Shown: in pieces, positions 1 through 64,000 of the stretch
How the letters are laid out: the number at the start of each line of letters is the position of its first letter
How positions within the stretch are numbered: the stretch's first letter is position 1
Program-made: the position numbers and the translations under genes
The notes under the pieces: generated by a model
Told to the model about the DNA's origin: nothing
Seen by the model: only the letters and a program-made list of their open reading frames with translations
Database searches by the model: none
IMG/VR virus record: IMGVR_UViG_3300025684_000010
Length of the DNA stretch: 64,000 nt
Strand: one strand, 5' to 3'
Source of the DNA: a virus

Positions 1-2458
1 GAACTTCTACATTTGCGATTGCCAACTGGTCTGTTGTAAGCTTTGGTGGTACAGGATTTTTCTGTTCTTCACCTTTAATGATAACAATATCACCATAAGA
101 ATCACAAGCAATTGTATCAATTCTTGATAGGTAATGTTCTATACTTGTTTGTAATGATTGCTGTGCAGCAGGAACCAACGCAGCTCCTTTATCACTAAAC
201 GATACGGTATTGAAACCAACCTGAGTTGAAATCGTTGGAGCATTACCTGAATTCGCCAAATAGTTTGCACCAGAATCTTTATTAACATGTGGTCTGAAAT
301 CAAACGAATCTCTCAAGTTATATACTTGACCTGACTCTGACGTGTAAGAAGGAATATCAAACTTACTTAAAGTATTTGGATAACTATTAATTGTAAAGAA
401 GTATTTACCAGTCGAAGTGTTTACCTCGAAGCATTGTAGATTCACTAGCATTACGCCACTTGGCTCAGGTCGACCTTCAATATATTCTACATAAGATAGA
501 TCGTAATAAGTATCTTTCTGATTCTCTTTTAATCTAAAGCTACTTGTAAAATCTTCTCCTGCTGCATCTGTAATACTTACAATTTTAAATACATCTGGGA
601 AACCTAAACTATATTGTGTTTTAACGTTTGAGTAACTAAACTTAACATAAGTATCACGTAATGTTTTAGCATAAGGTGAAATACCACCCGATGAACCAAC
701 CTGTCTTTTATTATAAAATACTTCTACTGAACCACTCAAACCACTATCACAAATAATATTAAGTTGTGAATTATTCAAAGCAGTAGTAGTACTTATAACA
801 GGATATGTTGTTCCTGCCAAGTTAACTCGAATATCGTCGTTAAGACAATTAAAATCTTCGCCTGGTCCTGCAGTTAATGTGATCGTGCCTGTTGTCGCAG
901 TTCCTGTATTTTGAAATCTACAAGGAATAAGAGTATTTGATGTTGCGAACGTTCCATTAATACCAGTATCAAAGATTAATGCCTTTCTTCCCGTTTCTTT
1001 AATAACAGGTGAACCGATACCGTTTGTTCTTATAGGTACATCACCACTACCATCTGATAATTTGGTAATGTCTTTAATAGCTTGAGCACCGTTATATACA
1101 GCAGAGTGAATATAGATTCTTTTGTCTGTTATGTTTTGTACTGCAACTCCACCAACTGAAGCGCTTCCTGATGTTTGCGCATCTGCTGGTGAAAGAATAC
1201 CTAAATTCAAATAACCTTGTGAATTACTTGTAGTATCAATCTCAAAATAGTTTCCATATTCCATTGAAACGTTTTGGTTATTAACTGTTTCAGTTTGTCC
1301 TATTTGATCTATTTGGAATGAACGTTCGCCAGAATTTTCTACTCTGTAACCTTTTACATATGCTATACCAGGTCCGACGACACATTGTACTTCACTATTG
1401 GCAGCACCAGTAGGAATACGATCATCAGTAGTTATTGGGAACGTTTCTAAAATGTAATTACCAGATTCTTCGTAGGTACGTCGAGCCATCTCTTCGCCCA
1501 ATACGTTGTATTGAGAAACGTCTCTTACAGTAATTGCATTACCATTTTGATAACGAGCCAATGTAAAGAAGTCTGAATTCTGAGTTCCTTCTGAAGTTTC
1601 CAATACTGTTAATGTAGGAACAAGTTTTAATCTGTCTGCGCCTGGGGCATTTTCATTCTTAGAACCGTTTGCATTATCGTATAGGCTGTTATCTTGTAGG
1701 TTATTAATTAATCTTTCTGCTACTAAATAACCAACTGATTTATTATCGGCAACGTTAGTATACTTTTCAACAACTAATCTTTGTTCTGCTGTAAATATAA
1801 AATGGCCTTTCTGAAATATAATACCAGGAGCAGCTTCGATACCGAATGCTCTACCAACATGTGGATTTCCTACTGAAGGTGAACCGTATACCGCAAGACC
1901 TGTATTAATAACAGTGTCAATAGATAAGGCTTCGTTTGTGGTTCCTCTTAAATATTTGAATCTTGTTACAACTAACGCTTCACCAGCTTGAAATTGAGTT
2001 TGACCTGCCAAACCAATGTTAGTGTAGTTAATAAAGAAAGTATTTAGATTTGGTGGTCTTGTTTGAAATCCTTTAGAAGCCTGAACGATTTCTGCTTTCA
2101 GTCCGGACGATTGTCCTTTTACCTGATAAACATAGTCAAGTTCTACTTCTTGGCCTGCTAATACTTCAACCGCAGGTGTGCTGATATATGACGCTGCGTT
2201 AAATCCAGTAGGACCGTCATTTAGTTTTACAAATTGAAGATCATCAAGTTCTGTAAAGTTACATCCTTTTACAATTGAACCTTCTTTGAAAATATTATCT
2301 CCAAATGACTCAACCTGATTTTGAAGCATAGTCTGGAGTTGTGTAAGTTCTCTTGCCTGTATCGCGTACCCAGGCTTGAACATAACTCGATAGAACTGCT
2401 TCTCTGCATCATAGTCATCGAAGTATGGTGCTTGGTTTAAGTTTTTATTAATAGGCAT
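1..2458 (-). CDS. DUF4815 / VrlC-like large virion structural protein (partial, runs off window edge)
   Basis: Not in the ORF track. ATG at 2458 reads MPINKNLNQAPYFDDYDAEKQFYRVMFKPGYAIQARELTQLQTMLQNQ, the typical N-terminus of this T4-like family. The same frame is open at position 2-10 (VEV); the middle was not fully translated. Confidence 0.8.
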   Translation of the reverse strand, partial: MPINKNLNQAPYFDDYDAEKQFYRVMFKPGYAIQARELTQLQTMLQNQVESFGDNIFKEGSIVKGCNFTELDDLQFVKLNDGPTGFNAASYISTPAVEVLAGQEVELDYVYQVKGQSSGLKAEIVQASKGFQTRPPNLNTFFINYTNIGLAGQTQFQAGEALVVTRFKYLRGTTNEALSIDTVINTGLAVYGSPSVGNPHVGRAFGIEAAPGIIFQKGHFIFTAEQRLVVEKYTNVADNKSVGYLVAERLINNLQDNSLYDNANGSKNENAPGADRLKLVPTLTVLETSEGTQNSDFFTLARYQNGNAITVRDVSQYNVLGEEMARRTYEESGNYILETFPITTDDRIPTGAANSEVQCVVGPGIAYVKGYRVENSGERSFQIDQIGQTETVNNQNVSMEYGNYFEIDTTSNSQGYLNLGILSPADAQTSGSASVGGVAVQNITDKRIYIHSAVYNGAQAIKDITKLSDGSGDVPIRTNGIGSPVIKETGRKALIFDTGINGTFATSNTLIPCRFQNTGTATTGTITLTAGPGEDFNCLNDDIRVNLAGTTYPVISTTTALNNSQLNIICDSGLSGSVEVFYNKRQVGSSGGISPYAKTLRDTYVKFSYSNVKTQYSLGFPDVFKIVSITDAAGEDFTSSFRLKENQKDTYYDLSYVEYIEGRPEPSGVMLVNLQCFEVNTSTGKYFFTINSYPNTLSKFDIPSYTSESGQVYNLRDSFDFRPHVNKDSGANYLANSGNAPTISTQVGFNTVSFSDKGAALVPAAQQSLQTSIEHYLSRIDTIACDSYGDIVIIKGEEQKNPVPPKLTTDQLAIANVEV

Positions 2459-2473
2459 CTTTACTTACGTTCC

Positions 2474-4453
2474 TTAAAATTCCAGTACAAATTTAAATTC
2501 TTCTCTTGAGAGGTCGGTTCTTGCTAATGGGAAGAAGTCCTCCATGAAGTACACTTCGCCTGTTCTCTGTTTGTAATCCGAATAGATAACATTATCTGCT
2601 ATAGGATTATTTATTGTTATTCTCTGGCCAGTATTTGAGGTAATTGCCAGATTTGGATCAAATGATGTATCTCCATTACCAACCAGGGCATTATTTCTAT
2701 ATGGTCCTACGTATTCTGCTAAAAATACTGTATTTGAAGTTTCATCAATCTCGTGTATTTGAGCTTGGAATACAATATCGTTATTTACATTAACTTGCGT
2801 GATTGTACTATTTGCGTTTAATCTTCCATAATCATCTGTTATAATCGCAATTCTATTATCGAAGACATCAGGTTCAGTTGCGGTATTTGCTTGTCCGCTT
2901 CTCCATGTTGCTATACCTGTCATATCTTTAAATGTTGGACTTCTCACAATACCAATACAGCCGTATGTATTCTTATCACCAATTTTTGTATTGTCTTCTG
3001 CAGTAATAAATCCATACATTGAAAAATGTTTACATCTAAATTCATCTAATAAATTATAACCATGGCCACCTTTCGGTTCAATGATAGGTTGAATGGTTGC
3101 TCTTACATCTGCTGATTCAGTACCACCTGGGTTGAAATCAATAAGAGGATCCACAACTTCCGCAATAGCGTTATTATATCCTGTGCCTTTATTTAAAAGA
3201 ATAATTTTATTAATACCACCATTATCAATTTCAGGTACTGCTACCGCCCCATCTCCATCACCGCTTATTTTAACGCGCGGGAAGATTTTAATATTTGCAT
3301 TAATCGTTGCTGTTGATACCATGAAGTCTGTTAAACCTTTCCATGTACCACCTGACACGTATCCGCCAAAACCAGTACCATCAAGATCTGTTGTTAATAA
3401 TGCATCTGATTTCAATTGAAATGTATCTGCATTCACAACTTGTACATAAAAAGTAGTTGCGGCAAGTGTGTCTATGTCTGCTTCATTTACAATTAATTCT
3501 GACATACCAACAACGTTTCTAAATGTAATTGGTTGACCATTCACTAAGTTATGAGATGTTGATGTAATTACGACAGGAGATGCTTGAGTTGCATTCTCTA
3601 CATTACCACGCCTTGGATTTGATAATTCTTCGCCAACGGTAATTTCCGCTAGGCCATTGCCTTGAATCAGTTTATAAGCTTTGATTTCAAATAGATTCGT
3701 AACGCTTGAACTTGGGTTTGTAGCATAGAAGAATTGACCTGTATAGTAATTTTCTGTTGCTTGCCAATCTTGCTCCTTTGGATCAATTTCTAATTTAACA
3801 TTACCGTGAGAACTGGGTCCACCAACTCTGCCAGGAATTGACTTTATAAGGCCGTTCTTTTCTTCATATCCATTATTGACAATAGCATTAGTAACTTGAA
3901 TCTCAGATATACCACCGCCGTAAACCTCCGCTGGATTAACAGTTGCAGTAGGATCAATTGGAATATAACCTAAAGCATTATAGGCCTCGAATTGTAATGT
4001 AGTGAGACGATACATATACTTCCATACATAACCGTCGGCAGTTTCATAAATTTGATTTACGTTGGCTGCATCAAAAGTAGGTGGTGCTTGTGAACCAACA
4101 TCTTCGTTATTATTAAGGCACTTATAAATTCTGTAATCATCAGTGTCGTTATCGTTAGGTCCGACTACTGCATAAAAGTTTAAACCATCAAGATCTACTT
4201 TATCATCGTATTCTGCATACACAACACCTCGTTGCCAAGGGTAATACTTTATCATAAAGTTAATATCTTGATTGCGTATCTTTTTAGCAAATAATGTTTT
4301 TTCTAGAAACTCATTTTGAGAAGTAGCAGAATCAATTGGCTCTATACCGCCAATGCTAGAAACAAACATATAATAGTCATCGTTAGCCTTTGCGTCAGCT
4401 ATGAATAACTTATTAATGTCTTGGTTAAAATTGTTTGTTAAAATTTCAGGCAT
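2474..4453 (-). CDS. gp8: baseplate wedge protein gp8-like, with inserted FCCH-like beta domain
   Basis: Motifs YPWQRGVVYAEYDD, YRIYKCLNNN, TADGYVWKYMY; position in the wedge cluster. Confidence 0.8.
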   Translation of the reverse strand: MPEILTNNFNQDINKLFIADAKANDDYYMFVSSIGGIEPIDSATSQNEFLEKTLFAKKIRNQDINFMIKYYPWQRGVVYAEYDDKVDLDGLNFYAVVGPNDNDTDDYRIYKCLNNNEDVGSQAPPTFDAANVNQIYETADGYVWKYMYRLTTLQFEAYNALGYIPIDPTATVNPAEVYGGGISEIQVTNAIVNNGYEEKNGLIKSIPGRVGGPSSHGNVKLEIDPKEQDWQATENYYTGQFFYATNPSSSVTNLFEIKAYKLIQGNGLAEITVGEELSNPRRGNVENATQASPVVITSTSHNLVNGQPITFRNVVGMSELIVNEADIDTLAATTFYVQVVNADTFQLKSDALLTTDLDGTGFGGYVSGGTWKGLTDFMVSTATINANIKIFPRVKISGDGDGAVAVPEIDNGGINKIILLNKGTGYNNAIAEVVDPLIDFNPGGTESADVRATIQPIIEPKGGHGYNLLDEFRCKHFSMYGFITAEDNTKIGDKNTYGCIGIVRSPTFKDMTGIATWRSGQANTATEPDVFDNRIAIITDDYGRLNANSTITQVNVNNDIVFQAQIHEIDETSNTVFLAEYVGPYRNNALVGNGDTSFDPNLAITSNTGQRITINNPIADNVIYSDYKQRTGEVYFMEDFFPLARTDLSREEFKFVLEF

Positions 4454-4480
4454 TGTTATATAATTCTCTATATTTTAGTT

Positions 4481-4488
4481 TATTTATA
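4481..4488 (-). promoter_or_regulatory. T4-type late promoter TATAAATA
   Basis: tatttata on the + strand, 28 nt upstream of the gp8 start. Confidence 0.7.
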
Positions 4489-4497
4489 TCCATTGGA

Positions 4498-7140
4498 CTA
4501 ACCTCTTCTTCTTATTCTTGGCCTTGGATACACCAGTCCACTTGTAGGTCTTGCTTTTGCATTTACTTTTGGAAAACTCGCACCAGATTCTGGTCTTTGA
4601 TTCTTCCACATTAATATTTTATTTGGGGCGCCTTGTAAACTTTCAAAGTCAGTACTACTATCAGTTCCAGTATCGTACATTTCACCAGTTGTTGCGTTTG
4701 CTTCAATCCAAGCATTTGCATCAGCTTGAGTTAACCCTGGATTGCTTTCTGCAAGTAATGCAATAACTCCAGCTACTTGTGGCGCCGCCATACTTGTTCC
4801 GCTAATCTTACTGAGATAATACGAACCGTTTCTAGGATCTTGTACACCACCAAAACTACCTGTTAAAGTTGAACTCACAATACCGGCACCAGCCGCAAAA
4901 ATATCAACTGCATTACCACAAACTGAGCTCCCTCTTTTTTTGTCATTTTTTTCAATATTGAGGCAGCCAACATTTAAAGTGGCCGCTTCAAGACCGATGG
5001 TTGAGGACCTATGAGTTGGTTTGGACAAGGCGCTCGTATTTGAGCCGCTTCTGAAATACATGTAATTTTCATAATCTTGATCACCAGACTTGACAGTTTT
5101 TTGATATGAATTTCCTGCCGAAGTAACTATAATAATACCATCGGCAATTGCATCAGCAATATCTGCTGCCCAAGAAATCCCTGAGGATGGAAATTTCCAA
5201 TTACCATCTGCTGGTACATTTATACCTCTTGCTTCTAATTCAGCACTATTTAAATCACTACCCTCATCACCGTACTTATCAAAGGTTACTCCTCTATATT
5301 TAAATTGTCCAATTCCATCATAACCAGAGTAACCATTAGAGGGCCCTGAGATGAAAACGTCTTTACTGACAGTAAACCCATAACTGTGATTACTTATTGT
5401 AGGATTTCTTCTACCAGTTTCTGAGTTAATTGGTTTTGTATTATGCCATTCGCGAATATAATCCCACATAGTTCCAGACTGTAATCCACTGTAACCATGA
5501 TTCGTAGTGCCACTTAAGGGAGCTTCTATACTGTAAATATTTGCTTCTCTTGCCCAACCTAAAGTATTTCCTGCTACAGTCCCAGCAACATGAACACCAT
5601 GATTAGTATCAGTCTGATTACCCATTGTGCCATAATCATAAGTTGCGTTTGGGCCTAATCCTAATTGATTCGCGAGCGAGAACCAATTAAACGGCTGTAC
5701 TCTACTTCCGCCAGTTCCATCAGCATTAACGGCAAACTCTGGGTGGCCTTGAGCAGTTGTTGTAATATGCCCATCAACAATTAATACATCAACATTTTTT
5801 CCTGAAGCGGTAATTGCGAGTGGGTTTGTCGCTACAAAAGAATCTCCATCAGAACCCCAATTTTTTCCTGTAGTAACATAACCTGATGCGCCTGCTTGTG
5901 TAGGATCGCCTGAATCACCATCTTGGAATATATTTCGTATTGTTGATAATGAAGGTTTACTAATTACTGGTTTAATGTGTGTGTTATGGAATGCATAACC
6001 TAATGGATTGTTTGATTGTATACCAGCTTCGGTACGCATATCATCTGTCCATTCTGGAGAAAGACTTCCACCATCCCATAAAGCTGTATATTCAAACATA
6101 CAGAAATTCAATAAGTATAAGTATTCTTTGGCTGCTACTTCAAAAGCATCTGAATCTGTTTTCCAGGCATTTGAAGGCGTGTTATAACCTGACGGATCCC
6201 ATTTTCCAGCATCATATGCTTCTTCCATCGCAGCATATAAATCACCTGAAGCCCAATCACTTGCTAAGTATGCATACAGTTTTATATCGTCTGCTGGTAA
6301 TCCATGCATATGAAGTGTATGCATTATATGTTCAATAACTTCCCCTGCGTCTAAATCTCCATCACCTTGAGTACCAGATGAATTCAAATACCAAACCATA
6401 TCGTTAGCAACGTGTGTATCAAATAAGTTTGTTAGGTTCCAACTAATAATTCCTGAGTCAGTTAAGAAGTTTGGACTATAATCACCCCCGCCACCTCTTG
6501 CTACTCGTTGTAGTGTTGGTTTCCCTTCGTGCCAGGTACCAGATAAACCTTTTAGATTTCGTATAAGATTCCTTTGGAGTGTATCATTGATTTGTGACTG
6601 GTACTGATTTGGTATTAAAAACAATTCATACATTCGAGCTATTTTTTCTATCCACGCGTCAGGCACAGCACTTTGACCACCTACAGCACCAGCCGCCATA
6701 ATTCTTGTACCATTAACAGTAACTTCACGTTTGAAGAAATCACTACCATCGCCAGTCACATCTGCAATTGAGCCACTATAAAGATCTGTGCTAGGAATAT
6801 CATCGCCAACCGTATGCCTATATAAACCCCAATTTTTGTCTGTTACGGAAATCGAGTCCCCATTTCTTTTAAATGGCCCAGTGTCAGAATACCCATTTAA
6901 TTCACATTGTAGAAGATCAAGGAATGCTTTTGATTCTACACCCAATACTCGAGGATCCTTTTCTAATTCAATCACCTCTTCAGGTGTTAACATATAATGA
7001 GTATTACGACTTATTGGTCTTCTTAATTCTACATTAACTGCTCTATCAGGAATATAAAGATCGCCACCAGGCGTTTCCATATCATTATAGAAATCGTCTA
7101 GGTCTTCCTTATTGTGAAGAGTGATCACATATTCTTGCAT
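4498..7140 (-). CDS. subtilisin-like (S8) serine protease with ~300-aa inserted domain
   Basis: Catalytic motifs VLIVDG (Asp), HGVHVAGTVAG (His), SAGNS (oxyanion Asn), GTSMAAPQVAG (Ser); propeptide-like N-terminus. Confidence 0.9.
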   Translation of the reverse strand: MQEYVITLHNKEDLDDFYNDMETPGGDLYIPDRAVNVELRRPISRNTHYMLTPEEVIELEKDPRVLGVESKAFLDLLQCELNGYSDTGPFKRNGDSISVTDKNWGLYRHTVGDDIPSTDLYSGSIADVTGDGSDFFKREVTVNGTRIMAAGAVGGQSAVPDAWIEKIARMYELFLIPNQYQSQINDTLQRNLIRNLKGLSGTWHEGKPTLQRVARGGGGDYSPNFLTDSGIISWNLTNLFDTHVANDMVWYLNSSGTQGDGDLDAGEVIEHIMHTLHMHGLPADDIKLYAYLASDWASGDLYAAMEEAYDAGKWDPSGYNTPSNAWKTDSDAFEVAAKEYLYLLNFCMFEYTALWDGGSLSPEWTDDMRTEAGIQSNNPLGYAFHNTHIKPVISKPSLSTIRNIFQDGDSGDPTQAGASGYVTTGKNWGSDGDSFVATNPLAITASGKNVDVLIVDGHITTTAQGHPEFAVNADGTGGSRVQPFNWFSLANQLGLGPNATYDYGTMGNQTDTNHGVHVAGTVAGNTLGWAREANIYSIEAPLSGTTNHGYSGLQSGTMWDYIREWHNTKPINSETGRRNPTISNHSYGFTVSKDVFISGPSNGYSGYDGIGQFKYRGVTFDKYGDEGSDLNSAELEARGINVPADGNWKFPSSGISWAADIADAIADGIIIVTSAGNSYQKTVKSGDQDYENYMYFRSGSNTSALSKPTHRSSTIGLEAATLNVGCLNIEKNDKKRGSSVCGNAVDIFAAGAGIVSSTLTGSFGGVQDPRNGSYYLSKISGTSMAAPQVAGVIALLAESNPGLTQADANAWIEANATTGEMYDTGTDSSTDFESLQGAPNKILMWKNQRPESGASFPKVNAKARPTSGLVYPRPRIRRRG

Positions 7141-7145
7141 TTAAT

Positions 7146-9032
7146 TTAAGCCTCTAATTGTAGTATTTCTATAGCTACTGTAATTGATGCAGCACTACCA
7201 CTTTTGTTTCTTACTCTAACTGGAATGTTTGTAGTTGGCGTGCTTTCTAAATTATAACCGATTGTTCCAGGAGATAGTTTTACTCTTTGACCACTTGTAG
7301 TAATTACCTCTGCAATGACACCAGCATCTGGAGCTGGATCAGTACCTTCGCCTCTTGAAGCATCAGCTGTTCTGGATGCGCCGTCTGTATAGAGTGTTAC
7401 CCAAGCTGCAGCTGATGTTGTAATTGTATATAATGCATATCCTTTAAATCCAGTAATGTCAAGGTTAGCAGCCGCACCGTTAGCAATTGAAGATGTTCCT
7501 TGTGATGGAGAAACACGACTTGGTAATGAGCCGCCGCCGCCGCCGCCACCTGCAGCTGCTTCAACAACAATAGTACCGGTCATGGCACCGTGAGCTTGAC
7601 ATCTATACGCATAGTTGCCTGATATACCTGCTGGTATTTTCCAGAACAGAGCACCGCCTATTCCTGCATTTGCAGCTGAACCTTCGTAATAGACTCCTGA
7701 ATCAAGTGCTACTAGACCGTCATTGTAATCTGCACCACCCGAAGTTTGAATTACGAATGGGTGAGTTACACCGCCTGCACCAGTTAAATCAAATCCAACT
7801 GTCGTTCCTGCCTTTACATAAATTGTTGGGTTATCGGTTGTTCCATATTGGTCAAAACGATATGAAGAAGAACCATTATTAGTAACCTTTAATACTGTTG
7901 CAGCATTTTGGAAAGTATTTTCAAATGGTGCTTTATCTGAAATACCGGCCGGCTGTTCATTAATGTCTAAATAAGTTGGAGTGAACGGTACATTTCTCCA
8001 AGTATTATCACTACCAAAGAATTTTAAAATATCATCAGATTGTGGGCTTGTAATTGTTGTGTCAGTAACGTCAGTCATAGCAACTGAGCCGCCGCCGCCG
8101 CCACCGCTAATTGTAATTGTTTTAGTTGCGCCTGTTCCTGACGCTACAACACCTGAACCTACAAAGTTAATAGTTGTAGCCGCTGTTGCTAATGCTGAAC
8201 CTTCGTCTTGTATAGTAATAGCAGTACCACCGCTACCTGTTGCATCATCAACCCAAGCAAAGTCAGAACCATTCCAACTTAAGATTTGATCTGCAGATGC
8301 ACTACTTGTATTAAGGTGGGCAGAAATATCACTTGGATTAACGCCGTCTGCAACCCAAACAAAGTCAGAACCATCCCAACTTAAGATTTGATCTGCAGAT
8401 GCACTACTTGTATTAAGGTGAGCAGATACATCGGAATCAGCATATGATCCGCCACCGCCACCTGATTGTGCTACCCAGTCATAATCTGTACCGTTCCAAC
8501 TTAATACTTCGTTAGCACTTGCTGAACCGGTATTTAAATGAGTATCAACATTTGCATCAGCGTATGAACTGCCACCGCCTTCAACCCAACTGTAAGAACC
8601 GTTTGCGCTTGTACTTAAAACATAGCCGTTAGTTTCAGTGCCGATAATATTTGTATTATAAACAAACGGAGCAAGAGGATCTACATAATTGAGAATTGCG
8701 CCTGCTGAAGCATCGGAAAGCAATCTTCTCCAAGTTCCGTGAGCGTAATACAATGAACCTGTCTCATGAACATGGCCTATAGAACCATGATATGTGCCTG
8801 GGTTAACATTATCAAGTTCTAGTTTCGTATCATATAAGAAAGATACTTTGTGTGGTTTACCTAACAAGTCTAAATTGCCGTTAATATCAAATAGATCCAC
8901 TGGATTATTTGCATCTCCTAACGCAAGATAAAGCTCATTAAAATTATCGTTGGCTTTGTCGAATGCATTTCGTAACGGATCACCTGTACCGTCGTTAGCG
9001 GATGCACCGATATTAATTATTTGTTTAGACAT
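7146..9032 (-). CDS. tail fibre / baseplate-attached fibre with gp9/gp10-type N-terminal anchor, internal repeats and a cupredoxin-like domain
   Basis: N-terminal KQIINIGASANDGTGDPLRNAFDKANDNFNELY; repeated HLNTxSAxAxQILSWxGxDFxWV; Gly linkers; HPF...YRCQAHGAM. Confidence 0.75.
   Translation of the reverse strand: MSKQIINIGASANDGTGDPLRNAFDKANDNFNELYLALGDANNPVDLFDINGNLDLLGKPHKVSFLYDTKLELDNVNPGTYHGSIGHVHETGSLYYAHGTWRRLLSDASAGAILNYVDPLAPFVYNTNIIGTETNGYVLSTSANGSYSWVEGGGSSYADANVDTHLNTGSASANEVLSWNGTDYDWVAQSGGGGGSYADSDVSAHLNTSSASADQILSWDGSDFVWVADGVNPSDISAHLNTSSASADQILSWNGSDFAWVDDATGSGGTAITIQDEGSALATAATTINFVGSGVVASGTGATKTITISGGGGGGSVAMTDVTDTTITSPQSDDILKFFGSDNTWRNVPFTPTYLDINEQPAGISDKAPFENTFQNAATVLKVTNNGSSSYRFDQYGTTDNPTIYVKAGTTVGFDLTGAGGVTHPFVIQTSGGADYNDGLVALDSGVYYEGSAANAGIGGALFWKIPAGISGNYAYRCQAHGAMTGTIVVEAAAGGGGGGGSLPSRVSPSQGTSSIANGAAANLDITGFKGYALYTITTSAAAWVTLYTDGASRTADASRGEGTDPAPDAGVIAEVITTSGQRVKLSPGTIGYNLESTPTTNIPVRVRNKSGSAASITVAIEILQLEA
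8251..8426. repeat. intragenic near-identical direct repeat (74 nt, period 102 nt)
   Basis: 8251-8324 vs 8353-8426 differ at 3 positions; a third, diverged copy lies near 8470-8550. Confidence 0.9.
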
Positions 9033-9072
9033 TTTATTTTCCTAAAAAATTCTTTATAGTTATATTTATTGC

Positions 9073-12000
9073 TTATGAAGGCGGTGTTGTAATATCATAA
9101 TCGTTTTCTAAGTACTGGCCGAGCAAGTGTTTCATATCATCACTGACAACATGAGCAACATCTTCACGGAAGAATATTACATTTCCATAATTATAAATTC
9201 TACTTGTTGCGCCATACAGAGGCCCTGTTGTTAATTGAAGTCCTGTATAGCCTTGTGCCTGCGCGAACCTAAATGCAGACTCTGTAGCAGGCAAGAAGTT
9301 AACTCCTACGAATGGTCCGCCTGAATAAGGAACAACAGTATCTGCTCTTCCGTTCATTTGAACAATTCTTCTTTGTGGTATTGGAGTCTTCTGCGTTGTA
9401 TAACCATCCTGTGGCCATTCATCACCTGTATATAAATCATTTAATGGATACCAGAACGCACTATTTCTGTATTGGAAATCGTGCGTTTGTGATAGCATAC
9501 AGACAATCGTATCAACGGCAAGATCGTTAATTTCAACAGCAGCCCTTAATGCAAGTCCACCACCATTTGATACACCTACAATACGAATCTTAGTATTATC
9601 AACGTTTTTATATAGTTTCAGCTTAGTAATAAGTTCTTCCAACATTACAATGTCAGGACCGTTTGAAGTTTCATTTGAAACGTTCCAACTATTTGCATAG
9701 CCGTCAACTCCAATACATATATGTCCTGGCAATTCACTAGAGAATTGCGTTATCATTTGTGAACCTGATCCGCCATTGCCATGTAATAAAATAGCAACTG
9801 GGAATGGACCTGATCCTGATGGTATAGCTGCCGTTACGCTGTAATCGTGGAAACCTTGATACCAATTCTTTGTAATTGTTAGATCGGAAACATTATCTTG
9901 AACTAAAGTTAATCCGCCGGTTCCACCAGGTTCATGGTCGGCTGATACACCTGTATTATCAGCAGTAAAGTTAGTAGTACCTGCATTCAGCTCTGTTATA
10001 TCAGCAACATCGAACGGAGAACCACCACCTTGGTCGTTGAATCTTCGTAAGAATCTCGGTTTAATTGTTCCGCCTACCTTTGCCTTAAATATAAAGTCAC
10101 CAAACAGTTTTGAACCTGCCAAGTGAACATTTTCTTTTAATAACTTTTCATAATTCTGTATAGGTAAGCTTGATTTAATTTGATATGAATACTCTTGATA
10201 GAAATCACTATCTTGTATTCTTTGTCCTGAATCTAAATATTCTTGGTCGTATACATTAACGTCCGCATCAAATTCCCAAACAAGGTTTTCCTGTGAACTG
10301 TACCAAGCTTGTTGTTTCATTGAAGGAACAACAATATCATTCCATCTTGCCGTGATACTTGCAGCTGCACTTCTAGATCTTAGCTGCGTCAACCATATTC
10401 CAGTTGCGGCTGAGATTGCCATACCTTGTTTACTTAAATCATATATTGCGTATCCATCTGAAGCAGTACTACTAAACCAAGCTTCGAACGCAGGAGCTAA
10501 AGTTGGATAGGTTACTGTTGGATCAAATCCTATAGCTATTCGACTAACTATTAAAGGTAAAGATGCACCGGGTAAATTTGTTTTTGTTGTTGTTACACTA
10601 TTTTGTTTCCAACCACTTAAGTGAGAATTAGTTCCTGCCCAATATCCACTTGTTACACCTTGAGTATCTGCTTTAATAATACCGTGAGAAACGAATTCAT
10701 TATTGGCTGTTCTTAATTCACCTAAACCATTTGCGAAATCAGTAATCTCTGAATCATCTACTTCGTATTCCCAATAACCAAAACCAGAATTTAATATATT
10801 TACTTCTGAAATTTTCCCTACCGCAAATTCTGTTTCTGATTTAATCACTGCGTTGTCACCAAATCTTGCAGTTCCTAGGAAATCAGTTGCGATACTTAAA
10901 ACATTTTTTACCTGGTCTGGTGCATTCTCAAATGCAATGTTTTCGTTTTTATTTAATCCATTAATATTAAATGGAGTAATCGTAATAAATCCATCTTGTT
11001 GATTAACATCTGTTACGACACCATTTATACCAGAAGTTACACCTCGTATTCTATCTTTCACAGAGAACGAACCTGCATCACCAGCATCAGCAAATAAAAC
11101 AACTTGATTCTTACGATCTACATTTTTAAGTAATGAATCTTGGGCAATCGCAAATACATCACTCTGATAATCGGAACCAGGATTAATATTATCAAATCCT
11201 ACAATAGAACCAATTGTTAAATCTTGAATATCGAATGCTTGATCTAAAGGAGTAGTAAGAGTAACTGGCGAAGCAGTACCTGACATTGGAGTAACTGCGC
11301 CATAATCAGCAGCATCAAGTGTAACAGATACATAAGGTAATATGACGTCAGTAATAATTGAAGCAATAGATGTATCGTTTAATGATGAAACTTTTACATC
11401 GTTTACATTTAACGTATCAGGATAAAGAGGACCTGGAGAAGAACCATTTACTGATACTAATTGATTTGCTGTAAGAGATAAGTTAATTGTTATTTGAGGT
11501 ACAGGAGTAGATATACCGTTAACGAGAATATTTGGCCTGACTGTTGTAACCGTGGTACTATCAGTGAATCCAGTATTAGCGTATGCCGCGTCAAGTTTAA
11601 TTCCTATTGAAGATAAATTTTGCCCAATAATAATACCACTACGACCTGCCGTATCTTGTAATGTTTCACCTATAACAAATTCTTGATTAAAACCATTCGC
11701 ACTGTTATCAAGAATAATAGATTGGTCTGAAACAAGTAATCTTGTATTGTCAATCGTATAACCATAACCACCATTTTCTAAATCGTATTTAATTTGACCT
11801 GATGCTGTATCTGTAACTGCCGTGACAATTGCTTTACCTGCATTACCATCTTTCTGAAGTACATTAAGAACTTCACCAATTTCTCTACCTGCGAGATTCT
11901 TTCTTCTTGCTCCCACATCTGATCTATCAACAATAGTAAACTTTGAAAGAGATCCATTTGTTTTACCAAACTGTACCACTTCACCGTTTATGTTACAAAG

Positions 12001-12633
12001 AATATCTTCATACTTGTTAAATGTACCTTGAATACCATCAAGATATATGACAGGTGTTTTAATACCGTTTAGAATAAAGAAGTTAATTGATCTTACCGAT
12101 GCCTTTGCGCCAGTTACCGAACCTTCAATGTTACGAGCTAATAAATCAAGATACTTGTATTCCTTTCCAGTTTTTGAGGTAAATAAATCATTGTTTGGAA
12201 ACATCTGTAAATAAGTACCTTGCTTCCATGCAGAGTCAGATACCTTTTGCATCTTTTCAGCGGGATACACAATTTCAATTTCAAACTCTTGATAGAATAT
12301 AGCAAAGAATAATTCTATACCGCGGGCAGTACCTTTTGCTCGATATAAGTCAAGTATATTTTTAACAATAAATTTAACAAGATCTGCTTTAAGTGGAAGA
12401 TCAGCAAGAAACTTTTTCTTAAATAGTATAATCATACTATTCATTGTAGTATCAATATCTCTCGTTTCAAATAAACGTCTTGCTTGATAGATATGCTGAT
12501 TCTCTTGAGTTTCAGACCACCTATAATACTCTTCGACTAATTTAACAAGCTCAGGTCCATCTTCCCTGTAAATAGCGGGGAACTGATTCTTAATGAAAAG
12601 CGACAGATTTTTTTGTATATCACCCTGAGGCAT
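9073..12633 (-). CDS. gp7: baseplate wedge initiator gp7-like with C-terminal alpha/beta-hydrolase (LpqC/PHB-depolymerase-like esterase)
   Basis: YRAKGTARGIELFF, IQDSDFYQEYSYQIKS; C-terminal LLHGNGGS, GVSNGG, GRADTVVPY, AH. Confidence 0.75.
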   Translation of the reverse strand: MPQGDIQKNLSLFIKNQFPAIYREDGPELVKLVEEYYRWSETQENQHIYQARRLFETRDIDTTMNSMIILFKKKFLADLPLKADLVKFIVKNILDLYRAKGTARGIELFFAIFYQEFEIEIVYPAEKMQKVSDSAWKQGTYLQMFPNNDLFTSKTGKEYKYLDLLARNIEGSVTGAKASVRSINFFILNGIKTPVIYLDGIQGTFNKYEDILCNINGEVVQFGKTNGSLSKFTIVDRSDVGARRKNLAGREIGEVLNVLQKDGNAGKAIVTAVTDTASGQIKYDLENGGYGYTIDNTRLLVSDQSIILDNSANGFNQEFVIGETLQDTAGRSGIIIGQNLSSIGIKLDAAYANTGFTDSTTVTTVRPNILVNGISTPVPQITINLSLTANQLVSVNGSSPGPLYPDTLNVNDVKVSSLNDTSIASIITDVILPYVSVTLDAADYGAVTPMSGTASPVTLTTPLDQAFDIQDLTIGSIVGFDNINPGSDYQSDVFAIAQDSLLKNVDRKNQVVLFADAGDAGSFSVKDRIRGVTSGINGVVTDVNQQDGFITITPFNINGLNKNENIAFENAPDQVKNVLSIATDFLGTARFGDNAVIKSETEFAVGKISEVNILNSGFGYWEYEVDDSEITDFANGLGELRTANNEFVSHGIIKADTQGVTSGYWAGTNSHLSGWKQNSVTTTKTNLPGASLPLIVSRIAIGFDPTVTYPTLAPAFEAWFSSTASDGYAIYDLSKQGMAISAATGIWLTQLRSRSAAASITARWNDIVVPSMKQQAWYSSQENLVWEFDADVNVYDQEYLDSGQRIQDSDFYQEYSYQIKSSLPIQNYEKLLKENVHLAGSKLFGDFIFKAKVGGTIKPRFLRRFNDQGGGSPFDVADITELNAGTTNFTADNTGVSADHEPGGTGGLTLVQDNVSDLTITKNWYQGFHDYSVTAAIPSGSGPFPVAILLHGNGGSGSQMITQFSSELPGHICIGVDGYANSWNVSNETSNGPDIVMLEELITKLKLYKNVDNTKIRIVGVSNGGGLALRAAVEINDLAVDTIVCMLSQTHDFQYRNSAFWYPLNDLYTGDEWPQDGYTTQKTPIPQRRIVQMNGRADTVVPYSGGPFVGVNFLPATESAFRFAQAQGYTGLQLTTGPLYGATSRIYNYGNVIFFREDVAHVVSDDMKHLLGQYLENDYDITTPPS

Positions 12634-12648
12634 AATTCTCTTCTCTTA

Positions 12649-14532
12649 TTAATAACTTGTTGAGTTAACAGACACCGGAGCTATGAACTCATCCAAAGTC
12701 AATACTACTTTAACGTCTGTATCTCTTAATATAAACACGCGACCTTTTGGAGCAACAACATCGTTATCTACAGTTTTCGCAGTTACTTTAATCGCACTGC
12801 CTGTAAATGTTTCTACCTTAAAGTTTGTTAGTTTCACTTCACCTTTATCATAATCAATTGTACCTGCAGTTGGATTAATAATCTGCGGGTTTGTTGCTTC
12901 ATCAGTAATGATCATAATATTACCTAAGCCATCATCTTGGAAATATACACAAGTACCATTTATATCAAACGGTGAAGATTTAACAGCAGGCTTAAAGTTT
13001 GTGAAACCATTTGCCGCATTGTAAATATAAGGTCTTACTAACGGCGTTTCAAATCTGAATGTTGGGTTTGTATTAAAATTAAGTGGTGGTGAATATTCAA
13101 TGACAGGCGATACTGTAATCTCACTACTTAATATTCCTACATCTAATGCATCAATAATACCTGATAGTTTAGATCGTCTTAAAGTTTTATCAAATCCTTC
13201 AAGGTTATCATCAGAATATTTTTGAATCGCAGCTCTTGCCAACGTTTCTAATTCTGCTTCACCTTTTTCTGTATTCTTTTTGGTGTAATTTATAATTACT
13301 TCCATATCACCATAAACGAATTCGGTTTGTTTAAAGATTGGTTCAATACCTAGTGGAGCTCTTTCTTTTAAATAAGCCAAATAAGAATTGGATAAAGTAG
13401 AGGATATGATTTGTGTATCATCATTTAAATAAACAGAAACAGCAACTCTACCAAATTGAGGTGGATCTAACTGTTCACCACCGTATGCAGACACTGCGGA
13501 TATCTCAGGGAATGCTTGTTGTAATAATACTTCGTAATCTTTCGATGTGACTGCTCGTTCTTGTACCTGTAATGCCTTAGGAGCAAAATATCGAATGGAT
13601 TCCATTGACTCTCTTTCAGCACCACCTGCCGCAGCAGACAATGTATAAGCAGAGATCGTTGCGTTTTCAATAAAAGATCCTGAAAACGAACTGTCTTTAC
13701 CTGCACCATTTGGCTCAGTTCCTGAACAGATTCTATATCGTACTCTTACATCTTCAAACTCTTGAGGTTGTAAACCAAATTGATTCTTACCAAAGTAAAT
13801 AGAATACTTATCATCAAGATATGGTTCAAGGTAGAATACTTTATCTTGAGGACTAATACCGTAAATAGTATTTGCTCTTGTAAATACGTTTGCATCATCA
13901 GTTGCTTCTGCATCAACAAACACAACAATTGAATCTGTATCTACTTCGTTGTTTGTAAGGAATACTCTAAGTACTCCGTCTGCATCAACAATAAATCCTT
14001 CTCTTTGGAAACTTGATAACATTTCACCTTCGTAAACATCAACACTTGCAGCAACAAATGAACCTGATTCAAATACAACACCAGTTTGAGGATTGATGTC
14101 AGTTGATAATACTTTTCTGGCCGTATACATTTTATCTGTTACGAATGAAAAACTTTCACCTTGATGATTTACTTTAAATTGAGAATATTTTGGAATTGTA
14201 ATTGTTGCGTCTTCACGTGTTGGATCTTGAATCACAACATATAGTGTAGCCTTAGCAGACTTACGTGAACGAGGTATATAGTTTAATTCTTTTGCATGGG
14301 AAACGATTGAGTTCTTAAGGATGGCAGAGTCAAGAAACATTTCGTTAAGTGCCATGTTTGTATAGAAGTTATTCTGATAACTATTAAACGCAAGAACATC
14401 TAACAAGACGCTCATGTTTGAGCCATCAAAGTTATAATCCTTGAATTGCGTTTGTGTTTCTAGATAACTCCTAAGTTGACTTTTTACTGCGCCGAAGTCA
14501 AGTTCGGTAATTGGTGTTTTTGGATTTGCCAT
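12649..14532 (-). CDS. gp6: baseplate wedge subunit gp6
   Basis: ELDFGAVK...FKDYNFDGSNMSVLLDVLAFN...NEMFLDSA; RAVTSKDY. Confidence 0.92.
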   Translation of the reverse strand: MANPKTPITELDFGAVKSQLRSYLETQTQFKDYNFDGSNMSVLLDVLAFNSYQNNFYTNMALNEMFLDSAILKNSIVSHAKELNYIPRSRKSAKATLYVVIQDPTREDATITIPKYSQFKVNHQGESFSFVTDKMYTARKVLSTDINPQTGVVFESGSFVAASVDVYEGEMLSSFQREGFIVDADGVLRVFLTNNEVDTDSIVVFVDAEATDDANVFTRANTIYGISPQDKVFYLEPYLDDKYSIYFGKNQFGLQPQEFEDVRVRYRICSGTEPNGAGKDSSFSGSFIENATISAYTLSAAAGGAERESMESIRYFAPKALQVQERAVTSKDYEVLLQQAFPEISAVSAYGGEQLDPPQFGRVAVSVYLNDDTQIISSTLSNSYLAYLKERAPLGIEPIFKQTEFVYGDMEVIINYTKKNTEKGEAELETLARAAIQKYSDDNLEGFDKTLRRSKLSGIIDALDVGILSSEITVSPVIEYSPPLNFNTNPTFRFETPLVRPYIYNAANGFTNFKPAVKSSPFDINGTCVYFQDDGLGNIMIITDEATNPQIINPTAGTIDYDKGEVKLTNFKVETFTGSAIKVTAKTVDNDVVAPKGRVFILRDTDVKVVLTLDEFIAPVSVNSTSY

Positions 14533-14534
14533 CT

Positions 14535-14954
14535 CTATCTATTCCTTTGTAATACAACGTCTAACTGTATTGGCTGTTCAACCTGTCTAATATAAAAAGT
14601 AATCCCAACGTAGACTTCACCATCGTCAGGCTTTGAACTTACTGCAACATTAATTAATTGAGCTCTTGGTTCATAGGTCTGAATTGTTGACGTTACTCTA
14701 TCTTCTATTAATTTTAATGTACCGGGTGTTAAATTTTCAAATAACATTGCTCTGATATTGCCACCCATATAAGGTTGCATTAATCTTTCGCCGCGATCTG
14801 TTAATATTAAATTCTTAATTGATTCTTTAACTGCTTCTTCATCTTTTAGAAGCACTACATCAAATGAAACTGGACTCACGAGCAGATCTTTACGAAAATC
14901 AGTGTTAAGATTAATCTTTTTCTTTACTGGTGAAATGTAATCTGCAATTGCCAT
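14535..14954 (-). CDS. gp25: baseplate wedge subunit gp25
   Basis: AVKESIKNLILTDRGERLMQPYMG...YEPRA. Confidence 0.92.
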   Translation of the reverse strand: MAIADYISPVKKKINLNTDFRKDLLVSPVSFDVVLLKDEEAVKESIKNLILTDRGERLMQPYMGGNIRAMLFENLTPGTLKLIEDRVTSTIQTYEPRAQLINVAVSSKPDDGEVYVGITFYIRQVEQPIQLDVVLQRNR

Positions 14955-16516
14955 TATAGTATTTCTCTTATATCTAAATGAATCTTATTTAACTCTGGGT
15001 AATCCTTAACATATTTAAATCCACCTTTTAATGCATTTTGAATAAAGGCTTCGGGATCTGCCATATCTCTTTTAACATCAATAACCAAACCACTCAAGTG
15101 TGAATTGTCTTCAGGTCCGTCTGCCTTTGTGTTATAAGCTTTACTTACCCAGCCTTCTGTTATTATTAAAGGTTTTGCTGAAGACGTTAATTTCTGTAAT
15201 CTGTGTAGGTATACTTTAACATCAAGGTCAATTCTTGTCCAGGCATATATACCAATACCTTCTTTTTCGTCAAACGAATCTCCTTCGACTCTAAATACAT
15301 CTGACGATCCTTTAAATACATTACCACATCTTGGAAGGTTTTTATAGTCCTCAGCAGTAATGGGTTTAACATTCTGCGGTATTTTACCTGTGTCAGTCTT
15401 TTCATTACCACCAGGAGAAGTCCATCTACCTTGTAATCTATTTATTACCTCTTTCCTAGTCGATGGAGAATACCTTATAGCTCCTGCTCTGATAGCAGAT
15501 GACTCATTGATTCTTGAGATGTTTTTAAGACGATCTACGATTGTACTGTATCGCCTTGTATAATCATCAAGGGGTTTATTAATGTCCCTTATCAATGATT
15601 CTATTGACCCTGCAAGTGCACAGATCCTAGCTACAATGTATTGAATCTCTTCGATACCAGGTGATTCAAATGCAGCTACTGCGTAATCAATTAAACCTTT
15701 TATCTTATCTTTAATACCTTTCTTATTCTCTTCAGTAAAGAATGCACACATCTGTTCTCTTGCTGTCATAATACCTTTTACAACTTTTGCATTCACAAAT
15801 GTTTCTGCATCTGCCACCAGCGCACTCGGATCAAAGTTGTTTATCATATCTTGTACTTCATCAAAGACTTTATTGATTACTTCTTCAATCTTTTCTTTAA
15901 TTGCTTTAATTAACTTTTTGATTAATTCTTCTGCCGTTAGATCTTTAATACCATCATAACCTCTACTGATCTTATCGGCCAAAGCTAATGCATCGGCTAT
16001 GATACCATCAACCACTCCAATTAAATCAAAGAACGCATCTACTGATAAAAAGAAACTATCAAAGGCATCGCAGAATCCACCTAAGATAGAAGTATTGAAA
16101 TCATTCTTATAATATGCATCAAGGTTTCTTGCTAGTTTAGGAGCATTACCATCATTGATTAAATTAGTAGGTGTATAGTTATATGCTTGCATGAAGTCGG
16201 CAGTTTCAAGATTTGATATATCACCTCGTTGCCATCTATCAGATAAATCAGGATAACTACTTAAATCACCTATTTGTTGTCTAAGCAAACCATTTAAATA
16301 ACCAGATGCAGCATATATCTTATCACCGTATTTGTTAACTGCTCTACTTAACGGATTTGTTTCTGCATCTTGGAGTATACTATTAGCAATCTCTTGAGTC
16401 ACAAGATCAATTTGTCCAAGAGTATATCTTCCTGCGCCATCAATGGCTGGAATTTTATTAATTAATAAAGTATTCTGAGTTACTTGATCGTTACCGTCTA
16501 CGCATGGATCGACCAT
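14954..16516 (-). CDS. helical virion-associated protein with C-terminal peptidase M15 (Zn D-Ala-D-Ala peptidase-like) domain
   Basis: C-terminal ITEGW..., SHLSGLVIDV (H, D) and IHLDIR (H); located between gp5 and gp25. Confidence 0.7.
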   Translation of the reverse strand: MVDPCVDGNDQVTQNTLLINKIPAIDGAGRYTLGQIDLVTQEIANSILQDAETNPLSRAVNKYGDKIYAASGYLNGLLRQQIGDLSSYPDLSDRWQRGDISNLETADFMQAYNYTPTNLINDGNAPKLARNLDAYYKNDFNTSILGGFCDAFDSFFLSVDAFFDLIGVVDGIIADALALADKISRGYDGIKDLTAEELIKKLIKAIKEKIEEVINKVFDEVQDMINNFDPSALVADAETFVNAKVVKGIMTAREQMCAFFTEENKKGIKDKIKGLIDYAVAAFESPGIEEIQYIVARICALAGSIESLIRDINKPLDDYTRRYSTIVDRLKNISRINESSAIRAGAIRYSPSTRKEVINRLQGRWTSPGGNEKTDTGKIPQNVKPITAEDYKNLPRCGNVFKGSSDVFRVEGDSFDEKEGIGIYAWTRIDLDVKVYLHRLQKLTSSAKPLIITEGWVSKAYNTKADGPEDNSHLSGLVIDVKRDMADPEAFIQNALKGGFKYVKDYPELNKIHLDIREIL

Positions 16517-18249
16517 TATCTACGTCCTCTTCTTGTTAGAGATTTCGTTTGATCTTTCGCCGAATCATCTAACGCTGAAATATATCCACCAGAATATCCC
16601 ATCGCAAAATAACCACGAGGAACAATCGATGTTGACTTTTTAGGTGGTTCAGGCATCTTGGCTAAAGTCATTCCCCATGCTCCTAAACCAAGTGGTAAGA
16701 AGTCGGCAATAATAGCAGCGAATGCAGAAGCAGGATTTAATACCTTAGCAATAAACTCTGGACTATTACCTGTAGGATACGCCCAGCCTGAAGTTAATCC
16801 TGGTAAAGGAGCAACGATTGGAGCAGATATAGCAGGAGGTAATAATGCAGGTACACTTGGTATTGATACACTTACAGCTGGTGGACGATATAAACCATTA
16901 TATGCAGCTCCTGTTGCTGTCATAAGTGGTGCACCTAAATTAGTAAAGTCACCACTTGTTGCTATTACTGCCGTTGCGACAACTGATGGAGAATTAACAA
17001 CACTACTTGAAGTAATGATACCTGAGTTAATAGCAGTAGTATTAAATACTCCTGTATGAGAAGTTGATACCGAAGCGATTTGCATTGTTGGTGTAGTTAA
17101 ACTCCAACCCGGTGTTGGTACAGCAGTTCCTGTTAGAGGAGTAGGCGGTATTTTACCACTTGCTAAACTAATTATGTTTGAAGCTGTATTATGTATATCA
17201 CCTGGTGTAGATAACTTAATTGCTTTAGTTGAGAATACATCGTAAGTATTTAATGCAGTAGCTTTAATATTTTTGGCAACAAAGTTTAATTGATTTCTTG
17301 CTTCAAATTGTATTTCTTTTTTCGCAAATAAAGTAGCAATACCTGCGTTGGCTTCGATCTTAATATCTCCGCCTCTCATTTGAACCTGATCACTTGCATT
17401 TAAATTCATTTGACCGCCAACACCAAACTCTGCGTGACCATGCACAAGCAATTTATAATCGCCTTCTATTTCTTCTGTTTTATTTCCTTTTACATAAACA
17501 TGAGCGTTACCATTAACTGTAACTACACTATGACCTGATGATTCGTGTTTTGTTCCAATATTAATTTCATAACGATCTGCGGCAGCTTTTTCAGAAACTG
17601 TACCTTTTGAATCTATTTGAATATATGCACCACTATCGTGATGAATCATAATTCTTTCTGCACCAGGAGAATCATCTAATTCAATACTGTGTCTTCCTGA
17701 TTTAATTACTCTATTATATGGATATTTGGCTGCGTAAGCTGGTGGAGGTTCAGACCACGTTTCATCTGTATCAGCAATCTTTTGATCATGCGTACGATTG
17801 GCTGCTTGTTGTAATAGATAAGTTTCATTTAATAATTCACCGCGAGCTAATCTATCTGGTCCGCCGCCTGCGTTGAAATCATTTGGAGTATAACCTCTTG
17901 CTAATAGATCACCATTCTTTTCAGGAATAACACCTTCACCGTCTTTAGTTGGATCTGAGACTGTATTATACATACCAGGTAATAAACCTAATATGATTGG
18001 ATGTTGTGCCATTCGTCCATCTAAGAACATTCCGTATACATAAGATCCTAATGATGGTGGTGGATTGTTTGGATCGTAATTACCTGCTGCACACATTGCC
18101 CAAGGCAAATCTTTTGTTTCAATTTCTTGATTTGTTCCGTGTACGCCAAACGCTCGAACTCTTACTCGACCTTCGTGAGTTTCATCGAGATTGCCTTCAA
18201 CCATACCGATGAAGAAGAACGGATTACTTATTCCTGTACCATCAATCAT
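16516..18249 (-). CDS. gp5: baseplate hub / spike gp5-like (OB-fold + beta-helix, no lysozyme domain seen)
   Basis: FFIGMVEG..GRVRVRAFGVH..LPWA; YPYNRV..SGRHSIELDDSPGAERI. Confidence 0.88.
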   Translation of the reverse strand: MIDGTGISNPFFFIGMVEGNLDETHEGRVRVRAFGVHGTNQEIETKDLPWAMCAAGNYDPNNPPPSLGSYVYGMFLDGRMAQHPIILGLLPGMYNTVSDPTKDGEGVIPEKNGDLLARGYTPNDFNAGGGPDRLARGELLNETYLLQQAANRTHDQKIADTDETWSEPPPAYAAKYPYNRVIKSGRHSIELDDSPGAERIMIHHDSGAYIQIDSKGTVSEKAAADRYEINIGTKHESSGHSVVTVNGNAHVYVKGNKTEEIEGDYKLLVHGHAEFGVGGQMNLNASDQVQMRGGDIKIEANAGIATLFAKKEIQFEARNQLNFVAKNIKATALNTYDVFSTKAIKLSTPGDIHNTASNIISLASGKIPPTPLTGTAVPTPGWSLTTPTMQIASVSTSHTGVFNTTAINSGIITSSSVVNSPSVVATAVIATSGDFTNLGAPLMTATGAAYNGLYRPPAVSVSIPSVPALLPPAISAPIVAPLPGLTSGWAYPTGNSPEFIAKVLNPASAFAAIIADFLPLGLGAWGMTLAKMPEPPKKSTSIVPRGYFAMGYSGGYISALDDSAKDQTKSLTRRGRR

Positions 18250-19637
18250 ATATCACCTTTTTGCCAACCATATTTTATCGCTTCGACTTTAGTACTCAGC
18301 GTGTTCATCTCCATTGAATGGTCAACGCTAGCAATTAAATATTTGCCACTCAATCTTTCATTTTGTTTACTTTCTAACGCAATGTTAGGTTCTTGTGTAA
18401 TTAGATTAATCACATCGCCTGGTACCAAATCTATCCTGCCTTCAATACCCAAAGAAACTGTTGAATTATTTAAATGGTAATTATAAGCAACTCTGTTTTG
18501 AATAATCTCAACCATATTTTGTGGTGTACGAAGTACTTGACCTGGTATTGAAGCAACTCCATCAGGTTGCCAATCTCTGTATACCACATATTGCTTTGCG
18601 TTTTTGTTTTCGTCTTTAAATGTTTCTTTTATAAATTTATCTGAATGTACTGCACCAACGTTTGATGTTCTTGGTTGTCCTGTCATACCAATGTATTTCT
18701 TTTTTGCGTTTTGATAATCAAATTTATAAGAAGTTCTTGTATGATTCACGAAATCAATTTCCATTACCGTGTTCTTATAAGCACCACTATCAATGTCAGC
18801 GCCTGTATCAACATGATTCTGATTAGAAAAAGATACAACGTTTCTTACCATTATCTTAGCGTATTGTGAGGCGTCTTGTTCTGAAAAGCTTAAATAGTAA
18901 AAGTCTTTAATTTTACTTTCATTCTTTATTGCTCTTTTTAACATCCATTCGTCAGTTACCCAATAGTAACCATCAAAAGTTTCAAAGAAACGATACATGT
19001 TCGATGGAGATTGTGATCCTGCTTTTGATTTACTTGCCAAGAAGTTCATTGCTTGGGCTGGAGTATAATCAGGAATGATCGTTCTCATCTGACCATCAGA
19101 TTCTTCGATATAAAACGCTCTTCCTTTATTTGAAGTTAATTGTAAACCTTCAGAGTTATCAGGCATTTCACCAACTGACGTTGCTGTACTTAATTCTTTA
19201 TTTGAATTAAAATACTTTTTAAATATTTCTCTAGCAGCATATGATCCTGATATATTTGTAAAGGCAGTTATCACGCTTTGTATTCCTGCTCTAAAGGTTG
19301 TTCTGCTTACAAAGTGTAATGTATAAAAATAACCATCGCCTAAATCGTTTTTACTTAAACCATCAATTTTAACTATTTGACCTTTAATGTTTAATTCTGT
19401 TTGAAGATCATGTCCTTTAATTATTAATTCTAATTCTTCTTCTGCCCTTAATGGGAAATCGTGTAACGTTCCAACTTGGTCTAAGACCTTAAGTGTTCCA
19501 GAAAAAGAAGAGCTATAGATAGATTGCTTTAGATTAAATCCATATATCAAAGCAGTAATAGAAGCGTCTCTATTGTCCACCGATTTAATCATAGCGCTTT
19601 CTATAGTACAATGAGAAGGATTAAAAGATTCTGACAT
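18246..19637 (-). CDS. baseplate hub protein (gp27-like / phage late control D-like)
   Basis: FFETFDGYYW, LVPGDVINL, LSGKYLIASVDH; directly upstream of gp5. Confidence 0.6.
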   Translation of the reverse strand: MSESFNPSHCTIESAMIKSVDNRDASITALIYGFNLKQSIYSSSFSGTLKVLDQVGTLHDFPLRAEEELELIIKGHDLQTELNIKGQIVKIDGLSKNDLGDGYFYTLHFVSRTTFRAGIQSVITAFTNISGSYAAREIFKKYFNSNKELSTATSVGEMPDNSEGLQLTSNKGRAFYIEESDGQMRTIIPDYTPAQAMNFLASKSKAGSQSPSNMYRFFETFDGYYWVTDEWMLKRAIKNESKIKDFYYLSFSEQDASQYAKIMVRNVVSFSNQNHVDTGADIDSGAYKNTVMEIDFVNHTRTSYKFDYQNAKKKYIGMTGQPRTSNVGAVHSDKFIKETFKDENKNAKQYVVYRDWQPDGVASIPGQVLRTPQNMVEIIQNRVAYNYHLNNSTVSLGIEGRIDLVPGDVINLITQEPNIALESKQNERLSGKYLIASVDHSMEMNTLSTKVEAIKYGWQKGDI

Positions 19638-19894
19638 TATTCAGTACTTACCGAGTTTTTGAATTCACGTGATAATTGACCTAAGAACGCGTTATCGAAT
19701 AAAAAGATTTCTTTTTTGTTATCATTGATTTGCTCTTCATATTCAAAGATGCGATAAGGAACCCAATCTTCAGGAATGATTCTTTTAATGATTATCTTCT
19801 GTCCACGTTCAGTACGCATAATCACGCGATCTTCTTTACGAAGATAAATTGTTCGGAATGATTCCGGTGCTAAGATAATATTATCAACTGCCAT
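19637..19894 (-). CDS. gp53 C-terminal half (separate ORF)
   Basis: FEYEEQINDNKKEIFLF...LGQLSREF resembles the gp53 C-terminus; own AGGA SD overlapping the upstream TAG. Confidence 0.6.
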   Translation of the reverse strand: MAVDNIILAPESFRTIYLRKEDRVIMRTERGQKIIIKRIIPEDWVPYRIFEYEEQINDNKKEIFLFDNAFLGQLSREFKNSVSTE

Positions 19895-19904
19895 TTGTTA
19901 TTTC

Positions 19905-20285
19905 CTAAACTGTTTTAACATAGTATATAATGTTTTCGTCAATTGTTTCATCTTTGGTCCAATCAAGAACATCTTCTCCGATTCTACCAGACTGTGCTTG
20001 GTACTTATCAACCATGTAGTCGTTAAAAGTTTGAGTATTCATTGGCCATTCGTAATATGGATCTATGATATTGTTTGCCATGTACACTAACCAAATATAA
20101 TCTACAGAGCCATAATAATCCAAGGCAATATCTTCTGCCCTCTCGCTTTCTTTAACTGTATAAGAATAATAAAGATAGGGGTTATTTGCGACTGCTCTTG
20201 CGAACGAAGGTCTTCGAGATATATCTCTAACCTTTCTACCTTGGTAATCTATAACCGGAAAATGTTCAAAGTATTTAGTTGCCAT
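19905..20285 (-). CDS. gp53: baseplate wedge gp53 N-terminal half (LysM-like)
   Basis: YFEHFP; YTVKESERAEDIALDYYGSVDYIWLVYMANNIIDPYYEWP. Confidence 0.85.
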   Translation of the reverse strand: MATKYFEHFPVIDYQGRKVRDISRRPSFARAVANNPYLYYSYTVKESERAEDIALDYYGSVDYIWLVYMANNIIDPYYEWPMNTQTFNDYMVDKYQAQSGRIGEDVLDWTKDETIDENIIYYVKTV

Positions 20286-21277
20286 TATTTTCCATCTCCG
20301 TCTTTAGGCTCTGCATAATCTTCAGCCGTTTGTATTTCGAGTTCCTTAAAGCTCATAGAAAGTTTAACACCCTGAGGTACACCACCTTCAGCAATAATAA
20401 TTTCACCACTTGCTCCATAGTCAATAGTTATATTATCGCACATGCATGGTTTAAATCTAAGGAAATGCGATTCATCAATACCTAATAGATTAATACTAAC
20501 AACCGCAGGATATGTTAAAAAGGCTCGAGCTAATGTGTTACCTGATAGAGATCCTTCGACCCCCGCCACACCATCTTTGCTGGCACCAGTTACAGATTGT
20601 ACGGTTGGTAATATGTTTCTTTTTATTGATCTTATGATTTTTTTAATAGCTTCTGCTTCTGCTTTACTTTCAGGATATAGTGTCCAATCAAACGAGAAGG
20701 CTCTTAGCTGAACTCCTTCGAAAGAAAGCGTTGATTGAGGGTTAATTGCAGTTCCTCTCGAAGCACCTAATGCTTTACCTAATCCTGATGAAAAACTATT
20801 TATAGCATTAGCACCCATGAACGACGCTATCCTAGAAGCTTGACCTGCTACCTTTTCCTGGCCTGGAGTCTTTGCTTTATCTCCAAACACTGTGTCAATT
20901 GCACCTTTCATACCAGCTTCACCCAAAGCCATCAGTTCTGAACCAATGTCACTAAAGTTGCCTTCAAACGCAGGAGCCAACGTATCAGCAATAAACGATT
21001 CTAAGAAAGATCTTTCAAAGCCATTTATATTAAGACCAGTTGCATCTGTTAATGTACTAGGCATTGGAAGTTCAACAGCCAGTAGACCAGTTTCTGTAGC
21101 ACTTGTAAAGTCACTCCTTCTACCTGTCTTATTCGCGCCTACGCCTAGTGTTAAGTCTGAATAATCATACTTCTTGAATATTAATTGAATGCCGTGCGGG
21201 AATCCACTCGCAGGAAAGAAGAGTCGTTTAGTATCCCCACGATTCCCTTCTCTTAATGTTTGGTCTGGTCTTGCCAT
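20285..21277 (-). CDS. gp48: baseplate tail-tube cap gp48-like
   Basis: ELPMP, NPQSTLSFEGVQLRAFSFDWTLYPES, YP...FKE. Confidence 0.75.
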   Translation of the reverse strand: MARPDQTLREGNRGDTKRLFFPASGFPHGIQLIFKKYDYSDLTLGVGANKTGRRSDFTSATETGLLAVELPMPSTLTDATGLNINGFERSFLESFIADTLAPAFEGNFSDIGSELMALGEAGMKGAIDTVFGDKAKTPGQEKVAGQASRIASFMGANAINSFSSGLGKALGASRGTAINPQSTLSFEGVQLRAFSFDWTLYPESKAEAEAIKKIIRSIKRNILPTVQSVTGASKDGVAGVEGSLSGNTLARAFLTYPAVVSINLLGIDESHFLRFKPCMCDNITIDYGASGEIIIAEGGVPQGVKLSMSFKELEIQTAEDYAEPKDGDGK

Positions 21278-21310
21278 TCTTTATTTCCTTTGCTGTCTCC
21301 GTCTAATTCT

Positions 21311-21345
21311 AATAAATATGTATACGGATAATGTAATTATTTATA
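21311..21345. promoter_or_regulatory. divergent late promoters (AATAAATA + at 21311-21318; TATAAATA - at 21338-21345)
   Basis: Seen in the gp48/gp4 divergent intergenic region. Confidence 0.65.
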
Positions 21346-21366
21346 ATAAAAATCGGAAAGTATATT

Positions 21367-21828
21367 ATGGCATATAAGGGTAAATTTAGACCAAAAAATC
21401 CGACCAAGTATAAGGGTGACCCTACAAAAATTATTTATAGGTCTTTGTGGGAGTTCAAGGTATTTAAATGGATGGATTCTCACCCAGATGTAATATGGTG
21501 GCAATCTGAAGAAGTGATTGTTCCATATAGATCGCCGATTGACGGAAAGATACATAGGTATTACCCGGATGTGGTTGTACATAAAAGAGACGGTACAGGG
21601 CAACCTCAAACAATTATGATTGAGATTAAACCAAGCAGTCAATGTAGACCTCCTGATATTAAAAATAAGAACGCGACAAAGACAGGTAGAATATCGAGAA
21701 GATATTTAAATGAAGTTAAGACATGGGGTGTTAACGAAGCAAAATGGAAAGCAGCAAAGAACTTTTGCGCTGACCGCGGATGGCAGTGGACAATAATGAC
21801 AGAAAAACATATACCAGGAGCACGTTAA
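21367..21828 (+). CDS. gp4: head completion nuclease gp4 (TnsA-like)
   Basis: MAYKGKFRPKNPTKYKGDPTKIIYRSLWE; YYPD; IEIKP. Confidence 0.93.
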   Translation: MAYKGKFRPKNPTKYKGDPTKIIYRSLWEFKVFKWMDSHPDVIWWQSEEVIVPYRSPIDGKIHRYYPDVVVHKRDGTGQPQTIMIEIKPSSQCRPPDIKNKNATKTGRISRRYLNEVKTWGVNEAKWKAAKNFCADRGWQWTIMTEKHIPGAR

Positions 21829-22446
21829 GTGGCAAGCTTATTCTCAGATATTCTAGTAAAAGGAATAACATCAGGACAAGTGCCTGCTAGAACAAAAGGT
21901 GCGAGGGAATGGTACCGTAAACAAGCAACGTTAGCAGTAGGTAAAAGAATTACAGAAGATGAGATTGTAGGTAATACTGATAAAGGAAGAAACAAAGCGC
22001 AGTTACGTGGTGATTCTGTTTATGGATCAATGTACTTTTTTAGGTATGATCCTAAACATAAATCTACTTTACCATACTATGACGCCTTCCCTTGCATATT
22101 TCCAATAAATAAGGTAAAGGGTGGTATACTTGGATTGAATATGCATTACTTACCACCAAAGATGAGAGCCCAATTAATGGATGCTCTTTATACAACTGTA
22201 TCAGACAAAAGCTATGATGAGAATACAACATTGAATATAAACTATAAGATTTTAAATAGTGCTGCCAATATGAAGTTCTTTGCACCTTGTGTTAAAATGT
22301 ATTTGGCAAAACACGTAAGATCTAAGTTTGTTAAAATCAATTCATCGGAATGGGACACTGCGTTATTTTTACCAGTACAAAGTTTCCAGAAAGCCGGGTC
22401 AGCGAAAGTTTGGGCAGACTCAAGAAAGCTCATAGCGGGGAATTAA
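21829..22446 (+). CDS. gp2: DNA end protector protein gp2
   Basis: MYFFRYDPKHKSTLPYYDAFP..GLNMHYLPP. Confidence 0.92.
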   Translation: MASLFSDILVKGITSGQVPARTKGAREWYRKQATLAVGKRITEDEIVGNTDKGRNKAQLRGDSVYGSMYFFRYDPKHKSTLPYYDAFPCIFPINKVKGGILGLNMHYLPPKMRAQLMDALYTTVSDKSYDENTTLNINYKILNSAANMKFFAPCVKMYLAKHVRSKFVKINSSEWDTALFLPVQSFQKAGSAKVWADSRKLIAGN

Positions 22447-22449
22447 TAA

Positions 22450-23229
22450 ATGCCATTTAACATTAGTGAATTTAAAAGTCAGTTCGATAGATATGGCGGG
22501 CCAGCTATGGCTAATCTATTTTCTGTTCAAGTAACACTACCACCTCAGCTTCGCGCAAGAATACAACCAGCAGAAAATAATGCTTTTAACATGAGTCATA
22601 CGTTTACTTTCTTTTGTCATAAGATGGATATACCTGCGATTGGTATTAATACATCTGAAGTATCATATACGGGACAAATGAAAAAGAAACATCCAACAAG
22701 AGTTCAGAATCCAGGCCCTATGAGTGCATCTTTCTTTGTTGATTCTGATCATCATGTTTTAAGGTTCTTTCACGCTTGGGCTCAAAACATTATAAATTAT
22801 AATAAAGGCGATGGTGCATTTGCCGAAGTAGATGGTAAACTTCCACATGAAGTTGGATTTAAGGAAGACTTTGCATGTGATATGATTATTAAACATTATT
22901 CAACAGATTCTTATCCTGACGTATATTACGAAACTAAACTACAAGGAGTATGGCCAGTATCTATTGGAGCATTGAGTTTAGATTGGTCAACAAAAACAGC
23001 TCTTTCATTAGATGTTCAGTTTACAGTTACTGATATGTCATTCGATGGAGCAAAGTCAGGAAAAACGAATAGCAGATTATCGAGAGCAAGCGGCTTGTTA
23101 GATATCCTTGGAGATATCGCAGGCTTCGGAGACGCGGTAAGAGGAACATTAAAAAGCGGGAAACCGACAAGCATACAGGATGCTATCAATAAATTAGATA
23201 GACTTGGTAATGCATTTGGAAAAATATAA
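22450..23229 (+). CDS. gp54: tail-tube initiator gp54 / gp19-like tube-fold protein
   Basis: N-terminal FKSQF..GG.A..N.F; WPVSIGALSLDW; tube-fold pattern. Confidence 0.65.
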   Translation: MPFNISEFKSQFDRYGGPAMANLFSVQVTLPPQLRARIQPAENNAFNMSHTFTFFCHKMDIPAIGINTSEVSYTGQMKKKHPTRVQNPGPMSASFFVDSDHHVLRFFHAWAQNIINYNKGDGAFAEVDGKLPHEVGFKEDFACDMIIKHYSTDSYPDVYYETKLQGVWPVSIGALSLDWSTKTALSLDVQFTVTDMSFDGAKSGKTNSRLSRASGLLDILGDIAGFGDAVRGTLKSGKPTSIQDAINKLDRLGNAFGKI

Positions 23230-23260
23230 GTGATACAATTTTAAATTATAGGAGTATAGT

Positions 23261-23962
23261 ATGGCACTACCAAAAATTAACTTACCAATCTCGGAATTGA
23301 TTTTACCGAGTACAGGTGAAAAAACTAAATATAGACCTTTTTCTGTAGCGGAAGAAAAGATCTTGTTAGTTGCACAAGAAGCGAATGACGCAGAACAAGA
23401 AGTATTAGCAATGAAACAAATCATTTCTAATTGCTTAATTGAAAAAGATGTTGAAGAACTTGCATTATTTGATTTTGAATATGTTTATTTAACATTAAGA
23501 GCACGTTCAGTCGATAACTTGGCTAAGTTCAAAATTAAAGATCCTGACACGGATGAAGAAATTGAATTAGAACTTGATATGAGAGAGATTGATATTGCTC
23601 GAGATGAAGCTCATACAAATGAAATTAAAGTAAACGATGAGTATACTCTGTTTCTAAAGTATCCATCTATTAATGAATTCATAAAGATTGTTGGAATGAA
23701 TAATGACGATCCTTTAGTTAACTATTTTGTAATGATTTCTTGTTTAGATACATTAGCTTCAGAAGATGAAGTACATAGTTTTAAAGATTATAGTGATGAA
23801 GATATTGAGTCCTTTATGGATAGTCTCGGTGGGGATGTTATTCGAGGAATTACTTTATTCTTTGAAACAATGCCGAAGATACGAAAAGAGTTACCATATA
23901 CGAATAGTGAAGGTAAAGAACAAACGTTTGTCGTGGAGGGCACCCGTAGTTTTTTTATCTAA
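23261..23962 (+). CDS. gp26: baseplate hub assembly chaperone gp26
   Basis: MALPKI..LPSTG..YRPFSVAEEKILL; LRARSV; FFETMPK. Confidence 0.9.
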   Translation: MALPKINLPISELILPSTGEKTKYRPFSVAEEKILLVAQEANDAEQEVLAMKQIISNCLIEKDVEELALFDFEYVYLTLRARSVDNLAKFKIKDPDTDEEIELELDMREIDIARDEAHTNEIKVNDEYTLFLKYPSINEFIKIVGMNNDDPLVNYFVMISCLDTLASEDEVHSFKDYSDEDIESFMDSLGGDVIRGITLFFETMPKIRKELPYTNSEGKEQTFVVEGTRSFFI

Positions 23963-23986
23963 GCCTTAGCCATATAACGTTAGGGC
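23950..23986 (+). promoter_or_regulatory. candidate -1 ribosomal frameshift signal (T TTT TTT + 6 nt + 8-bp hairpin)
   Basis: T7 run at 23950-23956 in X XXY YYZ register of gp26; stem GCCTTAGC/GTTAGGGC at 23963-23970/23979-23986. Confidence 0.6.
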
Positions 23987-23997
23987 ATTACTATCAA

Positions 23998-24135
23998 ATG
24001 ATTTTCTCCATGGCACAACACCACAAATGGTCTGTGTCCGAAATTGAGGCTATGATGCCTTTTGAAAGAGATCTTTATTTTAGTATGCTAGTACAATGGA
24101 TAGAAGAACAGAATGAACAACGAAAACAAGGTTAA
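23998..24135 (+). CDS. gp51: gp51-like baseplate hub assembly protein (reading frame open from 23950)
   Basis: Not in the ORF track. MIFSMAQHHKWSVSEIEAMMPFERDLYFSMLVQWIEEQNEQRKQG matches the gp51-like QHHKxSxxEIExMxPxER pattern. Confidence 0.75.
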   Translation: MIFSMAQHHKWSVSEIEAMMPFERDLYFSMLVQWIEEQNEQRKQG

Positions 24136-24140
24136 TATAA

Positions 24141-25997
24141 ATGGCTAAAACAACACCAAAGAGCAAAGAGCTAAGTCCAGAGACTCAGAGTATAGTCAAT
24201 CGTCTTATCCGTGAAGGAGAGCTTGTAAGGAACGACGGCAAGCATTCGATTAAAGAAATTAGAATTGACCTTGGAAAATTTACCGATGCTTTTGCTGCAA
24301 TTAAAATAAGCTCTGAACAAACAGCTAAAGTCTTAACGGATTCTTGGGAAGGAAACGAAGCACTACTCAAAAATATTGATGAAAGCTTAGTTGGTTTAAA
24401 TGACACAGAAAAAGATGCTGAACTGGCAAGAAGAGCTCAGGCTAAAAAGGATTCCATCGCAAATAAAGAAAAAAGTGCTGAAAGTATGTTTGGTGCCAAA
24501 GTATTAGAGAAAAACTTAATGCTAGGATTCAAAGGTTTAAAAGATGGATTCATGGCAATAAAGAAAGATCCGTTTGGTTCGTTATTAAACATTGGCAAGT
24601 GGGCAATTATAATACCAGTATTAGCCGGAGCGATTAAAGGATTGCTTGATAAGATCTTTGGTGAAGGCGAAATGGCTGCATTCTATAAAGGTTTTAGCGA
24701 GAGTGCATTTGGTAAATTTATTAAAAACAACCCGTGGACATCTATTGGTATTGGCATAGCGGCAATGGCCGCGGTTAACTGGGCCAAAATGTATCTAGCT
24801 ATGATGGCCGCAGCGACAATGTTGGGCACAAGAGGTAAAGGTGGTCTTACTGCATTAGGAGGCAAGGCTAGTACGGCTGCAGCTCCAGCTAAAAATGTTG
24901 TATCCAAGCTTGGTAAATTCGCGCTTGGTACAATAAGAGGTAATGCAATTGTTGCTGGTGTTACTACTGCGGGTTTATTAATTTATAATAATATGGACGA
25001 CGGCGAAAAAACAAACCTTGATACAGAGATGGCGAGAATTGATGCAGAATACTCAGGCAAAGAATTAGAAGCCAAAGACAAAATCTTAACTAATTTTGAA
25101 AATGAAAGATCAGGTATAGCTGATATCTTTCTAGGAACGGCTGGCGGCGCTGCTGGCGGCGCTGCTACTGGCCTCCTTTTTGGTGGAGTTGGAGCTATTC
25201 CTGGAGCAGTTATGGGTGGCTTAACAGGATTCTTTACTAGTGTTTCACAAGTTGGGATAGAATACATTGATGATTTGAACAACGACATTGATGAAATTCC
25301 AAACGAAATGGAAAGGTTGTTAAAGGAAGAACAAAGGAAGAACAAGTTATCATTGATGTACGGAAGAACTGAGAAGGCAGCAGAGTTAACTCGAAAGACA
25401 ACAGAAGGTATGCAAACTTTTGTTAATGACTTACGAGCCAATATGACTACTGATGCAATATTCGGCGATGCAAATATTGCAGCTCTCGAAGCCGCAAGTA
25501 AGAGTGAGATAACAGAGAAAGGACGAAGAAAAAATAAAACTGAATATGTTATGTTCGGCGGAGAACTAGTTAGGTTATCAGAAATTAATGAACGTCTCGA
25601 AGAAGCTAAAAAAACAAGAGTAAATAGAGAAAGACAATTAAAAGCATCTGAAAGATTACTTGAATTGAGATTAGGTGAAGTAGAATCTGTTGAAACTTCA
25701 GTTGATAGCGCGAATAATTTAAATGCTCAAATTGATGAAGTAGCGGCAAAGGCAGCTGCAGCTAAACCAAATATTCTTCCTGATGTTGAAGAAAGAGATA
25801 AAAAACAAACAGTTGCAGCTGGTGGATTTGCTTTAAACGTAACGAATAATTATATTTCTAAAGGCGGAGATACAATGGTACAGAATAAGTCTGATAATCG
25901 AGTATCTTCACAGAATAGTACTAATGCTGTTGTCTTTGGTGGTGGCGGTGGAAGATTTGGCGGTGGAACTGGTTTACCGACTGGCGCCATGGCATAA
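24141..25997 (+). CDS. tape-measure / gp29-like tail protein
   Basis: Long helical Ala/Gly/Lys-rich protein with hydrophobic segments and a glycine zipper; follows gp26/gp51. Confidence 0.65.
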   Translation: MAKTTPKSKELSPETQSIVNRLIREGELVRNDGKHSIKEIRIDLGKFTDAFAAIKISSEQTAKVLTDSWEGNEALLKNIDESLVGLNDTEKDAELARRAQAKKDSIANKEKSAESMFGAKVLEKNLMLGFKGLKDGFMAIKKDPFGSLLNIGKWAIIIPVLAGAIKGLLDKIFGEGEMAAFYKGFSESAFGKFIKNNPWTSIGIGIAAMAAVNWAKMYLAMMAAATMLGTRGKGGLTALGGKASTAAAPAKNVVSKLGKFALGTIRGNAIVAGVTTAGLLIYNNMDDGEKTNLDTEMARIDAEYSGKELEAKDKILTNFENERSGIADIFLGTAGGAAGGAATGLLFGGVGAIPGAVMGGLTGFFTSVSQVGIEYIDDLNNDIDEIPNEMERLLKEEQRKNKLSLMYGRTEKAAELTRKTTEGMQTFVNDLRANMTTDAIFGDANIAALEAASKSEITEKGRRKNKTEYVMFGGELVRLSEINERLEEAKKTRVNRERQLKASERLLELRLGEVESVETSVDSANNLNAQIDEVAAKAAAAKPNILPDVEERDKKQTVAAGGFALNVTNNYISKGGDTMVQNKSDNRVSSQNSTNAVVFGGGGGRFGGGTGLPTGAMA

Positions 25998-26019
25998 AAA
26001 AGGAACTCCGAAGAGTTCC
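25996..26019 (-). terminator. intrinsic terminator with C(UUCG)G tetraloop
   Basis: Minus strand GGAACTC-TTCG-GAGTTCC followed by TTTTTT, where the + and - gene blocks converge. Confidence 0.85.
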
Positions 26020-26063
26020 ATAAACGGCTCGGCGGCTGTTACTACCACGGAGATTGTTTTTAA

Positions 26064-26576
26064 TTATTTTCCTTTCAAATACTCAAGTACTTTTTCAGGA
26101 GCGGTTTCTCCATACGGATCTGTAGCACAATCATCTTCCTTGCCATCTTCTACAAACATCCTTTCAACAGTACCATCGTCTACGACCATAGCATATCTCC
26201 AAGATCTTTTACCAAAACCAAGATTGTCTTTTGCGACTAACATATCCATTCCTGCTGTAAATTCACAAGATCCATCCGGAATAAATTTAACATTCTTTAC
26301 TCTTAGATCTTCTGCCCAAGCATTCATAACGAACGTATCGTTACAAGCAATACAATAAACCTCGTCAACACCATTCTCAATAATTTGATCGTATAGTACG
26401 TCAAATCCTGGGACTTGATTATTTGAACAGGTTGGGGTAAATGCGCCGGGTAGAGAAAAAACAACTACTCTTTTATTTTTAAAATAGTCTTCCGTTGTAG
26501 GATGGGTCCACTCGAACTCTCCGCTATCGACATTTCTACTTCTTACTTTAAAAGTTACATTAGGTATAGTTTTCAT
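26064..26576 (-). CDS. peroxiredoxin (Prx5/AHP1-like)
   Basis: FSLPGAFTPTCS; NDTFVMNAW; RSWRYAMVV. Confidence 0.93.
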   Translation of the reverse strand: MKTIPNVTFKVRSRNVDSGEFEWTHPTTEDYFKNKRVVVFSLPGAFTPTCSNNQVPGFDVLYDQIIENGVDEVYCIACNDTFVMNAWAEDLRVKNVKFIPDGSCEFTAGMDMLVAKDNLGFGKRSWRYAMVVDDGTVERMFVEDGKEDDCATDPYGETAPEKVLEYLKGK

Positions 26577-26632
26577 TATATAGTTTCCATTTTATAGATG
26601 GGAGGCATTGCGCCTCCCAGTTTGATTATAGA

Positions 26633-27097
26633 TTAACCTTTTAAGAATTCCTTCTTAGTATTCTTAGCATTAATCTTTATTTTACGAGCCTTTTTACTTT
26701 CTGGAATTATTCGTTCCAATGCAATTGTTAAAAGACCGTTTTTGAAGTTAGCGTCAATTACTTCAATATCGTCCGCAAGAGTAAAACTCCTGGTGAACTT
26801 CTTGAAGGAAATACCACGGTGAACGTATTCGCCGCCGCCGTTAAAGTAATCTCCTGCTTCATCCCATGTGGAACGAACAGTTAAATTATCTTCTTTTACT
26901 TCGATTTCTACATCATCAATATCAAGACCTGCTAAAGCAAGATCAATAAAGAACTTTTCGCCTTTGTCGGTTCTGATATTATAAGGCGGGAAGCCTTGAG
27001 ATTGTTGTTGATGCTGTGGGAACTCCGCCAATCTGTCAAAGACTCTATCGAATCCAAGAGCAAAGGGGTGAAGTTGGTTTATATTTAATCCAGTCAT
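26633..27097 (-). CDS. hsp20: small heat-shock protein Hsp20 (IbpA-like)
   Basis: FPPYNI; LALAG; YVHRGIS.KKF.RSFTL; NGLLTI. Confidence 0.95.
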   Translation of the reverse strand: MTGLNINQLHPFALGFDRVFDRLAEFPQHQQQSQGFPPYNIRTDKGEKFFIDLALAGLDIDDVEIEVKEDNLTVRSTWDEAGDYFNGGGEYVHRGISFKKFTRSFTLADDIEVIDANFKNGLLTIALERIIPESKKARKIKINAKNTKKEFLKG

Positions 27098-27180
27098 GTT
27101 ATTCTCCTATTAAGCAAGATTAATTGTTATCTGATGGTTTATACCCATCGGTTAGTTGTAAGACCCTATCGGCATCCTAC
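27095..27180 (-). promoter_or_regulatory. ROSE-like structured 5'UTR (candidate RNA thermometer)
   Basis: TCTTGCT-TAAT-AGGAGA hairpin sequesters the SD with a bulged G; two further hairpins upstream. Confidence 0.6.
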
Positions 27181-27197
27181 AAATCTATTTATATTAT

Positions 27198-27226
27198 ATT
27201 ATACAACAATCTTAGAAAAATGTCAA
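27198..27226 (-). promoter_or_regulatory. sigma70-type promoter upstream of hsp20 (plus late TATAAATA at 27186-27193)
   Basis: TTGACA-N17-TATAAT. Confidence 0.85.
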
Positions 27227-27628
27227 CTATTTTTTTCCGATATTGTATTTGACTGTTAGTTCCCAATCGTTCTTTTCTTTAAACGAAATGATTTTAATTT
27301 GATTTAGAGAAGCGACTGGATCTGCTGACTTTGAAGGATCCACTATTTTAATAAGTTCCCATTCTTCTAATAAGTTCACAATCGTATTACGACGTGATAT
27401 ATCTTCTTCTGATAACGTATTGTGCTTTCCATCCAAAATAAACAATTCTTTAAAATGCAGAATAGCATACCTACCTTTCTTATGTAGGATATGACATGAT
27501 TGGTATAACTTCTTTTCTTTACGGCTTGAAATGCCTATACGAGTCAGAGTCTCTTTTACTTTGAGGAAAGAATCCTGCGTGGGTAATTCAACTTCGACAC
27601 CTACTCCCTTGAAAATATCTGTGTCCAT
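27227..27628 (-). CDS. regA: translational repressor RegA
   Basis: FLKVKETLTRIGISSRKEKKLYQSCHILHKKGRYAILHFKELF. Confidence 0.96.
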   Translation of the reverse strand: MDTDIFKGVGVEVELPTQDSFLKVKETLTRIGISSRKEKKLYQSCHILHKKGRYAILHFKELFILDGKHNTLSEEDISRRNTIVNLLEEWELIKIVDPSKSADPVASLNQIKIISFKEKNDWELTVKYNIGKK

Positions 27629-27684
27629 GATTTATATTCACCTGTTAATTATAGTTAGTGGCAATGGTCTACACCATATAAGAT

Positions 27685-27692
27685 TATTTATA
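27685..27692 (-). promoter_or_regulatory. late promoter TATAAATA upstream of regA
   Basis: tatttata on the + strand. Confidence 0.5.
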
Positions 27693-27703
27693 ATAATCCT
27701 GTT

Positions 27704-28099
27704 TTAGCCACCTTCATTAATTTTATCATGGATAGTTTCAAGCTGTTCTTTGTTCAATACCTTAAGATATTGTTTGGCAACAGTTCGGTTGCATTCATAT
27801 ACTTTCTGTATTGCATCTAGGTTAATATCTTTATCAGCCTTTGGCCATTTAGAGAATCTCTTACGCTTACGAAGTACCGCTTTATAATAATCAAACTGAG
27901 CTGCATCAAATAAACCATGACGCATATTCATTTCGTTTGCATGTAAGATGGTGTCCTCAAAATTAGTAAAGCCACGGTTCACTACATAAGGCGTATACAT
28001 CTTTTCAGTGTGTTCAGGTATATCGCTATTACGAATAAGATCTTCCTTAGAAAAGGACGCAGCGTTCATAAAATCAAATGGTGTTAGATCTTTCATCAA
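27704..28099 (-). CDS. gp62: clamp loader small subunit gp62
   Basis: YTPYVVNRGF..DTILHANEMN..QFDYY..RKRKRFSKW. Confidence 0.92.
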   Translation of the reverse strand: MMKDLTPFDFMNAASFSKEDLIRNSDIPEHTEKMYTPYVVNRGFTNFEDTILHANEMNMRHGLFDAAQFDYYKAVLRKRKRFSKWPKADKDINLDAIQKVYECNRTVAKQYLKVLNKEQLETIHDKINEGG

Positions 28100-28259
28100 T
28101 CAGCTCCTCGTATTCTTTTACCATAACGTTAAAATGAGAACCACATTTATCACAAAGAGTAAGTTTAGTTTTACCATCTTCGGTATTCATTTCAACCACA
28201 TAAGATTTCTTTTTTGAAGTTTTGGTACCGCAGTTAAAACATTCAAGTTTTCCAATCAT
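28074..28259 (-). CDS. small zinc-ribbon protein
   Basis: CFNC...CDKC. Confidence 0.6.
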   Translation of the reverse strand: MIGKLECFNCGTKTSKKKSYVVEMNTEDGKTKLTLCDKCGSHFNVMVKEYEELIDERSNTI

Positions 28260-29212
28260 TATGAGTACTCACATTCAATCATTACTTCTGTTAGGAAGGC
28301 AACCATATTAATTTCTTGGTCAGCAACCAAACCGGACTTGTACATATAATCAGCCAATGTAACTATAAATCCTGCTTGTGATTGTAATGTGACTTTGCTT
28401 GACATCATATCATAGATACGACGAAACATTTCATTCATATCTTGATCTGAGTTCTTGGCAACCCATTTACGCATATCGGTAAATTGTTTTGCTTTGAGTA
28501 AACGAAATAGATCATCAATAGATTCCTGGGCAAGATTAACAAAGATACCTTCATCAATTTTACCAGATGCAGCATACGATTGTAATTCAGTTAATACTCT
28601 ACGGAAATCTGGAAAATGTTTCTCAATTACTTTAGCAACAACCTTAGGATCGTATTGAACTTCTTCTTGGTCAAGTATTGCCTTAACGCGTTTAAAGAAT
28701 TCCATTGCCATCTGTGGACGGTCAGCAGTATCAATAGAGAAGTCTATTTCAGACAACCTTGAACGTAATGGACTGATAATACGATTCTTGAAATTACAAG
28801 TAAAGATAAAGCCACAATTTGAACTGTATTCTTCAATAAAGTTACGAAGAGCAGGCTGAACGTTTGCTGCGTTCAAATAATCTGCTTCGTCAAAGATAAC
28901 ATACTTACGGCCTGTTCCTGTGAGAGAAACAGCGGAAGCGAAAGTAGAGATGTCGTATCGGAGGGTATCTATATTAACATTAAGAGAACCATTCTTTACG
29001 ATATAATCGCAACCTAGTTCTTCTAACATGGCTTTCGCAATTGTAGTTTTACCTACACCTGGACCACCAGTTAATAATAGATTTGGAACACTTCCGTCTG
29101 ATACGAACTTGCGAAAGGATTCTTTTGTCTTGCTTGGTAGAATAGTATCATCAACGATTTGTGGACGGTACTTCTCAACCCATAAGACTTCGTTTGATTT
29201 TGCATCAATCAT
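28259..29212 (-). CDS. gp44: clamp loader large subunit gp44
   Basis: WVEKYRP; GGPGVGKTT; DEADYL; SRC-like LRSRL. Confidence 0.96.
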   Translation of the reverse strand: MIDAKSNEVLWVEKYRPQIVDDTILPSKTKESFRKFVSDGSVPNLLLTGGPGVGKTTIAKAMLEELGCDYIVKNGSLNVNIDTLRYDISTFASAVSLTGTGRKYVIFDEADYLNAANVQPALRNFIEEYSSNCGFIFTCNFKNRIISPLRSRLSEIDFSIDTADRPQMAMEFFKRVKAILDQEEVQYDPKVVAKVIEKHFPDFRRVLTELQSYAASGKIDEGIFVNLAQESIDDLFRLLKAKQFTDMRKWVAKNSDQDMNEMFRRIYDMMSSKVTLQSQAGFIVTLADYMYKSGLVADQEINMVAFLTEVMIECEYS

Positions 29213-29300
29213 AATTCACCATAAACATAATATAAAATAAAAATTTCGAGAAATCAGCAGGGGTGTTTCCACCCCCACCTCTCGAGAAATGAGCTGTAGT

Positions 29301-29576
29301 TTAATCTACGAGCTTACCAGCCAATTCGCCTTCAGCACCAGTATCAACATTTACGGCGCCTTCACCAACCCCTTCAGGTTGCTTTGGTCCTTTCTGTCTT
29401 AGGAATGCTTCGAGTTTATTTCTTAGCATACCGATACCAGCTAGTTCTTGCCCTTGGAATCCACCGCGAGTACTGACCACGTCAATGATCTGTAGTAGCG
29501 TTGAGATATCTCCAAGAGTAATTACGGCTTCTTGCTCTTGCTGTTGGCCTTGTTGCATTGCATCATTCATATTCAT
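29301..29576 (-). CDS. hypothetical protein
   Basis: ORF in operon between gp45 and gp44. Confidence 0.7.
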   Translation of the reverse strand: MNMNDAMQQGQQQEQEAVITLGDISTLLQIIDVVSTRGGFQGQELAGIGMLRNKLEAFLRQKGPKQPEGVGEGAVNVDTGAEGELAGKLVD

Positions 29577-30238
29577 TACCTTTTATTATAAGTCGACTTT
29601 GAATCAATTGCCACGTAATACGTGACGCCTTCGCCTTTAAATTGTGAGATACCTTTTGAACAAAGCGTAACCTCATAATCTATTGGCATTAGTTTCAAGT
29701 TATCAGTTTTAATGATAATCCTGAACTCATCGGCAGTTTCCCCAATTTCAACGCCAAAGTCATCTGCGTTGTCGTTGGCACTGTCGATTGCTTTCAGATA
29801 GCATTTGCCGCCTTCGCCTACAAACGCAATCTCCGAAAATTGTAATACCCCTGCCGCCTTCAATACTGAAGACAACGTATCTGCCGTTACATCCACAACA
29901 ACATCAGCAGTAGGAATATTAATTTCCTTTTCTGGTGGAGTGTGAATCATTGATAGATCTGCAAAGACATACTTGGTACGTCTTTTTCCTTCCGAGATAA
30001 TAAAGTATTTATCAAAAAACTCCACATCTGGATCATTATATAGAGATAAAATTGAAAGAAAGCGCGATAAGTCGTAAATACAAGCATCAGCTGGTATTTC
30101 TTGACCGATATTCGCAATCGCAATCAATGTTTTCTCTGGAGTTATAGTCTTAATAACTGAACCAGCTGACAACAAGATTGACTTGTTGATAGAGGTAAAG
30201 CTTTTTAGGACCGTCAAGGTTTCGTTAGAAAATTTCAT
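29576..30238 (-). CDS. gp45: sliding clamp gp45
   Basis: MKFSNETLTVLKSFTSINKSI; IYDLSRFLSIL. Confidence 0.95.
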   Translation of the reverse strand: MKFSNETLTVLKSFTSINKSILLSAGSVIKTITPEKTLIAIANIGQEIPADACIYDLSRFLSILSLYNDPDVEFFDKYFIISEGKRRTKYVFADLSMIHTPPEKEINIPTADVVVDVTADTLSSVLKAAGVLQFSEIAFVGEGGKCYLKAIDSANDNADDFGVEIGETADEFRIIIKTDNLKLMPIDYEVTLCSKGISQFKGEGVTYYVAIDSKSTYNKR

Positions 30239-30271
30239 TATATAAGTTTCTCCATTAGTTTATTGTTGTAT

Positions 30272-30300
30272 ATTATAACAGGTTTATTTAGATTTGTCAA
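30272..30300 (-). promoter_or_regulatory. sigma70-type promoter upstream of gp45
   Basis: TTGACA-N17-TATAAT. Confidence 0.85.
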
Positions 30301-31153
30301 TAGGATTATAAGACTTTCTGTTAGATGTATTATCTGCAGTTGCCGTAACACCTAATTGACCGAGAGATCCCATGTCACCCTTAAAGATATAAGAACCAAC
30401 ATGGTTGATTTTCATCCAAGGACACATCCATACTGATAGACCAGCTTTACGAGCCATTCTACAGAAGAAGTAGTCTTCAGATAAGTACCTTCTAGATTCT
30501 GGGTCAATGACACAATCAAAGAAAGCGTGGATATCACGAGTACCGTCAAATTGTTCTGTCCTAACGTGATCTGGTCTATATGCCAATTCAGGATAAGCAT
30601 CTCGATATTTTTCTAATGCCTCTCTTGTAATTAGCATAAACCCAGTACCGCCTTCGGCAACTTCAACAGGTTCTGCGAGTTTAAATTGTTTTATATCTCC
30701 GACTGGATTAAAAACAAAATCTGATGTAAATTTTTCTAAGTCGAAAGGATTCTCTTTACCTACTCCATGTTGAGCAGCTGCAGCTACCTTTTCCCAAGCA
30801 ATTGTCTTCTTAGGATACGGTCCACATACAACATCGTATTTTTCTGGATCTGAAACTTGTAACGCAAGTAATGCTAACGCGTCACGTGGATCAAATCCAA
30901 TGTCTGCATCAATAAACAATAAATGAGTACAATCAGAACGAAGGAATTCATCTACGATATAGTTCCTTGCTCGTTGAATTAAACTTTCGTTGAATAGAAA
31001 GTAGTACTTCATTGGAATTTTGTGAGAACTACATAGCATACTTAAATCGTTAGTCGACTTAGTATAGATACCTGTACATTGACCACCATACATAGGTGTA
31101 CCAATAAAGAGTCTTTGTTTTTGTAGTTCTTCTGTCTTTACTTCTAACTTCAT
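30284..31153 (-). CDS. GT-A fold glycosyltransferase-like protein
   Basis: FIGTPMYGG, LIQRARN, LLFIDADI (DxD), GTGFMLI, LSEDYFFC. Confidence 0.7.
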   Translation of the reverse strand: MKLEVKTEELQKQRLFIGTPMYGGQCTGIYTKSTNDLSMLCSSHKIPMKYYFLFNESLIQRARNYIVDEFLRSDCTHLLFIDADIGFDPRDALALLALQVSDPEKYDVVCGPYPKKTIAWEKVAAAAQHGVGKENPFDLEKFTSDFVFNPVGDIKQFKLAEPVEVAEGGTGFMLITREALEKYRDAYPELAYRPDHVRTEQFDGTRDIHAFFDCVIDPESRRYLSEDYFFCRMARKAGLSVWMCPWMKINHVGSYIFKGDMGSLGQLGVTATADNTSNRKSYNPIDKSK

Positions 31154-31788
31154 ACTGTAATTTGCTCCATATCATTTTCTGCTCTAGTGATTGACTGTAA
31201 TCTTAATACATCAGCCAATATGTCCCATGCCGAATCGTGTGCTTTAAATACTGAATCCCACTTATCTTCGTTTGCACAAGGAGGGAATCCGTTCTTCTTT
31301 AAACCAAAATCAAACTTTGCATCAATAAAGGTTCTTGTATCTCTAACAGACCAATGCTTAAGGTGTGATTGTAGATGACCTACTTTACCTTGAGACTTAA
31401 AGAGTCTTTCAAGAATAACAGGATCAAAGGAATTAGATCTTGACCACCAATAGTTAATCTTTGGAGAATCAATCAAAAAGTCGGTAAACTGTTTCACAAA
31501 GTCTTCAACCGATAAGTCTGAACTTCTAGGAGCAATATTCTTTCTTACTTCTGAATCCTGTTTAGACCAAAAGTCGAGAGTGCCTTTATCGACTACCCAA
31601 CCATAGTTCTTTACTTGTTCTGCTACATCCAATTTAAATTTCTTTGCTTTGAATACATCACTTAAGTTATAGGGATTATCAGATGTAAACTTGTCCCACT
31701 GAAATACCATTACAGATACATCAATGACTGCGCAGTTATGAACATCTTGTCCCATTGTTTCGAAGTCGATGATTAAATCGTTTCTCAT
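31150..31788 (-). CDS. dexA: DEDDh 3'-5' exonuclease, DexA-like
   Basis: IIDFET; SFDPVIL; AHDSAWDI. Confidence 0.75.
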   Translation of the reverse strand: MRNDLIIDFETMGQDVHNCAVIDVSVMVFQWDKFTSDNPYNLSDVFKAKKFKLDVAEQVKNYGWVVDKGTLDFWSKQDSEVRKNIAPRSSDLSVEDFVKQFTDFLIDSPKINYWWSRSNSFDPVILERLFKSQGKVGHLQSHLKHWSVRDTRTFIDAKFDFGLKKNGFPPCANEDKWDSVFKAHDSAWDILADVLRLQSITRAENDMEQITV

Positions 31789-31813
31789 ATGTTTACCTTT
31801 AATTTAATATACT

Positions 31814-31842
31814 ATTATAACAAACTTTACTAGTCTTGTCAA
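31814..31842 (-). promoter_or_regulatory. sigma70-type promoter upstream of dexA
   Basis: TTGACA-N17-TATAAT. Confidence 0.85.
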
Positions 31843-31847
31843 TAGTT

Positions 31848-33074
31848 TTATGCAAAGAATTCATCTAAGTTTGGAGTTGTGTCTACACCATTCTTGTCAT
31901 GTTCCATTAATTGCTTATGGTTATTCTGTCGAAGATAGGTTGACTCTGACATATCGAGTTCGCCTGTAAGGAACTTAGCAATTTCACTATGGAGATCAGC
32001 AGATGTTGGTACAGGTACGTTTTGAGCGATATGATTCATTTTCTTCAAACCATGTAATAACTCAAAGTTCTCAGGAAAGCCCATCATATGTAAAGCTTCT
32101 CGAATTGTTAATGACCTTTCTTCAGTAGGATGCATTGTATCAACCATGTTACGACCAATTACTGCATTCATATATTCGCCAAAGACATGTACTGAACCAT
32201 CCCATACACCTTTACCATCAGCAAACTTCATAATGGCATGATCTGAGTATTTGGCGCCTTTTTCGTTTCCTGTTCTGTGGAACCATTCGTTGGCTTCTTT
32301 CATCCAACCTTTCTTACAAACATAATTCAGAGTTGTCTTAACGTCCTCTTCAACCATAAGCTCTCGAACATCACGATTTGTTTTTGTCTTAATGAAATTG
32401 TAATATGGTTCGTCAGGTACATGCTTATTAATAATCAAATCTTGATGTAATGCGTCAACAGGAATCTCTTGTAAGTATTCAGCAAAGTTCTTTCTTGGTT
32501 TATTATACCAATTCATTACAGGAGCAGAGTCAGACTTCCAGCCGATCGCAAAGGTCCTGTCGCGTCCTTGAGGAACTCCGTGGAATCTCGTCGATGTTTT
32601 ATATAGGGACAAAGAATAACCCCTCTCAGCGCAAATTTCGTACAGTCTATTTGCTACAGGACGACCTTTATTTGTAAACAATGCAGGAGCATTCTCAACA
32701 ATCACTACCTTTGCACCAAGTCTATCAATACCATCTTGAAAGACCATATACATAAATTCGTTCTTAGCACAACCTGCGCCTTTACTCTCTGTAGTTGTTC
32801 CTGTATTTAATTGAGATAGAGCAGCACATGGTGGAGTACCAGAGACCACATCAACTTGCGTTAGTCCACTGTTTTCTACTTCATCAAGTTTAATATAAGG
32901 AATATCGCGTCCCATTGTATTTTGTTGGTAGTTTACGTAATGACTATCGTTATCCTCAAACCCACCATAAGAGTAGATTGCTGTAGGTGGTTTACCAAAC
33001 GCTCTTTCTGCGCCTAGCATTTGTCCACCGATAAGCGGAATGAGTGGTGCCCATGTTATTTCTTTTTTGTTCAT
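31848..33074 (-). CDS. C5-cytosine DNA methyltransferase-fold protein with atypical motif I
   Basis: Motif IV GTPPC, motif VI ENAP, motif VIII QGRDR, motif IX RSLTIREALHMMGFP, motif X IAQNVP; motif I reads PLIGG rather than FxGxG. Confidence 0.85.
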   Translation of the reverse strand: MNKKEITWAPLIPLIGGQMLGAERAFGKPPTAIYSYGGFEDNDSHYVNYQQNTMGRDIPYIKLDEVENSGLTQVDVVSGTPPCAALSQLNTGTTTESKGAGCAKNEFMYMVFQDGIDRLGAKVVIVENAPALFTNKGRPVANRLYEICAERGYSLSLYKTSTRFHGVPQGRDRTFAIGWKSDSAPVMNWYNKPRKNFAEYLQEIPVDALHQDLIINKHVPDEPYYNFIKTKTNRDVRELMVEEDVKTTLNYVCKKGWMKEANEWFHRTGNEKGAKYSDHAIMKFADGKGVWDGSVHVFGEYMNAVIGRNMVDTMHPTEERSLTIREALHMMGFPENFELLHGLKKMNHIAQNVPVPTSADLHSEIAKFLTGELDMSESTYLRQNNHKQLMEHDKNGVDTTPNLDEFFA

Positions 33075-34312
33075 CCGAAAAAATCCTCAAGTGTTGCAGC
33101 TACTTTCTTATCAAATTGCGTTACATCTGGTGCAACATAATCATTATCAATCGCTGTCATAATTTTATTGTTTAAGAATGTACCATCGTAGTATTCAGGT
33201 TTACATATAAGTTTACGTAATCCTGTAATTACCGATTCATACTCCTGTTCATTATTTAATAACCTATTCATCCTTTCTTTAAATTCAGCAGGAGTTTTCG
33301 GTCTTAAAAAATCTGGTATTGGCAAATGCCCCTGTTCATCATAAGATGGATGCAAGAACGGTATCACACCAGCATGTACCATTTCAATATACTTTGAAGT
33401 TACCCAACCTTTTGCGATTGGAATAATAAAAGTAAATTTAACATTATTCATTTTAGCCATTACATCATCAAGATGAATAGATCCTTTGAACCTTGCGTCT
33501 GTTTCGGTATTAGGATGTTCCCATTTACCATAGATCTCAACATCATCATGTTCATCTAATACCCAATCCTTTAATAAATTGTATCTTGAAGGTTTAGCTT
33601 CGTTTAAGATAACCATAAAAGGAACGTTACGATTTAAGTTGAACTGTTCAGTATGTTGATAGTTAATACAGAAACAAGTTTCCATTCCTGCATATGTTGA
33701 AGGCATTGATCTGTCGTAACGATCTTGTTCTTCGTAAGATTTAATACTACTTACTTTATATTCATAATCGTATTGACCTAAAGATATATTTGGTAAATTG
33801 AATATGTCTCTTGATTGATTCATAACATACCGAGGATCGTTTACAATTTCAACATAATCAGGATTCTCTTCGTTAATCCAAATCGCAATTGGTGATGTAT
33901 AATTCTTTGTCATATCAATCACAGAAGCTTTAAGTGTACGATCTTTAACTTGTTCAATTTTGCCTGGGATCGTAACTGTACCAACTTGACCAACCATTAA
34001 AACAGTATAGTCTAATTTCATTGACCTACTCTTAAAGTAATCAATCACGTGATTAAAGAATCTATCTTCATCGTTGTTTTTAATACCTTTCCAAATATCA
34101 ATTACATTATCAAAGGGAAACAACTCCAATGATTCAGACTCATTTAGAGTACTGAAATCAGATCGTCCGATAATGTAAAATGTTTTGTCTGGGTTATTAT
34201 TTGCGAGTGCAATAAGTACTGTAGACGGCTCGTTGTCTCCACCAATAGGAGAGAAGCGATTCCGCTTAAACTTGACCGATTTACCGATCTTTCCAAATCC
34301 AATGTTTTTCAT
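33071..34312 (-). CDS. GT-B DNA glycosyltransferase, T4 beta-glucosyltransferase-like
   Basis: NDPR (cf. BGT TDIR catalytic Asp, from memory); FKGSIHLDDV..K..FII..WVTSKYIE..DEQGH parallels the BGT C-terminal domain. Confidence 0.6.
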   Translation of the reverse strand: MKNIGFGKIGKSVKFKRNRFSPIGGDNEPSTVLIALANNNPDKTFYIIGRSDFSTLNESESLELFPFDNVIDIWKGIKNNDEDRFFNHVIDYFKSRSMKLDYTVLMVGQVGTVTIPGKIEQVKDRTLKASVIDMTKNYTSPIAIWINEENPDYVEIVNDPRYVMNQSRDIFNLPNISLGQYDYEYKVSSIKSYEEQDRYDRSMPSTYAGMETCFCINYQHTEQFNLNRNVPFMVILNEAKPSRYNLLKDWVLDEHDDVEIYGKWEHPNTETDARFKGSIHLDDVMAKMNNVKFTFIIPIAKGWVTSKYIEMVHAGVIPFLHPSYDEQGHLPIPDFLRPKTPAEFKERMNRLLNNEQEYESVITGLRKLICKPEYYDGTFLNNKIMTAIDNDYVAPDVTQFDKKVAATLEDFFG

Positions 34313-34339
34313 AATATAAAGTTTGCCGTTCTGTTAAAT

Positions 34340-34774
34340 TTATTTATCCGAATTGACCACACGTTGTCTGAGCTCTGACGAACTGAAAGAATGCCTTCTG
34401 CGATTATAATGAACAGGACATAAACCTTTTCCAGTATGCTCAACATCTTTGTATTCTTCACCAACAATTCTAATATCAGGATTGATAGTCAAAATCATAT
34501 CAACCAATTCTTGTTCAGTTGAGAAAGGTATTACCTCGTCTACATATTTACAAGAAGATAACTGTATGTATCTTTCAAATGGAGTCTGAACTGGTTTGTT
34601 CTTTGCATTAGGACGATCCACGGTTGGGTCAATCAATAATCCAACAATTAAATAATCGCACAACGTCTTTGCTTCTTGTAGCATTACAATATGACCTGCA
34701 TGAAACAGATCAAACGTTGAACATGTAAATCCGACCTTACAATCTGCCGGTAATTTTTTCCTATCTAGAAACAT
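34340..34774 (-). CDS. cytidylyltransferase-family nucleotidyltransferase (TagD / RfaE domain II-like)
   Basis: GFTCSTFDLFHAGHIVML (HIGH motif); YVDEVIP; SSSELR. Confidence 0.9.
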   Translation of the reverse strand: MFLDRKKLPADCKVGFTCSTFDLFHAGHIVMLQEAKTLCDYLIVGLLIDPTVDRPNAKNKPVQTPFERYIQLSSCKYVDEVIPFSTEQELVDMILTINPDIRIVGEEYKDVEHTGKGLCPVHYNRRRHSFSSSELRQRVVNSDK

Positions 34775-35711
34775 TTTCTTCCCTCAAAATTTCTTTAACT
34801 CGTTTAGCATACACCGTATAGAGTGGTGTTTTATCAGTTGGTAGATAATGTATATATGCAGGGAAGGTTTTAAAATTTAACACTGCGTCGAGTTTTAGAA
34901 CCGTAGTCCAAATACGTACGTCACTACCAAACCTGCTTACCTCAAATCCATTCTCTGATAACCATTTATAATAAATTGCATATATGTTTTGTTCTATACA
35001 CCAAAACTTTCCACCCATAGATCGGTTATTACCTGGAGTTCCATACTTTGGTATAACAGAACCACCATAACCTTTTTTGTTTTTATACTTGTGTACACCT
35101 TCCATAATAAGAACATACATATCTTTACAAGCTGCTCTTTTAAAGAACTCAAGATAATGATCGTTTCTTGTATGTACAACCTGACCAGAATTCATACTAA
35201 AATAAGGTTTGGTTCTCATTGTAGTAATATCAACCTTATCTTTATAAATTGGATCAAGTACTGCTTCTACAAACTTACCCATAACACCTAATGCAGATTC
35301 GTTATAGAATACATAAGGTTCAAAGAAATAGTGGTCAACAGGCTTGAGTAATAACGTATCGTCATCAATCATCATTGCTCTGTTGATGTTTAATATTTCA
35401 TGTGCATAAGGAAAGACCAACCATTTGATTGCCACTCCATATACATCAAGTATTCGTAACAACCACTCTTCATCAAAGAAATGCTTTACTTTATCAATCA
35501 CATCAGTTACATAGTGAATTGTTATCTTATCTGATATACTTTCTACGTTATAGGTAGTATGCCGATCATCTAAGATAACATGCAAATTCATATATGTATC
35601 TTCGTCGTATACATTATACATCTCAAGAAGGTTTTCAATCCTTGAGATTTTATTGCTTACTATGAATATATCATTCTGCATAGTCGATAATATCCAATAG
35701 ATCGTTAACAC
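34761..35711 (-). CDS. GT-A glycosyltransferase, GT8-like
   Basis: MIDDDT (DxD), YFSMNSGQV, EQNIY, YIHY...K. Confidence 0.55.
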   Translation of the reverse strand: MLTIYWILSTMQNDIFIVSNKISRIENLLEMYNVYDEDTYMNLHVILDDRHTTYNVESISDKITIHYVTDVIDKVKHFFDEEWLLRILDVYGVAIKWLVFPYAHEILNINRAMMIDDDTLLLKPVDHYFFEPYVFYNESALGVMGKFVEAVLDPIYKDKVDITTMRTKPYFSMNSGQVVHTRNDHYLEFFKRAACKDMYVLIMEGVHKYKNKKGYGGSVIPKYGTPGNNRSMGGKFWCIEQNIYAIYYKWLSENGFEVSRFGSDVRIWTTVLKLDAVLNFKTFPAYIHYLPTDKTPLYTVYAKRVKEILREENVSR

Positions 35712-36717
35712 ACTGAATGATAAAGTCTTTATCTGGGTGGTACTTGTATACTCGAATCACTTCGGCAGCTGTTAGCGTTAACAACTCATACTTATCTATC
35801 CAATGATTATATGCCAACATTGTATTAATCACAAGATCTTGAGTATGACTATCATAACGATTGATTATTAAACTTGCGATAAACTTTGCTATGTCAAGTT
35901 CACGACAACCAAATACATTAGGAATAGGATCAATTAAGTACATTGTGTCACTGTCATTAAACAGCATGTTCTTAATACCAAAATCTCCATGACAATAACC
36001 ATACTCTAATTCAATAGAAGATAGTCTTTCAACAACATCATTAAAAGGTTCAAGGTTAGCATTAGTACAGTGATTTACGATTCTTGCTATATAATCATCA
36101 AAGGTTAGAAACTTTGTTTCGATTGGCATATTACCAAAAGCATCAAGAGCTTCTTGAATTAACGCCAATGCTTTATAAGGACTGTCTTCGAAGAAATTAG
36201 GATCGTTTTCAATATAATCCATTGTAATCGTATCACCAACCACTCGATGAATCTCAGGTGTACATACTGCCCAACCGGTTTTCTCATACCAAAGTGCGGC
36301 TTCATGAGCATTCTTTGCTGTCTTGTGAACAAACTTACCGTCGGTGTAAATGTCAGAGCCTGATAGGCCACCTTCCAATTCACGAATATCAGCCTCTACA
36401 AAATCTTCAGGTGTAATACCTTTGTCGTCAATGTAATATGCTGCGAGTGGTTTATTAAAACTGAGTGCATGGTACTTTACGTTATTCTTTTGTAACCACG
36501 ATTCAATTTGAGGTCCATACTTATCTGCAGCTTCTTCTCTACTCCTACAAGAAATAGATCCACGAGCTGTATATATGTCGATAGTCCAACCTTGATTATA
36601 TAGTTCATTACACTTTTCAATTAGAGCAACGTTGGGTTTTGCGTTATCCCAATCTCTATTTGATGTAAATGCTAGAGTGTCATCAAAGTCAAGGACTATT
36701 CTTTTATGTGACGACAT
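35671..36717 (-). CDS. HAD phosphatase fused to APH/choline-kinase-like phosphotransferase
   Basis: N-terminal LDFDDTL, YTARG, KP..YYIDDK; C-terminal CHGDFGIKN, LIDP. Confidence 0.82.
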   Translation of the reverse strand: MSSHKRIVLDFDDTLAFTSNRDWDNAKPNVALIEKCNELYNQGWTIDIYTARGSISCRSREEAADKYGPQIESWLQKNNVKYHALSFNKPLAAYYIDDKGITPEDFVEADIRELEGGLSGSDIYTDGKFVHKTAKNAHEAALWYEKTGWAVCTPEIHRVVGDTITMDYIENDPNFFEDSPYKALALIQEALDAFGNMPIETKFLTFDDYIARIVNHCTNANLEPFNDVVERLSSIELEYGYCHGDFGIKNMLFNDSDTMYLIDPIPNVFGCRELDIAKFIASLIINRYDSHTQDLVINTMLAYNHWIDKYELLTLTAAEVIRVYKYHPDKDFIIQCVNDLLDIIDYAE

Positions 36718-36719
36718 AA

Positions 36720-36923
36720 TTAGTCCTTCTTAAAATAAATGCTACGAGTTAGTCCACCAAAGAGGTAGGTGAAGTATAAGAAGAATGGAGCCGCAATTAC
36801 GAGTCGTATTGTATCAGAAGTTGCACCAACCAATTCACCGAGACCGATGAGAGCTGAGATTAATCCAATAATTAACACGACGGTTGCTACGCCAAATCCA
36901 AAGTCTTTCAATTTTTCTTTCAT
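36720..36923 (-). CDS. small two-helix membrane protein
   Basis: Hydrophobic ORF behind a promoter, with SD. Confidence 0.65.
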   Translation of the reverse strand: MKEKLKDFGFGVATVVLIIGLISALIGLGELVGATSDTIRLVIAAPFFLYFTYLFGGLTRSIYFKKD

Positions 36924-36950
36924 AATATAGTTTCCTTGTTAATATTTACT

Positions 36951-36979
36951 ATTATAACAAATTTTTGTGCAGTTGTCAA
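36951..36979 (-). promoter_or_regulatory. sigma70-type promoter for the glycosylation/MTase operon
   Basis: TTGACA-N17-TATAAT. Confidence 0.85.
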
Positions 36980-36983
36980 TAGT

Positions 36984-37436
36984 TTATTTAGCCAATCTGA
37001 AATCTGTTTCAAATTTACATCCTGACTCAATAAAGAGTTGTTTTGACTTATCATACGATTCTATCCATCTTTGAGGAACATCTTCTGCAGCCATTACAAT
37101 TCTATTTATGCCAACTTGGATAATTCCTTTTGCACATTCATTACAGACAGGTAAACCCCACACGTATATTGTTGTATCTTTTAACGATACTCCATGAAAG
37201 GAGGCATTGAAGATTGCATTCATTTCAGCATGCACAACGAGTTCGTATTTCAGTTCTCTATTGTTATACTTATCTGCTGAATCATCAATACCTTTAGGAA
37301 AGCCATTATAACCAGTTGCTAGGATACGTTTATCTTTTACAATAACCGCTCCTATTTGTTTACTTGGATCTTTTGACCAACTTGAAACTTCTCGGGCAAC
37401 TCGTATAAATCTTTGATCCCATTTATTTTCCTGCAT
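36984..37436 (-). CDS. cd: dCMP deaminase
   Basis: ATGYNGFP; HAEMNA; PVCNEC. Confidence 0.92.
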   Translation of the reverse strand: MQENKWDQRFIRVAREVSSWSKDPSKQIGAVIVKDKRILATGYNGFPKGIDDSADKYNNRELKYELVVHAEMNAIFNASFHGVSLKDTTIYVWGLPVCNECAKGIIQVGINRIVMAAEDVPQRWIESYDKSKQLFIESGCKFETDFRLAK

Positions 37437-38091
37437 TAATTAACGCCTCAATAAATTCAAAATGTCTTTCATATACATGAAGATTAGTTGCAGTCCAAAT
37501 CAAGTCACCGACCTCAACTTCGAGATCATAAGCAAGTTGACCTTGAACAAACTTTGCCCAAGCAACATCATTGTTATAACCAAAGACAGCATCGTTAGAT
37601 CTCATTACATAATGGGATATAAGTTTACCATCTCGAATCATAAACGTATTCGCAAATGTACACATAAAGTCAGACATACCATCACGGTTGAAATCAAGAT
37701 GCATACTTGGACGATTATAGATCATTGCAGCTCTACGGCTGTTTGGATTAGCTTTCAACTCTCGAAGTACATGTTTATATTGATTACCATTCTCTTCAGA
37801 GTAAATACACCAACCATAATTAGAATTGATCTTACCTTCGTTAGAAGATATATCTTTCCAAATCTGTGGTGTCTCTCCAGGAATATCATCAACATATAGT
37901 GATTCAGACATATACCACTCAAGTTCACGCTCGATGTACTTATATGCTGGTGTTCTAATCAACCAATTTTCATCAGCAACAAATGATTCACCAAGAACTT
38001 CAATAGTCTTAGCGCCTGACTTGTCAATGACATAATCTTCTGCAAGATACTTGTCAATTAGGTCTGCTCGGATATCATTTGTTGTTTTCAT
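37423..38091 (-). CDS. gp42: dCMP hydroxymethylase (T4 gp42-like)
   Basis: Long blocks match recalled T4 gp42: KTIE, SFVADE, YIERELEWY, DIPGETP, INSNYGW, DGMSDFMCT, MRSND.VFG..ND.AW (Asp at the cytosine-specificity position), LHVY.RHF. Confidence 0.9.
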   Translation of the reverse strand: MKTTNDIRADLIDKYLAEDYVIDKSGAKTIEVLGESFVADENWLIRTPAYKYIERELEWYMSESLYVDDIPGETPQIWKDISSNEGKINSNYGWCIYSEENGNQYKHVLRELKANPNSRRAAMIYNRPSMHLDFNRDGMSDFMCTFANTFMIRDGKLISHYVMRSNDAVFGYNNDVAWAKFVQGQLAYDLEVEVGDLIWTATNLHVYERHFEFIEALINAGK

Positions 38092-38345
38092 TAGATGGAT
38101 TCCATTAACGCTTCAATATCAGATACTTCTGCAATTAGATCAGAAACATTTTGATTATGGAAAGCTCTTGCGGTTTTCCTTAGGATTGATTTTGGGATCT
38201 GAACTTCATCAGCCAAAGCATTGATTGCTTCTTTCTGAAAATCACGTTCTGATTCCATTCGAGTAAACGAATTACTCATTTCTTCCATACAACCACGGAT
38301 TCGTTTTTTGTCTGCGTCACTTGACGGTATCATTATATTGCTCAT
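38091..38345 (-). CDS. conserved phage hypothetical protein (helical)
   Basis: ORF overlapping neighbours in the operon. Confidence 0.7.
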   Translation of the reverse strand: MSNIMIPSSDADKKRIRGCMEEMSNSFTRMESERDFQKEAINALADEVQIPKSILRKTARAFHNQNVSDLIAEVSDIEALMESI

Positions 38346-38689
38346 TATTTAGTACTCCTGTTAAATACATCTTTAGTTGAATCCTGACCTTTAATACCTT
38401 GACGACAGTAAGAGACAAAGAAACTTGAATAGTTAATTAAATCTTTTGCTGAATCTTCAAGGGACTCAAAGTTAGGATCGTAATCATCTGACTGCATTGC
38501 TTCCATTACTGATTTCATACGTAGCATTTTTGCATGCATAATATCATGAATGGTTGTAATTCCGTTAGGATAGTAGTCAGCTTGTTGAACAGTCGAGTTT
38601 GGATTTTGATAATCTCTCGACTTTTTCAATTGAAGGTCAACACACTCTTGTAGTACATCGACCGAAACTGGGTTGGTTGGTTTTGTCAT
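38345..38689 (-). CDS. nucleotide-modification-associated domain protein (NMAD1/DUF1599-like, all-alpha)
   Basis: LQLKKSRDY; KMLR; EDSAKDLINYSSF. Confidence 0.6.
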   Translation of the reverse strand: MTKPTNPVSVDVLQECVDLQLKKSRDYQNPNSTVQQADYYPNGITTIHDIMHAKMLRMKSVMEAMQSDDYDPNFESLEDSAKDLINYSSFFVSYCRQGIKGQDSTKDVFNRSTK

Positions 38690-38712
38690 ATAGACTCCAT
38701 AATAAAAAATAT

Positions 38713-38741
38713 ATTATATCAAAGATTCTTGATAATGTCAA
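38713..38741 (-). promoter_or_regulatory. sigma70-type promoter for the gp42/cd operon
   Basis: TTGACA-N17-TATAAT. Confidence 0.85.
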
Positions 38742-38757
38742 TGGAAATTTCGTATAC

Positions 38758-39303
38758 TCATCGGTTTTTTTCCATAGCAACGTCTTTGAAGTTGTTATGT
38801 TCTATTATACCATACTTTTCTACAGATGTAAATAGTTTTTTCTTACTATTGTAACGAATCCATAAAGAACGATTAACTTTTGGTTTGCCTTCCTTTGTTG
38901 TCATCATAGTTTTTACAACAGCTTTTGGTATAAAGAAGTAATGTAATTTTTCTGTGTCAGGGTTAACAACAACCGCTCGGATAGCACCTTTCTTTAAGAC
39001 ACCGTCATGAGATCTTACGCTTGAGAGTTCGGCTGAACTGCTCTTGGCCGATATGTGTAATGTACCCGTTTTGGATTCAGATTCATCTGTGAAGTCTTCG
39101 TGGATACCGTCGTTGAATTCGTATAGACCATTTGAGCAGAGAGCGAACGATTGTTCTATTAAATGTTCTAGGTTAAAATCCGCAGGCCGTTGTAGAACAG
39201 CCTCACGGAAAGGACTTTCTTTATAGACTGGGTGGTTTTCAACAACGCAGTCTGCCATCAGTTTCAATTTAAGGTTTGTGTTGACCTTTTCATAATATGC
39301 CAT
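38758..39303 (-). CDS. putative PD-(D/E)xK restriction-endonuclease-like protein
   Basis: EDFTDESESKTG (D...E-x-K); own promoter. Confidence 0.4.
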   Translation of the reverse strand: MAYYEKVNTNLKLKLMADCVVENHPVYKESPFREAVLQRPADFNLEHLIEQSFALCSNGLYEFNDGIHEDFTDESESKTGTLHISAKSSSAELSSVRSHDGVLKKGAIRAVVVNPDTEKLHYFFIPKAVVKTMMTTKEGKPKVNRSLWIRYNSKKKLFTSVEKYGIIEHNNFKDVAMEKNR

Positions 39304-39335
39304 AATGTAAGTCCATTAATTTAAATTATAGATAT

Positions 39336-39364
39336 ATTATAATCTATATCATAAAGAATGTCAA
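39336..39364 (-). promoter_or_regulatory. sigma70-type promoter
   Basis: TTGACA-N17-TATAAT. Confidence 0.85.
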
Positions 39365-39381
39365 TGGTTTATTTCAGTTAT

Positions 39382-39468
39382 TTAGAGAACTTTTCTCCAA
39401 ACGTTCTGAATTCTGTTCCTTTTCATCATATGATGGAACTTTTTGTATTGTTTTGCTATGTATTTCAT
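39382..39468 (-). CDS. small basic peptide (28 aa)
   Basis: MKYIAKQYKKFHHMMKRNRIQNVWRKVL with SD AGGAAGGA; not in the ORF track. Confidence 0.45.
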   Translation of the reverse strand: MKYIAKQYKKFHHMMKRNRIQNVWRKVL

Positions 39469-39549
39469 GTTTCCTTCCTGTTGCCTACATGTTACAGTAA
39501 TGTAACATATAAATTTATATATACAAGAACTACTAACAAAATCAATAAT

Positions 39550-39777
39550 TTATACAACTTTTGGTGGAACTGGTAATAGAAACGTTCTTACTGTTGCCAA
39601 TTTATCTTCGGCTTCGGCAAGTTTTGCGACTTCAGCATCAAGAGTTTCAACTGTACCAGGATGTTCTGCTACTCCAACTCCATTCTCTAAAAATACCGCA
39701 ATGTTTGCTGTATGTTCTGCAATGGCTGCTTCATACCTTGAAACTAACGCATTAACTAATATTTCTCTAATTGCCAT
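39550..39777 (-). CDS. conserved marine-phage hypothetical protein
   Basis: Start reassigned to MAIRE (SD AAGGAG); ENGVGVAEH motif. Confidence 0.7.
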   Translation of the reverse strand: MAIREILVNALVSRYEAAIAEHTANIAVFLENGVGVAEHPGTVETLDAEVAKLAEAEDKLATVRTFLLPVPPKVV

Positions 39778-39778
39778 T

Positions 39779-40192
39779 TTACTCTCCTTTAAGTTTTGGT
39801 AGGATACCATGATTGCCTTCATGAGATGGAGCCGTCCATCCTTCAGGTTTCATCAAGTCAGGTAATCCTAGTGGGTTTGGCCGTCCTTCCTTTACTCCAG
39901 GTTCTTTGGCCATGTTTGCTTCGAGAACTGCGTCCCAAGCTTTATAAGGATCGACTCCGAAGGCATCAAGAGTACCGATTGCCACTACACAAAGGTCAAC
40001 TAAACCATCAACGATTTCTTCGGAGTCGATATCTTTTTGAGCTGTTCTTGTTTCTTCGAGTTCTTCTTGTAGGAAGTTAACTCTAAATTCCAAAAACGCT
40101 TTCAACTTTTCCACATCTGCGTTTGCTACCCAGTTGTGTGTTTTATATTTTGATTGCATATCAACAATATCTTTTACCCAATCCTTACTCAT
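39779..40192 (-). CDS. MazG-like all-alpha NTP pyrophosphohydrolase (candidate dCTPase/dUTPase)
   Basis: EELEE..EEIVDGLVDL..VLEANMAK..KPEGW. Confidence 0.8.
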   Translation of the reverse strand: MSKDWVKDIVDMQSKYKTHNWVANADVEKLKAFLEFRVNFLQEELEETRTAQKDIDSEEIVDGLVDLCVVAIGTLDAFGVDPYKAWDAVLEANMAKEPGVKEGRPNPLGLPDLMKPEGWTAPSHEGNHGILPKLKGE

Positions 40193-40404
40193 AATTTATC
40201 CCTTAGTTCCATAAATCCACCAATTGCTTCACCATCCATAGTAATCTGTGGAAAGGTTCTTGCAGTTGGAAACTTTTCAAAAAATTCATCTTGTTTGTAA
40301 TCAACATCCAAGGATTTGTATACGAAGTCCAATCCTTTGGACTCACAAAGTTGCTTTGCCATATTACAGTATCCGCAATTTGGTTTTCCGTATATTTCTA
40401 TCAT
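40189..40404 (-). CDS. glutaredoxin
   Basis: CGYC; TFPQI; IGGF. Confidence 0.92.
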   Translation of the reverse strand: MIEIYGKPNCGYCNMAKQLCESKGLDFVYKSLDVDYKQDEFFEKFPTARTFPQITMDGEAIGGFMELRDKL

Positions 40405-40688
40405 ACTAGTTTTAAACCACCAGAACCAGGCATGATTAGTCCAGTTGTGGCTTCAATTACTTGCGCTTTCAACTCGTCCATTGGCTCTGCCAAGAACATA
40501 ACTGAATTTTCGTTTATCACGATTGGTTCACGAGTAGCATAAGGAACGAATGGCACCATTCCAATTTTACCTTCACCAGCTGGGACTAAAAGAATACCAT
40601 CCGTCAAGGTATAGAATCCTTTATCATATTTTACTTTTGCCACAACTTCTTCACCAGTTGTAAGCCTTACGATTTGTACATCACTCAT
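40401..40688 (-). CDS. conserved T4-like hypothetical protein (Sm-like beta)
   Basis: IVRLTTGEEVVAKV. Confidence 0.65.
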   Translation of the reverse strand: MSDVQIVRLTTGEEVVAKVKYDKGFYTLTDGILLVPAGEGKIGMVPFVPYATREPIVINENSVMFLAEPMDELKAQVIEATTGLIMPGSGGLKLV

Positions 40689-40719
40689 AATTTTTCCTCA
40701 TTAATTTGTTATTGTGTAT

Positions 40720-40748
40720 ATTATAACACAGTTTGATATAAATGTCAA
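40720..40748 (-). promoter_or_regulatory. sigma70-type promoter
   Basis: TTGACA-N17-TATAAT. Confidence 0.85.
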
Positions 40749-40753
40749 TAGTC

Positions 40754-43312
40754 TTAACTAAAAAAGTCATCGAGAGTATTAACCTTCTCCGCTGACCATC
40801 CAACCGCATCAAGGATTGACTGTATGGGACTCAAGAATACTTTGTCAAACTGAAGTTCAGTATCAACGTAATCGTGTAGTCCAAGTTGTTTTGGCAATAA
40901 GCCAGGAACCGATATTGCGTTCTCACGAATAGGATTAGGTACCTTTAAATATAATAACTTGACTTTGTCTCCACCTTGGATAGTTTCAAACTTCTTGTCA
41001 AGTCCTTTCTCTTTAAGGAAGTGGTTATACATTAAGGATCCACGAACATGCATTGGAGTACCTTTTCTGTATATAGATCCTTTGTCTTGGTACTTCTTAA
41101 GTTCATTAACACCCGAGGTCTTTGCGATGGCCATAGGATCTAATGTACGAAACAGTTCTTTGAAATCTTTAATGAAACCTTGAGTTGTTTCTTCATCAGT
41201 ATTCATAATGATCTCAAAACATTGCTTGAGTTTATCACGACAGATCTCAGGAGTCGAAGATCTTACTGATTCTAATCCTGTTACCGATACCTTAGGAGTA
41301 TCGTAGTGAACGCCTTCTGAGTTCAATGTATTTAGAATATATCGTTTCTTAGCAACAAAGATTGCTCGGTTAGTAATCTTTTCACGTTTCATTACCATTG
41401 CGTTACGATATGTACCTAGATCAGCAGCAAGCTTTTCATAACCATCTTCGATGACTTGTTCAATTTTAGTTGAACAGATTCTATCAAGGAACTCTTCACC
41501 TTTATCTTTATCAATATCAGTCGTACCAAACACTTCTTTAATCAGAGGACCGAAGTCAACATAGATAGAGTCGGTATCAATATAGATGATATAGTCATGG
41601 TCAGTTGTACCTAGAGTTCTATTTAAATAATCATTAACCGACTTTTCAGCATAACGAATACCTAACTGACCGCTTGTTGTAATTGCCTCGGCCATTTCAT
41701 TAATATAGTATAAGAAATATTTGTTAGCAGTAGCACCATACAAACTGTTCATGGCAATCTTAATTGACATTTGTGAATTGTGTAATTGATTGATCTCACG
41801 CTTTAGGCGTTTGAGTTCTCTTGGATCTGTCTCAACCTCAAACTGTTGTTCAGCAAGGATCATCTGCTTTTTGATAACAGAACGGTTATTATAGTATTCA
41901 TCAATAATTTCAGGAATGATTCCTTGCTTCTTATTTGAAAAACAAACACCGTTAGCAGCCACTGATACATTAGGACGATCATTCTTATATTCACGATTCA
42001 GTACCATGTCTTGAGTCACGTATTCACGATCATTGGGCATATAGGTTTCTGGTGACATGTTATATTGTAACATTAAGTGAGGGTATAGAGAGTTAAGGTC
42101 AAAAGATACAACCCAAGGATGCATTCCAACTTTAGGATCTTTAACATAACCACCAACAAGATCACCAGCAACCATTCCTGGTCCACCTTTAAGTGGAGGA
42201 ACAATTTTATCTTTCATTAGTTTACGATATATGGTTGATTCCCATATACCAACTGTACCAAACGCATCACCGTAGTTAACACCACCGTCATATGCAACTG
42301 TCATAACCAACGCAAGCAATCCTGTCTCTTCTTCGAGACGAGCAATCAGTTGAGTATCTTTTAAATTATAGTCAAGATACAATTGAGGATTCTCTTCCCA
42401 TAATCCAGTTAACGAACCATATTCAGAGTAATCAATTTTCTTTTCACCAAGGACAGCGTAAGCAATATGATCTAACTTATACGATTCTTGAGGACCGTAC
42501 TTATAACCAAACTTTTTAAAGCAATCCATATAATCGAGAACAACAACACCCATAATACGATATGTTGATGCAACCTTACCAAAGATCTCTCGAGAGGTTT
42601 GTTTTAATGATTTGTGTGGAGATAAACGCTTTGTGGTTTCTTCTCCAAGTAACGCGGTGATACGAGTTACGATGTATTGAATATCAAAGTATTCAACGTT
42701 CCAACCAGTTACAACATCAGGATAATCAGTTGTCCATAGTTTCATAAAGTATTGAAGTAAAGCACGTTCACCATCAATACCATCAAACAATACGAACTCA
42801 ATCTTATCTTGAGGAATATCAGTAACAGTTTTAGTCTTGTCATAATCTTTGCGACCAAGTACATAATATACATCATCTCGAGAACTATGATAAGCAATAG
42901 ACGTAATCGGTTTATCGGCAGTGTCCATATTTGGATAACCATCACTGATGTCAACCTCAATATCAAACGATACGATATTGACCTGGCTTACGTCATATGT
43001 AATCTTACCAGGATACTCTTCTTGAATAAACTGAGTTACATAATTTGTTGAACCAAACGTCTTCATACCGTGAACACCTTTGTATTCTTCGATGAAGTTC
43101 TTTGCTTCTCGCATATCACCAAACTTGTGTGGAGATACAGGTAAGTTACCTTCTAACGAATGGAAACCTTCTGCACCAGACTTTGGAGTATGAATGTATA
43201 GAGTAGGCTGAAATGGAACGCGGTACGAGAAACGTTTACCATTTTCGTAACCTCGATGTAAAATATTGTTTCCGTATCTTTCAACGGATGTATAGAATTT
43301 AGTCAATGCCAT
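40754..43312 (-). CDS. gp43: family B DNA polymerase gp43 (unsplit)
   Basis: SFDIE; SFDLNSLYP; KIAMNSLYG; YIDTDS; KKRY. Confidence 0.98.
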   Translation of the reverse strand: MALTKFYTSVERYGNNILHRGYENGKRFSYRVPFQPTLYIHTPKSGAEGFHSLEGNLPVSPHKFGDMREAKNFIEEYKGVHGMKTFGSTNYVTQFIQEEYPGKITYDVSQVNIVSFDIEVDISDGYPNMDTADKPITSIAYHSSRDDVYYVLGRKDYDKTKTVTDIPQDKIEFVLFDGIDGERALLQYFMKLWTTDYPDVVTGWNVEYFDIQYIVTRITALLGEETTKRLSPHKSLKQTSREIFGKVASTYRIMGVVVLDYMDCFKKFGYKYGPQESYKLDHIAYAVLGEKKIDYSEYGSLTGLWEENPQLYLDYNLKDTQLIARLEEETGLLALVMTVAYDGGVNYGDAFGTVGIWESTIYRKLMKDKIVPPLKGGPGMVAGDLVGGYVKDPKVGMHPWVVSFDLNSLYPHLMLQYNMSPETYMPNDREYVTQDMVLNREYKNDRPNVSVAANGVCFSNKKQGIIPEIIDEYYNNRSVIKKQMILAEQQFEVETDPRELKRLKREINQLHNSQMSIKIAMNSLYGATANKYFLYYINEMAEAITTSGQLGIRYAEKSVNDYLNRTLGTTDHDYIIYIDTDSIYVDFGPLIKEVFGTTDIDKDKGEEFLDRICSTKIEQVIEDGYEKLAADLGTYRNAMVMKREKITNRAIFVAKKRYILNTLNSEGVHYDTPKVSVTGLESVRSSTPEICRDKLKQCFEIIMNTDEETTQGFIKDFKELFRTLDPMAIAKTSGVNELKKYQDKGSIYRKGTPMHVRGSLMYNHFLKEKGLDKKFETIQGGDKVKLLYLKVPNPIRENAISVPGLLPKQLGLHDYVDTELQFDKVFLSPIQSILDAVGWSAEKVNTLDDFFS

Positions 43313-43337
43313 AATGCCTTTTTATATTTGAACAACC

Positions 43338-43366
43338 ATTATATACTAGTTGACGGAGAATGTCAA
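43338..43366 (-). promoter_or_regulatory. sigma70-type promoter upstream of gp43
   Basis: TTGACA-N17-TATAAT. Confidence 0.85.
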
Positions 43367-43369
43367 TGG

Positions 43370-45082
43370 TTATTGTACTAACTCCGAGAAGTTCTTGATT
43401 TTCTCAAACTTGAGGTTGTTCTCAAACTTTTCAGCGAACTGATCACCACGATGCGATATCACAAAGATGTTGTCATCGTTATTCAATCCATGTAGTGTTT
43501 CAATCAAACTTTCAATACCAACTCCATCCAATGCACCATCGAGTGTTTCGTCAAGTATCAATAGGTTAGTTGAAACGGAGGATCTCAGTTTAGCAACTGA
43601 TCTCCAAGCCAACATGATTGATAGTGTGATACGTAGTTTCTCACCTTCGGAAAAACTAGCATAGGTGAACTTGTCTCTGAACCTTGAACGTATTACTTCA
43701 TTAAACTCTTCGTCAAGTTGAAAGTCAACGAACAGATCAAACGCAGCAAGATACTTGTTGATAAGTTTATTAATTACAGGAATGTACTGAGAAATAATCT
43801 TTGCCTTGATACCACCGTCTCTCAATATCAATTGAACAATATTGAGTACCTCATGTTCATCAAGAAGTTCAGTACGACTTGCAGTTAGCTTATCTATTCT
43901 CTTTTGTAGATTCTCAAGTTTAGAAGTATCAATTTCAGCAACTTCCTTTTGAGCATTATCAAGTTCCTTTTTATAACTCATTAGAGCATTCTTGGACATT
44001 TTGATTTCAGCTCGGATCTCAGAGATCTTAAAGTTAACTGATTGAATCTGTTCTTCGATTTTTGAGATAGAACCTAAACGAGTCTGATGTTTTGTAAGTA
44101 CGTCTGCTATTTCAACAAGACCTTTCTCAATCTTAGCCTTCTGTTGATTCTTATCTATAATTTGTTCTTGTTTAAAGTCGTGGGCAATACCCTGCTTACA
44201 TGTTGGGCAATCATCATTGTGTTCGTAGAACGATAGTTCCTTTTCAAACGCAACACGAGATCTTTCAAGTTCAGCTCTCTTTTCGGTTGCATCAGAGAAC
44301 TTTTTCTTTTCTTCAGGTTTATCAGAGATATCGTCGTAGAGTACTTTTATAATCTCATCTTGAGAATCAATAGTACTATTCTTAGTTTCTATATCATCGA
44401 TATGACCACTCATCTTTTCTTTGATCTTATCAACTTCAATAGATTTTAGATTACGTATTGCTTCATCGCTTTCTTCTTGAGATACGATTTTGCTCTCAAC
44501 CATTTCTATTTCGTATTTGTTTTCGTTAATATCAGTCTTGATACTTGACATACGTTCTTTTGCCAATGTACCCATAACAGAGAATACTTGAATATCCAAT
44601 AGGTCTTCGATAATCTCTCGACGTTGATATGCTCTCAATTCCATAAAAGGAATATAAGTAGCAGAACCAAGTACTACGATTTGATTGAATGCTTTAAAGT
44701 TGATACCTAGAATATCGTCTTCGAGGAATCCTTGATAGTCTCGAATAGATGCATCTTTATTAATCATTGCACCATTCTTCCATATCTCAAAGAGATTAGG
44801 TTTGATACCACGAAGGATTTTGTACTTATCACCACCTGCTGTAAAGTATAATTCTATAATGAGTTCTTTATTATTAATAGAGTTAACAAGCTGTGCTTTG
44901 TTGATATTACGAAAAGGTCGGCCGTATAGACCAAATACAATTGCATCAAGCAATGTACTTTTACCTGAACCATTTGATCCTGCGATCAATGTACTAGGAA
45001 CTTGATTTAGTTCAACTGTTGTAAATACGTTTCCTGTCGATAGTATGTTTTTATATTTAACCTTCTCAAAGTTAATTCTCAT
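43370..45082 (-). CDS. gp46: recombination endonuclease ATPase subunit gp46 (SbcC/Rad50-like)
   Basis: GSNGSGKST; CPTC hook; FSEGEK; LDE. Confidence 0.96.
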   Translation of the reverse strand: MRINFEKVKYKNILSTGNVFTTVELNQVPSTLIAGSNGSGKSTLLDAIVFGLYGRPFRNINKAQLVNSINNKELIIELYFTAGGDKYKILRGIKPNLFEIWKNGAMINKDASIRDYQGFLEDDILGINFKAFNQIVVLGSATYIPFMELRAYQRREIIEDLLDIQVFSVMGTLAKERMSSIKTDINENKYEIEMVESKIVSQEESDEAIRNLKSIEVDKIKEKMSGHIDDIETKNSTIDSQDEIIKVLYDDISDKPEEKKKFSDATEKRAELERSRVAFEKELSFYEHNDDCPTCKQGIAHDFKQEQIIDKNQQKAKIEKGLVEIADVLTKHQTRLGSISKIEEQIQSVNFKISEIRAEIKMSKNALMSYKKELDNAQKEVAEIDTSKLENLQKRIDKLTASRTELLDEHEVLNIVQLILRDGGIKAKIISQYIPVINKLINKYLAAFDLFVDFQLDEEFNEVIRSRFRDKFTYASFSEGEKLRITLSIMLAWRSVAKLRSSVSTNLLILDETLDGALDGVGIESLIETLHGLNNDDNIFVISHRGDQFAEKFENNLKFEKIKNFSELVQ

Positions 45083-46140
45083 AAACTAAGTGCCTCATGA
45101 TATAAATCATCCAATACAGTTTTTACTTTAACCTTATCAATTGTAGTCTCAAGACCATCAATGTATTGTGATAATATTTCTGTCGTATCTTTTGTTTCGT
45201 CAAGTATCTCATCAACACCTGCTGCGTCTAAATTTAAATGGTCATCAACGGCTCTAACATCTACCGCACCACATTCAGACATACGACCCATAAACATATC
45301 ATAAAGATATGCGTTAGTTCTATTCTGTACGATTACCTTAACGAACTTGTCTCGATATTGTTCTACATCGTAATTCGCAACATCATCAACAGTCCAACCC
45401 TCATCGTCATAGAATACTTTATAGAATACACGATTAGGATTCTCAATCTTAACCATCTCTCTCGTTTCAGTATCAAATACATGAAAGCCTCGACTACCTT
45501 TATAATCAGACCATGTCATTTCATAAGGTGATCCAAGGTATTCAACATTACCATATCTTGAAGGATGGTGGAAATGACCAGAGAACGCAGATTCAAAATT
45601 CTTAAACACGTTCATATCAATACCATGGGTACACAATGCACCTTTCATCATCTCGAAACCTTGCACTTCAAGATGTCCCATCAATATATTAGCATTAGAA
45701 TTCTTTACGATTTCTAGATTCTTTTCGCCGTTCTCTTTATTCAACCAAGGTAGCATAAGGAATTTAGTTGAACCAATTTCCAATTCTACTCCGTCGTCTT
45801 GATATAAAGTAAACTGCGGATACTCTTTGGTCAATAGATTCATACTATTGATTTCGTTAGTACTCGCATAGTAAGTATCATGATTACCAACAAGCGCGTG
45901 GAAATCTATGTTACGTTTTGCTAAATTGTCAAAGAAGAATGATTTACCTGCCGATAGTGACGCATAATTAATATACTTACGACGGTCGAATGTATCCCCA
46001 AGATCAAACACGGTTGTGATACCATGTTCATCAATATATGGAAAGAATAATTCTTCGAAAAACTTTCTTTGAACTTCGTGGAATACTTTGCTATCTCCAC
46101 GGACACCGATGTGAATATCGGTAACGATCGCGATCTTCAT
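45079..46140 (-). CDS. gp47: recombination endonuclease nuclease subunit gp47 (SbcD/Mre11-like)
   Basis: TDIHIG; LGDTFD; GNHD; GHFH. Confidence 0.96.
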   Translation of the reverse strand: MKIAIVTDIHIGVRGDSKVFHEVQRKFFEELFFPYIDEHGITTVFDLGDTFDRRKYINYASLSAGKSFFFDNLAKRNIDFHALVGNHDTYYASTNEINSMNLLTKEYPQFTLYQDDGVELEIGSTKFLMLPWLNKENGEKNLEIVKNSNANILMGHLEVQGFEMMKGALCTHGIDMNVFKNFESAFSGHFHHPSRYGNVEYLGSPYEMTWSDYKGSRGFHVFDTETREMVKIENPNRVFYKVFYDDEGWTVDDVANYDVEQYRDKFVKVIVQNRTNAYLYDMFMGRMSECGAVDVRAVDDHLNLDAAGVDEILDETKDTTEILSQYIDGLETTIDKVKVKTVLDDLYHEALSL

Positions 46141-46141
46141 A

Positions 46142-46720
46142 TTACTCCTGGGTGGCAGATTTTTCTTGTTCGGCTTTTGCGTTGTCTATTGCTGCTTGGG
46201 CGCGTGCGATATAAGCTGTCATTTGGTTTCTTTGCTTTGTAATTTTTTTCTTCTTCTTTAATGCTCTATCCCATTTGAGTTGAGATACTTTCTGAGAAAA
46301 TACAACTCCATGTAGGTGGTCAAATTCATGTAAGAAACATCTTGCGGTATAACCTTCAAAGTTTCCGGTTTGTGGATTACCATCTTCATCATACCACGAA
46401 GCTTCAACGGATGTTGGTCGATGCATTTTGAGAAACACATCAGGGTAGGTAAGACATCCTTCAAAGTCAAGTTCTGTTTCTTCCGAGACAGATAGGACTT
46501 TAGGATTAACGAACATCATTGTATTCTCTTTGTCTTCACCGATAATAAACACTTTATAATCAATACCAACTTGAGAAGCAGATAACCCTAGACCTCTTTT
46601 GGAGACCATCAGCTCTACCATATCTTCCTTGGTTTGCTTTAAATCAATCTGTGGATTTTTGATGTCAACATCTTGTAATTCTTTAAATAGAATTGGATCC
46701 TTTGTAGATACTAATTTCAT
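46142..46720 (-). CDS. def: peptide deformylase
   Basis: GLGLSASQVG; EGCL; HEFDHL. Confidence 0.95.
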   Translation of the reverse strand: MKLVSTKDPILFKELQDVDIKNPQIDLKQTKEDMVELMVSKRGLGLSASQVGIDYKVFIIGEDKENTMMFVNPKVLSVSEETELDFEGCLTYPDVFLKMHRPTSVEASWYDEDGNPQTGNFEGYTARCFLHEFDHLHGVVFSQKVSQLKWDRALKKKKKITKQRNQMTAYIARAQAAIDNAKAEQEKSATQE

Positions 46721-47106
46721 AATTTACCTTCTTCTCTCAATGATTGTCTAATTTCACTTGACATAATATAATCTTTAGACGGTTTCATATCATAGTTAGA
46801 TATTCCATTACCAAGTCCGTTGAGGGACCCAACAATATTTGGAGTACATACTATAACATAATGCTGTCCATCATAGAAGCCTTCTCTTTCTAGTGCTATC
46901 GTTATAGAATTGATAACATCTATCTCACCGAATGGAGCGTCTTCTCCTTCCGATTTATATACTTCTTTGACTATTATAACAACTTGTCCTGTGAATGTCA
47001 AGGCCTTTTTAAATAAATTTGTATGACCTGCATGCCAGGGTTGCCATTTACCTACAATTTGAATAGAAGGTTTCTTCCAATCAAATGGGTTATCATAATC
47101 TAACAT
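46717..47106 (-). CDS. cytidylyltransferase-like (HxGH) protein
   Basis: VGKWQPWHAGH; SSEIR. Confidence 0.7.
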   Translation of the reverse strand: MLDYDNPFDWKKPSIQIVGKWQPWHAGHTNLFKKALTFTGQVVIIVKEVYKSEGEDAPFGEIDVINSITIALEREGFYDGQHYVIVCTPNIVGSLNGLGNGISNYDMKPSKDYIMSSEIRQSLREEGKL

Positions 47107-47111
47107 AACTT

Positions 47112-47645
47112 TTACTCAGCTGCGTTGTTCTTTTTTTCTTCTGCGTCAGCATCGTTCTTTACTTTTGCCGCTTTAAGCTTGCCTTCAAAATCATCAATGA
47201 ATTCATTAATGTAATCAGGTAATATATTAGCGGACACAGCTTCACCAGTAGAATCAAATACTTCATTCTCAAGCGTTTGTCTTTGTGATGCTTTAAATTT
47301 AATATACATCTGCTTCTTCTCTTTCGAGATTCTGCGTAGGAATGCATACCAAATGATTTGCGTAAAATAAGCAAATGGGTTTTGAGATTTCTCTGGATTA
47401 AAGTTATGTATATATTGTAGACAGTTCTCTATTCCGTCTGAGACCATTTCCTCTTTATACATGTATCCACTGAAATTTGGTCGTGTTGCTAATCGTTGGG
47501 CAATTAACATAATGCACTTGCCGATGTAATCAGGCACTTGTGGATTCTTCTCTCCACTTTCTTCTGCCTCGACGCACTTACTCTTATATTCGATTAATGC
47601 GGCAAGGAGATCTTTATTGTTTACGTAGTTCTTTTTCTTAGCCAT
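47112..47645 (-). CDS. gp55: late transcription sigma factor gp55
   Basis: YVNNKDLL; RPNFSGY.YKEEMVSDGIENCLQY; NPFAYFTQI. Confidence 0.95.
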   Translation of the reverse strand: MAKKKNYVNNKDLLAALIEYKSKCVEAEESGEKNPQVPDYIGKCIMLIAQRLATRPNFSGYMYKEEMVSDGIENCLQYIHNFNPEKSQNPFAYFTQIIWYAFLRRISKEKKQMYIKFKASQRQTLENEVFDSTGEAVSANILPDYINEFIDDFEGKLKAAKVKNDADAEEKKNNAAE

Positions 47646-47681
47646 TTCAAATACAAACTCCTTTGTTTAAATATTGTAGTT

Positions 47682-47710
47682 ATTATAATCTATTTACTCT
47701 TGCATGTCAA
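47682..47710 (-). promoter_or_regulatory. sigma70-type promoter upstream of gp55
   Basis: TTGACA-N17-TATAAT. Confidence 0.85.
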
Positions 47711-47747
47711 TGGTTTAAATTTATTTTCACAAATATGAAAAAAACTA

Positions 47748-47776
47748 TTGACATTTACCAAAAGTCCTTGTATAAT
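47748..47776 (+). promoter_or_regulatory. sigma70-type promoter pointing antisense into uvsW
   Basis: TTGACA-N17-TATAAT on the + strand; no substantial + strand ORF downstream. Confidence 0.7.
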
Positions 47777-47807
47777 AAGACTATCGGCTTTAAGGTATAT
47801 AGTATGA

Positions 47808-49301
47808 TTAGATATCAATTGTAAAGATCTTAAATGCAAACTCCTCTGAAGAGTAGATTTCGATTCTCGACTTAAAATGTTTTAATGTATAGTTTTCGTA
47901 ACTTCCCACCGACAAATCATCAGCGATATCATAGAGGACCGCTTTCTGCGAGTCCTCAGCTTTACGCAAACTTCTACCAATTGATTGTAATACTTTAATC
48001 TCAGATTTACTCGAAGAAGCAAAGATTACATTATCAAGTCGTTTAATATTAACACCAGTACTAAAGACTCCATAGGATGCGAGTATATCATGTTTCTTAT
48101 CAGGGTCGTTCTCAACCAAATGTCGAATGCGTTCACGTTCTTCTCCTTTCGTAGCACCGTAAATAAAATGTAGTTCACGTCCTTCTTTATGAAGCATAGG
48201 TTCAAGTATCTTGCCGTGTTTCTCAACCAAGTCAAATAGAATTAAGTTATTCTGATCTTTTAAAGAATGTACAAGGTTCTTAATAAAATTGTTTCTACCT
48301 GTATGATTCACTATGAATTCACGTTCAGCAGGCCACTTCTTAACAGATTCTTTTACCTGTCCCATTGCCTTTTTAAACGCAGCCTTCGCTTCGTTACTAT
48401 GATTCAATACAATAGCCTTTACTTCAAAATCAGCAACCGTACCTTCGTCCATTAATTTCTTTGTAGATACGATTCTTTTTACTTCTCCGAAACAACCTTC
48501 GAGTACTAATCTATGAGTTTTACTTTCAGCAGACTTTAGAGTACCAGTAAATCCATGACGGAATTCGCAATGTTCAAGTTTATGCATAATAGTTGTTAAT
48601 GACTTTGCTTGGAAGGTATGAGCTTCATCTCCCATCACACAACCAAATTGACCAAACCAATCCTTATCTTGTTTGACCAAAGATTGCCAAGTAGAGATTA
48701 CTATCGGTGCTTTCGTATTCTTATCAACACCACCTTGTATTTTATAGATAGAGTTCTCATCACAACCGTAATCAACAAAGTCACCAGCCATCTGATGTAC
48801 CAAAGATATCGTAGGAACAATAATCAATGTTCTTAAACCGAGTGCTTGATAGTAATGTTGTTGTATCAGGTAAATAATTAAAGACTTACCAGATGATGTC
48901 GGTGATAGAGATAAAGATCTACGGTTACGCAGAGCGTTATTGATGTACTCAATTTGATAGTCTCTTGGTTTAAACTTACAATTAATTTCTTCAGCCAACT
49001 CTTCAACGTAGCCATCTTCGATATTCTCCCGTTCTGCTATTGACGCTGGTGCCTCTAAAATATAATCTCTTTGTTCACAAAACTTTTTTAGATGCGGATA
49101 TAGACCAACATACAATACAGGACGCATTGCTTGAAACAACCGAATGGTTCCATCCCATACTCTTGCTTTGTATTTTGGACTGAACTGATAACCTTCTGGT
49201 TTAAACGCAAAGAAATCAGACAACTCTGTTTTTAATCCAGCATCCGCTTTAATGCGCATATATACTGAATCAATTAATTCTACTTCTATTCTTTCACTCA
49301 T
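47808..49301 (-). CDS. uvsW: DNA helicase UvsW
   Basis: PRDYQ; SPTSSGKS; DEAH; QSIGR.LR. Confidence 0.96.
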   Translation of the reverse strand: MSERIEVELIDSVYMRIKADAGLKTELSDFFAFKPEGYQFSPKYKARVWDGTIRLFQAMRPVLYVGLYPHLKKFCEQRDYILEAPASIAERENIEDGYVEELAEEINCKFKPRDYQIEYINNALRNRRSLSLSPTSSGKSLIIYLIQQHYYQALGLRTLIIVPTISLVHQMAGDFVDYGCDENSIYKIQGGVDKNTKAPIVISTWQSLVKQDKDWFGQFGCVMGDEAHTFQAKSLTTIMHKLEHCEFRHGFTGTLKSAESKTHRLVLEGCFGEVKRIVSTKKLMDEGTVADFEVKAIVLNHSNEAKAAFKKAMGQVKESVKKWPAEREFIVNHTGRNNFIKNLVHSLKDQNNLILFDLVEKHGKILEPMLHKEGRELHFIYGATKGEERERIRHLVENDPDKKHDILASYGVFSTGVNIKRLDNVIFASSSKSEIKVLQSIGRSLRKAEDSQKAVLYDIADDLSVGSYENYTLKHFKSRIEIYSSEEFAFKIFTIDI

Positions 49302-49765
49302 AATTGCTCTTTAAGCCATCCTGCTTCTTCTTTTCCACATTTAAATGCAAACCCTACAGATTGAAACATACCCTTTGGTACTTGTCTCCATAGGTCTTCG
49401 GGTTGTTTTGAATAATTTTCCTTAGATGTTGCTAATACACAACAATCACGTTCTAAAAAGAAATCCCAAAAATCAGTATATGTCCAATACTTCGAAAATA
49501 GAATCTCTGCTGTTTCTTTTCTTGAATAGATATGTGCACGATTGATTTTCTTTGGTCTTTTATATTCGTTCTCTTGAATACGTAATGCAGCTGCTTCAGT
49601 AATACCAATCACTGCCCAACCATGTTCTTTTAACATACCAGTTAATGCAAGTAACATACCTTGTTGAGTTCTTAATGGTATTCCTTTGATTTCCTGAATA
49701 GAACAAAAGCCATTATAAATGGTTCTTTTTAATTCTTCAGATATATCTGCTGCGTATGGATTCAT
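49298..49765 (-). CDS. hypothetical protein (possible HNH-like)
   Basis: ORF in operon; RAH...CVLATSKEN. Confidence 0.55.
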   Translation of the reverse strand: MNPYAADISEELKRTIYNGFCSIQEIKGIPLRTQQGMLLALTGMLKEHGWAVIGITEAAALRIQENEYKRPKKINRAHIYSRKETAEILFSKYWTYTDFWDFFLERDCCVLATSKENYSKQPEDLWRQVPKGMFQSVGFAFKCGKEEAGWLKEQL

Positions 49766-49980
49766 AATTTAATTGCCAATAATAAAAGTATTGAGATTAA
49801 TAATATGTTAGTGAAAAAGATACCTATTGCTAATATTGTATGGTACCAAATCCATCTTGTCTTATATGCGTTTTCAATTGTTAGTTCTTCAGGGTCAACA
49901 TCGTCCTTCATCATGTCTATGACAAGAGTTTCTCGCTGTTGAACCTCAGGCTTGCTCCAAAACTTTGTGAACCAGTTCAT
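49762..49980 (-). CDS. small membrane protein
   Basis: C-terminal hydrophobic helix. Confidence 0.65.
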   Translation of the reverse strand: MNWFTKFWSKPEVQQRETLVIDMMKDDVDPEELTIENAYKTRWIWYHTILAIGIFFTNILLISILLLLAIKL

Positions 49981-50418
49981 TTAGTAATCTCCAGACTGAA
50001 ACTTCAATATATCAATCATATTCTTAACAATGAAGTTTCTACTGTGTATTGTTTTAATAATATCTTCGAGGTAGTTTGCGTTTGCCGTATGGAAATCAAT
50101 CGTAAGACTTAATTTAATAACATCTTTGTCTGCTTGAATATGTTTATCCAAATCGTTTCTTATTACCTTTCTTTGAAACGGCTTCCATCCTTTTTCTCTC
50201 AGATCTTCTTCGGCCATAGAACCATCGTACCAATTACGTTTGTCCATTTCCAATTCTTTATATTCTGCCTTTAACTTTTTAACACGCAAGACTTCCCTAT
50301 AATAAAGATTATAGTACTTACTGTGTAACGATGGGATTCTTTTACTTTCACCTAGGAGGTTGGTTTCATCTATTGGCGAGTCAGCTGCCCATATTGCTGC
50401 TATATCATTCGTATCCAT
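49981..50418 (-). CDS. uvsY: recombination mediator UvsY
   Basis: IPSLHSKYY; WYDG; YLEDIIKTIHSRNF.VKNMI. Confidence 0.88.
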   Translation of the reverse strand: MDTNDIAAIWAADSPIDETNLLGESKRIPSLHSKYYNLYYREVLRVKKLKAEYKELEMDKRNWYDGSMAEEDLREKGWKPFQRKVIRNDLDKHIQADKDVIKLSLTIDFHTANANYLEDIIKTIHSRNFIVKNMIDILKFQSGDY

Positions 50419-50449
50419 AATCTATTCCATAAACTTTAAATTCATTACA

Positions 50450-50478
50450 ATTATAACAGGTTTCACTGTGAATGTCAA
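50450..50478 (-). promoter_or_regulatory. sigma70-type promoter upstream of uvsY
   Basis: TTGACA-N17-TATAAT. Confidence 0.85.
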
Positions 50479-50481
50479 TGG

Positions 50482-51093
50482 TTATTTACACAAAGGACTT
50501 TGTAAGATTGAGTTCTCTTCTCCAACTCCACGTCTTGCTACTGTATAACCAAGATCACAGTATTTACGAATCGTATCGTCTACCGTTTCTTTTGGTGTTA
50601 AGATGTTTGTTTCAAATTCAATCCATGAAGGCCAACGTTCTTTTTCATTAGATTCAAGAAAAGGAAGAAACGAATTTAATATAAAACAATCTCCGCCTTC
50701 TGTATCAATTTTTAATATAGTAAGTGTATCAACATTATGCTGTTCAAAGATGTCACCTAAAGGTATCGTATCAACATCAATTGTTTCTACAACTGATTGA
50801 AGATTATTCTTTTTGTGTTGATAGTGATAGTCACCTATTGAATTACAGCCGCGAATCCAAAGAGGCATGTTGTGTTTCTGAATTGTCTCAAGAGGAATAT
50901 AATAAACTTTATCACGACCTACTTTTCCATCAAAAGAAATCGCAGAATTGATTTTCTTAACGTTTGGTTTGTTTGGTAGTCGATCTAAATAGAACTTGAT
51001 TGGTTCAATGCACAGACCAATACATTGATCGGTTGCGTCTTGTATAAGGGTATCAAAATCAGATGTACCCACTTCAATAAAATCATAATTCAT
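50482..51093 (-). CDS. FkbM-family methyltransferase
   Basis: FIEVG; IEP; LKIDTEGGD. Confidence 0.8.
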   Translation of the reverse strand: MNYDFIEVGTSDFDTLIQDATDQCIGLCIEPIKFYLDRLPNKPNVKKINSAISFDGKVGRDKVYYIPLETIQKHNMPLWIRGCNSIGDYHYQHKKNNLQSVVETIDVDTIPLGDIFEQHNVDTLTILKIDTEGGDCFILNSFLPFLESNEKERWPSWIEFETNILTPKETVDDTIRKYCDLGYTVARRGVGEENSILQSPLCK

Positions 51094-51108
51094 AATAAAA
51101 GGTTTATC

Positions 51109-51597
51109 TTATAGTTGTTCCATCGTAAAGGTATCGTATCTCCAGGTAACTGTCGTTGTTGCATATGCTACATCAGTAACATTAACATCAAGAGAAACAC
51201 CACCCAAAGAGGTTGGGAAGCAATTCTTAAATACGAATCTTATGTTTGGATTTTTGTGAGAGTTGGTAATGGTCGCAATGATATCGGACTCATGACCAGT
51301 TGCGGTGTATATTTTGTTTTGTTTCGAGGATTCTGGGGAAGCATAGCCTTCTATCCAATTGAGAATTTCTTTATAGTTATTCATATTCTCATCGAGGATC
51401 ATGGTAGTCGTCAACTCAGCGTACTCAATACGATCCCCGTATTCGTATATGTTTGCTAAAGGAGTACCTAACGTTGTAGGAGTTACAGTGACATCTGGAA
51501 TTTGCAGCTTCTGTGTAAAGAATTCTACATTAGGGAGTTTCTCTATACTAATCGTAAAATTAGTTGGAGATAAGTAATTGTTAATAATTTCTGGCAT
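51109..51597 (-). CDS. gp3: tail completion / sheath stabiliser gp3
   Basis: NYLSPTNF..KLPNVEFF; LDENMNNY; FPTSLG; preceded by AATAAATA at 51623-51630. Confidence 0.85.
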   Translation of the reverse strand: MPEIINNYLSPTNFTISIEKLPNVEFFTQKLQIPDVTVTPTTLGTPLANIYEYGDRIEYAELTTTMILDENMNNYKEILNWIEGYASPESSKQNKIYTATGHESDIIATITNSHKNPNIRFVFKNCFPTSLGGVSLDVNVTDVAYATTTVTWRYDTFTMEQL

Positions 51598-51649
51598 CGG
51601 CTCAATCCTATTTGTATATTTCTATTTATTAGAATTGAGTCGGCAAGAA

Positions 51650-52378
51650 TTATTCGTTGGTGATGTATACCATGAATGCACAACACTGATCCCAATTACC
51701 TTCGTTTAACCATCGGTCATTGTAGGCTAAGGCTTCGTGTTTCTTATCCATCCATCGTACTTTTTTGAATTGCGGCAATAACGTATCTCTGACCTTCATC
51801 CATTGTTTTGCAGCTCCACCATAACAGCTTAAGTGAAACTCTACTGCCATGTGTTTAACATTTGTAGTTAGATATTCCATATTGATTTCAGTGAATACAC
51901 CGTACTCTCCACCTTCACAATCTATTTTGAGGTAATCAATTTTTGGTATATTATAATCAACCACAAGATCGAGAAAAGACATTCTTTTAAACTCTCGATA
52001 TTCTGAAAAGACATTATTAAAATGGTTTGACGTTGATCCTATGCCTGCTTCGATAGGAATGACAGGAGTAGTACTATTGTCAATATAATGATCCGAAATA
52101 TTTTGGATAAGAGTTTTGAGATGAGGCCTAGAAGGTTCGATAGCAAATATACGAGAAGCTTTACGGTCAAGAGCATGACAGACAAAGAAACCAACACAGG
52201 CACCAATATCAACAACCACATCACCTTCTTCAACATCTCTCCACCACTTGTAATCCATTCTGTGAAAGAATTCAATAAATTGCGCGTTAACATCTGGTAG
52301 AGGTAACCCGTCCGTTTTTAAATTCAAATTAAGATACTTGTTAGTATCCATTCTTTCGTAATCTTCTTTTCTACTCAT
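51650..52378 (-). CDS. FkbM-family methyltransferase
   Basis: VVDIGACVG; IEPS; LKIDCEGGE; start reassigned to MSRKE (overlaps the upstream TGA). Confidence 0.85.
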   Translation of the reverse strand: MSRKEDYERMDTNKYLNLNLKTDGLPLPDVNAQFIEFFHRMDYKWWRDVEEGDVVVDIGACVGFFVCHALDRKASRIFAIEPSRPHLKTLIQNISDHYIDNSTTPVIPIEAGIGSTSNHFNNVFSEYREFKRMSFLDLVVDYNIPKIDYLKIDCEGGEYGVFTEINMEYLTTNVKHMAVEFHLSCYGGAAKQWMKVRDTLLPQFKKVRWMDKKHEALAYNDRWLNEGNWDQCCAFMVYITNE

Positions 52379-52539
52379 CACCAATGCCTTATTGTATTTG
52401 CCATAATAAAGAAACACGTTAAAAAGTTTACACCAACAATAATCGTTCGTAGCAACATAACATAATCGTCATAGGGCTCTGTCTTATCGTCAGAGAAACC
52501 ACCTAATGCGTATTTCCATATCAATTTAAGTTTATTCAT
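52378..52539 (-). CDS. small membrane protein (53 aa)
   Basis: MNKLKLIWKYALGGFSDDKTEPYDDYVMLLRTIIVGVNFLTCFFIMANTIRHW; not in the ORF track. Confidence 0.65.
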   Translation of the reverse strand: MNKLKLIWKYALGGFSDDKTEPYDDYVMLLRTIIVGVNFLTCFFIMANTIRHW

Positions 52540-52697
52540 TATTATTTATTCCTGCGCGAAATATTTTGAATTAGGCTTAGGATCCGCTCCATTATCAGAT
52601 CGTCAAGCATATTGTAATCGGCAACCCTGAGAGCCTCGCATAGAAGGAAGCTCGAAAGGACAGTCGAGATTTAGATAGACCGTGGTGTGATTGTACC

Positions 52698-52757
52698 ACG
52701 GGTAGTTTAAGAGTGTAACAAGCAGCAACGGGTAGTTTAAGAGTGTAACAAGCAGCA
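52698..52757. repeat. perfect 30-bp tandem duplication
   Basis: acgggtagtttaagagtgtaacaagcagca x2, no spacer. Confidence 0.95.
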
Positions 52758-52767
52758 TTAGCATTAC

Positions 52768-53052
52768 TTATTCCTTATGTTCGGATGCGTAATCTTCAAG
52801 CATGTTCCGTGCATACTTTGCCATCTGCTCGAGTTTAATAACTAAAAGTTCTGCATCAGGAATATCTATAGGTCGAATCATATCACCTATTGTATAACCT
52901 TCAAAATAGTTCTCAATCAATGTTTCAAAATCGAAGATTGTTTCAATAGAAGGTTCACATGCGTTTGCACCAATATAGATAGAAACTTCAACGCCTCTCT
53001 CATCTATGTGTGCTGATGTATCAATTTCTAATTGAGTAGTATTACTTGCCAT
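52768..53052 (-). CDS. hypothetical protein
   Basis: ORF coupled to the gp52 stop. Confidence 0.65.
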   Translation of the reverse strand: MASNTTQLEIDTSAHIDERGVEVSIYIGANACEPSIETIFDFETLIENYFEGYTIGDMIRPIDIPDAELLVIKLEQMAKYARNMLEDYASEHKE

Positions 53053-54395
53053 TATATGTTCTCCAAGTCTGCTATGAATTGTTCTTGTGGTGAGGTTGTA
53101 TGCCAGAAGCTTAATGTCTCAGTAGCGTCAGCAATCTGTTTCTTAAGGTTTACAATTTCCTCTTTTGTACAATTTAAGAAACTTAATGCGAGCAATCGGT
53201 TTGTGTCACCTCCTAGTGCCGATGTCTCTTGCATTATTTGTTTAACGACCTGTGCTTTATTATTATTCTTAAACACAATACGATCGTCAACATTTGCTTG
53301 AACGAACTCCATTTTGACATTAAGCCATCGAACTTGTTCTGTGAATTCATTTACTCTAGCGTCAATTCTCTGCTGTAGGATACCATTGCGGTAGTCACAA
53401 AAGTCCTTTACAAGTTGTTTAGCGGACGAGTATTCGCGGAGTTTACCATCAAAATCAATAACTGTTAGGTTTTGAGAGAATGGCTTACTTAGCTTGAATT
53501 TGGCAATGAGTTTAGAATCGTTCCATTTAACCGAAGATTGTTTGAGTTTAACATCAAAGTGAAACCCATCTTTATTACATTTGTCTTCGTAAGATACGAT
53601 ATCACCTTCTTCTTCTAACTTATCGAGAACCTTTACATATCCTTCTCGGTCAAAGCCGTATGGTACTTCCGTAATAGATACCGCAGTTTTACCAGAACGT
53701 TTAAAGGTACCATACGAAATATATTTAGTCGGGTCTTCTTCACTCTGTTCAACCTTACCAGTATAATCAGGAAACTTAATTCCTAATGGTGTTTGTATTT
53801 TACCATTCTTAATGTATTGTAAACAAGCCTTCTTGAGATCATTAGGGTTATGTGGAAGGATGTTTGTCGCGAATCCTGTAGCAATACCTTTGGTTCCATT
53901 TACAAGTACCATAGGGATGATTGGCAAATAGAACGCAGGCGGTTCGTGTTCAGGATCTTCGTGAATAGGACTCAGATCAATATCTTTAACGTACTTACTG
54001 AAATTATCGTGAACTCTTGAGTAGACATAACGAGCAGCACCAGCTTCTTGAACAAGTCGAGTACCAAATGATCCTCTACCTTCAATAAGACATATGTTGT
54101 TATTCCAAGTGGCTGCCATTAATTGACCTGCACCAGCAGCAGAAGATTCTCCGTGGTTATAACCGTAGTCAGAAATAATACCAGAAACTGCAGATACCTT
54201 TTTAAAATCCTTCTTGCTATTAATTAATGAGGAATAGAGATAGAACCTTTGAACTGGTTTTAGACCATCAATCATATTAGGAATTGCTCGACTCTCAACG
54301 GTATACATTGCGAATGATTTCCATTCGTTAGCAGCTACCTTTGAGATTGGATAGTTATTGCCTTTCAGCTCTTCAGTAAACATTTCTAAATTCAT
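53052..54395 (-). CDS. gp52: type II topoisomerase medium subunit gp52
   Basis: RAIPNMIDGLKPVQR; YNHGE; AARY (catalytic Tyr). Confidence 0.95.
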   Translation of the reverse strand: MNLEMFTEELKGNNYPISKVAANEWKSFAMYTVESRAIPNMIDGLKPVQRFYLYSSLINSKKDFKKVSAVSGIISDYGYNHGESSAAGAGQLMAATWNNNICLIEGRGSFGTRLVQEAGAARYVYSRVHDNFSKYVKDIDLSPIHEDPEHEPPAFYLPIIPMVLVNGTKGIATGFATNILPHNPNDLKKACLQYIKNGKIQTPLGIKFPDYTGKVEQSEEDPTKYISYGTFKRSGKTAVSITEVPYGFDREGYVKVLDKLEEEGDIVSYEDKCNKDGFHFDVKLKQSSVKWNDSKLIAKFKLSKPFSQNLTVIDFDGKLREYSSAKQLVKDFCDYRNGILQQRIDARVNEFTEQVRWLNVKMEFVQANVDDRIVFKNNNKAQVVKQIMQETSALGGDTNRLLALSFLNCTKEEIVNLKKQIADATETLSFWHTTSPQEQFIADLENI

Positions 54396-56233
54396 GCGAA
54401 CATATACTCCTTTCTTAAACTTGAATCTTTTCCGAACATCATCTGAAATACAGAAGCATCATCAACTGTAACAGTGTCATACATTGGTTTATTAATAATG
54501 ACATGATATTCATCTTCGGTTAAAGAACCTAGACCTTTAATGTATCTATGTTTATAACCATCTTTCTTTTTGAACTCTGCTGCATCTTCATAAGTATAGA
54601 TCCATTTGACTTCAGAACCTTTCGTACTAATCATAATTGGTGTTCTTGTAATTTGAACACGATTCTCTAATAACAGTCGAGGCCAAAATTTGTAAAAGAA
54701 TGCAATTAGCAATGGTGATATATGTCCTATACCGTCATGGTCAGCATCAGTTAATGTGGCAATATATTTGTATGTCATATTGTCTACACTGTCCTGATCG
54801 TTAATATCCAATCCTAGAACCGCTACTAATTCTGATAGTTCCTTGTTCTTTAATACTTCCGCAGGTTTCATATCCCAGGTATTCATAATCACACCTCGAA
54901 GTGGAAACGCTCCAACTGTATCAGGATCACGTACCTTTAATAAGAATCCCATTGCAGAATCTCCTTCCACAATTTTCAGAGTAGCATTGTCTTTATTAGC
55001 AGAGATATGTTTCGCAACTTTTACCTTACGAAGTTTCTTTTGTGCTAATGTTGCAGCTCTTCGATCCGCGGCTAGCTTCTTTGCTAGTTGAGCTTCAATA
55101 ATGGGATCAATTATATCAGGAGTATTTAATATCTTGTTCGCAAGCCACTCAGCATCACGTACCTGACAGATATCTAGGTGTTCCTTAATATTACCAATTG
55201 GATTAGTTAGACGTTCTTTTGTTTGAGAATCAAATTTAGGATTCACAAAGTTCCTGGCAAACATAACGAATGTAATACCACTCTTGATCGTTGTCTTTAA
55301 TACTTCGACCTTATGACGTCTTTTAATTTTGACAGTTAACGAATCAATAATAGTATTCATAAAGTGGTCAACATAAGTACCACCCTGTCTTGTATTCACA
55401 CCGTTAACATAACTGTTAGTTCTGAACCCATCTTCCGAAGAAGCAATGAAGTAGGAAAGATTATTTGTCTTTTCCATAATTACCGTATCAGAGAACAGAG
55501 CAGCGTACTTTTTAAAATCGTTAACCATGATCTTCTTTTTATTAAAGGAAAACTGAATCTCAGGAAATGCCATCTGCAAACTGACGAGTCGATCTTCTAT
55601 TAATATAATTGTATCAAGTTGGTCCAATGAGTTAACTTCAAACAACTCAAAGTCAGGAACAAATGATACCTCAGTACCGTTTCCTACTTTACTGCCTGCC
55701 TTTACTTTCACGGTATCAGCACCATCTGTACAGTCAAGTTGAATTGACTTTCCGTTAGACCATGTTTTACCAGTGAATGATTTAGATAGGAAGTTGGTTG
55801 CAGCTGAACCGACACCGTTAGTACCGATCGTTACTCGTTCGTCATCAAACGAAGTACCTGCATTAACCTTAGTCCATGCCGCGACAGGTCTCAGAATATT
55901 TTCATTTGTTGTTTCGTCAAAGATCTTGTCTTGAGGAATACCTCGACCATTATCAGTGACGGTAACTTCGTTGTTATTAATAGATACATTAATCTTGTTA
56001 GCAAACTTGAAGTTAGTACGGATTGCTTCATCAATTGAGTTGTCGAGTATTTCGTCAACCATTTTTGATAGTGCAGGTACGTATGTGGCCTTCTTCCATT
56101 CTCCAAGGATAAATCTTTCGATCTCCTCTTTTGAACTTGAACCCATGTACATACCGATCCTCTCTCGAACGTGCTGTCGAGCTGTGAGGATTCTGAACTG
56201 TTCGTTTTGTTTAGTCAAATCATTATTCTCCAT
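54392..56233 (-). CDS. gp39: type II topoisomerase large subunit, gp39+gp60 fused
   Basis: EILDNSIDE; DNGRGIP; EGDSA; PLRG; DADHDG; YIKGLG. Start moved downstream of the promoter (ATG 56233 or a nearby TTG). Confidence 0.95.
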   Translation of the reverse strand: MENNDLTKQNEQFRILTARQHVRERIGMYMGSSSKEEIERFILGEWKKATYVPALSKMVDEILDNSIDEAIRTNFKFANKINVSINNNEVTVTDNGRGIPQDKIFDETTNENILRPVAAWTKVNAGTSFDDERVTIGTNGVGSAATNFLSKSFTGKTWSNGKSIQLDCTDGADTVKVKAGSKVGNGTEVSFVPDFELFEVNSLDQLDTIILIEDRLVSLQMAFPEIQFSFNKKKIMVNDFKKYAALFSDTVIMEKTNNLSYFIASSEDGFRTNSYVNGVNTRQGGTYVDHFMNTIIDSLTVKIKRRHKVEVLKTTIKSGITFVMFARNFVNPKFDSQTKERLTNPIGNIKEHLDICQVRDAEWLANKILNTPDIIDPIIEAQLAKKLAADRRAATLAQKKLRKVKVAKHISANKDNATLKIVEGDSAMGFLLKVRDPDTVGAFPLRGVIMNTWDMKPAEVLKNKELSELVAVLGLDINDQDSVDNMTYKYIATLTDADHDGIGHISPLLIAFFYKFWPRLLLENRVQITRTPIMISTKGSEVKWIYTYEDAAEFKKKDGYKHRYIKGLGSLTEDEYHVIINKPMYDTVTVDDASVFQMMFGKDSSLRKEYMFA

Positions 56234-56243
56234 ATCAACCACC

Positions 56244-56272
56244 ATTATAACACAGTTTGCTATCGATGTCAA
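56244..56272 (-). promoter_or_regulatory. sigma70-type promoter upstream of gp39
   Basis: TTGACA-N17-TATAAT. Confidence 0.85.
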
Positions 56273-56351
56273 TAGTTATTTAAATTAACTTCAAGGCTAC
56301 ATCCTTCCGAATCATGCTTTACAACCTTCTCAGTCAATTCGTTATGATACC

Positions 56352-56380
56352 ATTATACAATAGTTCTTTATGAATGTCAA
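56352..56380 (-). promoter_or_regulatory. sigma70-type promoter (tandem upstream of gp39)
   Basis: TTGACA-N17-TATAAT. Confidence 0.8.
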
Positions 56381-56456
56381 CCATTATTTTCGTGGTACCT
56401 CAACTATCTATATATTGTATAAGGAGTCGTTTCCTGAAAATAATTTCAGAAAACCA

Positions 56457-56485
56457 TTGACATATGCAGTCGAGCTGTTTATAAT
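56457..56485 (+). promoter_or_regulatory. sigma70-type early promoter
   Basis: TTGACA-N17-TATAAT. Confidence 0.85.
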
Positions 56486-56538
56486 AGATATATCATCTCT
56501 AATACCACAATAGAGTTTAACATAAAAAGGAGTACATT

Positions 56539-56730
56539 ATGGGATTAACACATGAACAGATAACATTGCTTGCGAAGCAATCCACCGTAGGTGGCAAACA
56601 AAGGTATACTGAATCACAAATCAGGGATATGGTCGGAGCACCATCAATTGAGGAAGATCAGATCTGCGGTTGCGGAGACAACATCAATAATTGTCCTGAA
56701 GCCTACGAACACATGACTCACGGAGTCTAA
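56539..56730 (+). CDS. hypothetical protein
   Basis: SD AGGAG; C-terminal CGC..C..H. Confidence 0.7.
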   Translation: MGLTHEQITLLAKQSTVGGKQRYTESQIRDMVGAPSIEEDQICGCGDNINNCPEAYEHMTHGV

Positions 56731-56777
56731 TATTCAGTTTGGTTATAACCATATAACTAAATGATCTAAATAAACCA

Positions 56778-56806
56778 TTGACATTTGTTATGAAACCGTT
56801 TATAAT
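56778..56806 (+). promoter_or_regulatory. sigma70-type early promoter
   Basis: TTGACA-N17-TATAAT. Confidence 0.85.
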
Positions 56807-56839
56807 AACTATATTAAATAATTGAAAAGGAATAGGAAC

Positions 56840-56938
56840 ATGGTTGAAGTATTGGTTAGAATTACAGTCGCAATCGCATCCTTTATTATTATTGCTGCAA
56901 TTGCAGTGACGGTTTCAACATTTATCATAACTTTATGA
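56840..56938 (+). CDS. 32-aa hydrophobic peptide
   Basis: MVEVLVRITVAIASFIIIAAIAVTVSTFIITL with SD AGGA, behind its own promoter. Confidence 0.55.
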   Translation: MVEVLVRITVAIASFIIIAAIAVTVSTFIITL

Positions 56939-56957
56939 AAATAAATGAAAATAACTA

Positions 56958-56986
56958 TTGACATCGTAAGGAAACTGTGTTATAAT
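56958..56986 (+). promoter_or_regulatory. sigma70-type early promoter
   Basis: TTGACA-N17-TATAAT. Confidence 0.85.
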
Positions 56987-57017
56987 TGTTGTATAAATTA
57001 AATCAATGGGAGTTGTT

Positions 57018-57368
57018 ATGAATTTAGAAAACTATAAAATCAAACCACGGTCGGAGTTCGTTTCGACTAGTCTTCAAGGCTATATCACGTGTTCTTACGC
57101 AGAACTGGTTAAAGTCTTCGGCGAACCAACATGTACAGAAACCTCAGGTGACGGCAAAGTCGACATCGAGTGGGAAATGCAAGTTGAGGATTTCGATCAC
57201 AATGCAATCCGTCCTTTTACCATTTATAATTGGAAAGACTATGACGGAGGATTTGATGCAAGATCCAATCCTATTTACAGATGGCATATTGGTGGTACCT
57301 CTGGTATCGTCTCTGCTTATGTAACTGAATACTTTAATAATACATTAAATTACTCGGAGGCGGTGTAA
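57018..57368 (+). CDS. hypothetical protein
   Basis: SD GGAG before MNLENY. Confidence 0.7.
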   Translation: MNLENYKIKPRSEFVSTSLQGYITCSYAELVKVFGEPTCTETSGDGKVDIEWEMQVEDFDHNAIRPFTIYNWKDYDGGFDARSNPIYRWHIGGTSGIVSAYVTEYFNNTLNYSEAV

Positions 57369-57607
57369 TGAAAAAGTTAAGTTCTTACGAAGTGATCATG
57401 CGTGAATTGACCAAAATGAAAAAGAAGTACGAAAAGGAAGAAGCTAACAAAGAACGCAGAGAAGCAGCAAAGAATGAACGTGCTGCCAACAAGTTAGCCA
57501 AGATGAAAGATTTTGCGTTGTATTCAGATGATAAGTTTGATGCAACCACGGAGTTAAATTTGACTCCTAGTTATGATGAGGGTAGTTTTGATTCCACATG
57601 GAATTAG
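57368..57607 (+). CDS. hypothetical protein
   Basis: Coupled ORF. Confidence 0.65.
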   Translation: MKKLSSYEVIMRELTKMKKKYEKEEANKERREAAKNERAANKLAKMKDFALYSDDKFDATTELNLTPSYDEGSFDSTWN

Positions 57608-57747
57608 CAATCCTCTTCTACTTATTTTTAATGGTTGTGATATTTTTCGCGGCTATTAAAATTTTGTTAGGAACATTGGAATTTGTTTGGAACAACGTTT
57701 GGTTGTTATTGATTCTAATGTGTATCGTTTTTGTCGCAGTAATATAG
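57598..57747 (+). CDS. small membrane protein (49 aa)
   Basis: MELAILFYLFLMVVIFFAAIKILLGTLEFVWNNVWLLLILMCIVFVAVI; not in the ORF track. Confidence 0.55.
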   Translation: MELAILFYLFLMVVIFFAAIKILLGTLEFVWNNVWLLLILMCIVFVAVI

Positions 57748-57757
57748 GTATATTAAT

Positions 57758-58183
57758 ATGACAACGTTTTTCTCGGGTCCACGTGACGGACAATTAGACA
57801 AGAATCTACAGGCCGCGGCACTGATGGCAGTTAACTTCTTTAGTAAGAAACTGAATATCCATCGACTCCGTACCAACATTCATGTCAAGTTCCATCATAA
57901 TCTATACGTAGACAACTCCCACAGTGAAGGACTTTGCGAGTCCGTGGATCCGAGATCTTTTATTATAGACATCGCGTTGTATGGGAATTGGATGTCGACC
58001 TTGGCTCATGAGTTAGTTCATGTGAAACAGTTTGCTCGAGGTGAACTTAGTGATAACTTACAATATTGGAAAGGTAAAGATTGTTCCGATACAGATTATT
58101 GGAAACAGCCATGGGAGAAAGAAGCTCGAAGGTTACAGAAGAAACTCATGAATGATTATATGAATCAATTTGAGCAAGGTTAA
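57758..58183 (+). CDS. putative zinc metallopeptidase (HExxH)
   Basis: TLAHELVHVKQ; PWEKEA. Confidence 0.75.
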   Translation: MTTFFSGPRDGQLDKNLQAAALMAVNFFSKKLNIHRLRTNIHVKFHHNLYVDNSHSEGLCESVDPRSFIIDIALYGNWMSTLAHELVHVKQFARGELSDNLQYWKGKDCSDTDYWKQPWEKEARRLQKKLMNDYMNQFEQG

Positions 58184-58197
58184 GTATATCTGATAAT

Positions 58198-58274
58198 GCG
58201 CTTGTAGCTCAGCTGGATAGAGCATCGGTCTTCTAAACCGAGGGTCGCAGGTTCGAATCCTGCCAGGCGCGCCA
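58198..58274 (+). tRNA. tRNA-Arg (TCT)
   Basis: Full cloverleaf; anticodon arm tcggt-cttctaa-accga; GGTTCGAATCC; encoded CCA. Confidence 0.95.
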
Positions 58275-58276
58275 GA

Positions 58277-58284
58277 TATAAATA
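58277..58284 (+). promoter_or_regulatory. late promoter TATAAATA
   Basis: Immediately after the tRNA, upstream of the ORF at 58307. Confidence 0.5.
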
Positions 58285-58306
58285 GCTTTACGGATGGAGA
58301 ACTGAT

Positions 58307-58483
58307 ATGAAGAAAGAAAGAATACCGTTAAAAGGTGGAGATGAATTTGATGCCTTTACCATGCGAAAATGGTACATATATCTAACTCGTTCAGGTGTTG
58401 CGAAGTCAATTAAGAAAAAGTATAACAAAAGGTTTAGGAGAAATGGAAAAGATAAAGTCAAATCCAGTTGCGAAGAACTGTAA
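58307..58483 (+). CDS. small basic conserved phage protein
   Basis: MKKERIPLKGGDEFDAFTMRKWY...; SD GGAG; not in the ORF track. Confidence 0.6.
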   Translation: MKKERIPLKGGDEFDAFTMRKWYIYLTRSGVAKSIKKKYNKRFRRNGKDKVKSSCEEL

Positions 58484-58571
58484 CAAGTTCAATAAACCAG
58501 CCACGCATGTGGACCGTAAGAAAGCGGCAGCACGTGGATACGACAAATATAAACGTTGCATTGAGGAATGA
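58443..58571 (+). CDS. small basic conserved phage protein
   Basis: MEKIKSNPVAKNCNKFNKPATHVDRKKAAARGY; not in the ORF track. Confidence 0.6.
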   Translation: MEKIKSNPVAKNCNKFNKPATHVDRKKAAARGYDKYKRCIEE

Positions 58572-58807
58572 TAATGGATATTCAAGAATTTTTTAAATTG
58601 TTAGAAAACCATGATTGGTACTATCAATATTCAGATGATCATCGAGCCTGGACCAAAGGTCGTAACGAAGGTCAGAGACTTCAGTCAATCATTCAAGAAG
58701 TTCCTTTATATACTACAATGTATTTGGCAATGAGTGATTATATGTTTAAGCCTTTGGAAGAAAGAAAAGATTTAGTGAAACCAAAATTGGAAGACTATCT
58801 CAATTAA
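58568..58807 (+). CDS. hypothetical protein
   Basis: LENHDWYYQYSDDHRAW motif. Confidence 0.7.
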   Translation: MIMDIQEFFKLLENHDWYYQYSDDHRAWTKGRNEGQRLQSIIQEVPLYTTMYLAMSDYMFKPLEERKDLVKPKLEDYLN

Positions 58808-58812
58808 TAAGT

Positions 58813-59208
58813 ATGAGTGATTTGGCAAAAGAAATAAAGCAGGAGATCAAGGAACAGTACAAAGATAGTGCTATGTCTAAAACTGGTCGTCTTGCGATGG
58901 AGCTGTCTGCAGAGAAGGCTCGATTAAGACAAGAGATGGCAGAGCTTCAAGTACAGGTAGAAGACTTAACACCGGTTACTCCTGAAGGTACACTTGATAG
59001 TTACGTTAAATGGGGAGCAACGATACTTGCGGTGTTTGGAGTATTTACTCAAAGCGCAGGTTTTATTTTTATGGGTAAAATTGCATATGCTTTAAGTTCT
59101 ATTGCATGGACTTATGTAGGACATTGTTGGAATGACAAAGCAATTATGATCGGTAGTGCAATTACAGGAACTGCCGTTCTATTAAATTTAACGGAATATA
59201 TTAGATGA
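58813..59208 (+). CDS. membrane protein with N-terminal coiled coil
   Basis: YVKWGAT... three hydrophobic segments. Confidence 0.65.
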   Translation: MSDLAKEIKQEIKEQYKDSAMSKTGRLAMELSAEKARLRQEMAELQVQVEDLTPVTPEGTLDSYVKWGATILAVFGVFTQSAGFIFMGKIAYALSSIAWTYVGHCWNDKAIMIGSAITGTAVLLNLTEYIR

Positions 59209-59912
59209 AAGAAGTATTTGTATTTGACGTAGACGGAACATTAACAGATTCTCGCCAGCCAATGAATCCAGAGTTCAAAGAGTTTATGTTGAAATTCATG
59301 GAGAACAAAGATGTATTCCTCGTTACAGGATCCGATCGTCTCAAGACCTATGAACAATTAGGATTTGAATTTTACGAGGCCTGTAAAGGTGTATGGCAAT
59401 GCAACGGTAACGAATTTTGGGAAGGATCGCAACGTGGTCCAAAGAATGACTTTGTAGTTGACTACGAGTTCAAAAAGTTTCTTACGAATCACGTTAACTC
59501 AAGTAGATATCCAATTAAGACAGGATCTCATATTGAGGAAAGAACTGGCATGTTAAACTTTTCTACAATAGGACGCGGTGCAACTTTACAGCAGAGAGAA
59601 GAGTATTACAAGTGGGATCTAAAATACCACGAACGTATATTACTTTGCGAACAGATCAACCACGAATACCCAAAGCTATTAGCTTCAGTAGGTGGGCAGA
59701 TTAGTATTGATATCGCACCGAGATCAAATAATAAGTCTCAAATCGCAGATATCCTAAATAAACAATACGACCATATTCATTTCTACGGAGATAAGATGGA
59801 GTATGGTGGCAACGATTACCCTCTTGCTACAACAATAACAATTGGTAATATGGGAACAGCATACCCAGTTGAAAATTACAAACAAACCTGGGAGGTTTTA
59901 AAACAACTATGA
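59205..59912 (+). CDS. HAD-IIB phosphomannomutase (PMM/Sec53-type)
   Basis: FDVDGTLT; IEERTGMLNFSTIGR; GGQISIDI; FYGDK...GGNDYPL. Confidence 0.85.
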   Translation: MKEVFVFDVDGTLTDSRQPMNPEFKEFMLKFMENKDVFLVTGSDRLKTYEQLGFEFYEACKGVWQCNGNEFWEGSQRGPKNDFVVDYEFKKFLTNHVNSSRYPIKTGSHIEERTGMLNFSTIGRGATLQQREEYYKWDLKYHERILLCEQINHEYPKLLASVGGQISIDIAPRSNNKSQIADILNKQYDHIHFYGDKMEYGGNDYPLATTITIGNMGTAYPVENYKQTWEVLKQL

Positions 59913-60097
59913 AAAAGAGATATACATATACACACGAAACAGACGCCGATAGAACATTAGAAGTAGTCGGCCGACCACTAGTAGCAGCAGCCGGCGAATT
60001 TGACGACCCTGATAGAACATACGTTATGAGAATTGACGACTATGTTATTGATTTTCCAACTGCTAATATTTTAACGGAAACGGTAATCCCTGAATAA
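59909..60097 (+). CDS. hypothetical protein
   Basis: Coupled ORF. Confidence 0.55.
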   Translation: MKKRYTYTHETDADRTLEVVGRPLVAAAGEFDDPDRTYVMRIDDYVIDFPTANILTETVIPE

Positions 60098-60098
60098 T

Positions 60099-60395
60099 AT
60101 GATACGAAGTGAAAGGGGTGAAAAGAAATTAGATTGGTATGTTAAGTGGGCAGCATCTGTCCTTGTACTATCAGCAATCATATTCCGTTCTGCGGGTGGA
60201 GAGTACCATTTACTTGATTTATATTTTAGTGCAATCGGCCTTGCATTGTGGTTATGGGTATCTTTGTTGTGGGAAGACCGTGCATTGATACTATTAAATG
60301 GAGTGGGATTTACAACGCTGTGTATTGGTATTGTTAAATTACATGGAAGTTATTGGATGGCTTATTGGTCATCTATATTTTCATCTATATTTTAA
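60099..60395 (+). CDS. small membrane protein (similar to the C-terminal part of 58813..59208)
   Basis: DWYVKWAAS...LWEDRALILLN. Confidence 0.65.
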   Translation: MIRSERGEKKLDWYVKWAASVLVLSAIIFRSAGGEYHLLDLYFSAIGLALWLWVSLLWEDRALILLNGVGFTTLCIGIVKLHGSYWMAYWSSIFSSIF

Positions 60396-60400
60396 GGCAA

Positions 60401-60477
60401 GCGGCTGTAGTTCAGCTGGATAGAATATCGGTCTACGAAACCGAAGGTCATAGGTTCGACTCCTATCAGCCGCGCCA
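60401..60477 (+). tRNA. tRNA-Arg (ACG)
   Basis: Full cloverleaf; anticodon arm tcggt-ctacgaa-accga; GGTTCGACTCC; encoded CCA. Confidence 0.95.
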
Positions 60478-60493
60478 CTGTGAAAGAAAACTA

Positions 60494-60522
60494 TTGACAA
60501 GTGATAAGAAGTTTGTTATAAT
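60494..60522 (+). promoter_or_regulatory. sigma70-type early promoter
   Basis: TTGACA-N17-TATAAT. Confidence 0.85.
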
Positions 60523-60556
60523 AGACAATTGAAACCCAAATTAGGAATATATATTA

Positions 60557-60822
60557 TGGAAGTATCTGAAAAAGCAACATTACTTAACGCACTTAAAGAA
60601 GGTGTAGTTACAGTAACATTTAAAAAGATTGGTACGGATGAGATTCGTATTATGCCTTGTACTATCAATGAGCAAACGTTGGCTGATGCAGGTGTTAAAC
60701 CAATGGTGAAAGATATTGATTTAGACACAGAACACTTCGCGGCTTGGGCAATTGATAAAGAAGCTTGGAGAAGTTTTCGTTTAGACACTGTAGTTAGCTG
60801 GGCAGTAGGCAATGTAGCATGA
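60557..60822 (+). CDS. SH3/WYL-like conserved phage protein
   Basis: VVTVTFKK..EIR.M.CT; WRSFR; start moved to MEVSEK after SD AGGA. Confidence 0.6.
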
Positions 60823-60888
60823 AGCTTAGAATAAAGTTAAGAAAGTATCTATGTCCTGAATCACTCAAAGGAACGAAGGTAAATTTAT

Positions 60889-61191
60889 ATGCCTAAATGG
60901 CCAGAAAGCAAACCTCACCACGACGGTGAGAGAAAAGAATTTAACTTTGATAACGGATATACAATTTCGTTAGTCAAGTTTACAGGTTCTTACGGATACA
61001 AAAAAGGTCTGTGGGAATTGGCGATCATAAATCAGGATGGTGATTTTACAGACACCACTGATTATGGTTTATTAACAATCTTGGAAGATTATTCACCTAA
61101 GAAGGGAGACCCAGGAGTCTATGGATTTCTTAGAGATCCTGACGCCGATAGAATCATCCAATACGTGGGGAAAATGAAATATGCCGGTTAA
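60889..61191 (+). CDS. hypothetical protein
   Basis: FDNGYTISLV..SYG..GLWELA motif. Confidence 0.65.
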   Translation: MPKWPESKPHHDGERKEFNFDNGYTISLVKFTGSYGYKKGLWELAIINQDGDFTDTTDYGLLTILEDYSPKKGDPGVYGFLRDPDADRIIQYVGKMKYAG

Positions 61192-61384
61192 ATTTAAAGA
61201 AAATCAAGTAGTCATAGATAAGGCTACTGGTAAGAAACATGTTCAAAGGTTTCATATGAACGCAACTGCGTTAAAGGAATTACTTGATACATTTACGAGG
61301 GGTAGTACAACTCCTAAACTTAGAGCAAAGATACGTAACGAATTGGTTCGAAGAAACGTTGAAATTCCTACATTGGAATCCTAA
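61181..61384 (+). CDS. hypothetical protein
   Basis: Coupled ORF; KIRNELVRR. Confidence 0.6.
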   Translation: MPVKFKENQVVIDKATGKKHVQRFHMNATALKELLDTFTRGSTTPKLRAKIRNELVRRNVEIPTLES

Positions 61385-61578
61385 TGAATCGACTTGATAA
61401 GTTCTTAGACGATCTTGCCTATTATTCAATACAGAGTATACTTTGGGTTGGAATAGCGTTCTGGGTTGTTGTATTAGGCATTGTATTTTATAATGCTTTA
61501 AACGAGGATCCGGTGATTGGAACAACTGATCATGGAATCATTATTCGCGAAAGCGATTTGGAGAAAGAAGATGAATAG
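61384..61578 (+). CDS. small membrane protein
   Basis: One transmembrane helix. Confidence 0.6.
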   Translation: MNRLDKFLDDLAYYSIQSILWVGIAFWVVVLGIVFYNALNEDPVIGTTDHGIIIRESDLEKEDE

Positions 61579-61774
61579 AGCAGCAAGTGTTAGAAAGGTA
61601 CCTTGTTCAGGAGTTACAAATGAAAGTAGCGGTCCTGATACAATGTACATAGTTGACCTAATTGAAAATGGGCAGGTTGTAGAATCAAGAAAACTTCCTG
61701 GTAAAAGTATGTCGTATGTAAATGACGTCTGTGAAAATTGGAATAACGGTATCATTCAGCTCCTAGTTGATTAA
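61571..61774 (+). CDS. hypothetical protein
   Basis: Start moved to MNRAAS overlapping the previous stop. Confidence 0.55.
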   Translation: MNRAASVRKVPCSGVTNESSGPDTMYIVDLIENGQVVESRKLPGKSMSYVNDVCENWNNGIIQLLVD

Positions 61775-61807
61775 TAAATAGTTAATTATACTAAGGCGAG
61801 AATATAA

Positions 61808-62368
61808 ATGGGTAGAATAAAATCATCAGGCTCAATTTCGATTAATGATATTCGTAATGAATTTGGTGCAACGGGTGAGCCTGATTTGGCTGAATACCGT
61901 AGAGGTGGAGTAAACGCAACGAGAGTTCATAGTTATGGTTCTGGCCATAACACTAACATTGGTACTAGTCAGGTTAGTCTTTCTCAATTTTATAACGCGC
62001 ATAGAGGTTGGCATCTAACATGCGGGGCTAGTAGTAATGGCAGCTTTGAATGGCGAGGATACTCGAACGGCCAAAATATAGCCGCGATTGGAAGTATTAA
62101 CCCAACAAATTATCGTGGCGCTACTCTTAGAGCAATGTACAGAACCCAATTCACCTTTAAAGGTAATACCACCCGTCAACAGATTATCATATTATCTGGC
62201 TACCGCGCAAGAAATTGGTTTAATCGCTATGTAGACCCAAATGGTACTTATTATACAGCCTCCGCTACTTGGTCGCCTAACAGTACAAATACAATTTGGT
62301 CTTGGGATGTTCCCAATTGGGGCTCATATGCTAATGGTGCAGTACTTTCACCAGAAACTCCACAATAG
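61808..62368 (+). CDS. probable virion-associated / fibre-tip protein
   Basis: N-terminal SSGSISINDIRNEFG motif; late-type AATAAATA at 61773-61780; aromatic-rich beta C-terminus. Confidence 0.45.
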   Translation: MGRIKSSGSISINDIRNEFGATGEPDLAEYRRGGVNATRVHSYGSGHNTNIGTSQVSLSQFYNAHRGWHLTCGASSNGSFEWRGYSNGQNIAAIGSINPTNYRGATLRAMYRTQFTFKGNTTRQQIIILSGYRARNWFNRYVDPNGTYYTASATWSPNSTNTIWSWDVPNWGSYANGAVLSPETPQ

Positions 62369-62377
62369 GTTTATATA

Positions 62378-63124
62378 ATGGCAATAAGATTTGATTTAAT
62401 AACTGAAATTGACGATACAGAATTCTCACGAATGTTTGATGATTGTGTTGACGCATTAAATGGTGGTTCCTATCCTTGGGAAATGACACCAGTAGCATCA
62501 GGAACAAACGAAGAGAAAAAGGCATACCAAAAAACATGTTTCCAAGAGTTTATTAATGCAGACGATGGAGTTGTATTTGTATGTTCTGAAGATGGGTATG
62601 CTCTAACAATAAGTGCAGGTAATGTCGTCAACGAAACTCACTTCCTTGGTACAATGGTATTAATTGGTCGTAATCAAGCAGGTAGCAAATCATATATGCA
62701 TGCTGAAGAATATCACCAAGCAAGAGAAGCGTTTTGGGATGAAGTAAATTTTGTTACCTGGGACTTTCAAACAATGGGACCAGGCACATCATTCTTTGAT
62801 CATATATCAAAAGTATATACCGAAACCGTAACAAACAATCCAGAATGGATTCAAAATGCTCGAAGTAACCGCCTAGTAGAAGGTGATATGGCAGGAGAAC
62901 TTGTCGCCACCTCGGTTGGGTTGTCAGGCGTTCCAAATGCAAATACGGAAATTAAGCAACTTCAAGAAATCTTCGAAAACGAACTCGGTAACTCTGGTCT
63001 TAAAATGACAGCAGGAGTAGTTTTCCCAGTCGTGACTGAAGGAGAGTTTGAAGATGAAGAAGACGAAGAAAGATTACAATGGGCAGCAGGTACGCACCCA
63101 GACCAACAACAAACAGAAGAATAG
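62378..63124 (+). CDS. hypothetical acidic protein
   Basis: 248-aa ORF, no recognised motif. Confidence 0.65.
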   Translation: MAIRFDLITEIDDTEFSRMFDDCVDALNGGSYPWEMTPVASGTNEEKKAYQKTCFQEFINADDGVVFVCSEDGYALTISAGNVVNETHFLGTMVLIGRNQAGSKSYMHAEEYHQAREAFWDEVNFVTWDFQTMGPGTSFFDHISKVYTETVTNNPEWIQNARSNRLVEGDMAGELVATSVGLSGVPNANTEIKQLQEIFENELGNSGLKMTAGVVFPVVTEGEFEDEEDEERLQWAAGTHPDQQQTEE

Positions 63125-63133
63125 GAATATATT

Positions 63134-63397
63134 ATGGTAGACTACAAAGGAAGTAACGTTGAGACACTAACTCATTCAAAAAAGTTTATGTTAGACAGAG
63201 CAAACAAACCCTACACTGCATTGAACGACGGACCATTCAGAACGTCACTAGATAAAATGGATGGAGTATTTCGCAAGGAAGTTATTTCCTATCGAGTACA
63301 CAATGGATTCCTATATAAAGAAACAGCCGTTCGGCATTTCAGTGATGGTGATTATAACGATACCGTCACAACTGAAACTCTACACTCCGTAGAGTAA
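63134..63397 (+). CDS. hypothetical protein
   Basis: SD AGGA. Confidence 0.65.
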   Translation: MVDYKGSNVETLTHSKKFMLDRANKPYTALNDGPFRTSLDKMDGVFRKEVISYRVHNGFLYKETAVRHFSDGDYNDTVTTETLHSVE

Positions 63398-63483
63398 TAA
63401 AGAATTTGGTCGGAAACGACCAATATGCGATTGCCAATGATGGTGATCTAATTTACTATGTTAATAATAAGGAGAATTATATT

Positions 63484-64000
63484 ATGAAAAACATATTCGC
63501 AGCATTTCTATTAATGCTATCAACAACTGCATTCGCAGACCTCAGTGGTTCAGCCACTATCACAAACGATTACGTATGGAGAGGAATGACTCAAGGCGCA
63601 GAGAATGCACTTCAAGTCGGAATCGACTACAACGACGACAAAGGATTTTATATTGGTGCATGGACATCAGATGTAGATTTCGGTGGAGAAGTTGACCGTG
63701 AAGTGGATCTATATGCAGGGTGGAGTGGAGCTCTTGTAGACGGAGTACTTGATGTAACTGTTGGTTATATTAAATACGACTATCAAGGTGATGCTTTTGA
63801 TTTCGAAGAGTATTTGGTTGGATTTAGTAGTAATGGTTTCACAGTAAACTATTATGATACACTTGATTCAGATGTATACACAATCGAAGCAATCTACGCA
63901 GTACCATTTATTACTGTTGTAGACGTTGAACTAATTGGCTATGAGATTGGTGGAGAAGGTACGGAAGTATTCGGAAAATTCCAAGACTCAGTTGGTCTTA
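63484..64000 (+). CDS. TorF / TIGR02001-type outer-membrane beta-barrel (partial)
   Basis: Not in the ORF track. Signal peptide MKNIFAAFLLMLSTTAFA, then NDYVWRGMTQ, ALQVGIDY, GFYIGAWTSDVDF, EVDLYAG. Confidence 0.85.
   Translation, partial: MKNIFAAFLLMLSTTAFADLSGSATITNDYVWRGMTQGAENALQVGIDYNDDKGFYIGAWTSDVDFGGEVDREVDLYAGWSGALVDGVLDVTVGYIKYDYQGDAFDFEEYLVGFSSNGFTVNYYDTLDSDVYTIEAIYAVPFITVVDVELIGYEIGGEGTEVFGKFQDSVGL

Follow-up and report, generated by a model that had tools for sequence, protein, structure and literature searches.

A gp26-like gene of an uncultured marine T4-like phage probably carries a programmed −1 ribosomal frameshift site near its 3′ end (positions 23950-23956), from which proteins of 233 and 291 amino acids would be made. 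This pair would be the counterpart of gp26 and gp51 in T4 and would resemble gpG and gpGT in lambda. Judged from sequence comparison, we give this reading a probability of roughly 85%. The window, which is the whole stretch of DNA analysed, comprises 64,000 nucleotides, and all the features described here lie on its + strand. A blastn comparison of the locus with 50,697 phage records gave no hit; the phage is thus no more than a distant relative of isolates.

In the proposed mechanism, some of the ribosomes on the gp26-like message would slip back by one base at U_UUU_UUU (23950-23956), before the zero-frame stop is reached. The slipped ribosomes would then read on for 59 further codons and complete the 291-residue long form, which would have residues 1-232 in common with the 233-residue short form. 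The slipping agent would be the ribosome and not RNA polymerase. A hairpin downstream of the heptamer, and perhaps also a GGAGGG element upstream of it, may stimulate the slip. The short and long forms would correspond to the T4 hub assembly chaperones gp26 and gp51, which are encoded by two paralogous genes in T4-proper. In logic and in position the arrangement would be that of lambda gpG/gpGT, with a tube-fold gene before it and a probable tape measure gene after it. Both forms may serve as chaperones for tape measure and hub assembly.

The zero-frame open reading frame extends from 23261 to 23962 and encodes a gp26-like baseplate-hub or tail assembly chaperone of 233 residues. The protein matches PF12322 with an E-value of 1.5e-47 over profile positions 5-218 of 219, which is the entire domain, and PHROG 150 with 1.2e-53 over positions 5-232 of 282. 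An AF2 model of the protein reached a pLDDT of 86. When residues 1-93 were compared with 48,161 chains, the top three matches were 3fgx (Z 7.6), the HK97 tail assembly chaperone 2ob9 (Z 7.3) and YqbN, 3klu (Z 7.0), each aligned over 83-84 residues of chains that are 96-119 residues long. These scores are middling on the scale of the tool itself, and the fourth-ranked structure follows at Z 4.9. Foldseek also placed 2ob9 in its first row (probability 0.82, E 0.32), a value that is not significant alone. A Pfam search of residues 1-95 with E up to 10 gave PF12322 only and no tail assembly chaperone family. On these moderate scores, a tail assembly chaperone fold is predicted for the N-terminal domain.

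The gene ends with AGT TTT TTT ATC TAA, to the base as originally predicted. The codons AGT TTT TTT place the heptamer T_TTT_TTT in the phase X_XXY_YYZ, and the zero-frame TAA (23960-23962) lies one codon past it. Directly 5′ of the heptamer, a TAG (23947-23949) closes the −1 frame, which is closed at the same point in 11 of the 58 distinct junctions described below; from there the frame is open as far as the TAA at 24133-24135, in agreement with the original prediction. Runs of seven T's are rarer in the window than expected by chance (11 observed, 54.6 expected). Runs of at least six T's are not rare elsewhere, as 38 occur in 58 AT-rich genes.

The extension read in the −1 frame (23950-24135) comprises 61 codons and a stop, and would form a gp51-like C-terminal domain of the long form. 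Its translation is FFYLSLSHITLGHYYQ-MIFSMAQHHKW..., and a shifted product would measure 230 + 61 = 291 residues, in agreement with the length of the fusion originally proposed besides the 233-residue gp26. The virtual fusion contains the junction peptide SFFYLSLSHITLGHYYQMIFSMAQHHK, and that of the cyanophage S-PM2 contains ...SFFRISMFYNNLENYYR. The 59-residue −1 read matches PHROG 634 (baseplate hub assembly catalyst) with 4.3e-23 from residue 2, and a tblastn search with the extension matched 573 phage records from query residue 1. Both homologies begin at the FF of the heptamer, and a likeness to gp51 upstream of the first ATG had indeed been noticed before. Pfam, searched with E up to 10, gave nothing relevant for the extension. 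Its model (pLDDT 80) is predicted to contain three helices. The first ATG of this frame, at 23998-24000, is codon 17 of the −1 read and the start of the 45-residue open reading frame that a gene caller would report. It is preceded by just a weak, distant GGG and lacks a good Shine-Dalgarno sequence, as had been suspected, and it is probably not the main route to reading the −1 frame.

Homologous junctions were collected from 86 loci and reduced to 58 distinct ones, with gp26 identities of 24-100%. They span cyanophages, a pelagiphage, phiM12, KVP40-like, pf16-like and Emmerichvirinae phages, and come from isolates as well as metagenomes. The sequence T_TTT_TTN occurs in the same phase in 58/58 of them, with T (29), C (24) or A (5) at the last base; the in-phase motif is seen in S-PM2, S-RIM32, ACG-2014e, phiM12 and HTVC008M, and also in KVP40-like VH1_2019, Pseudomonas phage Milchi, VmeM-32 and AS-yj. 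A zero-frame stop follows the heptamer within 0-2 codons in all 58 junctions. Homology to gp51 in the −1 frame always begins at the heptamer. As heptamer, phase and −1 homology are conserved throughout, the coincidence is more than chance. The original prediction had pointed to the T-run, the −1 phase and the hairpin as features to align across T4-like phages: the first two are universal in this set, whereas the hairpin is kept in the window's clade and not outside it. Neither a random phase nor a missing slippery run, which had been named as evidence against the idea, was found at any junction.

The conserved run could in principle just encode a conserved Phe-Phe pair at the C-terminus of gp26, with a free 45-residue gp51-like protein made from ATG 23998, perhaps by termination-reinitiation, and no frameshift at all. 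We consider this account improbable. The 45-residue open reading frame does exist, a start occurs among codons 1-14 in about 23 of 57 junctions (in about 40% of junctions a start codon lies at most six codons from the heptamer), and GenBank annotates such frames as gp51. Furthermore, Phe-Phe is partly conserved at the protein level in the gp26 of T4 and IME08, whose genes lack the T-run, so that part of the conservation of the run reflects protein constraint. Aeromonas phage TSW001 encodes an apparent stand-alone gp51-like protein of 54 residues, again without a T-run, so that in some lineages the extension may function as a free protein. Against an independent start, the position of the first start codon is not conserved and varies from codon 4 to codon 46, and in the window itself ATG 23998 is poorly served by its upstream sequence. 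The codon before the heptamer is NNT in 58/58 junctions, represented by six different codons, although the background frequency of T is 58%. Moreover, the five junctions with TTTTTTA retain the T-run despite a zero frame that there encodes F-L.

A further objection to a free protein comes from the 34 of 57 junctions in which ATG, GTG and TTG are all absent from the first 14 codons. In these junctions, both homology and a coding substitution pattern reach back beyond the first start. Over codons 4-14, their −1 frame shows 1488 synonymous and 3072 non-synonymous differences, against 386/4165 and 467/4057 in the two other frames. By these counts, the sequence ahead of the first start changes in the manner of coding DNA in the −1 frame and in no other, and the extension is under purifying selection. 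In addition, the peptide consensus of the 34 start-less junctions is the same as that of the junctions with early starts. Lastly, the extension of T4 gp51 belongs to a full-length protein, which also speaks against an origin as a separate small product.

T4 itself provides counterparts of the two predicted forms. Its gp26 and gp51 are hub assembly chaperones, of which gp51 is absent from the virion (Leiman et al. 2010, PMC3004832). The GenBank record of Abraxas names both gp26 and gp51 'tape measure protein assembly chaperone'. T4 gp26 (208 residues) and gp51 (249 residues) belong, like the protein described here, to the family of PF12322 and PHROG 150. T4 gp51 gave no significant BLASTP match to either the gp26 or the extension encoded in the window, and profile methods were needed. 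An HMM built from 56 virtual fusions aligned T4 gp51 at full length as a single domain across the junction (HMM positions 23-280), whereas T4 gp26, which terminates in ...GLKEFFEL, was aligned up to the junction and ends at the position of the short form. Residues 1-201 of T4 gp51 match PF12322 and residues 147-246 match PHROG 634, the profile of the extension. The extension was aligned with residues from about 200 to 247 of T4 gp51, and the peptide alignment agrees with the fusion HMM. In a MAFFT alignment of T4 gp51, gp26-like proteins and extension peptides, the gp26 C-termini were mis-registered. The virtual fusion thus has a full-length collinear equivalent in T4 gp51, and the short form has one in T4 gp26; these correspondences and the predicted chaperone fold favour the analogy to lambda G/GT drawn in the original prediction.

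T4 differs in the way the two proteins are encoded. PF12322 genes, counted in complete relatives, number one each in S-PM2, phiM12, HTVC008M and VH1_2019, and two in T4. Of six phages with a separate gene 51 that were checked, five (T4, JSE, Aeromonas phage 25, Abraxas and IME08) lack a T-run at the end of gene 26; at the T-run position T4 gene 26 reads GAG TTC TTT GAG. These controls were selected individually, since a related-locus search with T4 gp26 yielded just 7 close relatives. In T4, two separate and divergently oriented paralogous genes without a slippery run thus stand in place of one gene with a putative frameshift. Gene 26 adjoins gene 25 and gene 51 precedes genes 27-28-29 there, and the link to the tube and tape measure genes is broken.

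That link is visible in the window, where the gene order is the one originally described: tube-fold gene, gp26, extension and probable tape measure gene. Directly upstream, 22450-23229 encodes a tail-tube-fold protein of the gp19/gp54 family (PHROG 45 'tail tube', 1.9e-36; PF23849 below cut-off), and annotations of phiM12, HTVC008M, Milchi and AS-yj call the equivalent gene tail tube or tube initiator. Directly downstream, 24141-25997 encodes a protein of 618 residues, tentatively assigned as the tape measure protein and counterpart of T4 gp29. The assignment draws on position, size, hydrophobic Gly/Ala-rich segments and a feature-based Atlas lead (T4_Tape_measure, score 0.91); it is tentative because a tblastn search of the protein against phage records returned no match. 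In phiM12 and HTVC008M, tape-measure-like genes are annotated at the downstream position, one small gene further on.

Two flanking elements may assist the slip. An 8-bp hairpin with an 8-nt loop (23963-23986) follows the heptamer after a 6-nt spacer; its arms are GCCUUAGC/GUUAGGGC and include two G-U pairs, as had been described. It is the minimum-energy fold of the region (−10.9 kcal/mol, z = −2.9), and 2 of 200 shuffled sequences were equally stable. Within the window's clade, which has nine distinct members, 100% of cells are paired. The substitutions observed there, one double change from C-G to U-A and four changes from G-U to G-C, maintain the hairpin by synonymous changes. The covariation test for the clade is weak in power, its observed value being reached by 58 of 500 shuffles. 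This hairpin is a likely candidate for a stimulator of the putative slip in the window's clade. Outside it the hairpin is not conserved, and the other clades have different structures or none visible; many junctions fold no better than shuffled sequences. A single RNA structure for the whole family was rejected, as an 11-bp long-range stem pairs 58% and the local hairpin 53% of cells.

Upstream, the Shine-Dalgarno-like GGAGGG (23935-23940) is located 9 nt 5′ of the heptamer. An SD-like 4-mer is present at −20 to −5 in 36 of 58 junctions, compared with 6% of control windows. This signal is confounded because GGAGGG doubles as the codons for the conserved residues E-G, and a role of the element as a dnaX-type upstream stimulator is speculative. 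In the −1 frameshift of E. coli dnaX, A_AAA_AAG is preceded by an SD and followed by a hairpin. In the window's clade the layout is similar, as the heptamer is likewise homopolymeric, with GGAGGG 9 nt before it and a hairpin 6 nt after it. The two systems differ in outcome, since the shift in dnaX leads to an early end and a shorter protein whereas here it would give a longer one, and the putative SD-like element coincides here with the conserved E-G codons.

The same elements bear on whether the polymerase and not the ribosome slips. Addition of one U by RNA polymerase on the run of six or seven T's would give some mRNAs in which gp26 and the extension share one frame, and the resulting protein would be identical to the frameshift product. 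The homopolymer is the sole strictly universal element of the junctions and no downstream structure is shared by the whole family, both of which would suit such slippage. Bacterial RNA polymerase slips appreciably at runs of about 8-9 or more, whereas half of the junctions contain only six T's (TTTTTTC or TTTTTTA). In addition, the phase X_XXY_YYZ and a stop within 0-2 codons are always found, as needed for ribosomal but not for polymerase slippage, and the hairpin of the window's clade has the canonical 6-nt spacing. We therefore regard slippage during transcription as unlikely, and ribosomal frameshifting as the preferred reading. A homopolymer sequencing error in one continuous frame, or a pseudogenised gp51, is rejected on conservation and given next to no weight: such runs are error-prone in some sequencing chemistries, but 58 distinct junctions, obtained from isolates and metagenomes over ~20 years by apparently various methods, agree in phase and in a nearby zero-frame stop, and the purifying selection on the extension speaks against decay.

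To our knowledge, long-tailed phages almost universally have a conserved −1 frameshift in the genes of their tail assembly chaperones, a rule to which T4, the best-studied myovirus, has been an awkward exception. The rule is said to have been set out by Xu, Hendrix and Duda in 2004 for lambda gpG/gpGT and also for P2 E/E+E′ and Mu. Several features of the lambda system recur here. A −1 shift is predicted at a heptamer of the X_XXY_YYZ type close to where the first frame ends, the short and long forms deduced from the sequence would have a common N-terminus, and the site is placed between a tube-fold gene and a probable tape measure gene. Moreover, the N-terminal domain has a predicted chaperone fold near those of HK97 2ob9 and YqbN 3klu. 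In contrast to lambda, gp26 is assigned by sequence to none of the tail assembly chaperone families in Pfam, is roughly twice as large as gpG with extra domains (residues 94-233), and has a short extension of 59 codons; the heptamer is U_UUU_UUN here and G_GGA_AAG in lambda.

Full-text literature searches found no experimental report of a trans-frame product for this or any related phage, and no paper on a −1 shift in a gp26-like gene; the GenBank records inspected mark no ribosomal slippage. A wider proposal, which we hold at slightly less than even odds, is that the −1 frameshift is ancestral in the whole T4 superfamily and that gp26 and gp51 are tape-measure chaperones of the G/GT type. T4-proper (Tevenvirinae and the JSE-, Aeromonas 25- and Abraxas-type groups) would then have exchanged recoding for gene duplication. 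According to this proposal, T4 gp51, described as 'catalytic, non-structural' and long of unknown function, would be the GT-like long chaperone, whose three-helix extension would dock the tube initiator or the hub onto the tape measure complex, and the signal of the window's clade would be tripartite like that of dnaX (SD, U7 and hairpin).

If the frameshift is real, it would lead to corrected annotations for over 500 deposited genomes. It would account for the 'stub' of gene 51 (40-60 residues) or the unannotated gap of ~180 nt which is found in hundreds of T4-like genomes. T4 gp51 would receive a concrete, testable role. That T4 carries genes 26 and 51 separately would explain its apparent lack of the frameshift used by other long-tailed phages. 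T4-like phages would obey the tail chaperone frameshift rule, and T4 would depart from it only by duplication.

The gp26-like gene of the window lies in a block of T4-like tail and baseplate genes. The block comprises a gp48-like tube cap gene (20285-21277, minus strand), genes for a gp4-like head completion protein (21367-21828; PHROG 218, 8.9e-57) and a gp2-like DNA end protector (21829-22446), a tube-fold gene (22450-23229; PHROG 45, 1.9e-36), the gp26-like gene itself (23261-23962; 233 aa; PF12322, 1.5e-47; PHROG 150, positions 5-232 of 282), a 45-aa ORF (23998-24135) and a gene for a 618-aa protein that contains hydrophobic segments rich in Gly and Ala (24141-25997). The gp4-like protein has a second match, to Pfam PF08722 (TnsA-like endonuclease N-terminal domain, 2.3e-22). 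We tentatively regard the 618-aa protein as the tape measure protein. A single feature-based lead (score 0.91) points from it to T4_Tape_measure, and tblastn at 1e-5 against 50,697 phage records returned no match; this probable tape measure protein is very divergent. The order first noted, of tube-fold gene, short form, extension (the gp51-like -1 frame, to 24135) and tape-measure-like gene is present, with the last identity tentative. phiM12, HTVC008M and Milchi have it too, as does, judged by gene sizes, an unannotated KVP40-like record. The same order canonically surrounds lambda G/GT.

The gp26-like gene ends, as first noted, with AGT TTT TTT ATC TAA, which places T_TTT_TTT (23950-23956) in the X_XXY_YYZ phase. 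The -1 frame is closed by a TAG at 23947-23949 and then stays open for 61 codons, up to 24132. It reads FFYLSLSHITLGHYYQMIFSMAQHHKW... and has its first ATG at codon 17. A -1 shift would yield 230 + 61 = 291 aa, in agreement with the fusion length first proposed. The proposed resemblance to gp51 upstream of the first ATG is also recovered, since the 59-aa post-heptamer read matches PHROG 634 (baseplate hub assembly catalyst, gp51) at 4.3e-23 from residue 2 onwards. T7/A7 runs are strongly depleted in the whole window (11 observed, 54.6 expected from dinucleotide shuffles; T7 runs at 4935, 4946, 12608, 20638, 23950 and other positions), a background against which the conserved run inside the gene, at 23950, is conspicuous.

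The 61-aa read matched 573 phage records by tblastn: cyanophages, pelagiphage HTVC008M and phages of Methylophilales, Sinorhizobium, Rhizobium, Agrobacterium, Ochrobactrum, Vibrio and Pseudomonas. Nearly all matches start at query residue 1 and overlap the annotated end of the gp26 gene. Junctions were sampled from 80 IMG/VR loci collected with the gp26 protein, plus annotated records; 86 loci carry the extension and give 58 distinct junctions. Their alignment revealed T_TTT_TTN in phase in 58/58 (TTTTTTT in 29, TTTTTTC in 24, TTTTTTA in 5). The codon preceding the T-run is NNT in every case (AGT, AAT, GAT, TCT, GCT or ACT), against a background of 58% third-position T for the same amino acids elsewhere in the same genes. 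The zero-frame stop follows 0-2 codons 3′ of the heptamer. Two Emmerichvirinae, VmeM-32 and AS-yj, carry heptamer and extension without annotation.

In the -1 read the first ATG occurs at positions ranging from codon 4 to codon 46, and in 34 of 57 junctions the first 14 codons are free of ATG, GTG and TTG. These 34 keep the consensus FF..LSH.SL..YY..NF. Within their codons 4-14, codon-pair differences are 1488 synonymous and 3072 non-synonymous in the -1 frame, compared with 386/4165 and 467/4057 in the other two frames; this synonymous excess indicates that the start-less stretch is protein-coding in the -1 frame. In 11 junctions, the window's included, a stop directly 5′ of the heptamer closes that frame. 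From these sequences, reading of the -1 frame appears to begin at the heptamer and not at an ATG. Independent initiation at ATG 23998 leaves the conserved start-less part unexplained, but in lineages with an early ATG initiation there may add a free small protein, and in phage TSW001 the extension is seemingly a stand-alone gene. Transcriptional slippage would produce the identical protein and fits poorly, being a poor match to six-T runs, to the invariable phase and to the closeness of the stop. Sequencing error is ruled out by the breadth of conservation. We put the probability that -1 ribosomal frameshifting generates a 291-aa gp26-gp51 long form besides the 233-aa gp26 at roughly 0.85; the invariant phase, the coding start-less stretch and the collinearity of T4 gp51 support the prediction as a whole.

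The 8-bp hairpin first noted, with two G-U pairs, is found at 23963-23986; its loop has 8 nt, and 6 nt separate it from the heptamer. It constitutes the minimum-energy fold (-10.9 kcal/mol, z = -2.9). All 9 distinct sequences of the window's clade, with gp26 identities of 75-100%, keep it fully paired. Changes comprise a C-G to U-A double change in one member and G-U to G-C in four, every one synonymous in the -1 frame. The observed covariation was reached by 58/500 shuffles, in a comparison of little power. Other clades (loci L025, L029, L036, L038 and L073, for example) contain an 11-bp long-range stem, absent in the window's clade, which starts 6 nt 3′ of the heptamer (junction alignment columns 13-23 with 62-72) and joins M/V-L-S-H codons to A-Q-H-H codons. 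Here synonymous choices co-vary, CTG with CAG and TTG with CAA (GTG CTG ... CAG CAC versus ATG TTG ... CAA CAT). The S-PM2 junction has a 13-bp local stem, and for many junctions folding is no more stable than that of shuffled sequences. Conservation of the hairpin holds within the window's clade but no stem is family-wide: across all clades, the long-range and local candidates pair in 58% and 53% of cells.

GGAGGG at 23935-23940 lies 9 nt 5′ of the heptamer, the distance over which an internal Shine-Dalgarno element promotes -1 shifting in dnaX. SD-like 4-mers precede the heptamer in 36/58 junctions versus 6% of control windows; because they double as codons of conserved Glu-Gly, this signal is only a lead. 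The roles of hairpin and SD-like element in the shift are putative. In a 111-nt fold (23930-24040; -28.4 kcal/mol, z = -2.3), GUGGAGGG 5′ of the heptamer pairs with UCUCCAU(GG) near 24005-24013 and encloses slippery site and hairpin, a pairing which may be incidental.

In T4, genes 26 and 51 lie side by side in divergent orientation, and their products each match the whole PF12322 profile. Residues 147-246 of T4 gp51 (249 aa) also match PHROG 634, and the protein covers positions 13-280 of 282 in PHROG 150; T4 gp26 (208 aa) reaches PHROG 150 position 235 and no further. When 56 virtual fusions (both frames joined at the heptamer) are modelled as an HMM, T4 gp26 aligns to it up to the junction, ending ...GLKEFFEL, and T4 gp51 forms one uninterrupted domain spanning the junction (consensus sFFrivlshesLenyyktnFalmqhhkyslteienmipfEr). 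By this alignment, the virtual fusion appears to be the counterpart of a real protein, T4 gp51. Heptamer-bearing complete genomes (S-PM2, phiM12, HTVC008M and KVP40-like VH1_2019) have one PF12322 gene and T4 has two. Where a long gene 51 stands separate (T4, JSE, Aeromonas phage 25, Abraxas, IME08), gene 26 has no terminal T-run; in T4 the corresponding stretch reads GAG TTC TTT GAG. Heptamer and separate gene 51 appear mutually exclusive in these genomes, as expected if they are alternative routes to the same protein pair. One IMG/VR relative has the non-canonical heptamer G_TTT_TTT, followed by gene 25 in the -1 frame. Aeromonas phage TSW001 (3700-3950) lacks a T-run at the 3′ end of its gp26-like gene; downstream come a strong GC hairpin and, after it, a 54-aa gp51-like ORF that has an ATG of its own (MAAMCVEDSPVGFGLSMSEFCDMMPW...). 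This seems to be a third state beside frameshift and two full-length genes, the extension having become a stand-alone gene. For T4 gene 26 the annotation lists an additional product, 26′ (3803-4090 of the T4 locus), internal and in frame, so that even in T4 the gene yields more than one protein.

For gp26, AF2 gave a confident model (pLDDT 86, pTM 0.80). Among 48,161 representative chains searched, the best three, all on model residues 1-93, are 3fgx (Z 7.6), 2ob9 (Z 7.3) and 3klu (Z 7.0); the fourth scores 4.9. 2ob9 is the HK97 tail assembly chaperone and 3klu is B. subtilis YqbN, which we take to be an XkdN-type prophage tail chaperone. The top Foldseek hit is 2ob9 (probability 0.82; E 0.32, not significant), and Pfam gives no chaperone family at the sequence level. 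Modelled on its own, the extension has a predicted three-helix fold (pLDDT 80). Both gp26 and gp51 have been described as hub assembly chaperones (Leiman et al. 2010, PMC3004832), and the GenBank record of Abraxas labels both 'tape measure protein assembly chaperone'.

Several deposited records (ACG-2014e, S-BM3, S-WAM2, VmeM-32 and AS-yj) leave a ~180-nt unannotated gap directly 3′ of gp26, in which the -1 frame encodes the gp51-like extension. Ribosomal slippage is annotated in none of the records inspected, and a full-text literature search found no report of a gp26/gp51 frameshift. The mechanism itself is textbook; new are the protein family and lineage in which it would operate, and the explanation offered for the two genes of T4.

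Follow-up and report, generated by a model that had tools for sequence, protein, structure and literature searches.

A candidate two-stage cytosine hypermodification island with its own sugar-activation genes in an uncultured marine T4-like phage

A gene block in an uncultured, divergent marine T4-like phage is best read, with a probability that we put at about 70%, as a two-stage cytosine hypermodification system acting first on the nucleotide pool and then on DNA. The island occupies positions 30284-40192 of the window, the whole 64,000-nt stretch of DNA that was analysed, and sits between gp43 and gp45 in the replication-gene region, as in T4. Every gene named in the first-pass annotation is present on the minus strand (Table 1), and HMM and structure searches agreed with its identification of gp42, deaminase, MazG, nucleotidyltransferase, HAD-kinase, C5-methyltransferase fold, exonuclease, GT-B and GT8-like proteins. 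The block is co-oriented as described, and it comprises at least four transcription units rather than one, separated by perfect TTGACA-17-TATAAT promoters. The window holds 18 such sigma-70 consensus promoters (12/12 match) versus 0.01 expected.

Table 1. Genes and promoters of the island, in window coordinates
Feature	Position	Strand	Basis or remark
289-aa possible GT-A-like protein, phrog_1574	30284..31153	-	Sub-threshold GT matches E 0.015-0.05; one Atlas lead
DEDD 3'-5' exonuclease (DexA-like)	31150..31788	-	PF16473 6e-20; phrog_255 1e-34; own promoter 31814-31842
Perfect promoter of DEDD exonuclease gene	31814-31842	-	Next perfect one downstream of 36951-36979
C5-cytosine-methyltransferase-fold protein	31848..33074	-	PF00145 2.1e-24; atypical motif I; tail NLDEFFA
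BGT-like GT-B, putative DNA glycosyltransferase	33071..34312	-	AF2 pLDDT 95.8; C-terminal tail ATLEDFFG
HIGH-motif (HxGH) class-I nucleotidyltransferase, cytidylyl/adenylyl-transferase family	34340..34774	-	PF01467 2.8e-15
GT8-like retaining GT-A	34761..35681	-	ORF to 35711, true start probably 35681; AF2 pLDDT 88.7
HAD phosphatase-APH/choline-kinase-fold fusion	35671..36717	-	TIGR01689 6.7e-16; CotS/APH-like matches
67-aa hydrophobic protein, first gene of sugar operon	36720..36923	-	Two hydrophobic stretches
Early promoter, perfect consensus	36951..36979	-	Drives six-gene sugar, GT-B, methyltransferase-like operon
dCMP deaminase	36984..37436	-	PF00383 5e-22; phrog_174 1e-45
gp42-type dCMP hydroxymethylase (5hmdCMP synthase)	37423..38091	-	PF00303 1.3e-21
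DsbA-like late-transcription regulator	38091..38345	-	phrog_639 5.8e-13; PF11126 0.0012
Small helical protein, weakly Nmad1 (DUF1599)-like	38345..38689	-	PF07659 E 0.024, below threshold
Early promoter, perfect sigma-70 consensus	38713..38741	-	12/12 match; drives Nmad1-like, DsbA-like, gp42, deaminase unit
181-aa ORF, function unassigned	38758..39303	-	Between MazG-type gene and promoter 38713..38741
MazG-type NTP pyrophosphohydrolase	39779..40192	-	PF01503 1.6e-9; phrog_671 5e-21

The first stage would precede replication, with the gp42-type enzyme converting dCMP to 5-hydroxymethyl-dCMP. The island protein shows 51% identity to T4 gp42 versus 24% to RB69 gp48, and carries the RSND...G..ND motif, with Asp at the N177 position, and the catalytic Cys as in T4 gp42. 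Residues L143D, N177D and D169 have been used to tell 5hmdCMP from 5-hydroxy-dCMP synthases (PMC13326640). Because the island enzyme agrees with T4 gp42 at all three positions, carrying L143D and N177D with D169 unchanged, it is predicted to be a true 5-hydroxymethyl-dCMP synthase, not an RB69-type 5-hydroxy-dCMP synthase, in line with the hmC synthesis first proposed for it. The dCMP deaminase, whose gene overlaps that of gp42 by 14 nt, and the MazG-type pyrophosphohydrolase would shape the pyrimidine pool, the latter as a candidate for dCTP clearing. Since the MazG-type protein has no BLAST similarity to T4 gp56, total replacement of cytosine is not assured.

The NMAD1-like ORF noted in the first-pass annotation is real, and its DUF1599/Nmad1 match is weak and sub-threshold; phrog_18404 matches this ORF in its C-terminal half and the MazG ORF in its N-terminal half. 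The DsbA-like gene is a T4 core-type bystander. Family searches gave no match for the 181-aa ORF, which was found in 1 of 60 related loci and is bypassed in contigs from two runs, where 38755 connects to 39319; it is a strain-specific insertion that probably lies outside the pathway.

The second stage would take place on DNA and rely on an early six-gene operon flanked by the perfect promoters 36951-36979 and 31814-31842. It encodes a small membrane protein, the HAD-kinase fusion, the GT8-like GT-A, the HIGH-motif nucleotidyltransferase, the GT-B and the C5-methyltransferase-like protein, with overlapping reading frames that include an ATGA between the last two genes. The hydrophobic 67-aa protein is kept in many relatives at 50-94% identity. 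In the fusion, an AfhF-like HAD domain (residues 1-110) with intact DxDxT and DD motifs precedes a kinase domain (residues 120-348) carrying HGDxxxxN...IDP. The HAD domain matches PDB 9iqw (1.1e-13) and 1xpj (1.9e-10) and is 38% identical to RB69 gp51, while hhalign links the kinase weakly to AfhE-like C-terminal domains (E 1e-4, probability 56%). HxGH and RxxxxSSS motifs are intact in the nucleotidyltransferase, which matches rfaE domain II (1.4e-21) and TagD (6e-14) among families and ECT (4.5e-22) and TagD (3e-14) in the PDB. These homologies favor the proposal that the phage activates its own sugar. From them we infer a phosphate shift, in which the kinase domain would add a phosphate at the anomeric carbon of a host-derived sugar phosphate (pentose 5-phosphate or heptose 7-phosphate being the likeliest), the HAD domain would strip the distal phosphate, and the nucleotidyltransferase would form the NDP-sugar. 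No sugar-phosphate isomerase was found in the 64-kb window, so the sugar substrate must be host-supplied.

The same logic of kinase, phosphatase, nucleotidyltransferase and GT-B was demonstrated by experiment in 2025-26 for RB69, DLP3 and HY126 on 5-hydroxycytosine, in an arabinosyl-5-hydroxycytosine pathway of AfhE, AfhF, an arabinose-5-P isomerase and GT-Bs (PMC13326640). Both routes would run from a C1 kinase through a HAD acting at the distal phosphate and a nucleotidyltransferase to a GT-B working on hydroxylated cytosine; the island HAD is a clear AfhF/gp51 homologue, and the kinase fold and motifs are the same. In contrast, the island base would be hmC (D169) rather than 5hoC (D169N), its HAD is fused to the kinase instead of free, a HIGH-motif enzyme takes the place of the MurU/LicC-type nucleotidyltransferase domain, the isomerase gene is missing, and the GT-B resembles BGT more closely than it does the HY126 GT. 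The ADP-heptose pathway (HldE kinase/adenylyltransferase, GmhB) offers a second parallel, since the nucleotidyltransferase matches HldE domain II (1.4e-21) and the HAD phosphatase would act on a bisphosphate by the same logic. However, the island kinase has an APH rather than a PfkB fold, there is no GmhA, and all scores fall far under equivalog cut-offs.

Because the best solved relatives of the nucleotidyltransferase, ethanolamine-phosphate and glycerol-3-phosphate cytidylyltransferases, act on phospho-alcohols, the donor could instead be a CDP-activated polyol or amino-alcohol phosphate (Kennedy/TagD-like), from which the GT-B-fold enzyme would put a phospho-alcohol or alcohol on hmC. The choline-kinase/APH fold of the kinase fits such a donor, which we nonetheless regard as quite improbable. 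A kinase-fused phosphatase is sensible only for a doubly phosphorylatable substrate, of the kind handled by the Afh and ADP-heptose routes, and the HAD domain is of the AfhF type. Moreover, the heptose-1-P adenylyltransferase domain matches the nucleotidyltransferase with equal or higher scores, sister cassettes with SIS and ribulose-phosphate epimerase genes indicate pentose-phosphate chemistry, and the GT-B lies closest to BGT rather than TagF.

In the NDP-sugar scheme, the BGT-like GT-B would move the sugar onto hmC of newly made DNA. Among solved structures T4 BGT comes closest to its model (VIA-align Z 22-23 over 312-318 residues), ahead of the next family (19.7), T4 AGT (18.6) and the HY126 DNA GT (17.8), and hhalign gives 95% (E 3e-8). 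BGT residues R195, R269 and E272 correspond to R243, K307 and E310, which are invariant or nearly so across family alignments. The predicted structure supports at least one DNA glycosyltransferase in the island, structurally nearest to T4 BGT as first suggested, although it differs from that enzyme in its 10-13% identity over structural alignments, its ~60 additional residues and its polymerase-like tail.

T4 BGT uses host UDP-glucose. If the island enzyme did likewise, the product would be ordinary glucosyl-hmC, and the HAD-kinase, nucleotidyltransferase and GT8-like proteins would serve, for example, changes to the host envelope or glycosylation of a phage protein. Structural proximity to T4 BGT is consistent with this unlikely alternative, as are the GT8 fold, typical of LPS and protein glycosylation, and a phosphomannomutase and two FkbM-type methyltransferases elsewhere in the window, fitting non-DNA glycan metabolism. 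Against it, the sugar-activation genes share a promoter-to-promoter operon, with overlapping frames, with the GT-B, and comparison with relatives points the same way. Related phages exchange the sugar-activation genes as a cassette, in versions that include AfhE/AfhF and SIS plus ribulose-phosphate epimerase, while gp42 and the methyltransferase-like gene stay put. Between backbones that are 90-98% identical, HAD, SIS, ribulose-phosphate epimerase and AfhE-like genes take the place of the sugar genes, and GT-B identity is 52-63% with AfhE/AfhF cassettes versus 29% with the SIS/epimerase cassette, where the methyltransferase-like protein is still 67-70% identical. AfhF/AfhE-like genes and this GT-B family also pair in unrelated phages: in Pseudoalteromonas phage XG4 and Enterococcus Denvervirus phages, a homologous GT-B adjoins a dCMP-type TS homologue, an AfhF-like HAD and an AfhE-like fusion. 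A distant T4-like clade carries this gene set too, rearranged and at a different location.

Several glycosyltransferases had been proposed to build a multi-unit adduct on hmC, a view that the analysis bears out only in part: the BGT-like and GT8-like folds are present. The GT8-like model matched glycogenin, XXYLT1 and UGGT at 1e-7 (Foldseek), and its DDD, NSGQ and HYLPxDK motifs are invariant; the gene is accessory, being found in only part of the clade and missing from many close relatives, and would add a second sugar to the presumed adduct in strains that carry it. The 289-aa ORF, listed earlier as a second GT-A, exists, with a sub-threshold glycosyltransferase assignment. Its family counts at least 8000 proteins, with members in Pelagibacter podophages, cyanophages and phages of Caulobacter and Sinorhizobium as well, and here the ORF shares a transcription unit with the exonuclease gene, apart from the sugar operon; it is widespread and not specific to the hmC-sugar pathway. 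The DexA-like exonuclease is a neighbour with no assigned pathway role.

Among 140 ORFs, only the polymerase, the GT-B and the methyltransferase-like protein end in an L-D/E-D/E-F-F tail, which is kept in T4-like relatives. This tail probably binds the sliding clamp (gp45), on which the GT-B would ride. The co-translated methyltransferase-like enzyme is a constant partner, and its presence sits awkwardly with full hmC substitution of the DNA; our best guess is that it modifies, at C5, cytosines escaping replacement. Some dC may enter DNA because no clear gp56-type dCTPase was found, which also suits an ordinary SAM-dependent C5-cytosine DNA methyltransferase on the clamp, methylating cytosines that went in unmodified and leaving none of them bare, with its odd motifs reflecting subfamily variation. 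We give this reading somewhat less than an even chance. The PF00145 score exceeds the gathering threshold; the catalytic Cys, the Glu of ENx, QxRxR and motif IX do not vary; and the solved 'cytosine-specific methyltransferase' 8yf3 likewise has Ser rather than Gln after PC. On the other hand, motif I is xPLIGG throughout a family whose members diverge to 31-35% identity, Leu invariably replaces the first glycine of FxGxG, and motif X has QN in place of GN. Relatives in cultured phages (E 1e-10 or better) all adjoin a dCMP-modifying TS homologue, an odd partner for an enzyme needing a free C5, except a weak Bacillus phage G match (23% identity) whose neighbourhood lies outside the comparison. 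S-TIM5-type cyanophages carry a homologue ~2 kb away from a TS homologue that has N177D, an arrangement compatible with ordinary methylation. Phage MT + 5mYOX/TET + GT clusters likewise place a C5-methyltransferase-family gene beside hmC DNA glycosyltransferases (Burke 2021; Pyle 2023, bioRxiv 10.1101/2023.12.21.572611). Unlike those clusters, the scanned ORFs of the island phage held no dioxygenase, and the methyltransferase-like enzyme would be unneeded for the hydroxymethyl handle because gp42 makes hmC before replication.

The view that this combination resembles no characterised phage is outdated given the RB69/DLP3/HY126 route (PMC13326640) and metavirome surveys listing ThyS + GT-B + APH + methyltransferase neighbourhoods, including contigs in which a ThyS-linked GT-B has APH, methyltransferase and clamp genes in its vicinity (Pyle 2023, bioRxiv 10.1101/2023.12.21.572611). 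With the T4 hmC pathway (gp42, gp56, cd, BGT/AGT) the island shares a gp42 orthologue and an adjacent dCMP deaminase; in contrast, it lacks a recognisable gp56 homologue, has its own donor-synthesis genes rather than host UDP-glucose alone, and adds the methyltransferase-like partner. The island is a variant of pathways described only in 2025-26, combined with an unexplained methyltransferase-like enzyme. Judged from its genes, this phage appears equipped to swap cytosine for hydroxymethylcytosine, to produce an activated sugar of its own and to couple that sugar to its DNA.

Homologies, predicted folds and gene order uphold the core proposal of the first-pass annotation, that this island encodes cytosine hypermodification built on 5-hydroxymethylcytosine (hmC) with a donor made by the phage. 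Fifteen minus-strand ORFs fill the interval, and family searches back the TS homologue, deaminase, MazG-type pyrophosphohydrolase, nucleotidyltransferase, HAD domain, C5-methyltransferase fold and DEDD exonuclease. A 181-aa ORF is an infrequent insertion, bypassed in contigs of other samples.

The window has a G+C content of ~36% and carries T4-type replication genes, its gp43 polymerase is at most ~45% identical to those of cultured phages, with cyanomyoviruses nearest, and the stretch is found in marine metagenomes of many studies. Together, these features identify the source as an uncultured marine T4-like myophage. In a megablast search, the island matched no cultured phage. Contigs of four metatranscriptome libraries span nearly the whole island, which records presence in RNA libraries and leaves transcription unproven; one metatranscriptome library matches the island at ≥99% identity in pieces of 2.4 and 4.1 kb. 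Contigs of two RNA-library runs (X17 and X18) link position 37403 to 34455 with seven other letters between, a join suggesting that co-occurring strains have a replacement or rearrangement of the segment reaching from the deaminase to where the nucleotidyltransferase gene begins. Other genes of the window specify a peptide deformylase (PF01327 at 2.6e-38) and a small heat-shock protein of the Hsp20 type (PF00011 at 3.2e-15), and two FkbM-family methyltransferase genes (PF05050) stand on either side of a gp19-like tail-tube gene. Sugars are often the methylation targets of FkbM-family enzymes.

Perfect TTGACA-N17-TATAAT sites occur 18 times in the window versus 0.01 expected, most with TGT preceding the -10 hexamer, and mark a very uniform set of phage early promoters. 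Those within the island occupy coding-strand positions in the gaps ahead of genes and delimit its transcription units. The reading frames of the second unit touch or overlap, with one ATGA common to the stop of the BGT-like glycosyltransferase (GT-B) gene and the start of the C5-methyltransferase-like (MTase-like) gene.

Locations of island genes, promoters and other features in the window and in related phage loci
Feature	Location	Strand	Remarks
Hypermodification island	30284-40192	-	
Exonuclease	31150-31788	-	
MTase-like protein	31848-33074	-	C5-methyltransferase fold
GT-B	33071-34312	-	413 aa
Nucleotidyltransferase	34340-34774	-	HIGH motif
GT8-like ORF	34761-35711	-	316 aa
HAD-kinase fusion	35671-36717	-	348 aa
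Deaminase	36984-37436	-	
gp42-type TS homologue	37423-38091	-	
Nmad1-like ORF	38345-38689	-	
MazG	39779-40192	-	
Island promoters	38713-38741, 36951-36979, 31814-31842, 30272-30300		perfect consensus
Other perfect promoter sites (examples)	27198-27226, 43338-43366, 56244-56272		
Unit 1			Nmad1-like, DsbA-like, gp42, deaminase
Unit 2			67-aa membrane protein, HAD-kinase, GT8-like, nucleotidyltransferase, GT-B, MTase-like
Unit 3			exonuclease, 289-aa protein
gp43 polymerase	40754-43312		
gp45 clamp	29576-30238		
gp44	28259-29212		
RegA, UvsW, UvsY, gp46/47, topoisomerase			also encoded in window
Hsp20	26633-27097	-	
Peptide deformylase	46142-46720	-	
FkbM-family methyltransferases	50482-51093, 51650-52417	-	
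DUF6552 protein	58813-59208	+	
Phosphomannomutase	59205-59912	+	eukaryotic type
Alternative sugar cassette	L103:1025-4312, L108:2528-5794		related phage loci
KdsA/DAHP-synthase-family gene	L060:112-687		truncated by contig end
Cytochrome-c-domain ORF	L021:4358-4828		
Ribosomal protein S21 gene	L067:12580-12837		distant T4-like clade
S-TIM54 MTase-like region	L115:6105-10194		cyanophage, Aurunvirus

The choice of modified base turns on the TS homologue. In RB69 and DLP3, such enzymes yield 5-hydroxy-dCMP (PMC13326640, NAR 2026) and are marked by D169N (E. coli ThyA numbering); N177D makes the enzyme prefer dCMP, and water access comes from an acidic residue in place of L143 (PMC13326640). The window enzyme has a TS fold (PF00303 at 1.3e-21) with the catalytic Cys146 invariant in the alignment, and it carries N177D (GYNND) and L143D (MSDFMCT), matching T4 gp42. 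At position 169, the D169N signature of the RB69 gp48-type 5hodCMP synthase (RSQN) is absent, and Asp stands there as in T4 gp42 (RSND). The enzyme is also 51% identical to T4 gp42 but only 24% identical to RB69 gp48. These residues and identities assign it as a 5hmdCMP synthase, deciding against the 5-hydroxycytosine (5hoC) alternative and leaving the original reading of a gp42-like enzyme uncorrected. T4 gp56 had no BLAST similarity to MazG or to a 114-aa ORF, so MazG was not termed a gp56 orthologue. An NMAD1-like protein had also been claimed; the ORF exists, but its DUF1599 match is weak (E 0.024). It aligns with the C-terminal half of one PHROG, the MazG ORF with the N-terminal half.

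Single-sequence PDB searches of the GT-B, 316-aa and 289-aa proteins returned nothing, and profiles and folds were required. The 413-aa protein folds as GT-B at pLDDT 95.8 with T4 BGT as its top structural match (Z 22-23, rmsd 3.6-4.0, 312-318 residues aligned), ahead of the next family (Z 19.7), T4 AGT (18.6) and the DNA glycosyltransferase of phage HY126 (17.8), which bears out the BGT-like assignment. BGT was likewise the sole PDB match of the family profile, and hhalign aligned the donor-binding domains with 95% probability (E 3e-8). The equivalents of the BGT donor-binding residues R195, R269 and E272 are R243, K307 and E310; K307 is invariant in 54 sequences and R243 almost so, and E310 is invariant in closer family alignments. 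The N-terminal domain falls outside the profile alignments. An invariant D159-P-R161 resembles D100-I-R102 of BGT, in which Asp100 is the catalytic base. The family comprises 615 clusters at 50% identity. We propose that GT-B transfers the phage-made donor to hmC-DNA; the main argument is comparative, because GT-B varies with the sugar cassette and both accompany the hydroxymethylase.

The GT8-like ORF has no family match and probably starts at M11 (position 35681). Modeled with 18 homologues, it adopts a GT-A fold (pLDDT 88.7) whose best matches are glycogenin, xyloside xylosyltransferase and UGGT (Foldseek 1e-7, probability 1.00), and its DDD, NSGQ and HYLPxDK motifs are invariant, as is the distal H278. 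Fold, matches and motifs agree with the claimed GT8-type GT-A, and the protein is predicted to belong to the glycogenin/LgtC fold. An apparent GT8-SIS combination, P0010 (253 aa, GT8-like N-half and SIS-like C-half), comes from a 1.3-kb contig of depth ~1 and was judged a recombinant or chimera, so it does not count towards an SIS domain in the GT8-like protein. The 289-aa ORF gave only sub-threshold glycosyltransferase matches. Its homologues number at least 8000, including those of Caulobacter phage Cr30, Sinorhizobium phiM-type phages, Pelagibacter podophages and cyanophage ACG-2014f. Since this distribution is broad and the gene is transcribed separately, with the exonuclease, we dropped the reading of a third DNA glycosyltransferase as unsupported, and with it the claim that this second GT-A-like ORF belongs to the pathway.

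For the donor, the relevant precedent is the AfhE/AfhF pathway to arabinosyl-5hoC, for which our literature search found one relevant paper. AfhE phosphorylates arabinose-5-P at C1, AfhF then takes off the 5-phosphate, and the AfhE N-terminal domain subsequently forms UDP-arabinose (PMC13326640). Residues 1-110 of the HAD-kinase are an AfhF-type HAD (PDB 9iqw at 1.1e-13, 1xpj at 1.9e-10; phrog_1238 at 1.6e-22), 38% identical to RB69 gp51 with DxDxT and DD intact. The remainder is an APH/choline-kinase-fold kinase with the motif HGDxxxxN...IDP, matched by hhalign to the kinase half of AfhE-like proteins at E 1e-4 and 56% probability. This phosphate-moving logic fits a fusion of two consecutively acting enzymes, kinase and HAD. 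The AfhE architecture itself, a MurU/LicC-type nucleotidyltransferase joined to an APH-type kinase, is absent; the kinase has the HAD as its fusion partner and the HIGH-motif nucleotidyltransferase stands alone, although relatives L057, L060 and L105 and phage XG4 possess the AfhE arrangement. The HxGH-containing nucleotidyltransferase best matches the HldE adenylyltransferase domain, TagD and ethanolamine-P cytidylyltransferase, a class unlike the AfhE domain, which argues that the nucleotide carrier would differ from that of the Afh system, and perhaps the sugar too. No SIS arabinose-5-phosphate isomerase was found in the window by tblastn with RB69 gp55 or by Pfam among the scanned ORFs. 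More broadly, tblastn of the window with the RB69 isomerase, AfhE halves, nucleotide kinase and glycosyltransferases, and with T4 and Acinetobacter-phage BGT, gave no matches beyond the TS homologue and the HAD domain. Outside the island, a DUF6552 gene precedes a phosphomannomutase gene (PF03332 at 1.6e-28); in the distant clade L067-L069, a DUF6552 gene lies inside the hypermodification island, between deaminase and GT-B. This arrangement may point to another connection with the supply of sugar-1-phosphate.

The synteny comparison suggested by the first-pass annotation was run, and it recovered 60 IMG/VR loci with GT-B at 53-99% identity and the same neighbours. The GT8-like gene is present in some of these and missing from many otherwise collinear ones, and is thus accessory. 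Of the several glycosyltransferases originally proposed, then, the BGT-like GT-B and the GT8-like enzyme were found, but the latter is accessory and the 289-aa ORF is not specific to the pathway. On a backbone of 90-98% identity, an alternative cassette carries a different HAD, an SIS isomerase, a ribulose-phosphate 3-epimerase and an AfhE-like nucleotidyltransferase-kinase fusion, a content that points to donors derived from pentose phosphates. In these loci GT-B is only 29% identical, and the MTase-like gene 67-70%. A further clade keeps gp42, deaminase, GT-B, HAD-kinase, GT8-like, nucleotidyltransferase and MTase-like genes in changed order beside uvsX. In more distant T4-like relatives, the HAD-kinase and HIGH enzyme give way to an unfused AfhF-like HAD plus a complete AfhE-like fusion, and some have a second GT-B. 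Outside T4-like phages, GT-B homologues adjoin a dCMP-type TS homologue, an AfhF-like HAD and an AfhE-like fusion (Pseudoalteromonas phage vB_Psh_XG4, Enterococcus Denvervirus). Individual loci hold further genes. A KdsA/DAHP-synthase-family gene (PF00793 at 5.5e-37) directly upstream of a gp42 homologue could be a source of an eight-carbon sugar acid or a related one. In a close relative, the MazG gene is separated from the gp42 unit by a cytochrome-c-domain ORF (PF00034 at 1.9e-9) that the window lacks, and in a third locus a ribosomal protein S21 gene (PF01165) adjoins the island.

Both GT-B and the MTase-like protein end like the polymerase (ATLEDFFG and PNLDEFFA, versus NTLDDFFS). Among 140 ORFs, this hydrophobic/acidic tail is confined to these three proteins, two further pattern matches being short spurious ORFs. 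It is kept on all three across T4-like relatives, whereas the homologues in XG4 and the Enterococcus phages lack it. The gp43 polymerases of T4 and RB69 grip gp45 through a C-terminal peptide, and with this precedent we infer that GT-B and the MTase-like protein would act on DNA at the replisome.

The MTase-like protein scores 87 bits against PF00145 (cut-off 22), and its family, at least 1945 clusters at 90% identity, retains invariant C83 (motif IV), E127-N128 (VI), Q169/R171/R173 (QxRxR, VIII) and HP...R..T..E (IX). An ordinary methylase that cleans up unreplaced cytosine is a serious candidate on this basis, if at somewhat less than even odds. The SAM-binding motif I FxGxG, however, is not present: the protein reads I-P-L-I-G-G, with Leu aligned to the first Gly of 3g7u and L-I-G-G invariant (family xPLIGG). 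Motif IV is PC(A/S) in place of canonical PCQ, motif VI ENAP in place of ENV, and motif X QNxP in place of GN, and these deviations hold across a family diverging to 31-35% identity. The cultured-phage relatives whose neighbourhoods were inspected, in XG4 and S-TIM5-type cyanophages, adjoin an N177D-bearing TS homologue; the only relative found outside this set is a weak Bacillus phage G match (23% identity). In cyanophage S-TIM54, a homologue of 31% identity with IPLVGG and PPCA but without the clamp tail lies ~2 kb from a 'ThyA' with RSND, N177D and Cys at position 143, residues by which the latter is predicted to be a dCMP-modifying enzyme. A bolder and rather improbable reading is that the MTase-like protein is not a methyltransferase: with the machinery for covalent C6 attack kept but canonical SAM binding lost, its substrate would be hmC or glycosyl-hmC of newly replicated DNA, where it might, for instance, activate the 5-methylene to allow exchange or extension of the substituent. 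If true, this would be new enzymatic DNA-modification chemistry and would account for the protein's repeated association, in three phage lineages, with dCMP-modifying TS homologues.

Overall, the island is best classed beside pathways published in 2025-26, which already cover related logic. It differs from these Afh-type pathways in using hmC rather than 5hoC, in its HAD-kinase fusion and in its HIGH-type nucleotidyltransferase, and is further distinguished by cassette swapping, clamp-type tails and a constant C5-methyltransferase-fold partner. The sugar-activation logic newly known from 5hoC phages is thus also coupled to classical hmC, with its parts rearranged, in phages abundant in the sea. 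Cassette exchange between nearly identical genomes is the pattern expected if phages and the modification-dependent nucleases of their hosts are locked in an arms race. Two ideas are open to testing, that DNA-modifying enzymes are tethered to the sliding clamp and that a conserved C5-methyltransferase-fold enzyme acts in DNA whose C5 is already occupied, and the new DNA glycosyltransferases and donors are potential hmC-labelling tools.

Follow-up and report, generated by a model that had tools for sequence, protein, structure and literature searches.

A virus-borne family with the cytosine C5-methyltransferase fold and an altered SAM pocket, linked to hydroxymethylcytosine-type phages and possibly acting on their own modified DNA

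Introduction

For the DNA cytosine C5-methyltransferases, addition and removal of a hydroxymethyl group is established, reversible chemistry, and work in the Klimasauskas laboratory reportedly found that SAM-free enzymes of this type remove the hydroxymethyl group from 5-hydroxymethylcytosine (5hmC) and couple thiols to it. In the discussion of epigenetic demethylation, an enzyme that directly erases the hydroxymethyl group is a long-standing idea, but to our knowledge no natural one has been found; nor do we know of any natural enzyme dedicated to SAM-free reactions on 5hmC. Stripping of the hydroxymethyl group by C5-methyltransferases when SAM is absent is also described in PMC11347137. Proteins of the same fold take part in cytosine hypermodification in phages. 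SpCmoX of Synechococcus phage S-B43 is a DNA cytosine C5-carboxymethyltransferase (PDB 8YF3), and a change at the position of HhaI N304, which is Arg in this Cx-SAM enzyme, switches the cofactor (PMC12783734). In other phages, clusters of a methyltransferase, a TET enzyme and a glycosyltransferase make 5hmC after replication (PMC8256090; bioRxiv 10.1101/2023.12.21.572611).

Here, we have analyzed a window of 64,000 nucleotides (the whole stretch of DNA examined; IMG/VR record IMGVR_UViG_3300025684_000010) from a marine T4-like phage, which encodes a protein of this fold belonging to what we call the PLIGG family. The family is like the C5-methyltransferases of PF00145 (M.HaeIII, M.HhaI, Dcm and the DNMT1 catalytic domain) in the whole fold (Z 24-26) and in its Pro-Cys, Glu-Asn, Gln-x-Arg-x-Arg and Arg-Glu motifs, which stand in identical order, but it differs in I-P-L-I-G-G, the absence of a conserved motif II Glu, P-C-A, E-N-A-P and A-Q-N, and it has a helical target-recognition region, a C-terminal clamp-type tail and a viral hmC-locus setting. 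SpCmoX shares with it the origin in phages, the fold, a pocket altered at the position of HhaI N304 and membership of a hypermodification pathway. However, CmoX retains the Phe of motif I, the Glu of motif II and the Asp of motif III and binds an adenosyl cofactor, whereas the PLIGG family appears to have lost the adenosyl contacts; CmoX has Arg at the N304 position and S-P-P-C where the PLIGG protein has Gln351 and T-P-P-C; and the cofactor synthase CmoA accompanies CmoX, whose substrate is unmodified C, whereas the PLIGG family co-occurs with gp42. The SAM-free side reactions on 5hmC involve the same catalytic residues and need absence of the cofactor; they are in vitro side activities of true methylases, and on hmC DNA they would be the chemistry expected by default of an enzyme such as this one. 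As in the TET-containing clusters, the methylase-fold gene belongs to a cytosine hypermodification cluster and adjoins DNA glycosyltransferases, but those clusters have canonical SAM enzymes that give 5mC to a dioxygenase, whereas hmC would here be made before replication by a gp42-type enzyme, and no TET-type gene was present among those annotated in the window.

Fold and conserved motifs

The protein and its main sequence elements are as follows:

31848..33074, minus strand: C5-cytosine-methyltransferase-fold protein of the PLIGG family, 408 aa (ORF, PF00145 match and AF2 model)
33024..33041, minus strand: rebuilt motif I, I12-P-L-I-G-G17 (canonical F-x-G-x-G-G; family residue frequencies)
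32826..32834, minus strand: motif IV, P-P-C83, the catalytic Cys followed by Ala, not Gln (family alignment)
32685..32696, minus strand: motif VI, E127-N-A-P (E 100%, N 99%, A 100%, P 97%)
32556..32570, minus strand: motif VIII, Q169-G-R-D-R173 (Q 97%, R171 100%, R173 100%)
32013..32027, minus strand: rebuilt motif X, A350-Q-N-V-P (canonical G-N-A-V-P; profile alignment to M.HaeIII)

The 408-aa protein matched PF00145 with 87 bits (cut-off 22) in an alignment that begins at profile position 10, past most of motif I, and scored 65.8 against TIGR00675 (dcm), under the cut-off of 100.65. Its AF2 model (pLDDT 96) has the two-domain C5-methyltransferase fold, with Z 25.6 and rmsd 2.8 over 275 residues to M.HaeIII (1dct), Z 24.7 to M.HhaI and Z 22.9 to CmoX (VIA, AF2 model). 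This fold covers residues 1-374 only, and the C-terminal linker and tail lie outside it; the Rossmann half on the cofactor side is present, and the target-recognition region is large, conserved and helical. It should be noted that our statements about the cofactor pocket are based on alignments alone, and that the conservation figures refer to a family alignment of 148 sequences with members down to 30% identity.

The original prediction had described intact catalytic motifs beside a broken SAM motif. The former, GTPPC, ENAP and QxRxR, could be read directly, and the Cys (C83), the Glu and both Arg were present in all 148 sequences; the enzyme is likely to be catalytically competent. Motif IV reads G-T-P-P-C83-A-A-L-S, the canonical form being P-C-Q-x-F-S, and the residue after the Cys is A/S/G in the family; motif VI has an invariant Ala (100%) at the position of HhaI V121, canonically Val; and motif IX is T-I-R-E. 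Motif I was indeed IPLIGG instead of FxGxG, and family-wide the position of HhaI F18 is I/V/Q without any aromatic residue, A19 is Pro in 89% and G20 is Leu in 96%. In motif X, A/C/T occurs at A350, Gln at the N304 position in 98% and N352 in 96%, Q351 being aligned by profile with the M.HaeIII Asn that is equivalent to HhaI N304. The changes of the motif IV Gln and of Gly-Asn in motif X had not been part of the original prediction. The acid of motif II (HhaI E40) is not conserved among the 148 sequences (A/K/Q/E, no majority residue), of which 84% have Phe39 and 60% a motif III-like Asp. Asn42 and Asp/Glu43, which belong to the former adenosine site distant from C5, are strongly conserved; the alignment suggests that a ligand is still bound in that site. 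Decay or pseudogenisation was considered and rejected, as conservation at the substituted positions equals that of the catalytic residues.

Thus, the alteration of motif I stands and, rather than being a local defect, is a conserved feature that characterises a large family. As judged from the alignment, the altered SAM pocket is a family trait accompanied by further changes of SAM contacts while the catalytic residues are invariant, and the enzyme appears no longer to use S-adenosylmethionine in the canonical way. Non-canonical binding of SAM by the family may be possible through Phe39 and the motif III-like Asp, and these residues could still hold adenine if the protein were an ordinary SAM-dependent 5mC methyltransferase with an unusual motif I, acting on the few unsubstituted cytosines or on another substrate. 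The PF00145 match well over the cut-off and the complete fold with its cofactor-side Rossmann half fit such an enzyme, and motif I varies in some true C5-methyltransferases, DNMT3 for example. On the other hand, the SAM contacts differ at five separate positions, each of them fixed throughout the family, the Leu at the Gly20 position should occupy the space of the methionine moiety, and the protein does not reach the dcm cut-off of NCBI; we therefore consider an ordinary methylase quite unlikely, and the genomic setting described below also argues against it.

Operon and C-terminal tail

The gene is the last of a five-gene early operon. The features of this region and its surroundings are:

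29576..30238, minus strand: sliding clamp gp45, on which the shared tails presumably dock (PF09116 gp45-slide_C in its homologues from related loci; synteny conserved)
31814..31842, minus strand: perfect sigma-70-type promoter directly after the methylase-like gene, marking the end of the operon and the start of the next unit
31851..31871, minus strand: C-terminal tail of the methylase-like protein, N-L-D-E-F-F-A, past the linker and outside the fold
33071..34312, minus strand: GT413, BGT-like GT-B glycosyltransferase, 413 aa, ending A-T-L-E-D-F-F-G (AF2 pLDDT 87, Foldseek)
34340..34774, minus strand: cytidylyltransferase-like nucleotidyltransferase, 144 aa (PF01467 2.8e-15, phrog_7878)
34761..35711, minus strand: 316-aa ORF, originally read as a GT-A-like transferase
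35671..36717, minus strand: HAD phosphatase fused to an APH/choline-kinase-like kinase, 348 aa (TIGR01689 capsule phosphatase 6.7e-16, CotS/Bud32-type kinase, phrog_1238)
36951..36979, minus strand: perfect (12/12) sigma-70-type promoter with TG, heading the five-gene operon
36984..37436, minus strand: dCMP deaminase (PF00383 5e-22)
37423..38091, minus strand: dCMP hydroxymethylase, gp42 orthologue, 222 aa (T4 gp42 PDB 1b49, E 7e-71)
39779..40192, minus strand: MazG-like NTP pyrophosphatase, candidate dCTPase (PF01503 1.6e-9)
40754..43312, minus strand: family B DNA polymerase gp43, ending N-T-L-D-D-F-F-S (PF00136, PF03104)

Translational coupling of the methylase-like gene to a BGT-like glycosyltransferase had been proposed. 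The coupling was borne out, as the stop of GT413 and the start of the methylase-like gene overlap as ATGA. GT413 appears BGT-like by fold: its top five Foldseek PDB matches are all T4 beta-glucosyltransferase (1nzd, 1qkj, 1bgt, 1j39 and 1c3j; E ~4e-8, 11-13% identity), with a TM of 0.46-0.67 (up to 0.67 when normalised by target length). Pfam gave a weak Glyco_trans_1_2 match only. The 316-aa ORF has homologues in about 39 related loci and no match in Pfam, PHROG or NCBIfam.

The 408-aa protein ends in P-N-L-D-E-F-F-A. Among the 90 ORFs of the window, an L-D/E-D/E-F-F ending is common to gp43, GT413 and the methylase-like protein only. It is conserved in close relatives of the latter and is kept in 58 of 72 distinct family proteins from loci with gp45, and the tails of the methylase-like protein and its partner glycosyltransferase co-vary by lineage (distinct pairs: FF/FF 19, LF/LF 4 and W/W 3). 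In T4 and RB69, gp43, gp33 and gp55 dock on the clamp by C-terminal peptides, and an interaction with gp45 has been reported for the T4 alpha-glucosyltransferase. The tails described here resemble those peptides in being a short acidic-aromatic extreme C-terminus after a flexible linker, but they are borne by a methylase-fold enzyme and a BGT-like transferase. The L-D/E-D/E-F-F tail is thus predicted to dock the methylase-like protein on the gp45 clamp. Modification enzymes that would be hooked to the replication clamp via lineage-co-evolving tails form a result that stands whatever the activity.

Co-translation with the glycosyltransferase and the possession of the same tail might also be expected of a protein that is not itself a catalyst and serves, for instance, to help base flipping or to hold the glycosyltransferase on the clamp as a scaffold. 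We give this explanation hardly any weight, considering that the Cys, Glu, Gln and both Arg are conserved at 97-100% in 148 divergent sequences and that T4 glucosyltransferases do their own base flipping.

Link to gp42-type genes

The presence of gp42 in the genome, on which the original prediction was built, was confirmed by the match to 1b49 and by the 222-aa orthologue carrying the discriminating residue, Asp, at the two positions that correspond to L143 and N177 of E. coli ThyA. Phage DNA would thus contain hmC, made by a gp42-type enzyme before replication. A 5-hydroxy-dCMP synthase of the RB69 type was rejected as a reading of this thymidylate synthase (TS) homologue, because such synthases resemble MilA (PMC13326640) and the best match was T4 gp42 (7e-71), not MilA.

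For the comparison across genomes, loci were searched with four sub-alignments, the 148-sequence alignment being too diverse. A TS homologue was found in 58 of the 87 family loci that had at least 6 kb on both flanks, and the Asp/Asp signature of T4 gp42 was present in 129 of 130 scorable TS homologues of family loci, although the loci are phylogenetically related and the statistics for the link are therefore inflated. By comparison, loci of canonical FxGxG phage methylases had no TS homologue (0/46 of those of at least 13 kb, 0/80 overall), in a control set dominated by gut phages from other lineages; this difference is a further argument against an ordinary methylase. In clades A3 and A4, approximately half of the loci lacked a TS homologue within 10 kb, and in all four such whole records that were checked a divergent one was found elsewhere. 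Immediately upstream lay members of the BGT-like GT family in 81 loci and homologues of T4 AGT (E 2.5e-95) in 46; sugar-nucleotide enzymes were also among these neighbours. When all ORFs of 252 loci were clustered, the recurrent neighbours among the commonest, partly annotated clusters were only replication genes, gp42, dCMP deaminase, transferases and sugar-nucleotide enzymes, and no CmoA-like cofactor-synthesis gene was among the annotated ones. As had been anticipated, PLIGG-type homologues therefore occurred almost only with an Asp/Asp TS homologue and DNA glycosyltransferases, which was not the case for canonical FxGxG methylases, and they were not common in genomes lacking gp42. In genomes, the presence of the family appears to mark hmC-type phages reliably.

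That the family goes so strictly with C5-substituting phages could also be accounted for by a weapon against unmodified DNA: a SAM-free enzyme that deaminates cytosine or forms covalent adducts would be affordable only to a phage whose own cytosines are C5-substituted, as is true of the cytosine-specific nucleases of T4, and SAM-free C5-methyltransferases do speed up C-to-U deamination. However, the tail that it has in common with the polymerase and the glycosyltransferase speaks for action at replication forks of the phage itself, and the gene is part of the modification operon and does not lie with host-shutoff genes, which makes such a weapon very unlikely.

A back-up installer deserves somewhat more attention, although we still regard it as unlikely. 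From the clamp, such an enzyme would convert a stray C to hmC or another C5 adduct with a non-SAM one-carbon donor (methylene-tetrahydrofolate or formaldehyde), and the co-tethered glycosyltransferase would trap the product irreversibly. The catalytic set is exactly that needed for attack on unsubstituted cytosine, the reversibility of hydroxymethyl addition and removal by C5-methyltransferases would allow the reaction, and the conserved Asn42-Asp43 could bind a pterin; coupling of the gene to a DNA glycosyltransferase, the clamp tail that both have and the strict linkage to hmC phages fit as well. Nevertheless, we know of no folate-using enzyme with the C5-methyltransferase fold, we found no complete record in which the methylase-like enzyme replaces gp42, there was no folate-related gene among the commonest, partly annotated neighbour clusters, and a target-recognition region that is large, conserved and helical would suit an enzyme selective for certain sites better than one that scans DNA in general.

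Possible activity on hmC DNA

The enzyme probably performs a step on the phage's own modified DNA. Our tentative reading, to which we would give somewhat less than an even chance, is SAM-independent Cys-C6 chemistry, with exchange or release of the hydroxymethyl group, on clamp-docked, newly replicated hmC DNA. The enzyme would be made early together with the BGT-like DNA glycosyltransferase, and its tail would dock on gp45, as for the polymerase and GT413, so that it would act on newly replicated phage DNA with 5-hydroxymethylated cytosines. Cys83 would add to C6 of a flipped 5-hydroxymethylcytosine while Glu127 and Arg171/Arg173 hold the ring, and the C6 adduct would activate the C5 substituent. 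A nucleophile held in the rebuilt pocket might then take the place of the hydroxymethyl group and yield a new 5-CH2-X-cytosine, or the group might be released as formaldehyde. We lean slightly toward exchange, because Asn42 and Asp/Glu43 in the former adenosine site are strongly conserved too.

The original prediction had offered a repurposed hmC transferase or dehydroxymethylase and, as another choice, a back-up methylase for cytosines that escape substitution. This prediction is partly supported: the family-wide alteration of motif I and the link to gp42 turned out as it expected, and the back-up methylase fits poorly with the rebuilt SAM pocket. Among the points against hydroxymethyl exchange or release, no biological benefit of hydroxymethyl removal is evident, and the gp42 link would be equally expected if the enzyme repairs stray unmodified cytosines. 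That it could be the first natural enzyme dedicated to SAM-independent C-C/C-O chemistry at the hydroxymethyl group of 5hmC in DNA, either erasing to C or making a so far unseen 5-CH2-X-cytosine while clamp-borne during replication, is possible but rather doubtful. Editing of hmC, if true, would add a novel type of activity to those known to modify DNA and could become a tool for 5hmC mapping or labelling, and a hydroxymethyl exchanger would imply an unrecognised base in abundant marine phages.

Distribution of the family

Whatever its activity, the family is large and almost confined to viruses. It was matched by 282 clusters at 50% identity (E<1e-30), and each of two pattern sets gave more than 580 confirmed matches in viral contigs, whereas only 5 loci, all on MAG contigs, were found in 185,579 prokaryotic species genomes. 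At the nucleotide level, the locus had no match among 50,697 phage records, and no paper characterising the PLIGG family was found in the literature searched, a scope outside which most subscription journals fell. The cultured carriers are Pseudoalteromonas phage XG4 (vB_Psh_XG4), Bacillus phage G (gp301) and S-TIM5-type cyanophages; with three cultured phage-host pairs carrying the gene, the question of its activity is directly testable. In addition, fused forms of the family protein exist, one of them with a zf-CXXC domain, all on contigs of 2-5 kb.

Fold and cofactor pocket of the methylase-like protein

The methylase-like ORF (31848-33074, minus strand; 408 residues) matched PF00145 with 87 bits, the alignment opening at profile position 10, past most of motif I, and scored 65.8 bits against the NCBI dcm model, under its cut-off of 100.65. 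An AlphaFold2 model based on an alignment of 148 relatives was very confident (pLDDT 96, pTM 0.93) and resembled M.HaeIII (Z 25.6, rmsd 2.8 across 275 residues), DNMT1 (Z 25.4), M.HhaI (Z 24.7) and CmoX, the Cx-SAM carboxymethyltransferase of a Synechococcus phage (Z 22.9). Only residues 1-374 formed the fold; the final 35 residues were a linker and tail. Direct reading bore out the motifs of the original prediction, namely intact catalytic P-C, E-N-A-P and Q-x-R-x-R and I-P-L-I-G-G in place of F-x-G-x-G in motif I. Further changes were observed in motif IV (P-C-A; canonical P-C-Q), motif VI (E-N-A-P; canonical E-N-V) and motif X (A-Q-N-V-P; canonical G-N-A-V-P).

A word-indexed search returned 398 clusters of this PLIGG family at 90% identity, and among the matches listed (120 of the 398 clusters), which came from JGI, ENA, Logan and Tara (marine) metagenomes, identity reached down to 58%. 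An exhaustive HMMER search (E<1e-30) gave 282 clusters at 50% identity. Conservation was scored in an alignment of 148 members with identity down to 30%. The catalytic residues were fixed (C83, E127, R171 and R173, 100%; N128, 99%; Q169, 97%), which makes a non-catalytic helper role hardly credible. At the M.HhaI cofactor positions, the family had Leu for Gly20 (96%), Pro for Ala19 (89%) and, for Phe18, a residue that was non-aromatic throughout (Ile, Val or Gln); the ribose-binding Glu40 position had no majority residue, Asn304 was Gln (98%) with Asn adjoining (96%), and Val121 was Ala (100%) followed by Pro (97%). Within the former adenosine region, Phe39 (84%), Asn42 (93%) and Asp/Glu43 (93%) were newly conserved. 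Because SAM-contact positions hold other residues as fixed as the catalytic ones, the altered positions are, on this conservation evidence, a family hallmark, and decay is ruled out.

Fold and catalytic motifs place the protein in the C5-methyltransferase superfamily. It was not classed as a SAM-dependent C5-methylase, since three defining cofactor features of that group were absent. An ordinary SAM methylase with an odd pocket would fit the fold and catalytic motifs, and in view of the changed SAM contacts we consider it unlikely. The closest functional precedent is CmoX, a phage hypermodification enzyme with a repurposed pocket, in which Arg at the Asn304 position binds the Cx-SAM carboxyl and switches the cofactor (PMC12783734). 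CmoX retains the Phe, Glu and Asp by which the adenosyl moiety is held, whereas the PLIGG family does not, and the two differ in every pocket detail and in genomic context. A literature search of limited coverage found no description of the PLIGG family.

Modification operon of the window

The window belongs to a T4-like marine myophage that is uncultured (G+C ~36%), and codes for a family B polymerase, a Rad50/Mre11-like pair, UvsW, UvsY, topoisomerase II subunits, clamp and clamp loader. A nucleotide search of the locus against 50,697 phage records gave no match. Two FkbM-type methyltransferases flanking the tail-tube gene, a phosphomannomutase and a peptide deformylase (50482-51093, 51650-52417, 59205-59912 and 46142-46720) count as auxiliary genes, with a possible role in supplying sugar metabolism. 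Three perfect sigma-70-type promoters (12/12, extended -10 TG), which look like strong early promoters, were identified:

36979-36951, minus strand: ahead of the HAD/kinase gene, heads the modification operon
31842-31814, minus strand: right after the methylase-like stop, heads the exonuclease unit
30272-30300, minus strand: heads the gp45 (sliding clamp) unit

Between the first two lie five tightly packed genes: a HAD phosphatase/APH-like kinase fusion, a 316-aa ORF, a cytidylyltransferase-like enzyme, the GT-B glycosyltransferase GT413 and the methylase-like gene. The stop of GT413 and the methylase-like start share ATGA, in agreement with the translational coupling originally proposed, and the label 'BGT-like' for GT413 seems fair at the fold level: the five best PDB matches of its AlphaFold model (pLDDT 87) were all T4 beta-glucosyltransferase, with just 11-13% identity. 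The gp42 (dCMP hydroxymethylase) orthologue was unambiguous (E 7e-71 to T4 gp42). Certain thymidylate-synthase homologues of T4-like phages yield 5-hydroxy-dCMP and resemble MilA, not gp42 (PMC13326640); since the window enzyme matches gp42, hydroxymethylcytosine is still the likely base of this phage. In addition, the HAD phosphatase, APH-like kinase and nucleotidyltransferase of the window (34340-36717, minus strand) and of another family locus (L349, 933-3008) parallel the phosphatase/anomeric-kinase/nucleotidyltransferase route to UDP-arabinose proposed for RB69 and DLP3 (PMC13326640). By this analogy, the sugar on the window phage DNA may be a pentose.

Distribution of the family and its genomic context

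We collected 252 family loci from viral contigs (found with four sub-alignments of close and distant clades, or looked up directly in the case of two distant members and of S-TIM54, whose locus is annotated) and searched all their ORFs with an iteratively built thymidylate-synthase profile. A homologue was present in 139 of the 252, and in 58 of the 87 loci flanked by 6 kb or more on each side (11/11 and 21/21 in two T4-like sets, 17/38 and 5/13 in two more distant sets). Asp at the E. coli ThyA Asn177 position, which marks dCMP as substrate, was found in 135 of 140 homologues, and 129 of 130 scorable ones bore the T4 gp42 signature, with Asp in place of Leu143 too. All four whole virus records without a homologue within 10 kb had a divergent one elsewhere, three clearly Asp-type and one ambiguous. 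When the same procedure was applied to canonical F-x-G-x-G phage methylases, none of their 80 loci, 1.2 Mb in all, had a homologue. Fisher P for the wide-flank subsets was ~5e-16, a figure inflated by kinship among the loci and by a control that comes chiefly from other phage lineages. In the loci and four whole records examined, the outcome that would have counted against the original prediction, PLIGG homologues being common in genomes lacking gp42, was not seen. A scan of one genome per species across 185,579 prokaryote species revealed only five family loci, every one on metagenome-assembled contigs, and the nearest protein-atlas clusters were 94-100% viral.

Several large and jumbo phages, among them three whole records (G002-G004, loci L111, L116 and L131) and Bacillus phage G, have a canonical Asn-type thymidylate synthase plus a second, divergent Asp-type homologue. 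Longer fused family members, all on short metagenome contigs, were also seen (P0192, 598 aa; P0151, 1462 aa; P0180, 768 aa), of which P0192 has a zf-CXXC domain, as CpG readers of eukaryotes typically do.

Gene order was fixed in the 80 closest loci: gp43, MazG, gp42, dCMP deaminase, a variable sugar-donor cassette, GT-B transferase, methylase-like gene, exonuclease, 289-aa ORF and gp45. Here the GT-B transferase fell to 28% identity, whereas the methylase-like protein stayed at 66-70%. The gene directly upstream belonged to the BGT-like family in 81 loci, and was a T4 alpha-glucosyltransferase homologue (PF11440, E 2.5e-95) in 46, a sugar epimerase/dehydratase in 16 and a GT4 in 10; others were UDP-glucose dehydrogenase, UDP-galactopyranose mutase, GT25 and a protein with a 5-hydroxymethyluracil DNA kinase helical domain. 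Because these neighbours vary across sugar enzymes and transferases, gene context indicates that the enzyme is tied to hydroxymethylcytosine and DNA decoration generally, not to one sugar. Clustering of all ORFs in the family loci revealed no recurrent CmoA-like cofactor-synthesis gene among the commonest, partly annotated clusters.

The 289-aa ORF (30284-31153, minus strand), which recurs just before gp45 in 121 of 252 loci, has a GT-A-like D-A-D motif, no Pfam match and a match only to phrog_1574; it may be another DNA transferase. In 94 of 252 loci, spread over three clades, the next gene after the methylase-like one encodes a DEDD exonuclease (Rv2179c-like, PF16473; 31150-31788, minus strand, in the window). 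In another T4-like lineage (L085, 5565-11209), the cassette beside the family member comprises a 2OG-Fe oxygenase, inositol-1-phosphate synthase, a 5-hydroxymethyluracil-DNA-kinase helical-domain protein and a 354-aa ORF, with no recognisable glycosyltransferase; it may serve a novel, possibly phosphate-activated, cytosine hypermodification.

C-terminal tail and proposed activity

Of the 90 window ORFs with 80 or more residues, just three carry a terminal L-D/E-D/E-F-F-x: the polymerase (N-T-L-D-D-F-F-S), GT413 (A-T-L-E-D-F-F-G) and the methylase-like protein (P-N-L-D-E-F-F-A). Close relatives of the last retain the tail, as do 58 of the 72 distinct family proteins from loci that also hold gp45. 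Across lineages it co-varied with the tail of the partner transferase (19 distinct acidic-F-F pairs, 4 K-x-L-F pairs and 3 D/E-D/E/N-W pairs, with a few pairs mixed in type), which is a new observation. Because two unrelated enzymes keep one lineage-specific C-terminal peptide, the common tails would be best explained by a shared docking partner. The gp45 clamp binds C-terminal peptides of gp43, gp33 and gp55, and by analogy the partner in T4-like phages is most plausibly gp45.

Canonical C5-methyltransferases deprived of SAM can couple thiols to 5hmC. Enzymes of this fold also strip the hydroxymethyl group off 5hmC under such conditions (PMC11347137). In the proposed mechanism, an enzyme with an intact set for covalent attack on cytosine C6, but no canonical donor site, is co-produced with a DNA transferase and probably rides the clamp on DNA with hydroxymethylated cytosines. 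Given these features and the SAM-free chemistry of the fold, our preferred, still tentative, reading is that the enzyme acts on hydroxymethylcytosine independently of SAM and either exchanges or removes the hydroxymethyl group. Exchange is slightly favoured, since the old cofactor site has conserved polar residues at a distance from C5, as would be expected if it still bound a ligand. A backup installer that modifies stray unmodified cytosines with another one-carbon donor would also suit the intact attack set; it seems rather doubtful. A weapon against unmodified DNA could likewise use the attack on C6, and is very improbable for an enzyme with such a clamp-type tail and transferase context.

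Cultured carriers

Experimental handles are provided by three sets of cultured phages in which the family occurs in the same context. In Pseudoalteromonas phage vB_Psh_XG4 (50% identity), an Asp/Asp thymidylate-synthase homologue, a HAD-like ORF, a nucleotidyltransferase/APH-kinase fusion and two GT-B genes precede the methylase-like gene; the fusion resembles the RB69 arabinose enzymes and is the same as that of the UDP-arabinose route. In Bacillus phage G, the divergent member gp301, the best viral structural match (query-normalised TM-score 0.75), and a gene annotated as alpha-glucosyltransferase lie 4 kb apart; the second thymidylate-synthase homologue of the genome is Asp/Asp. The members of cyanophages S-TIM5, S-TIM54 and S-TIM66 (31% identity) lie 2 kb from an Asp-type 'ThyA'. 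The S-TIM54 'ThyA' (L081, 6105-6947) has Asp at the Asn177 position, and is therefore predicted to be dCMP-specific, and Cys at the Leu143 position, a combination that matches neither the gp42 nor the RB69 signature.
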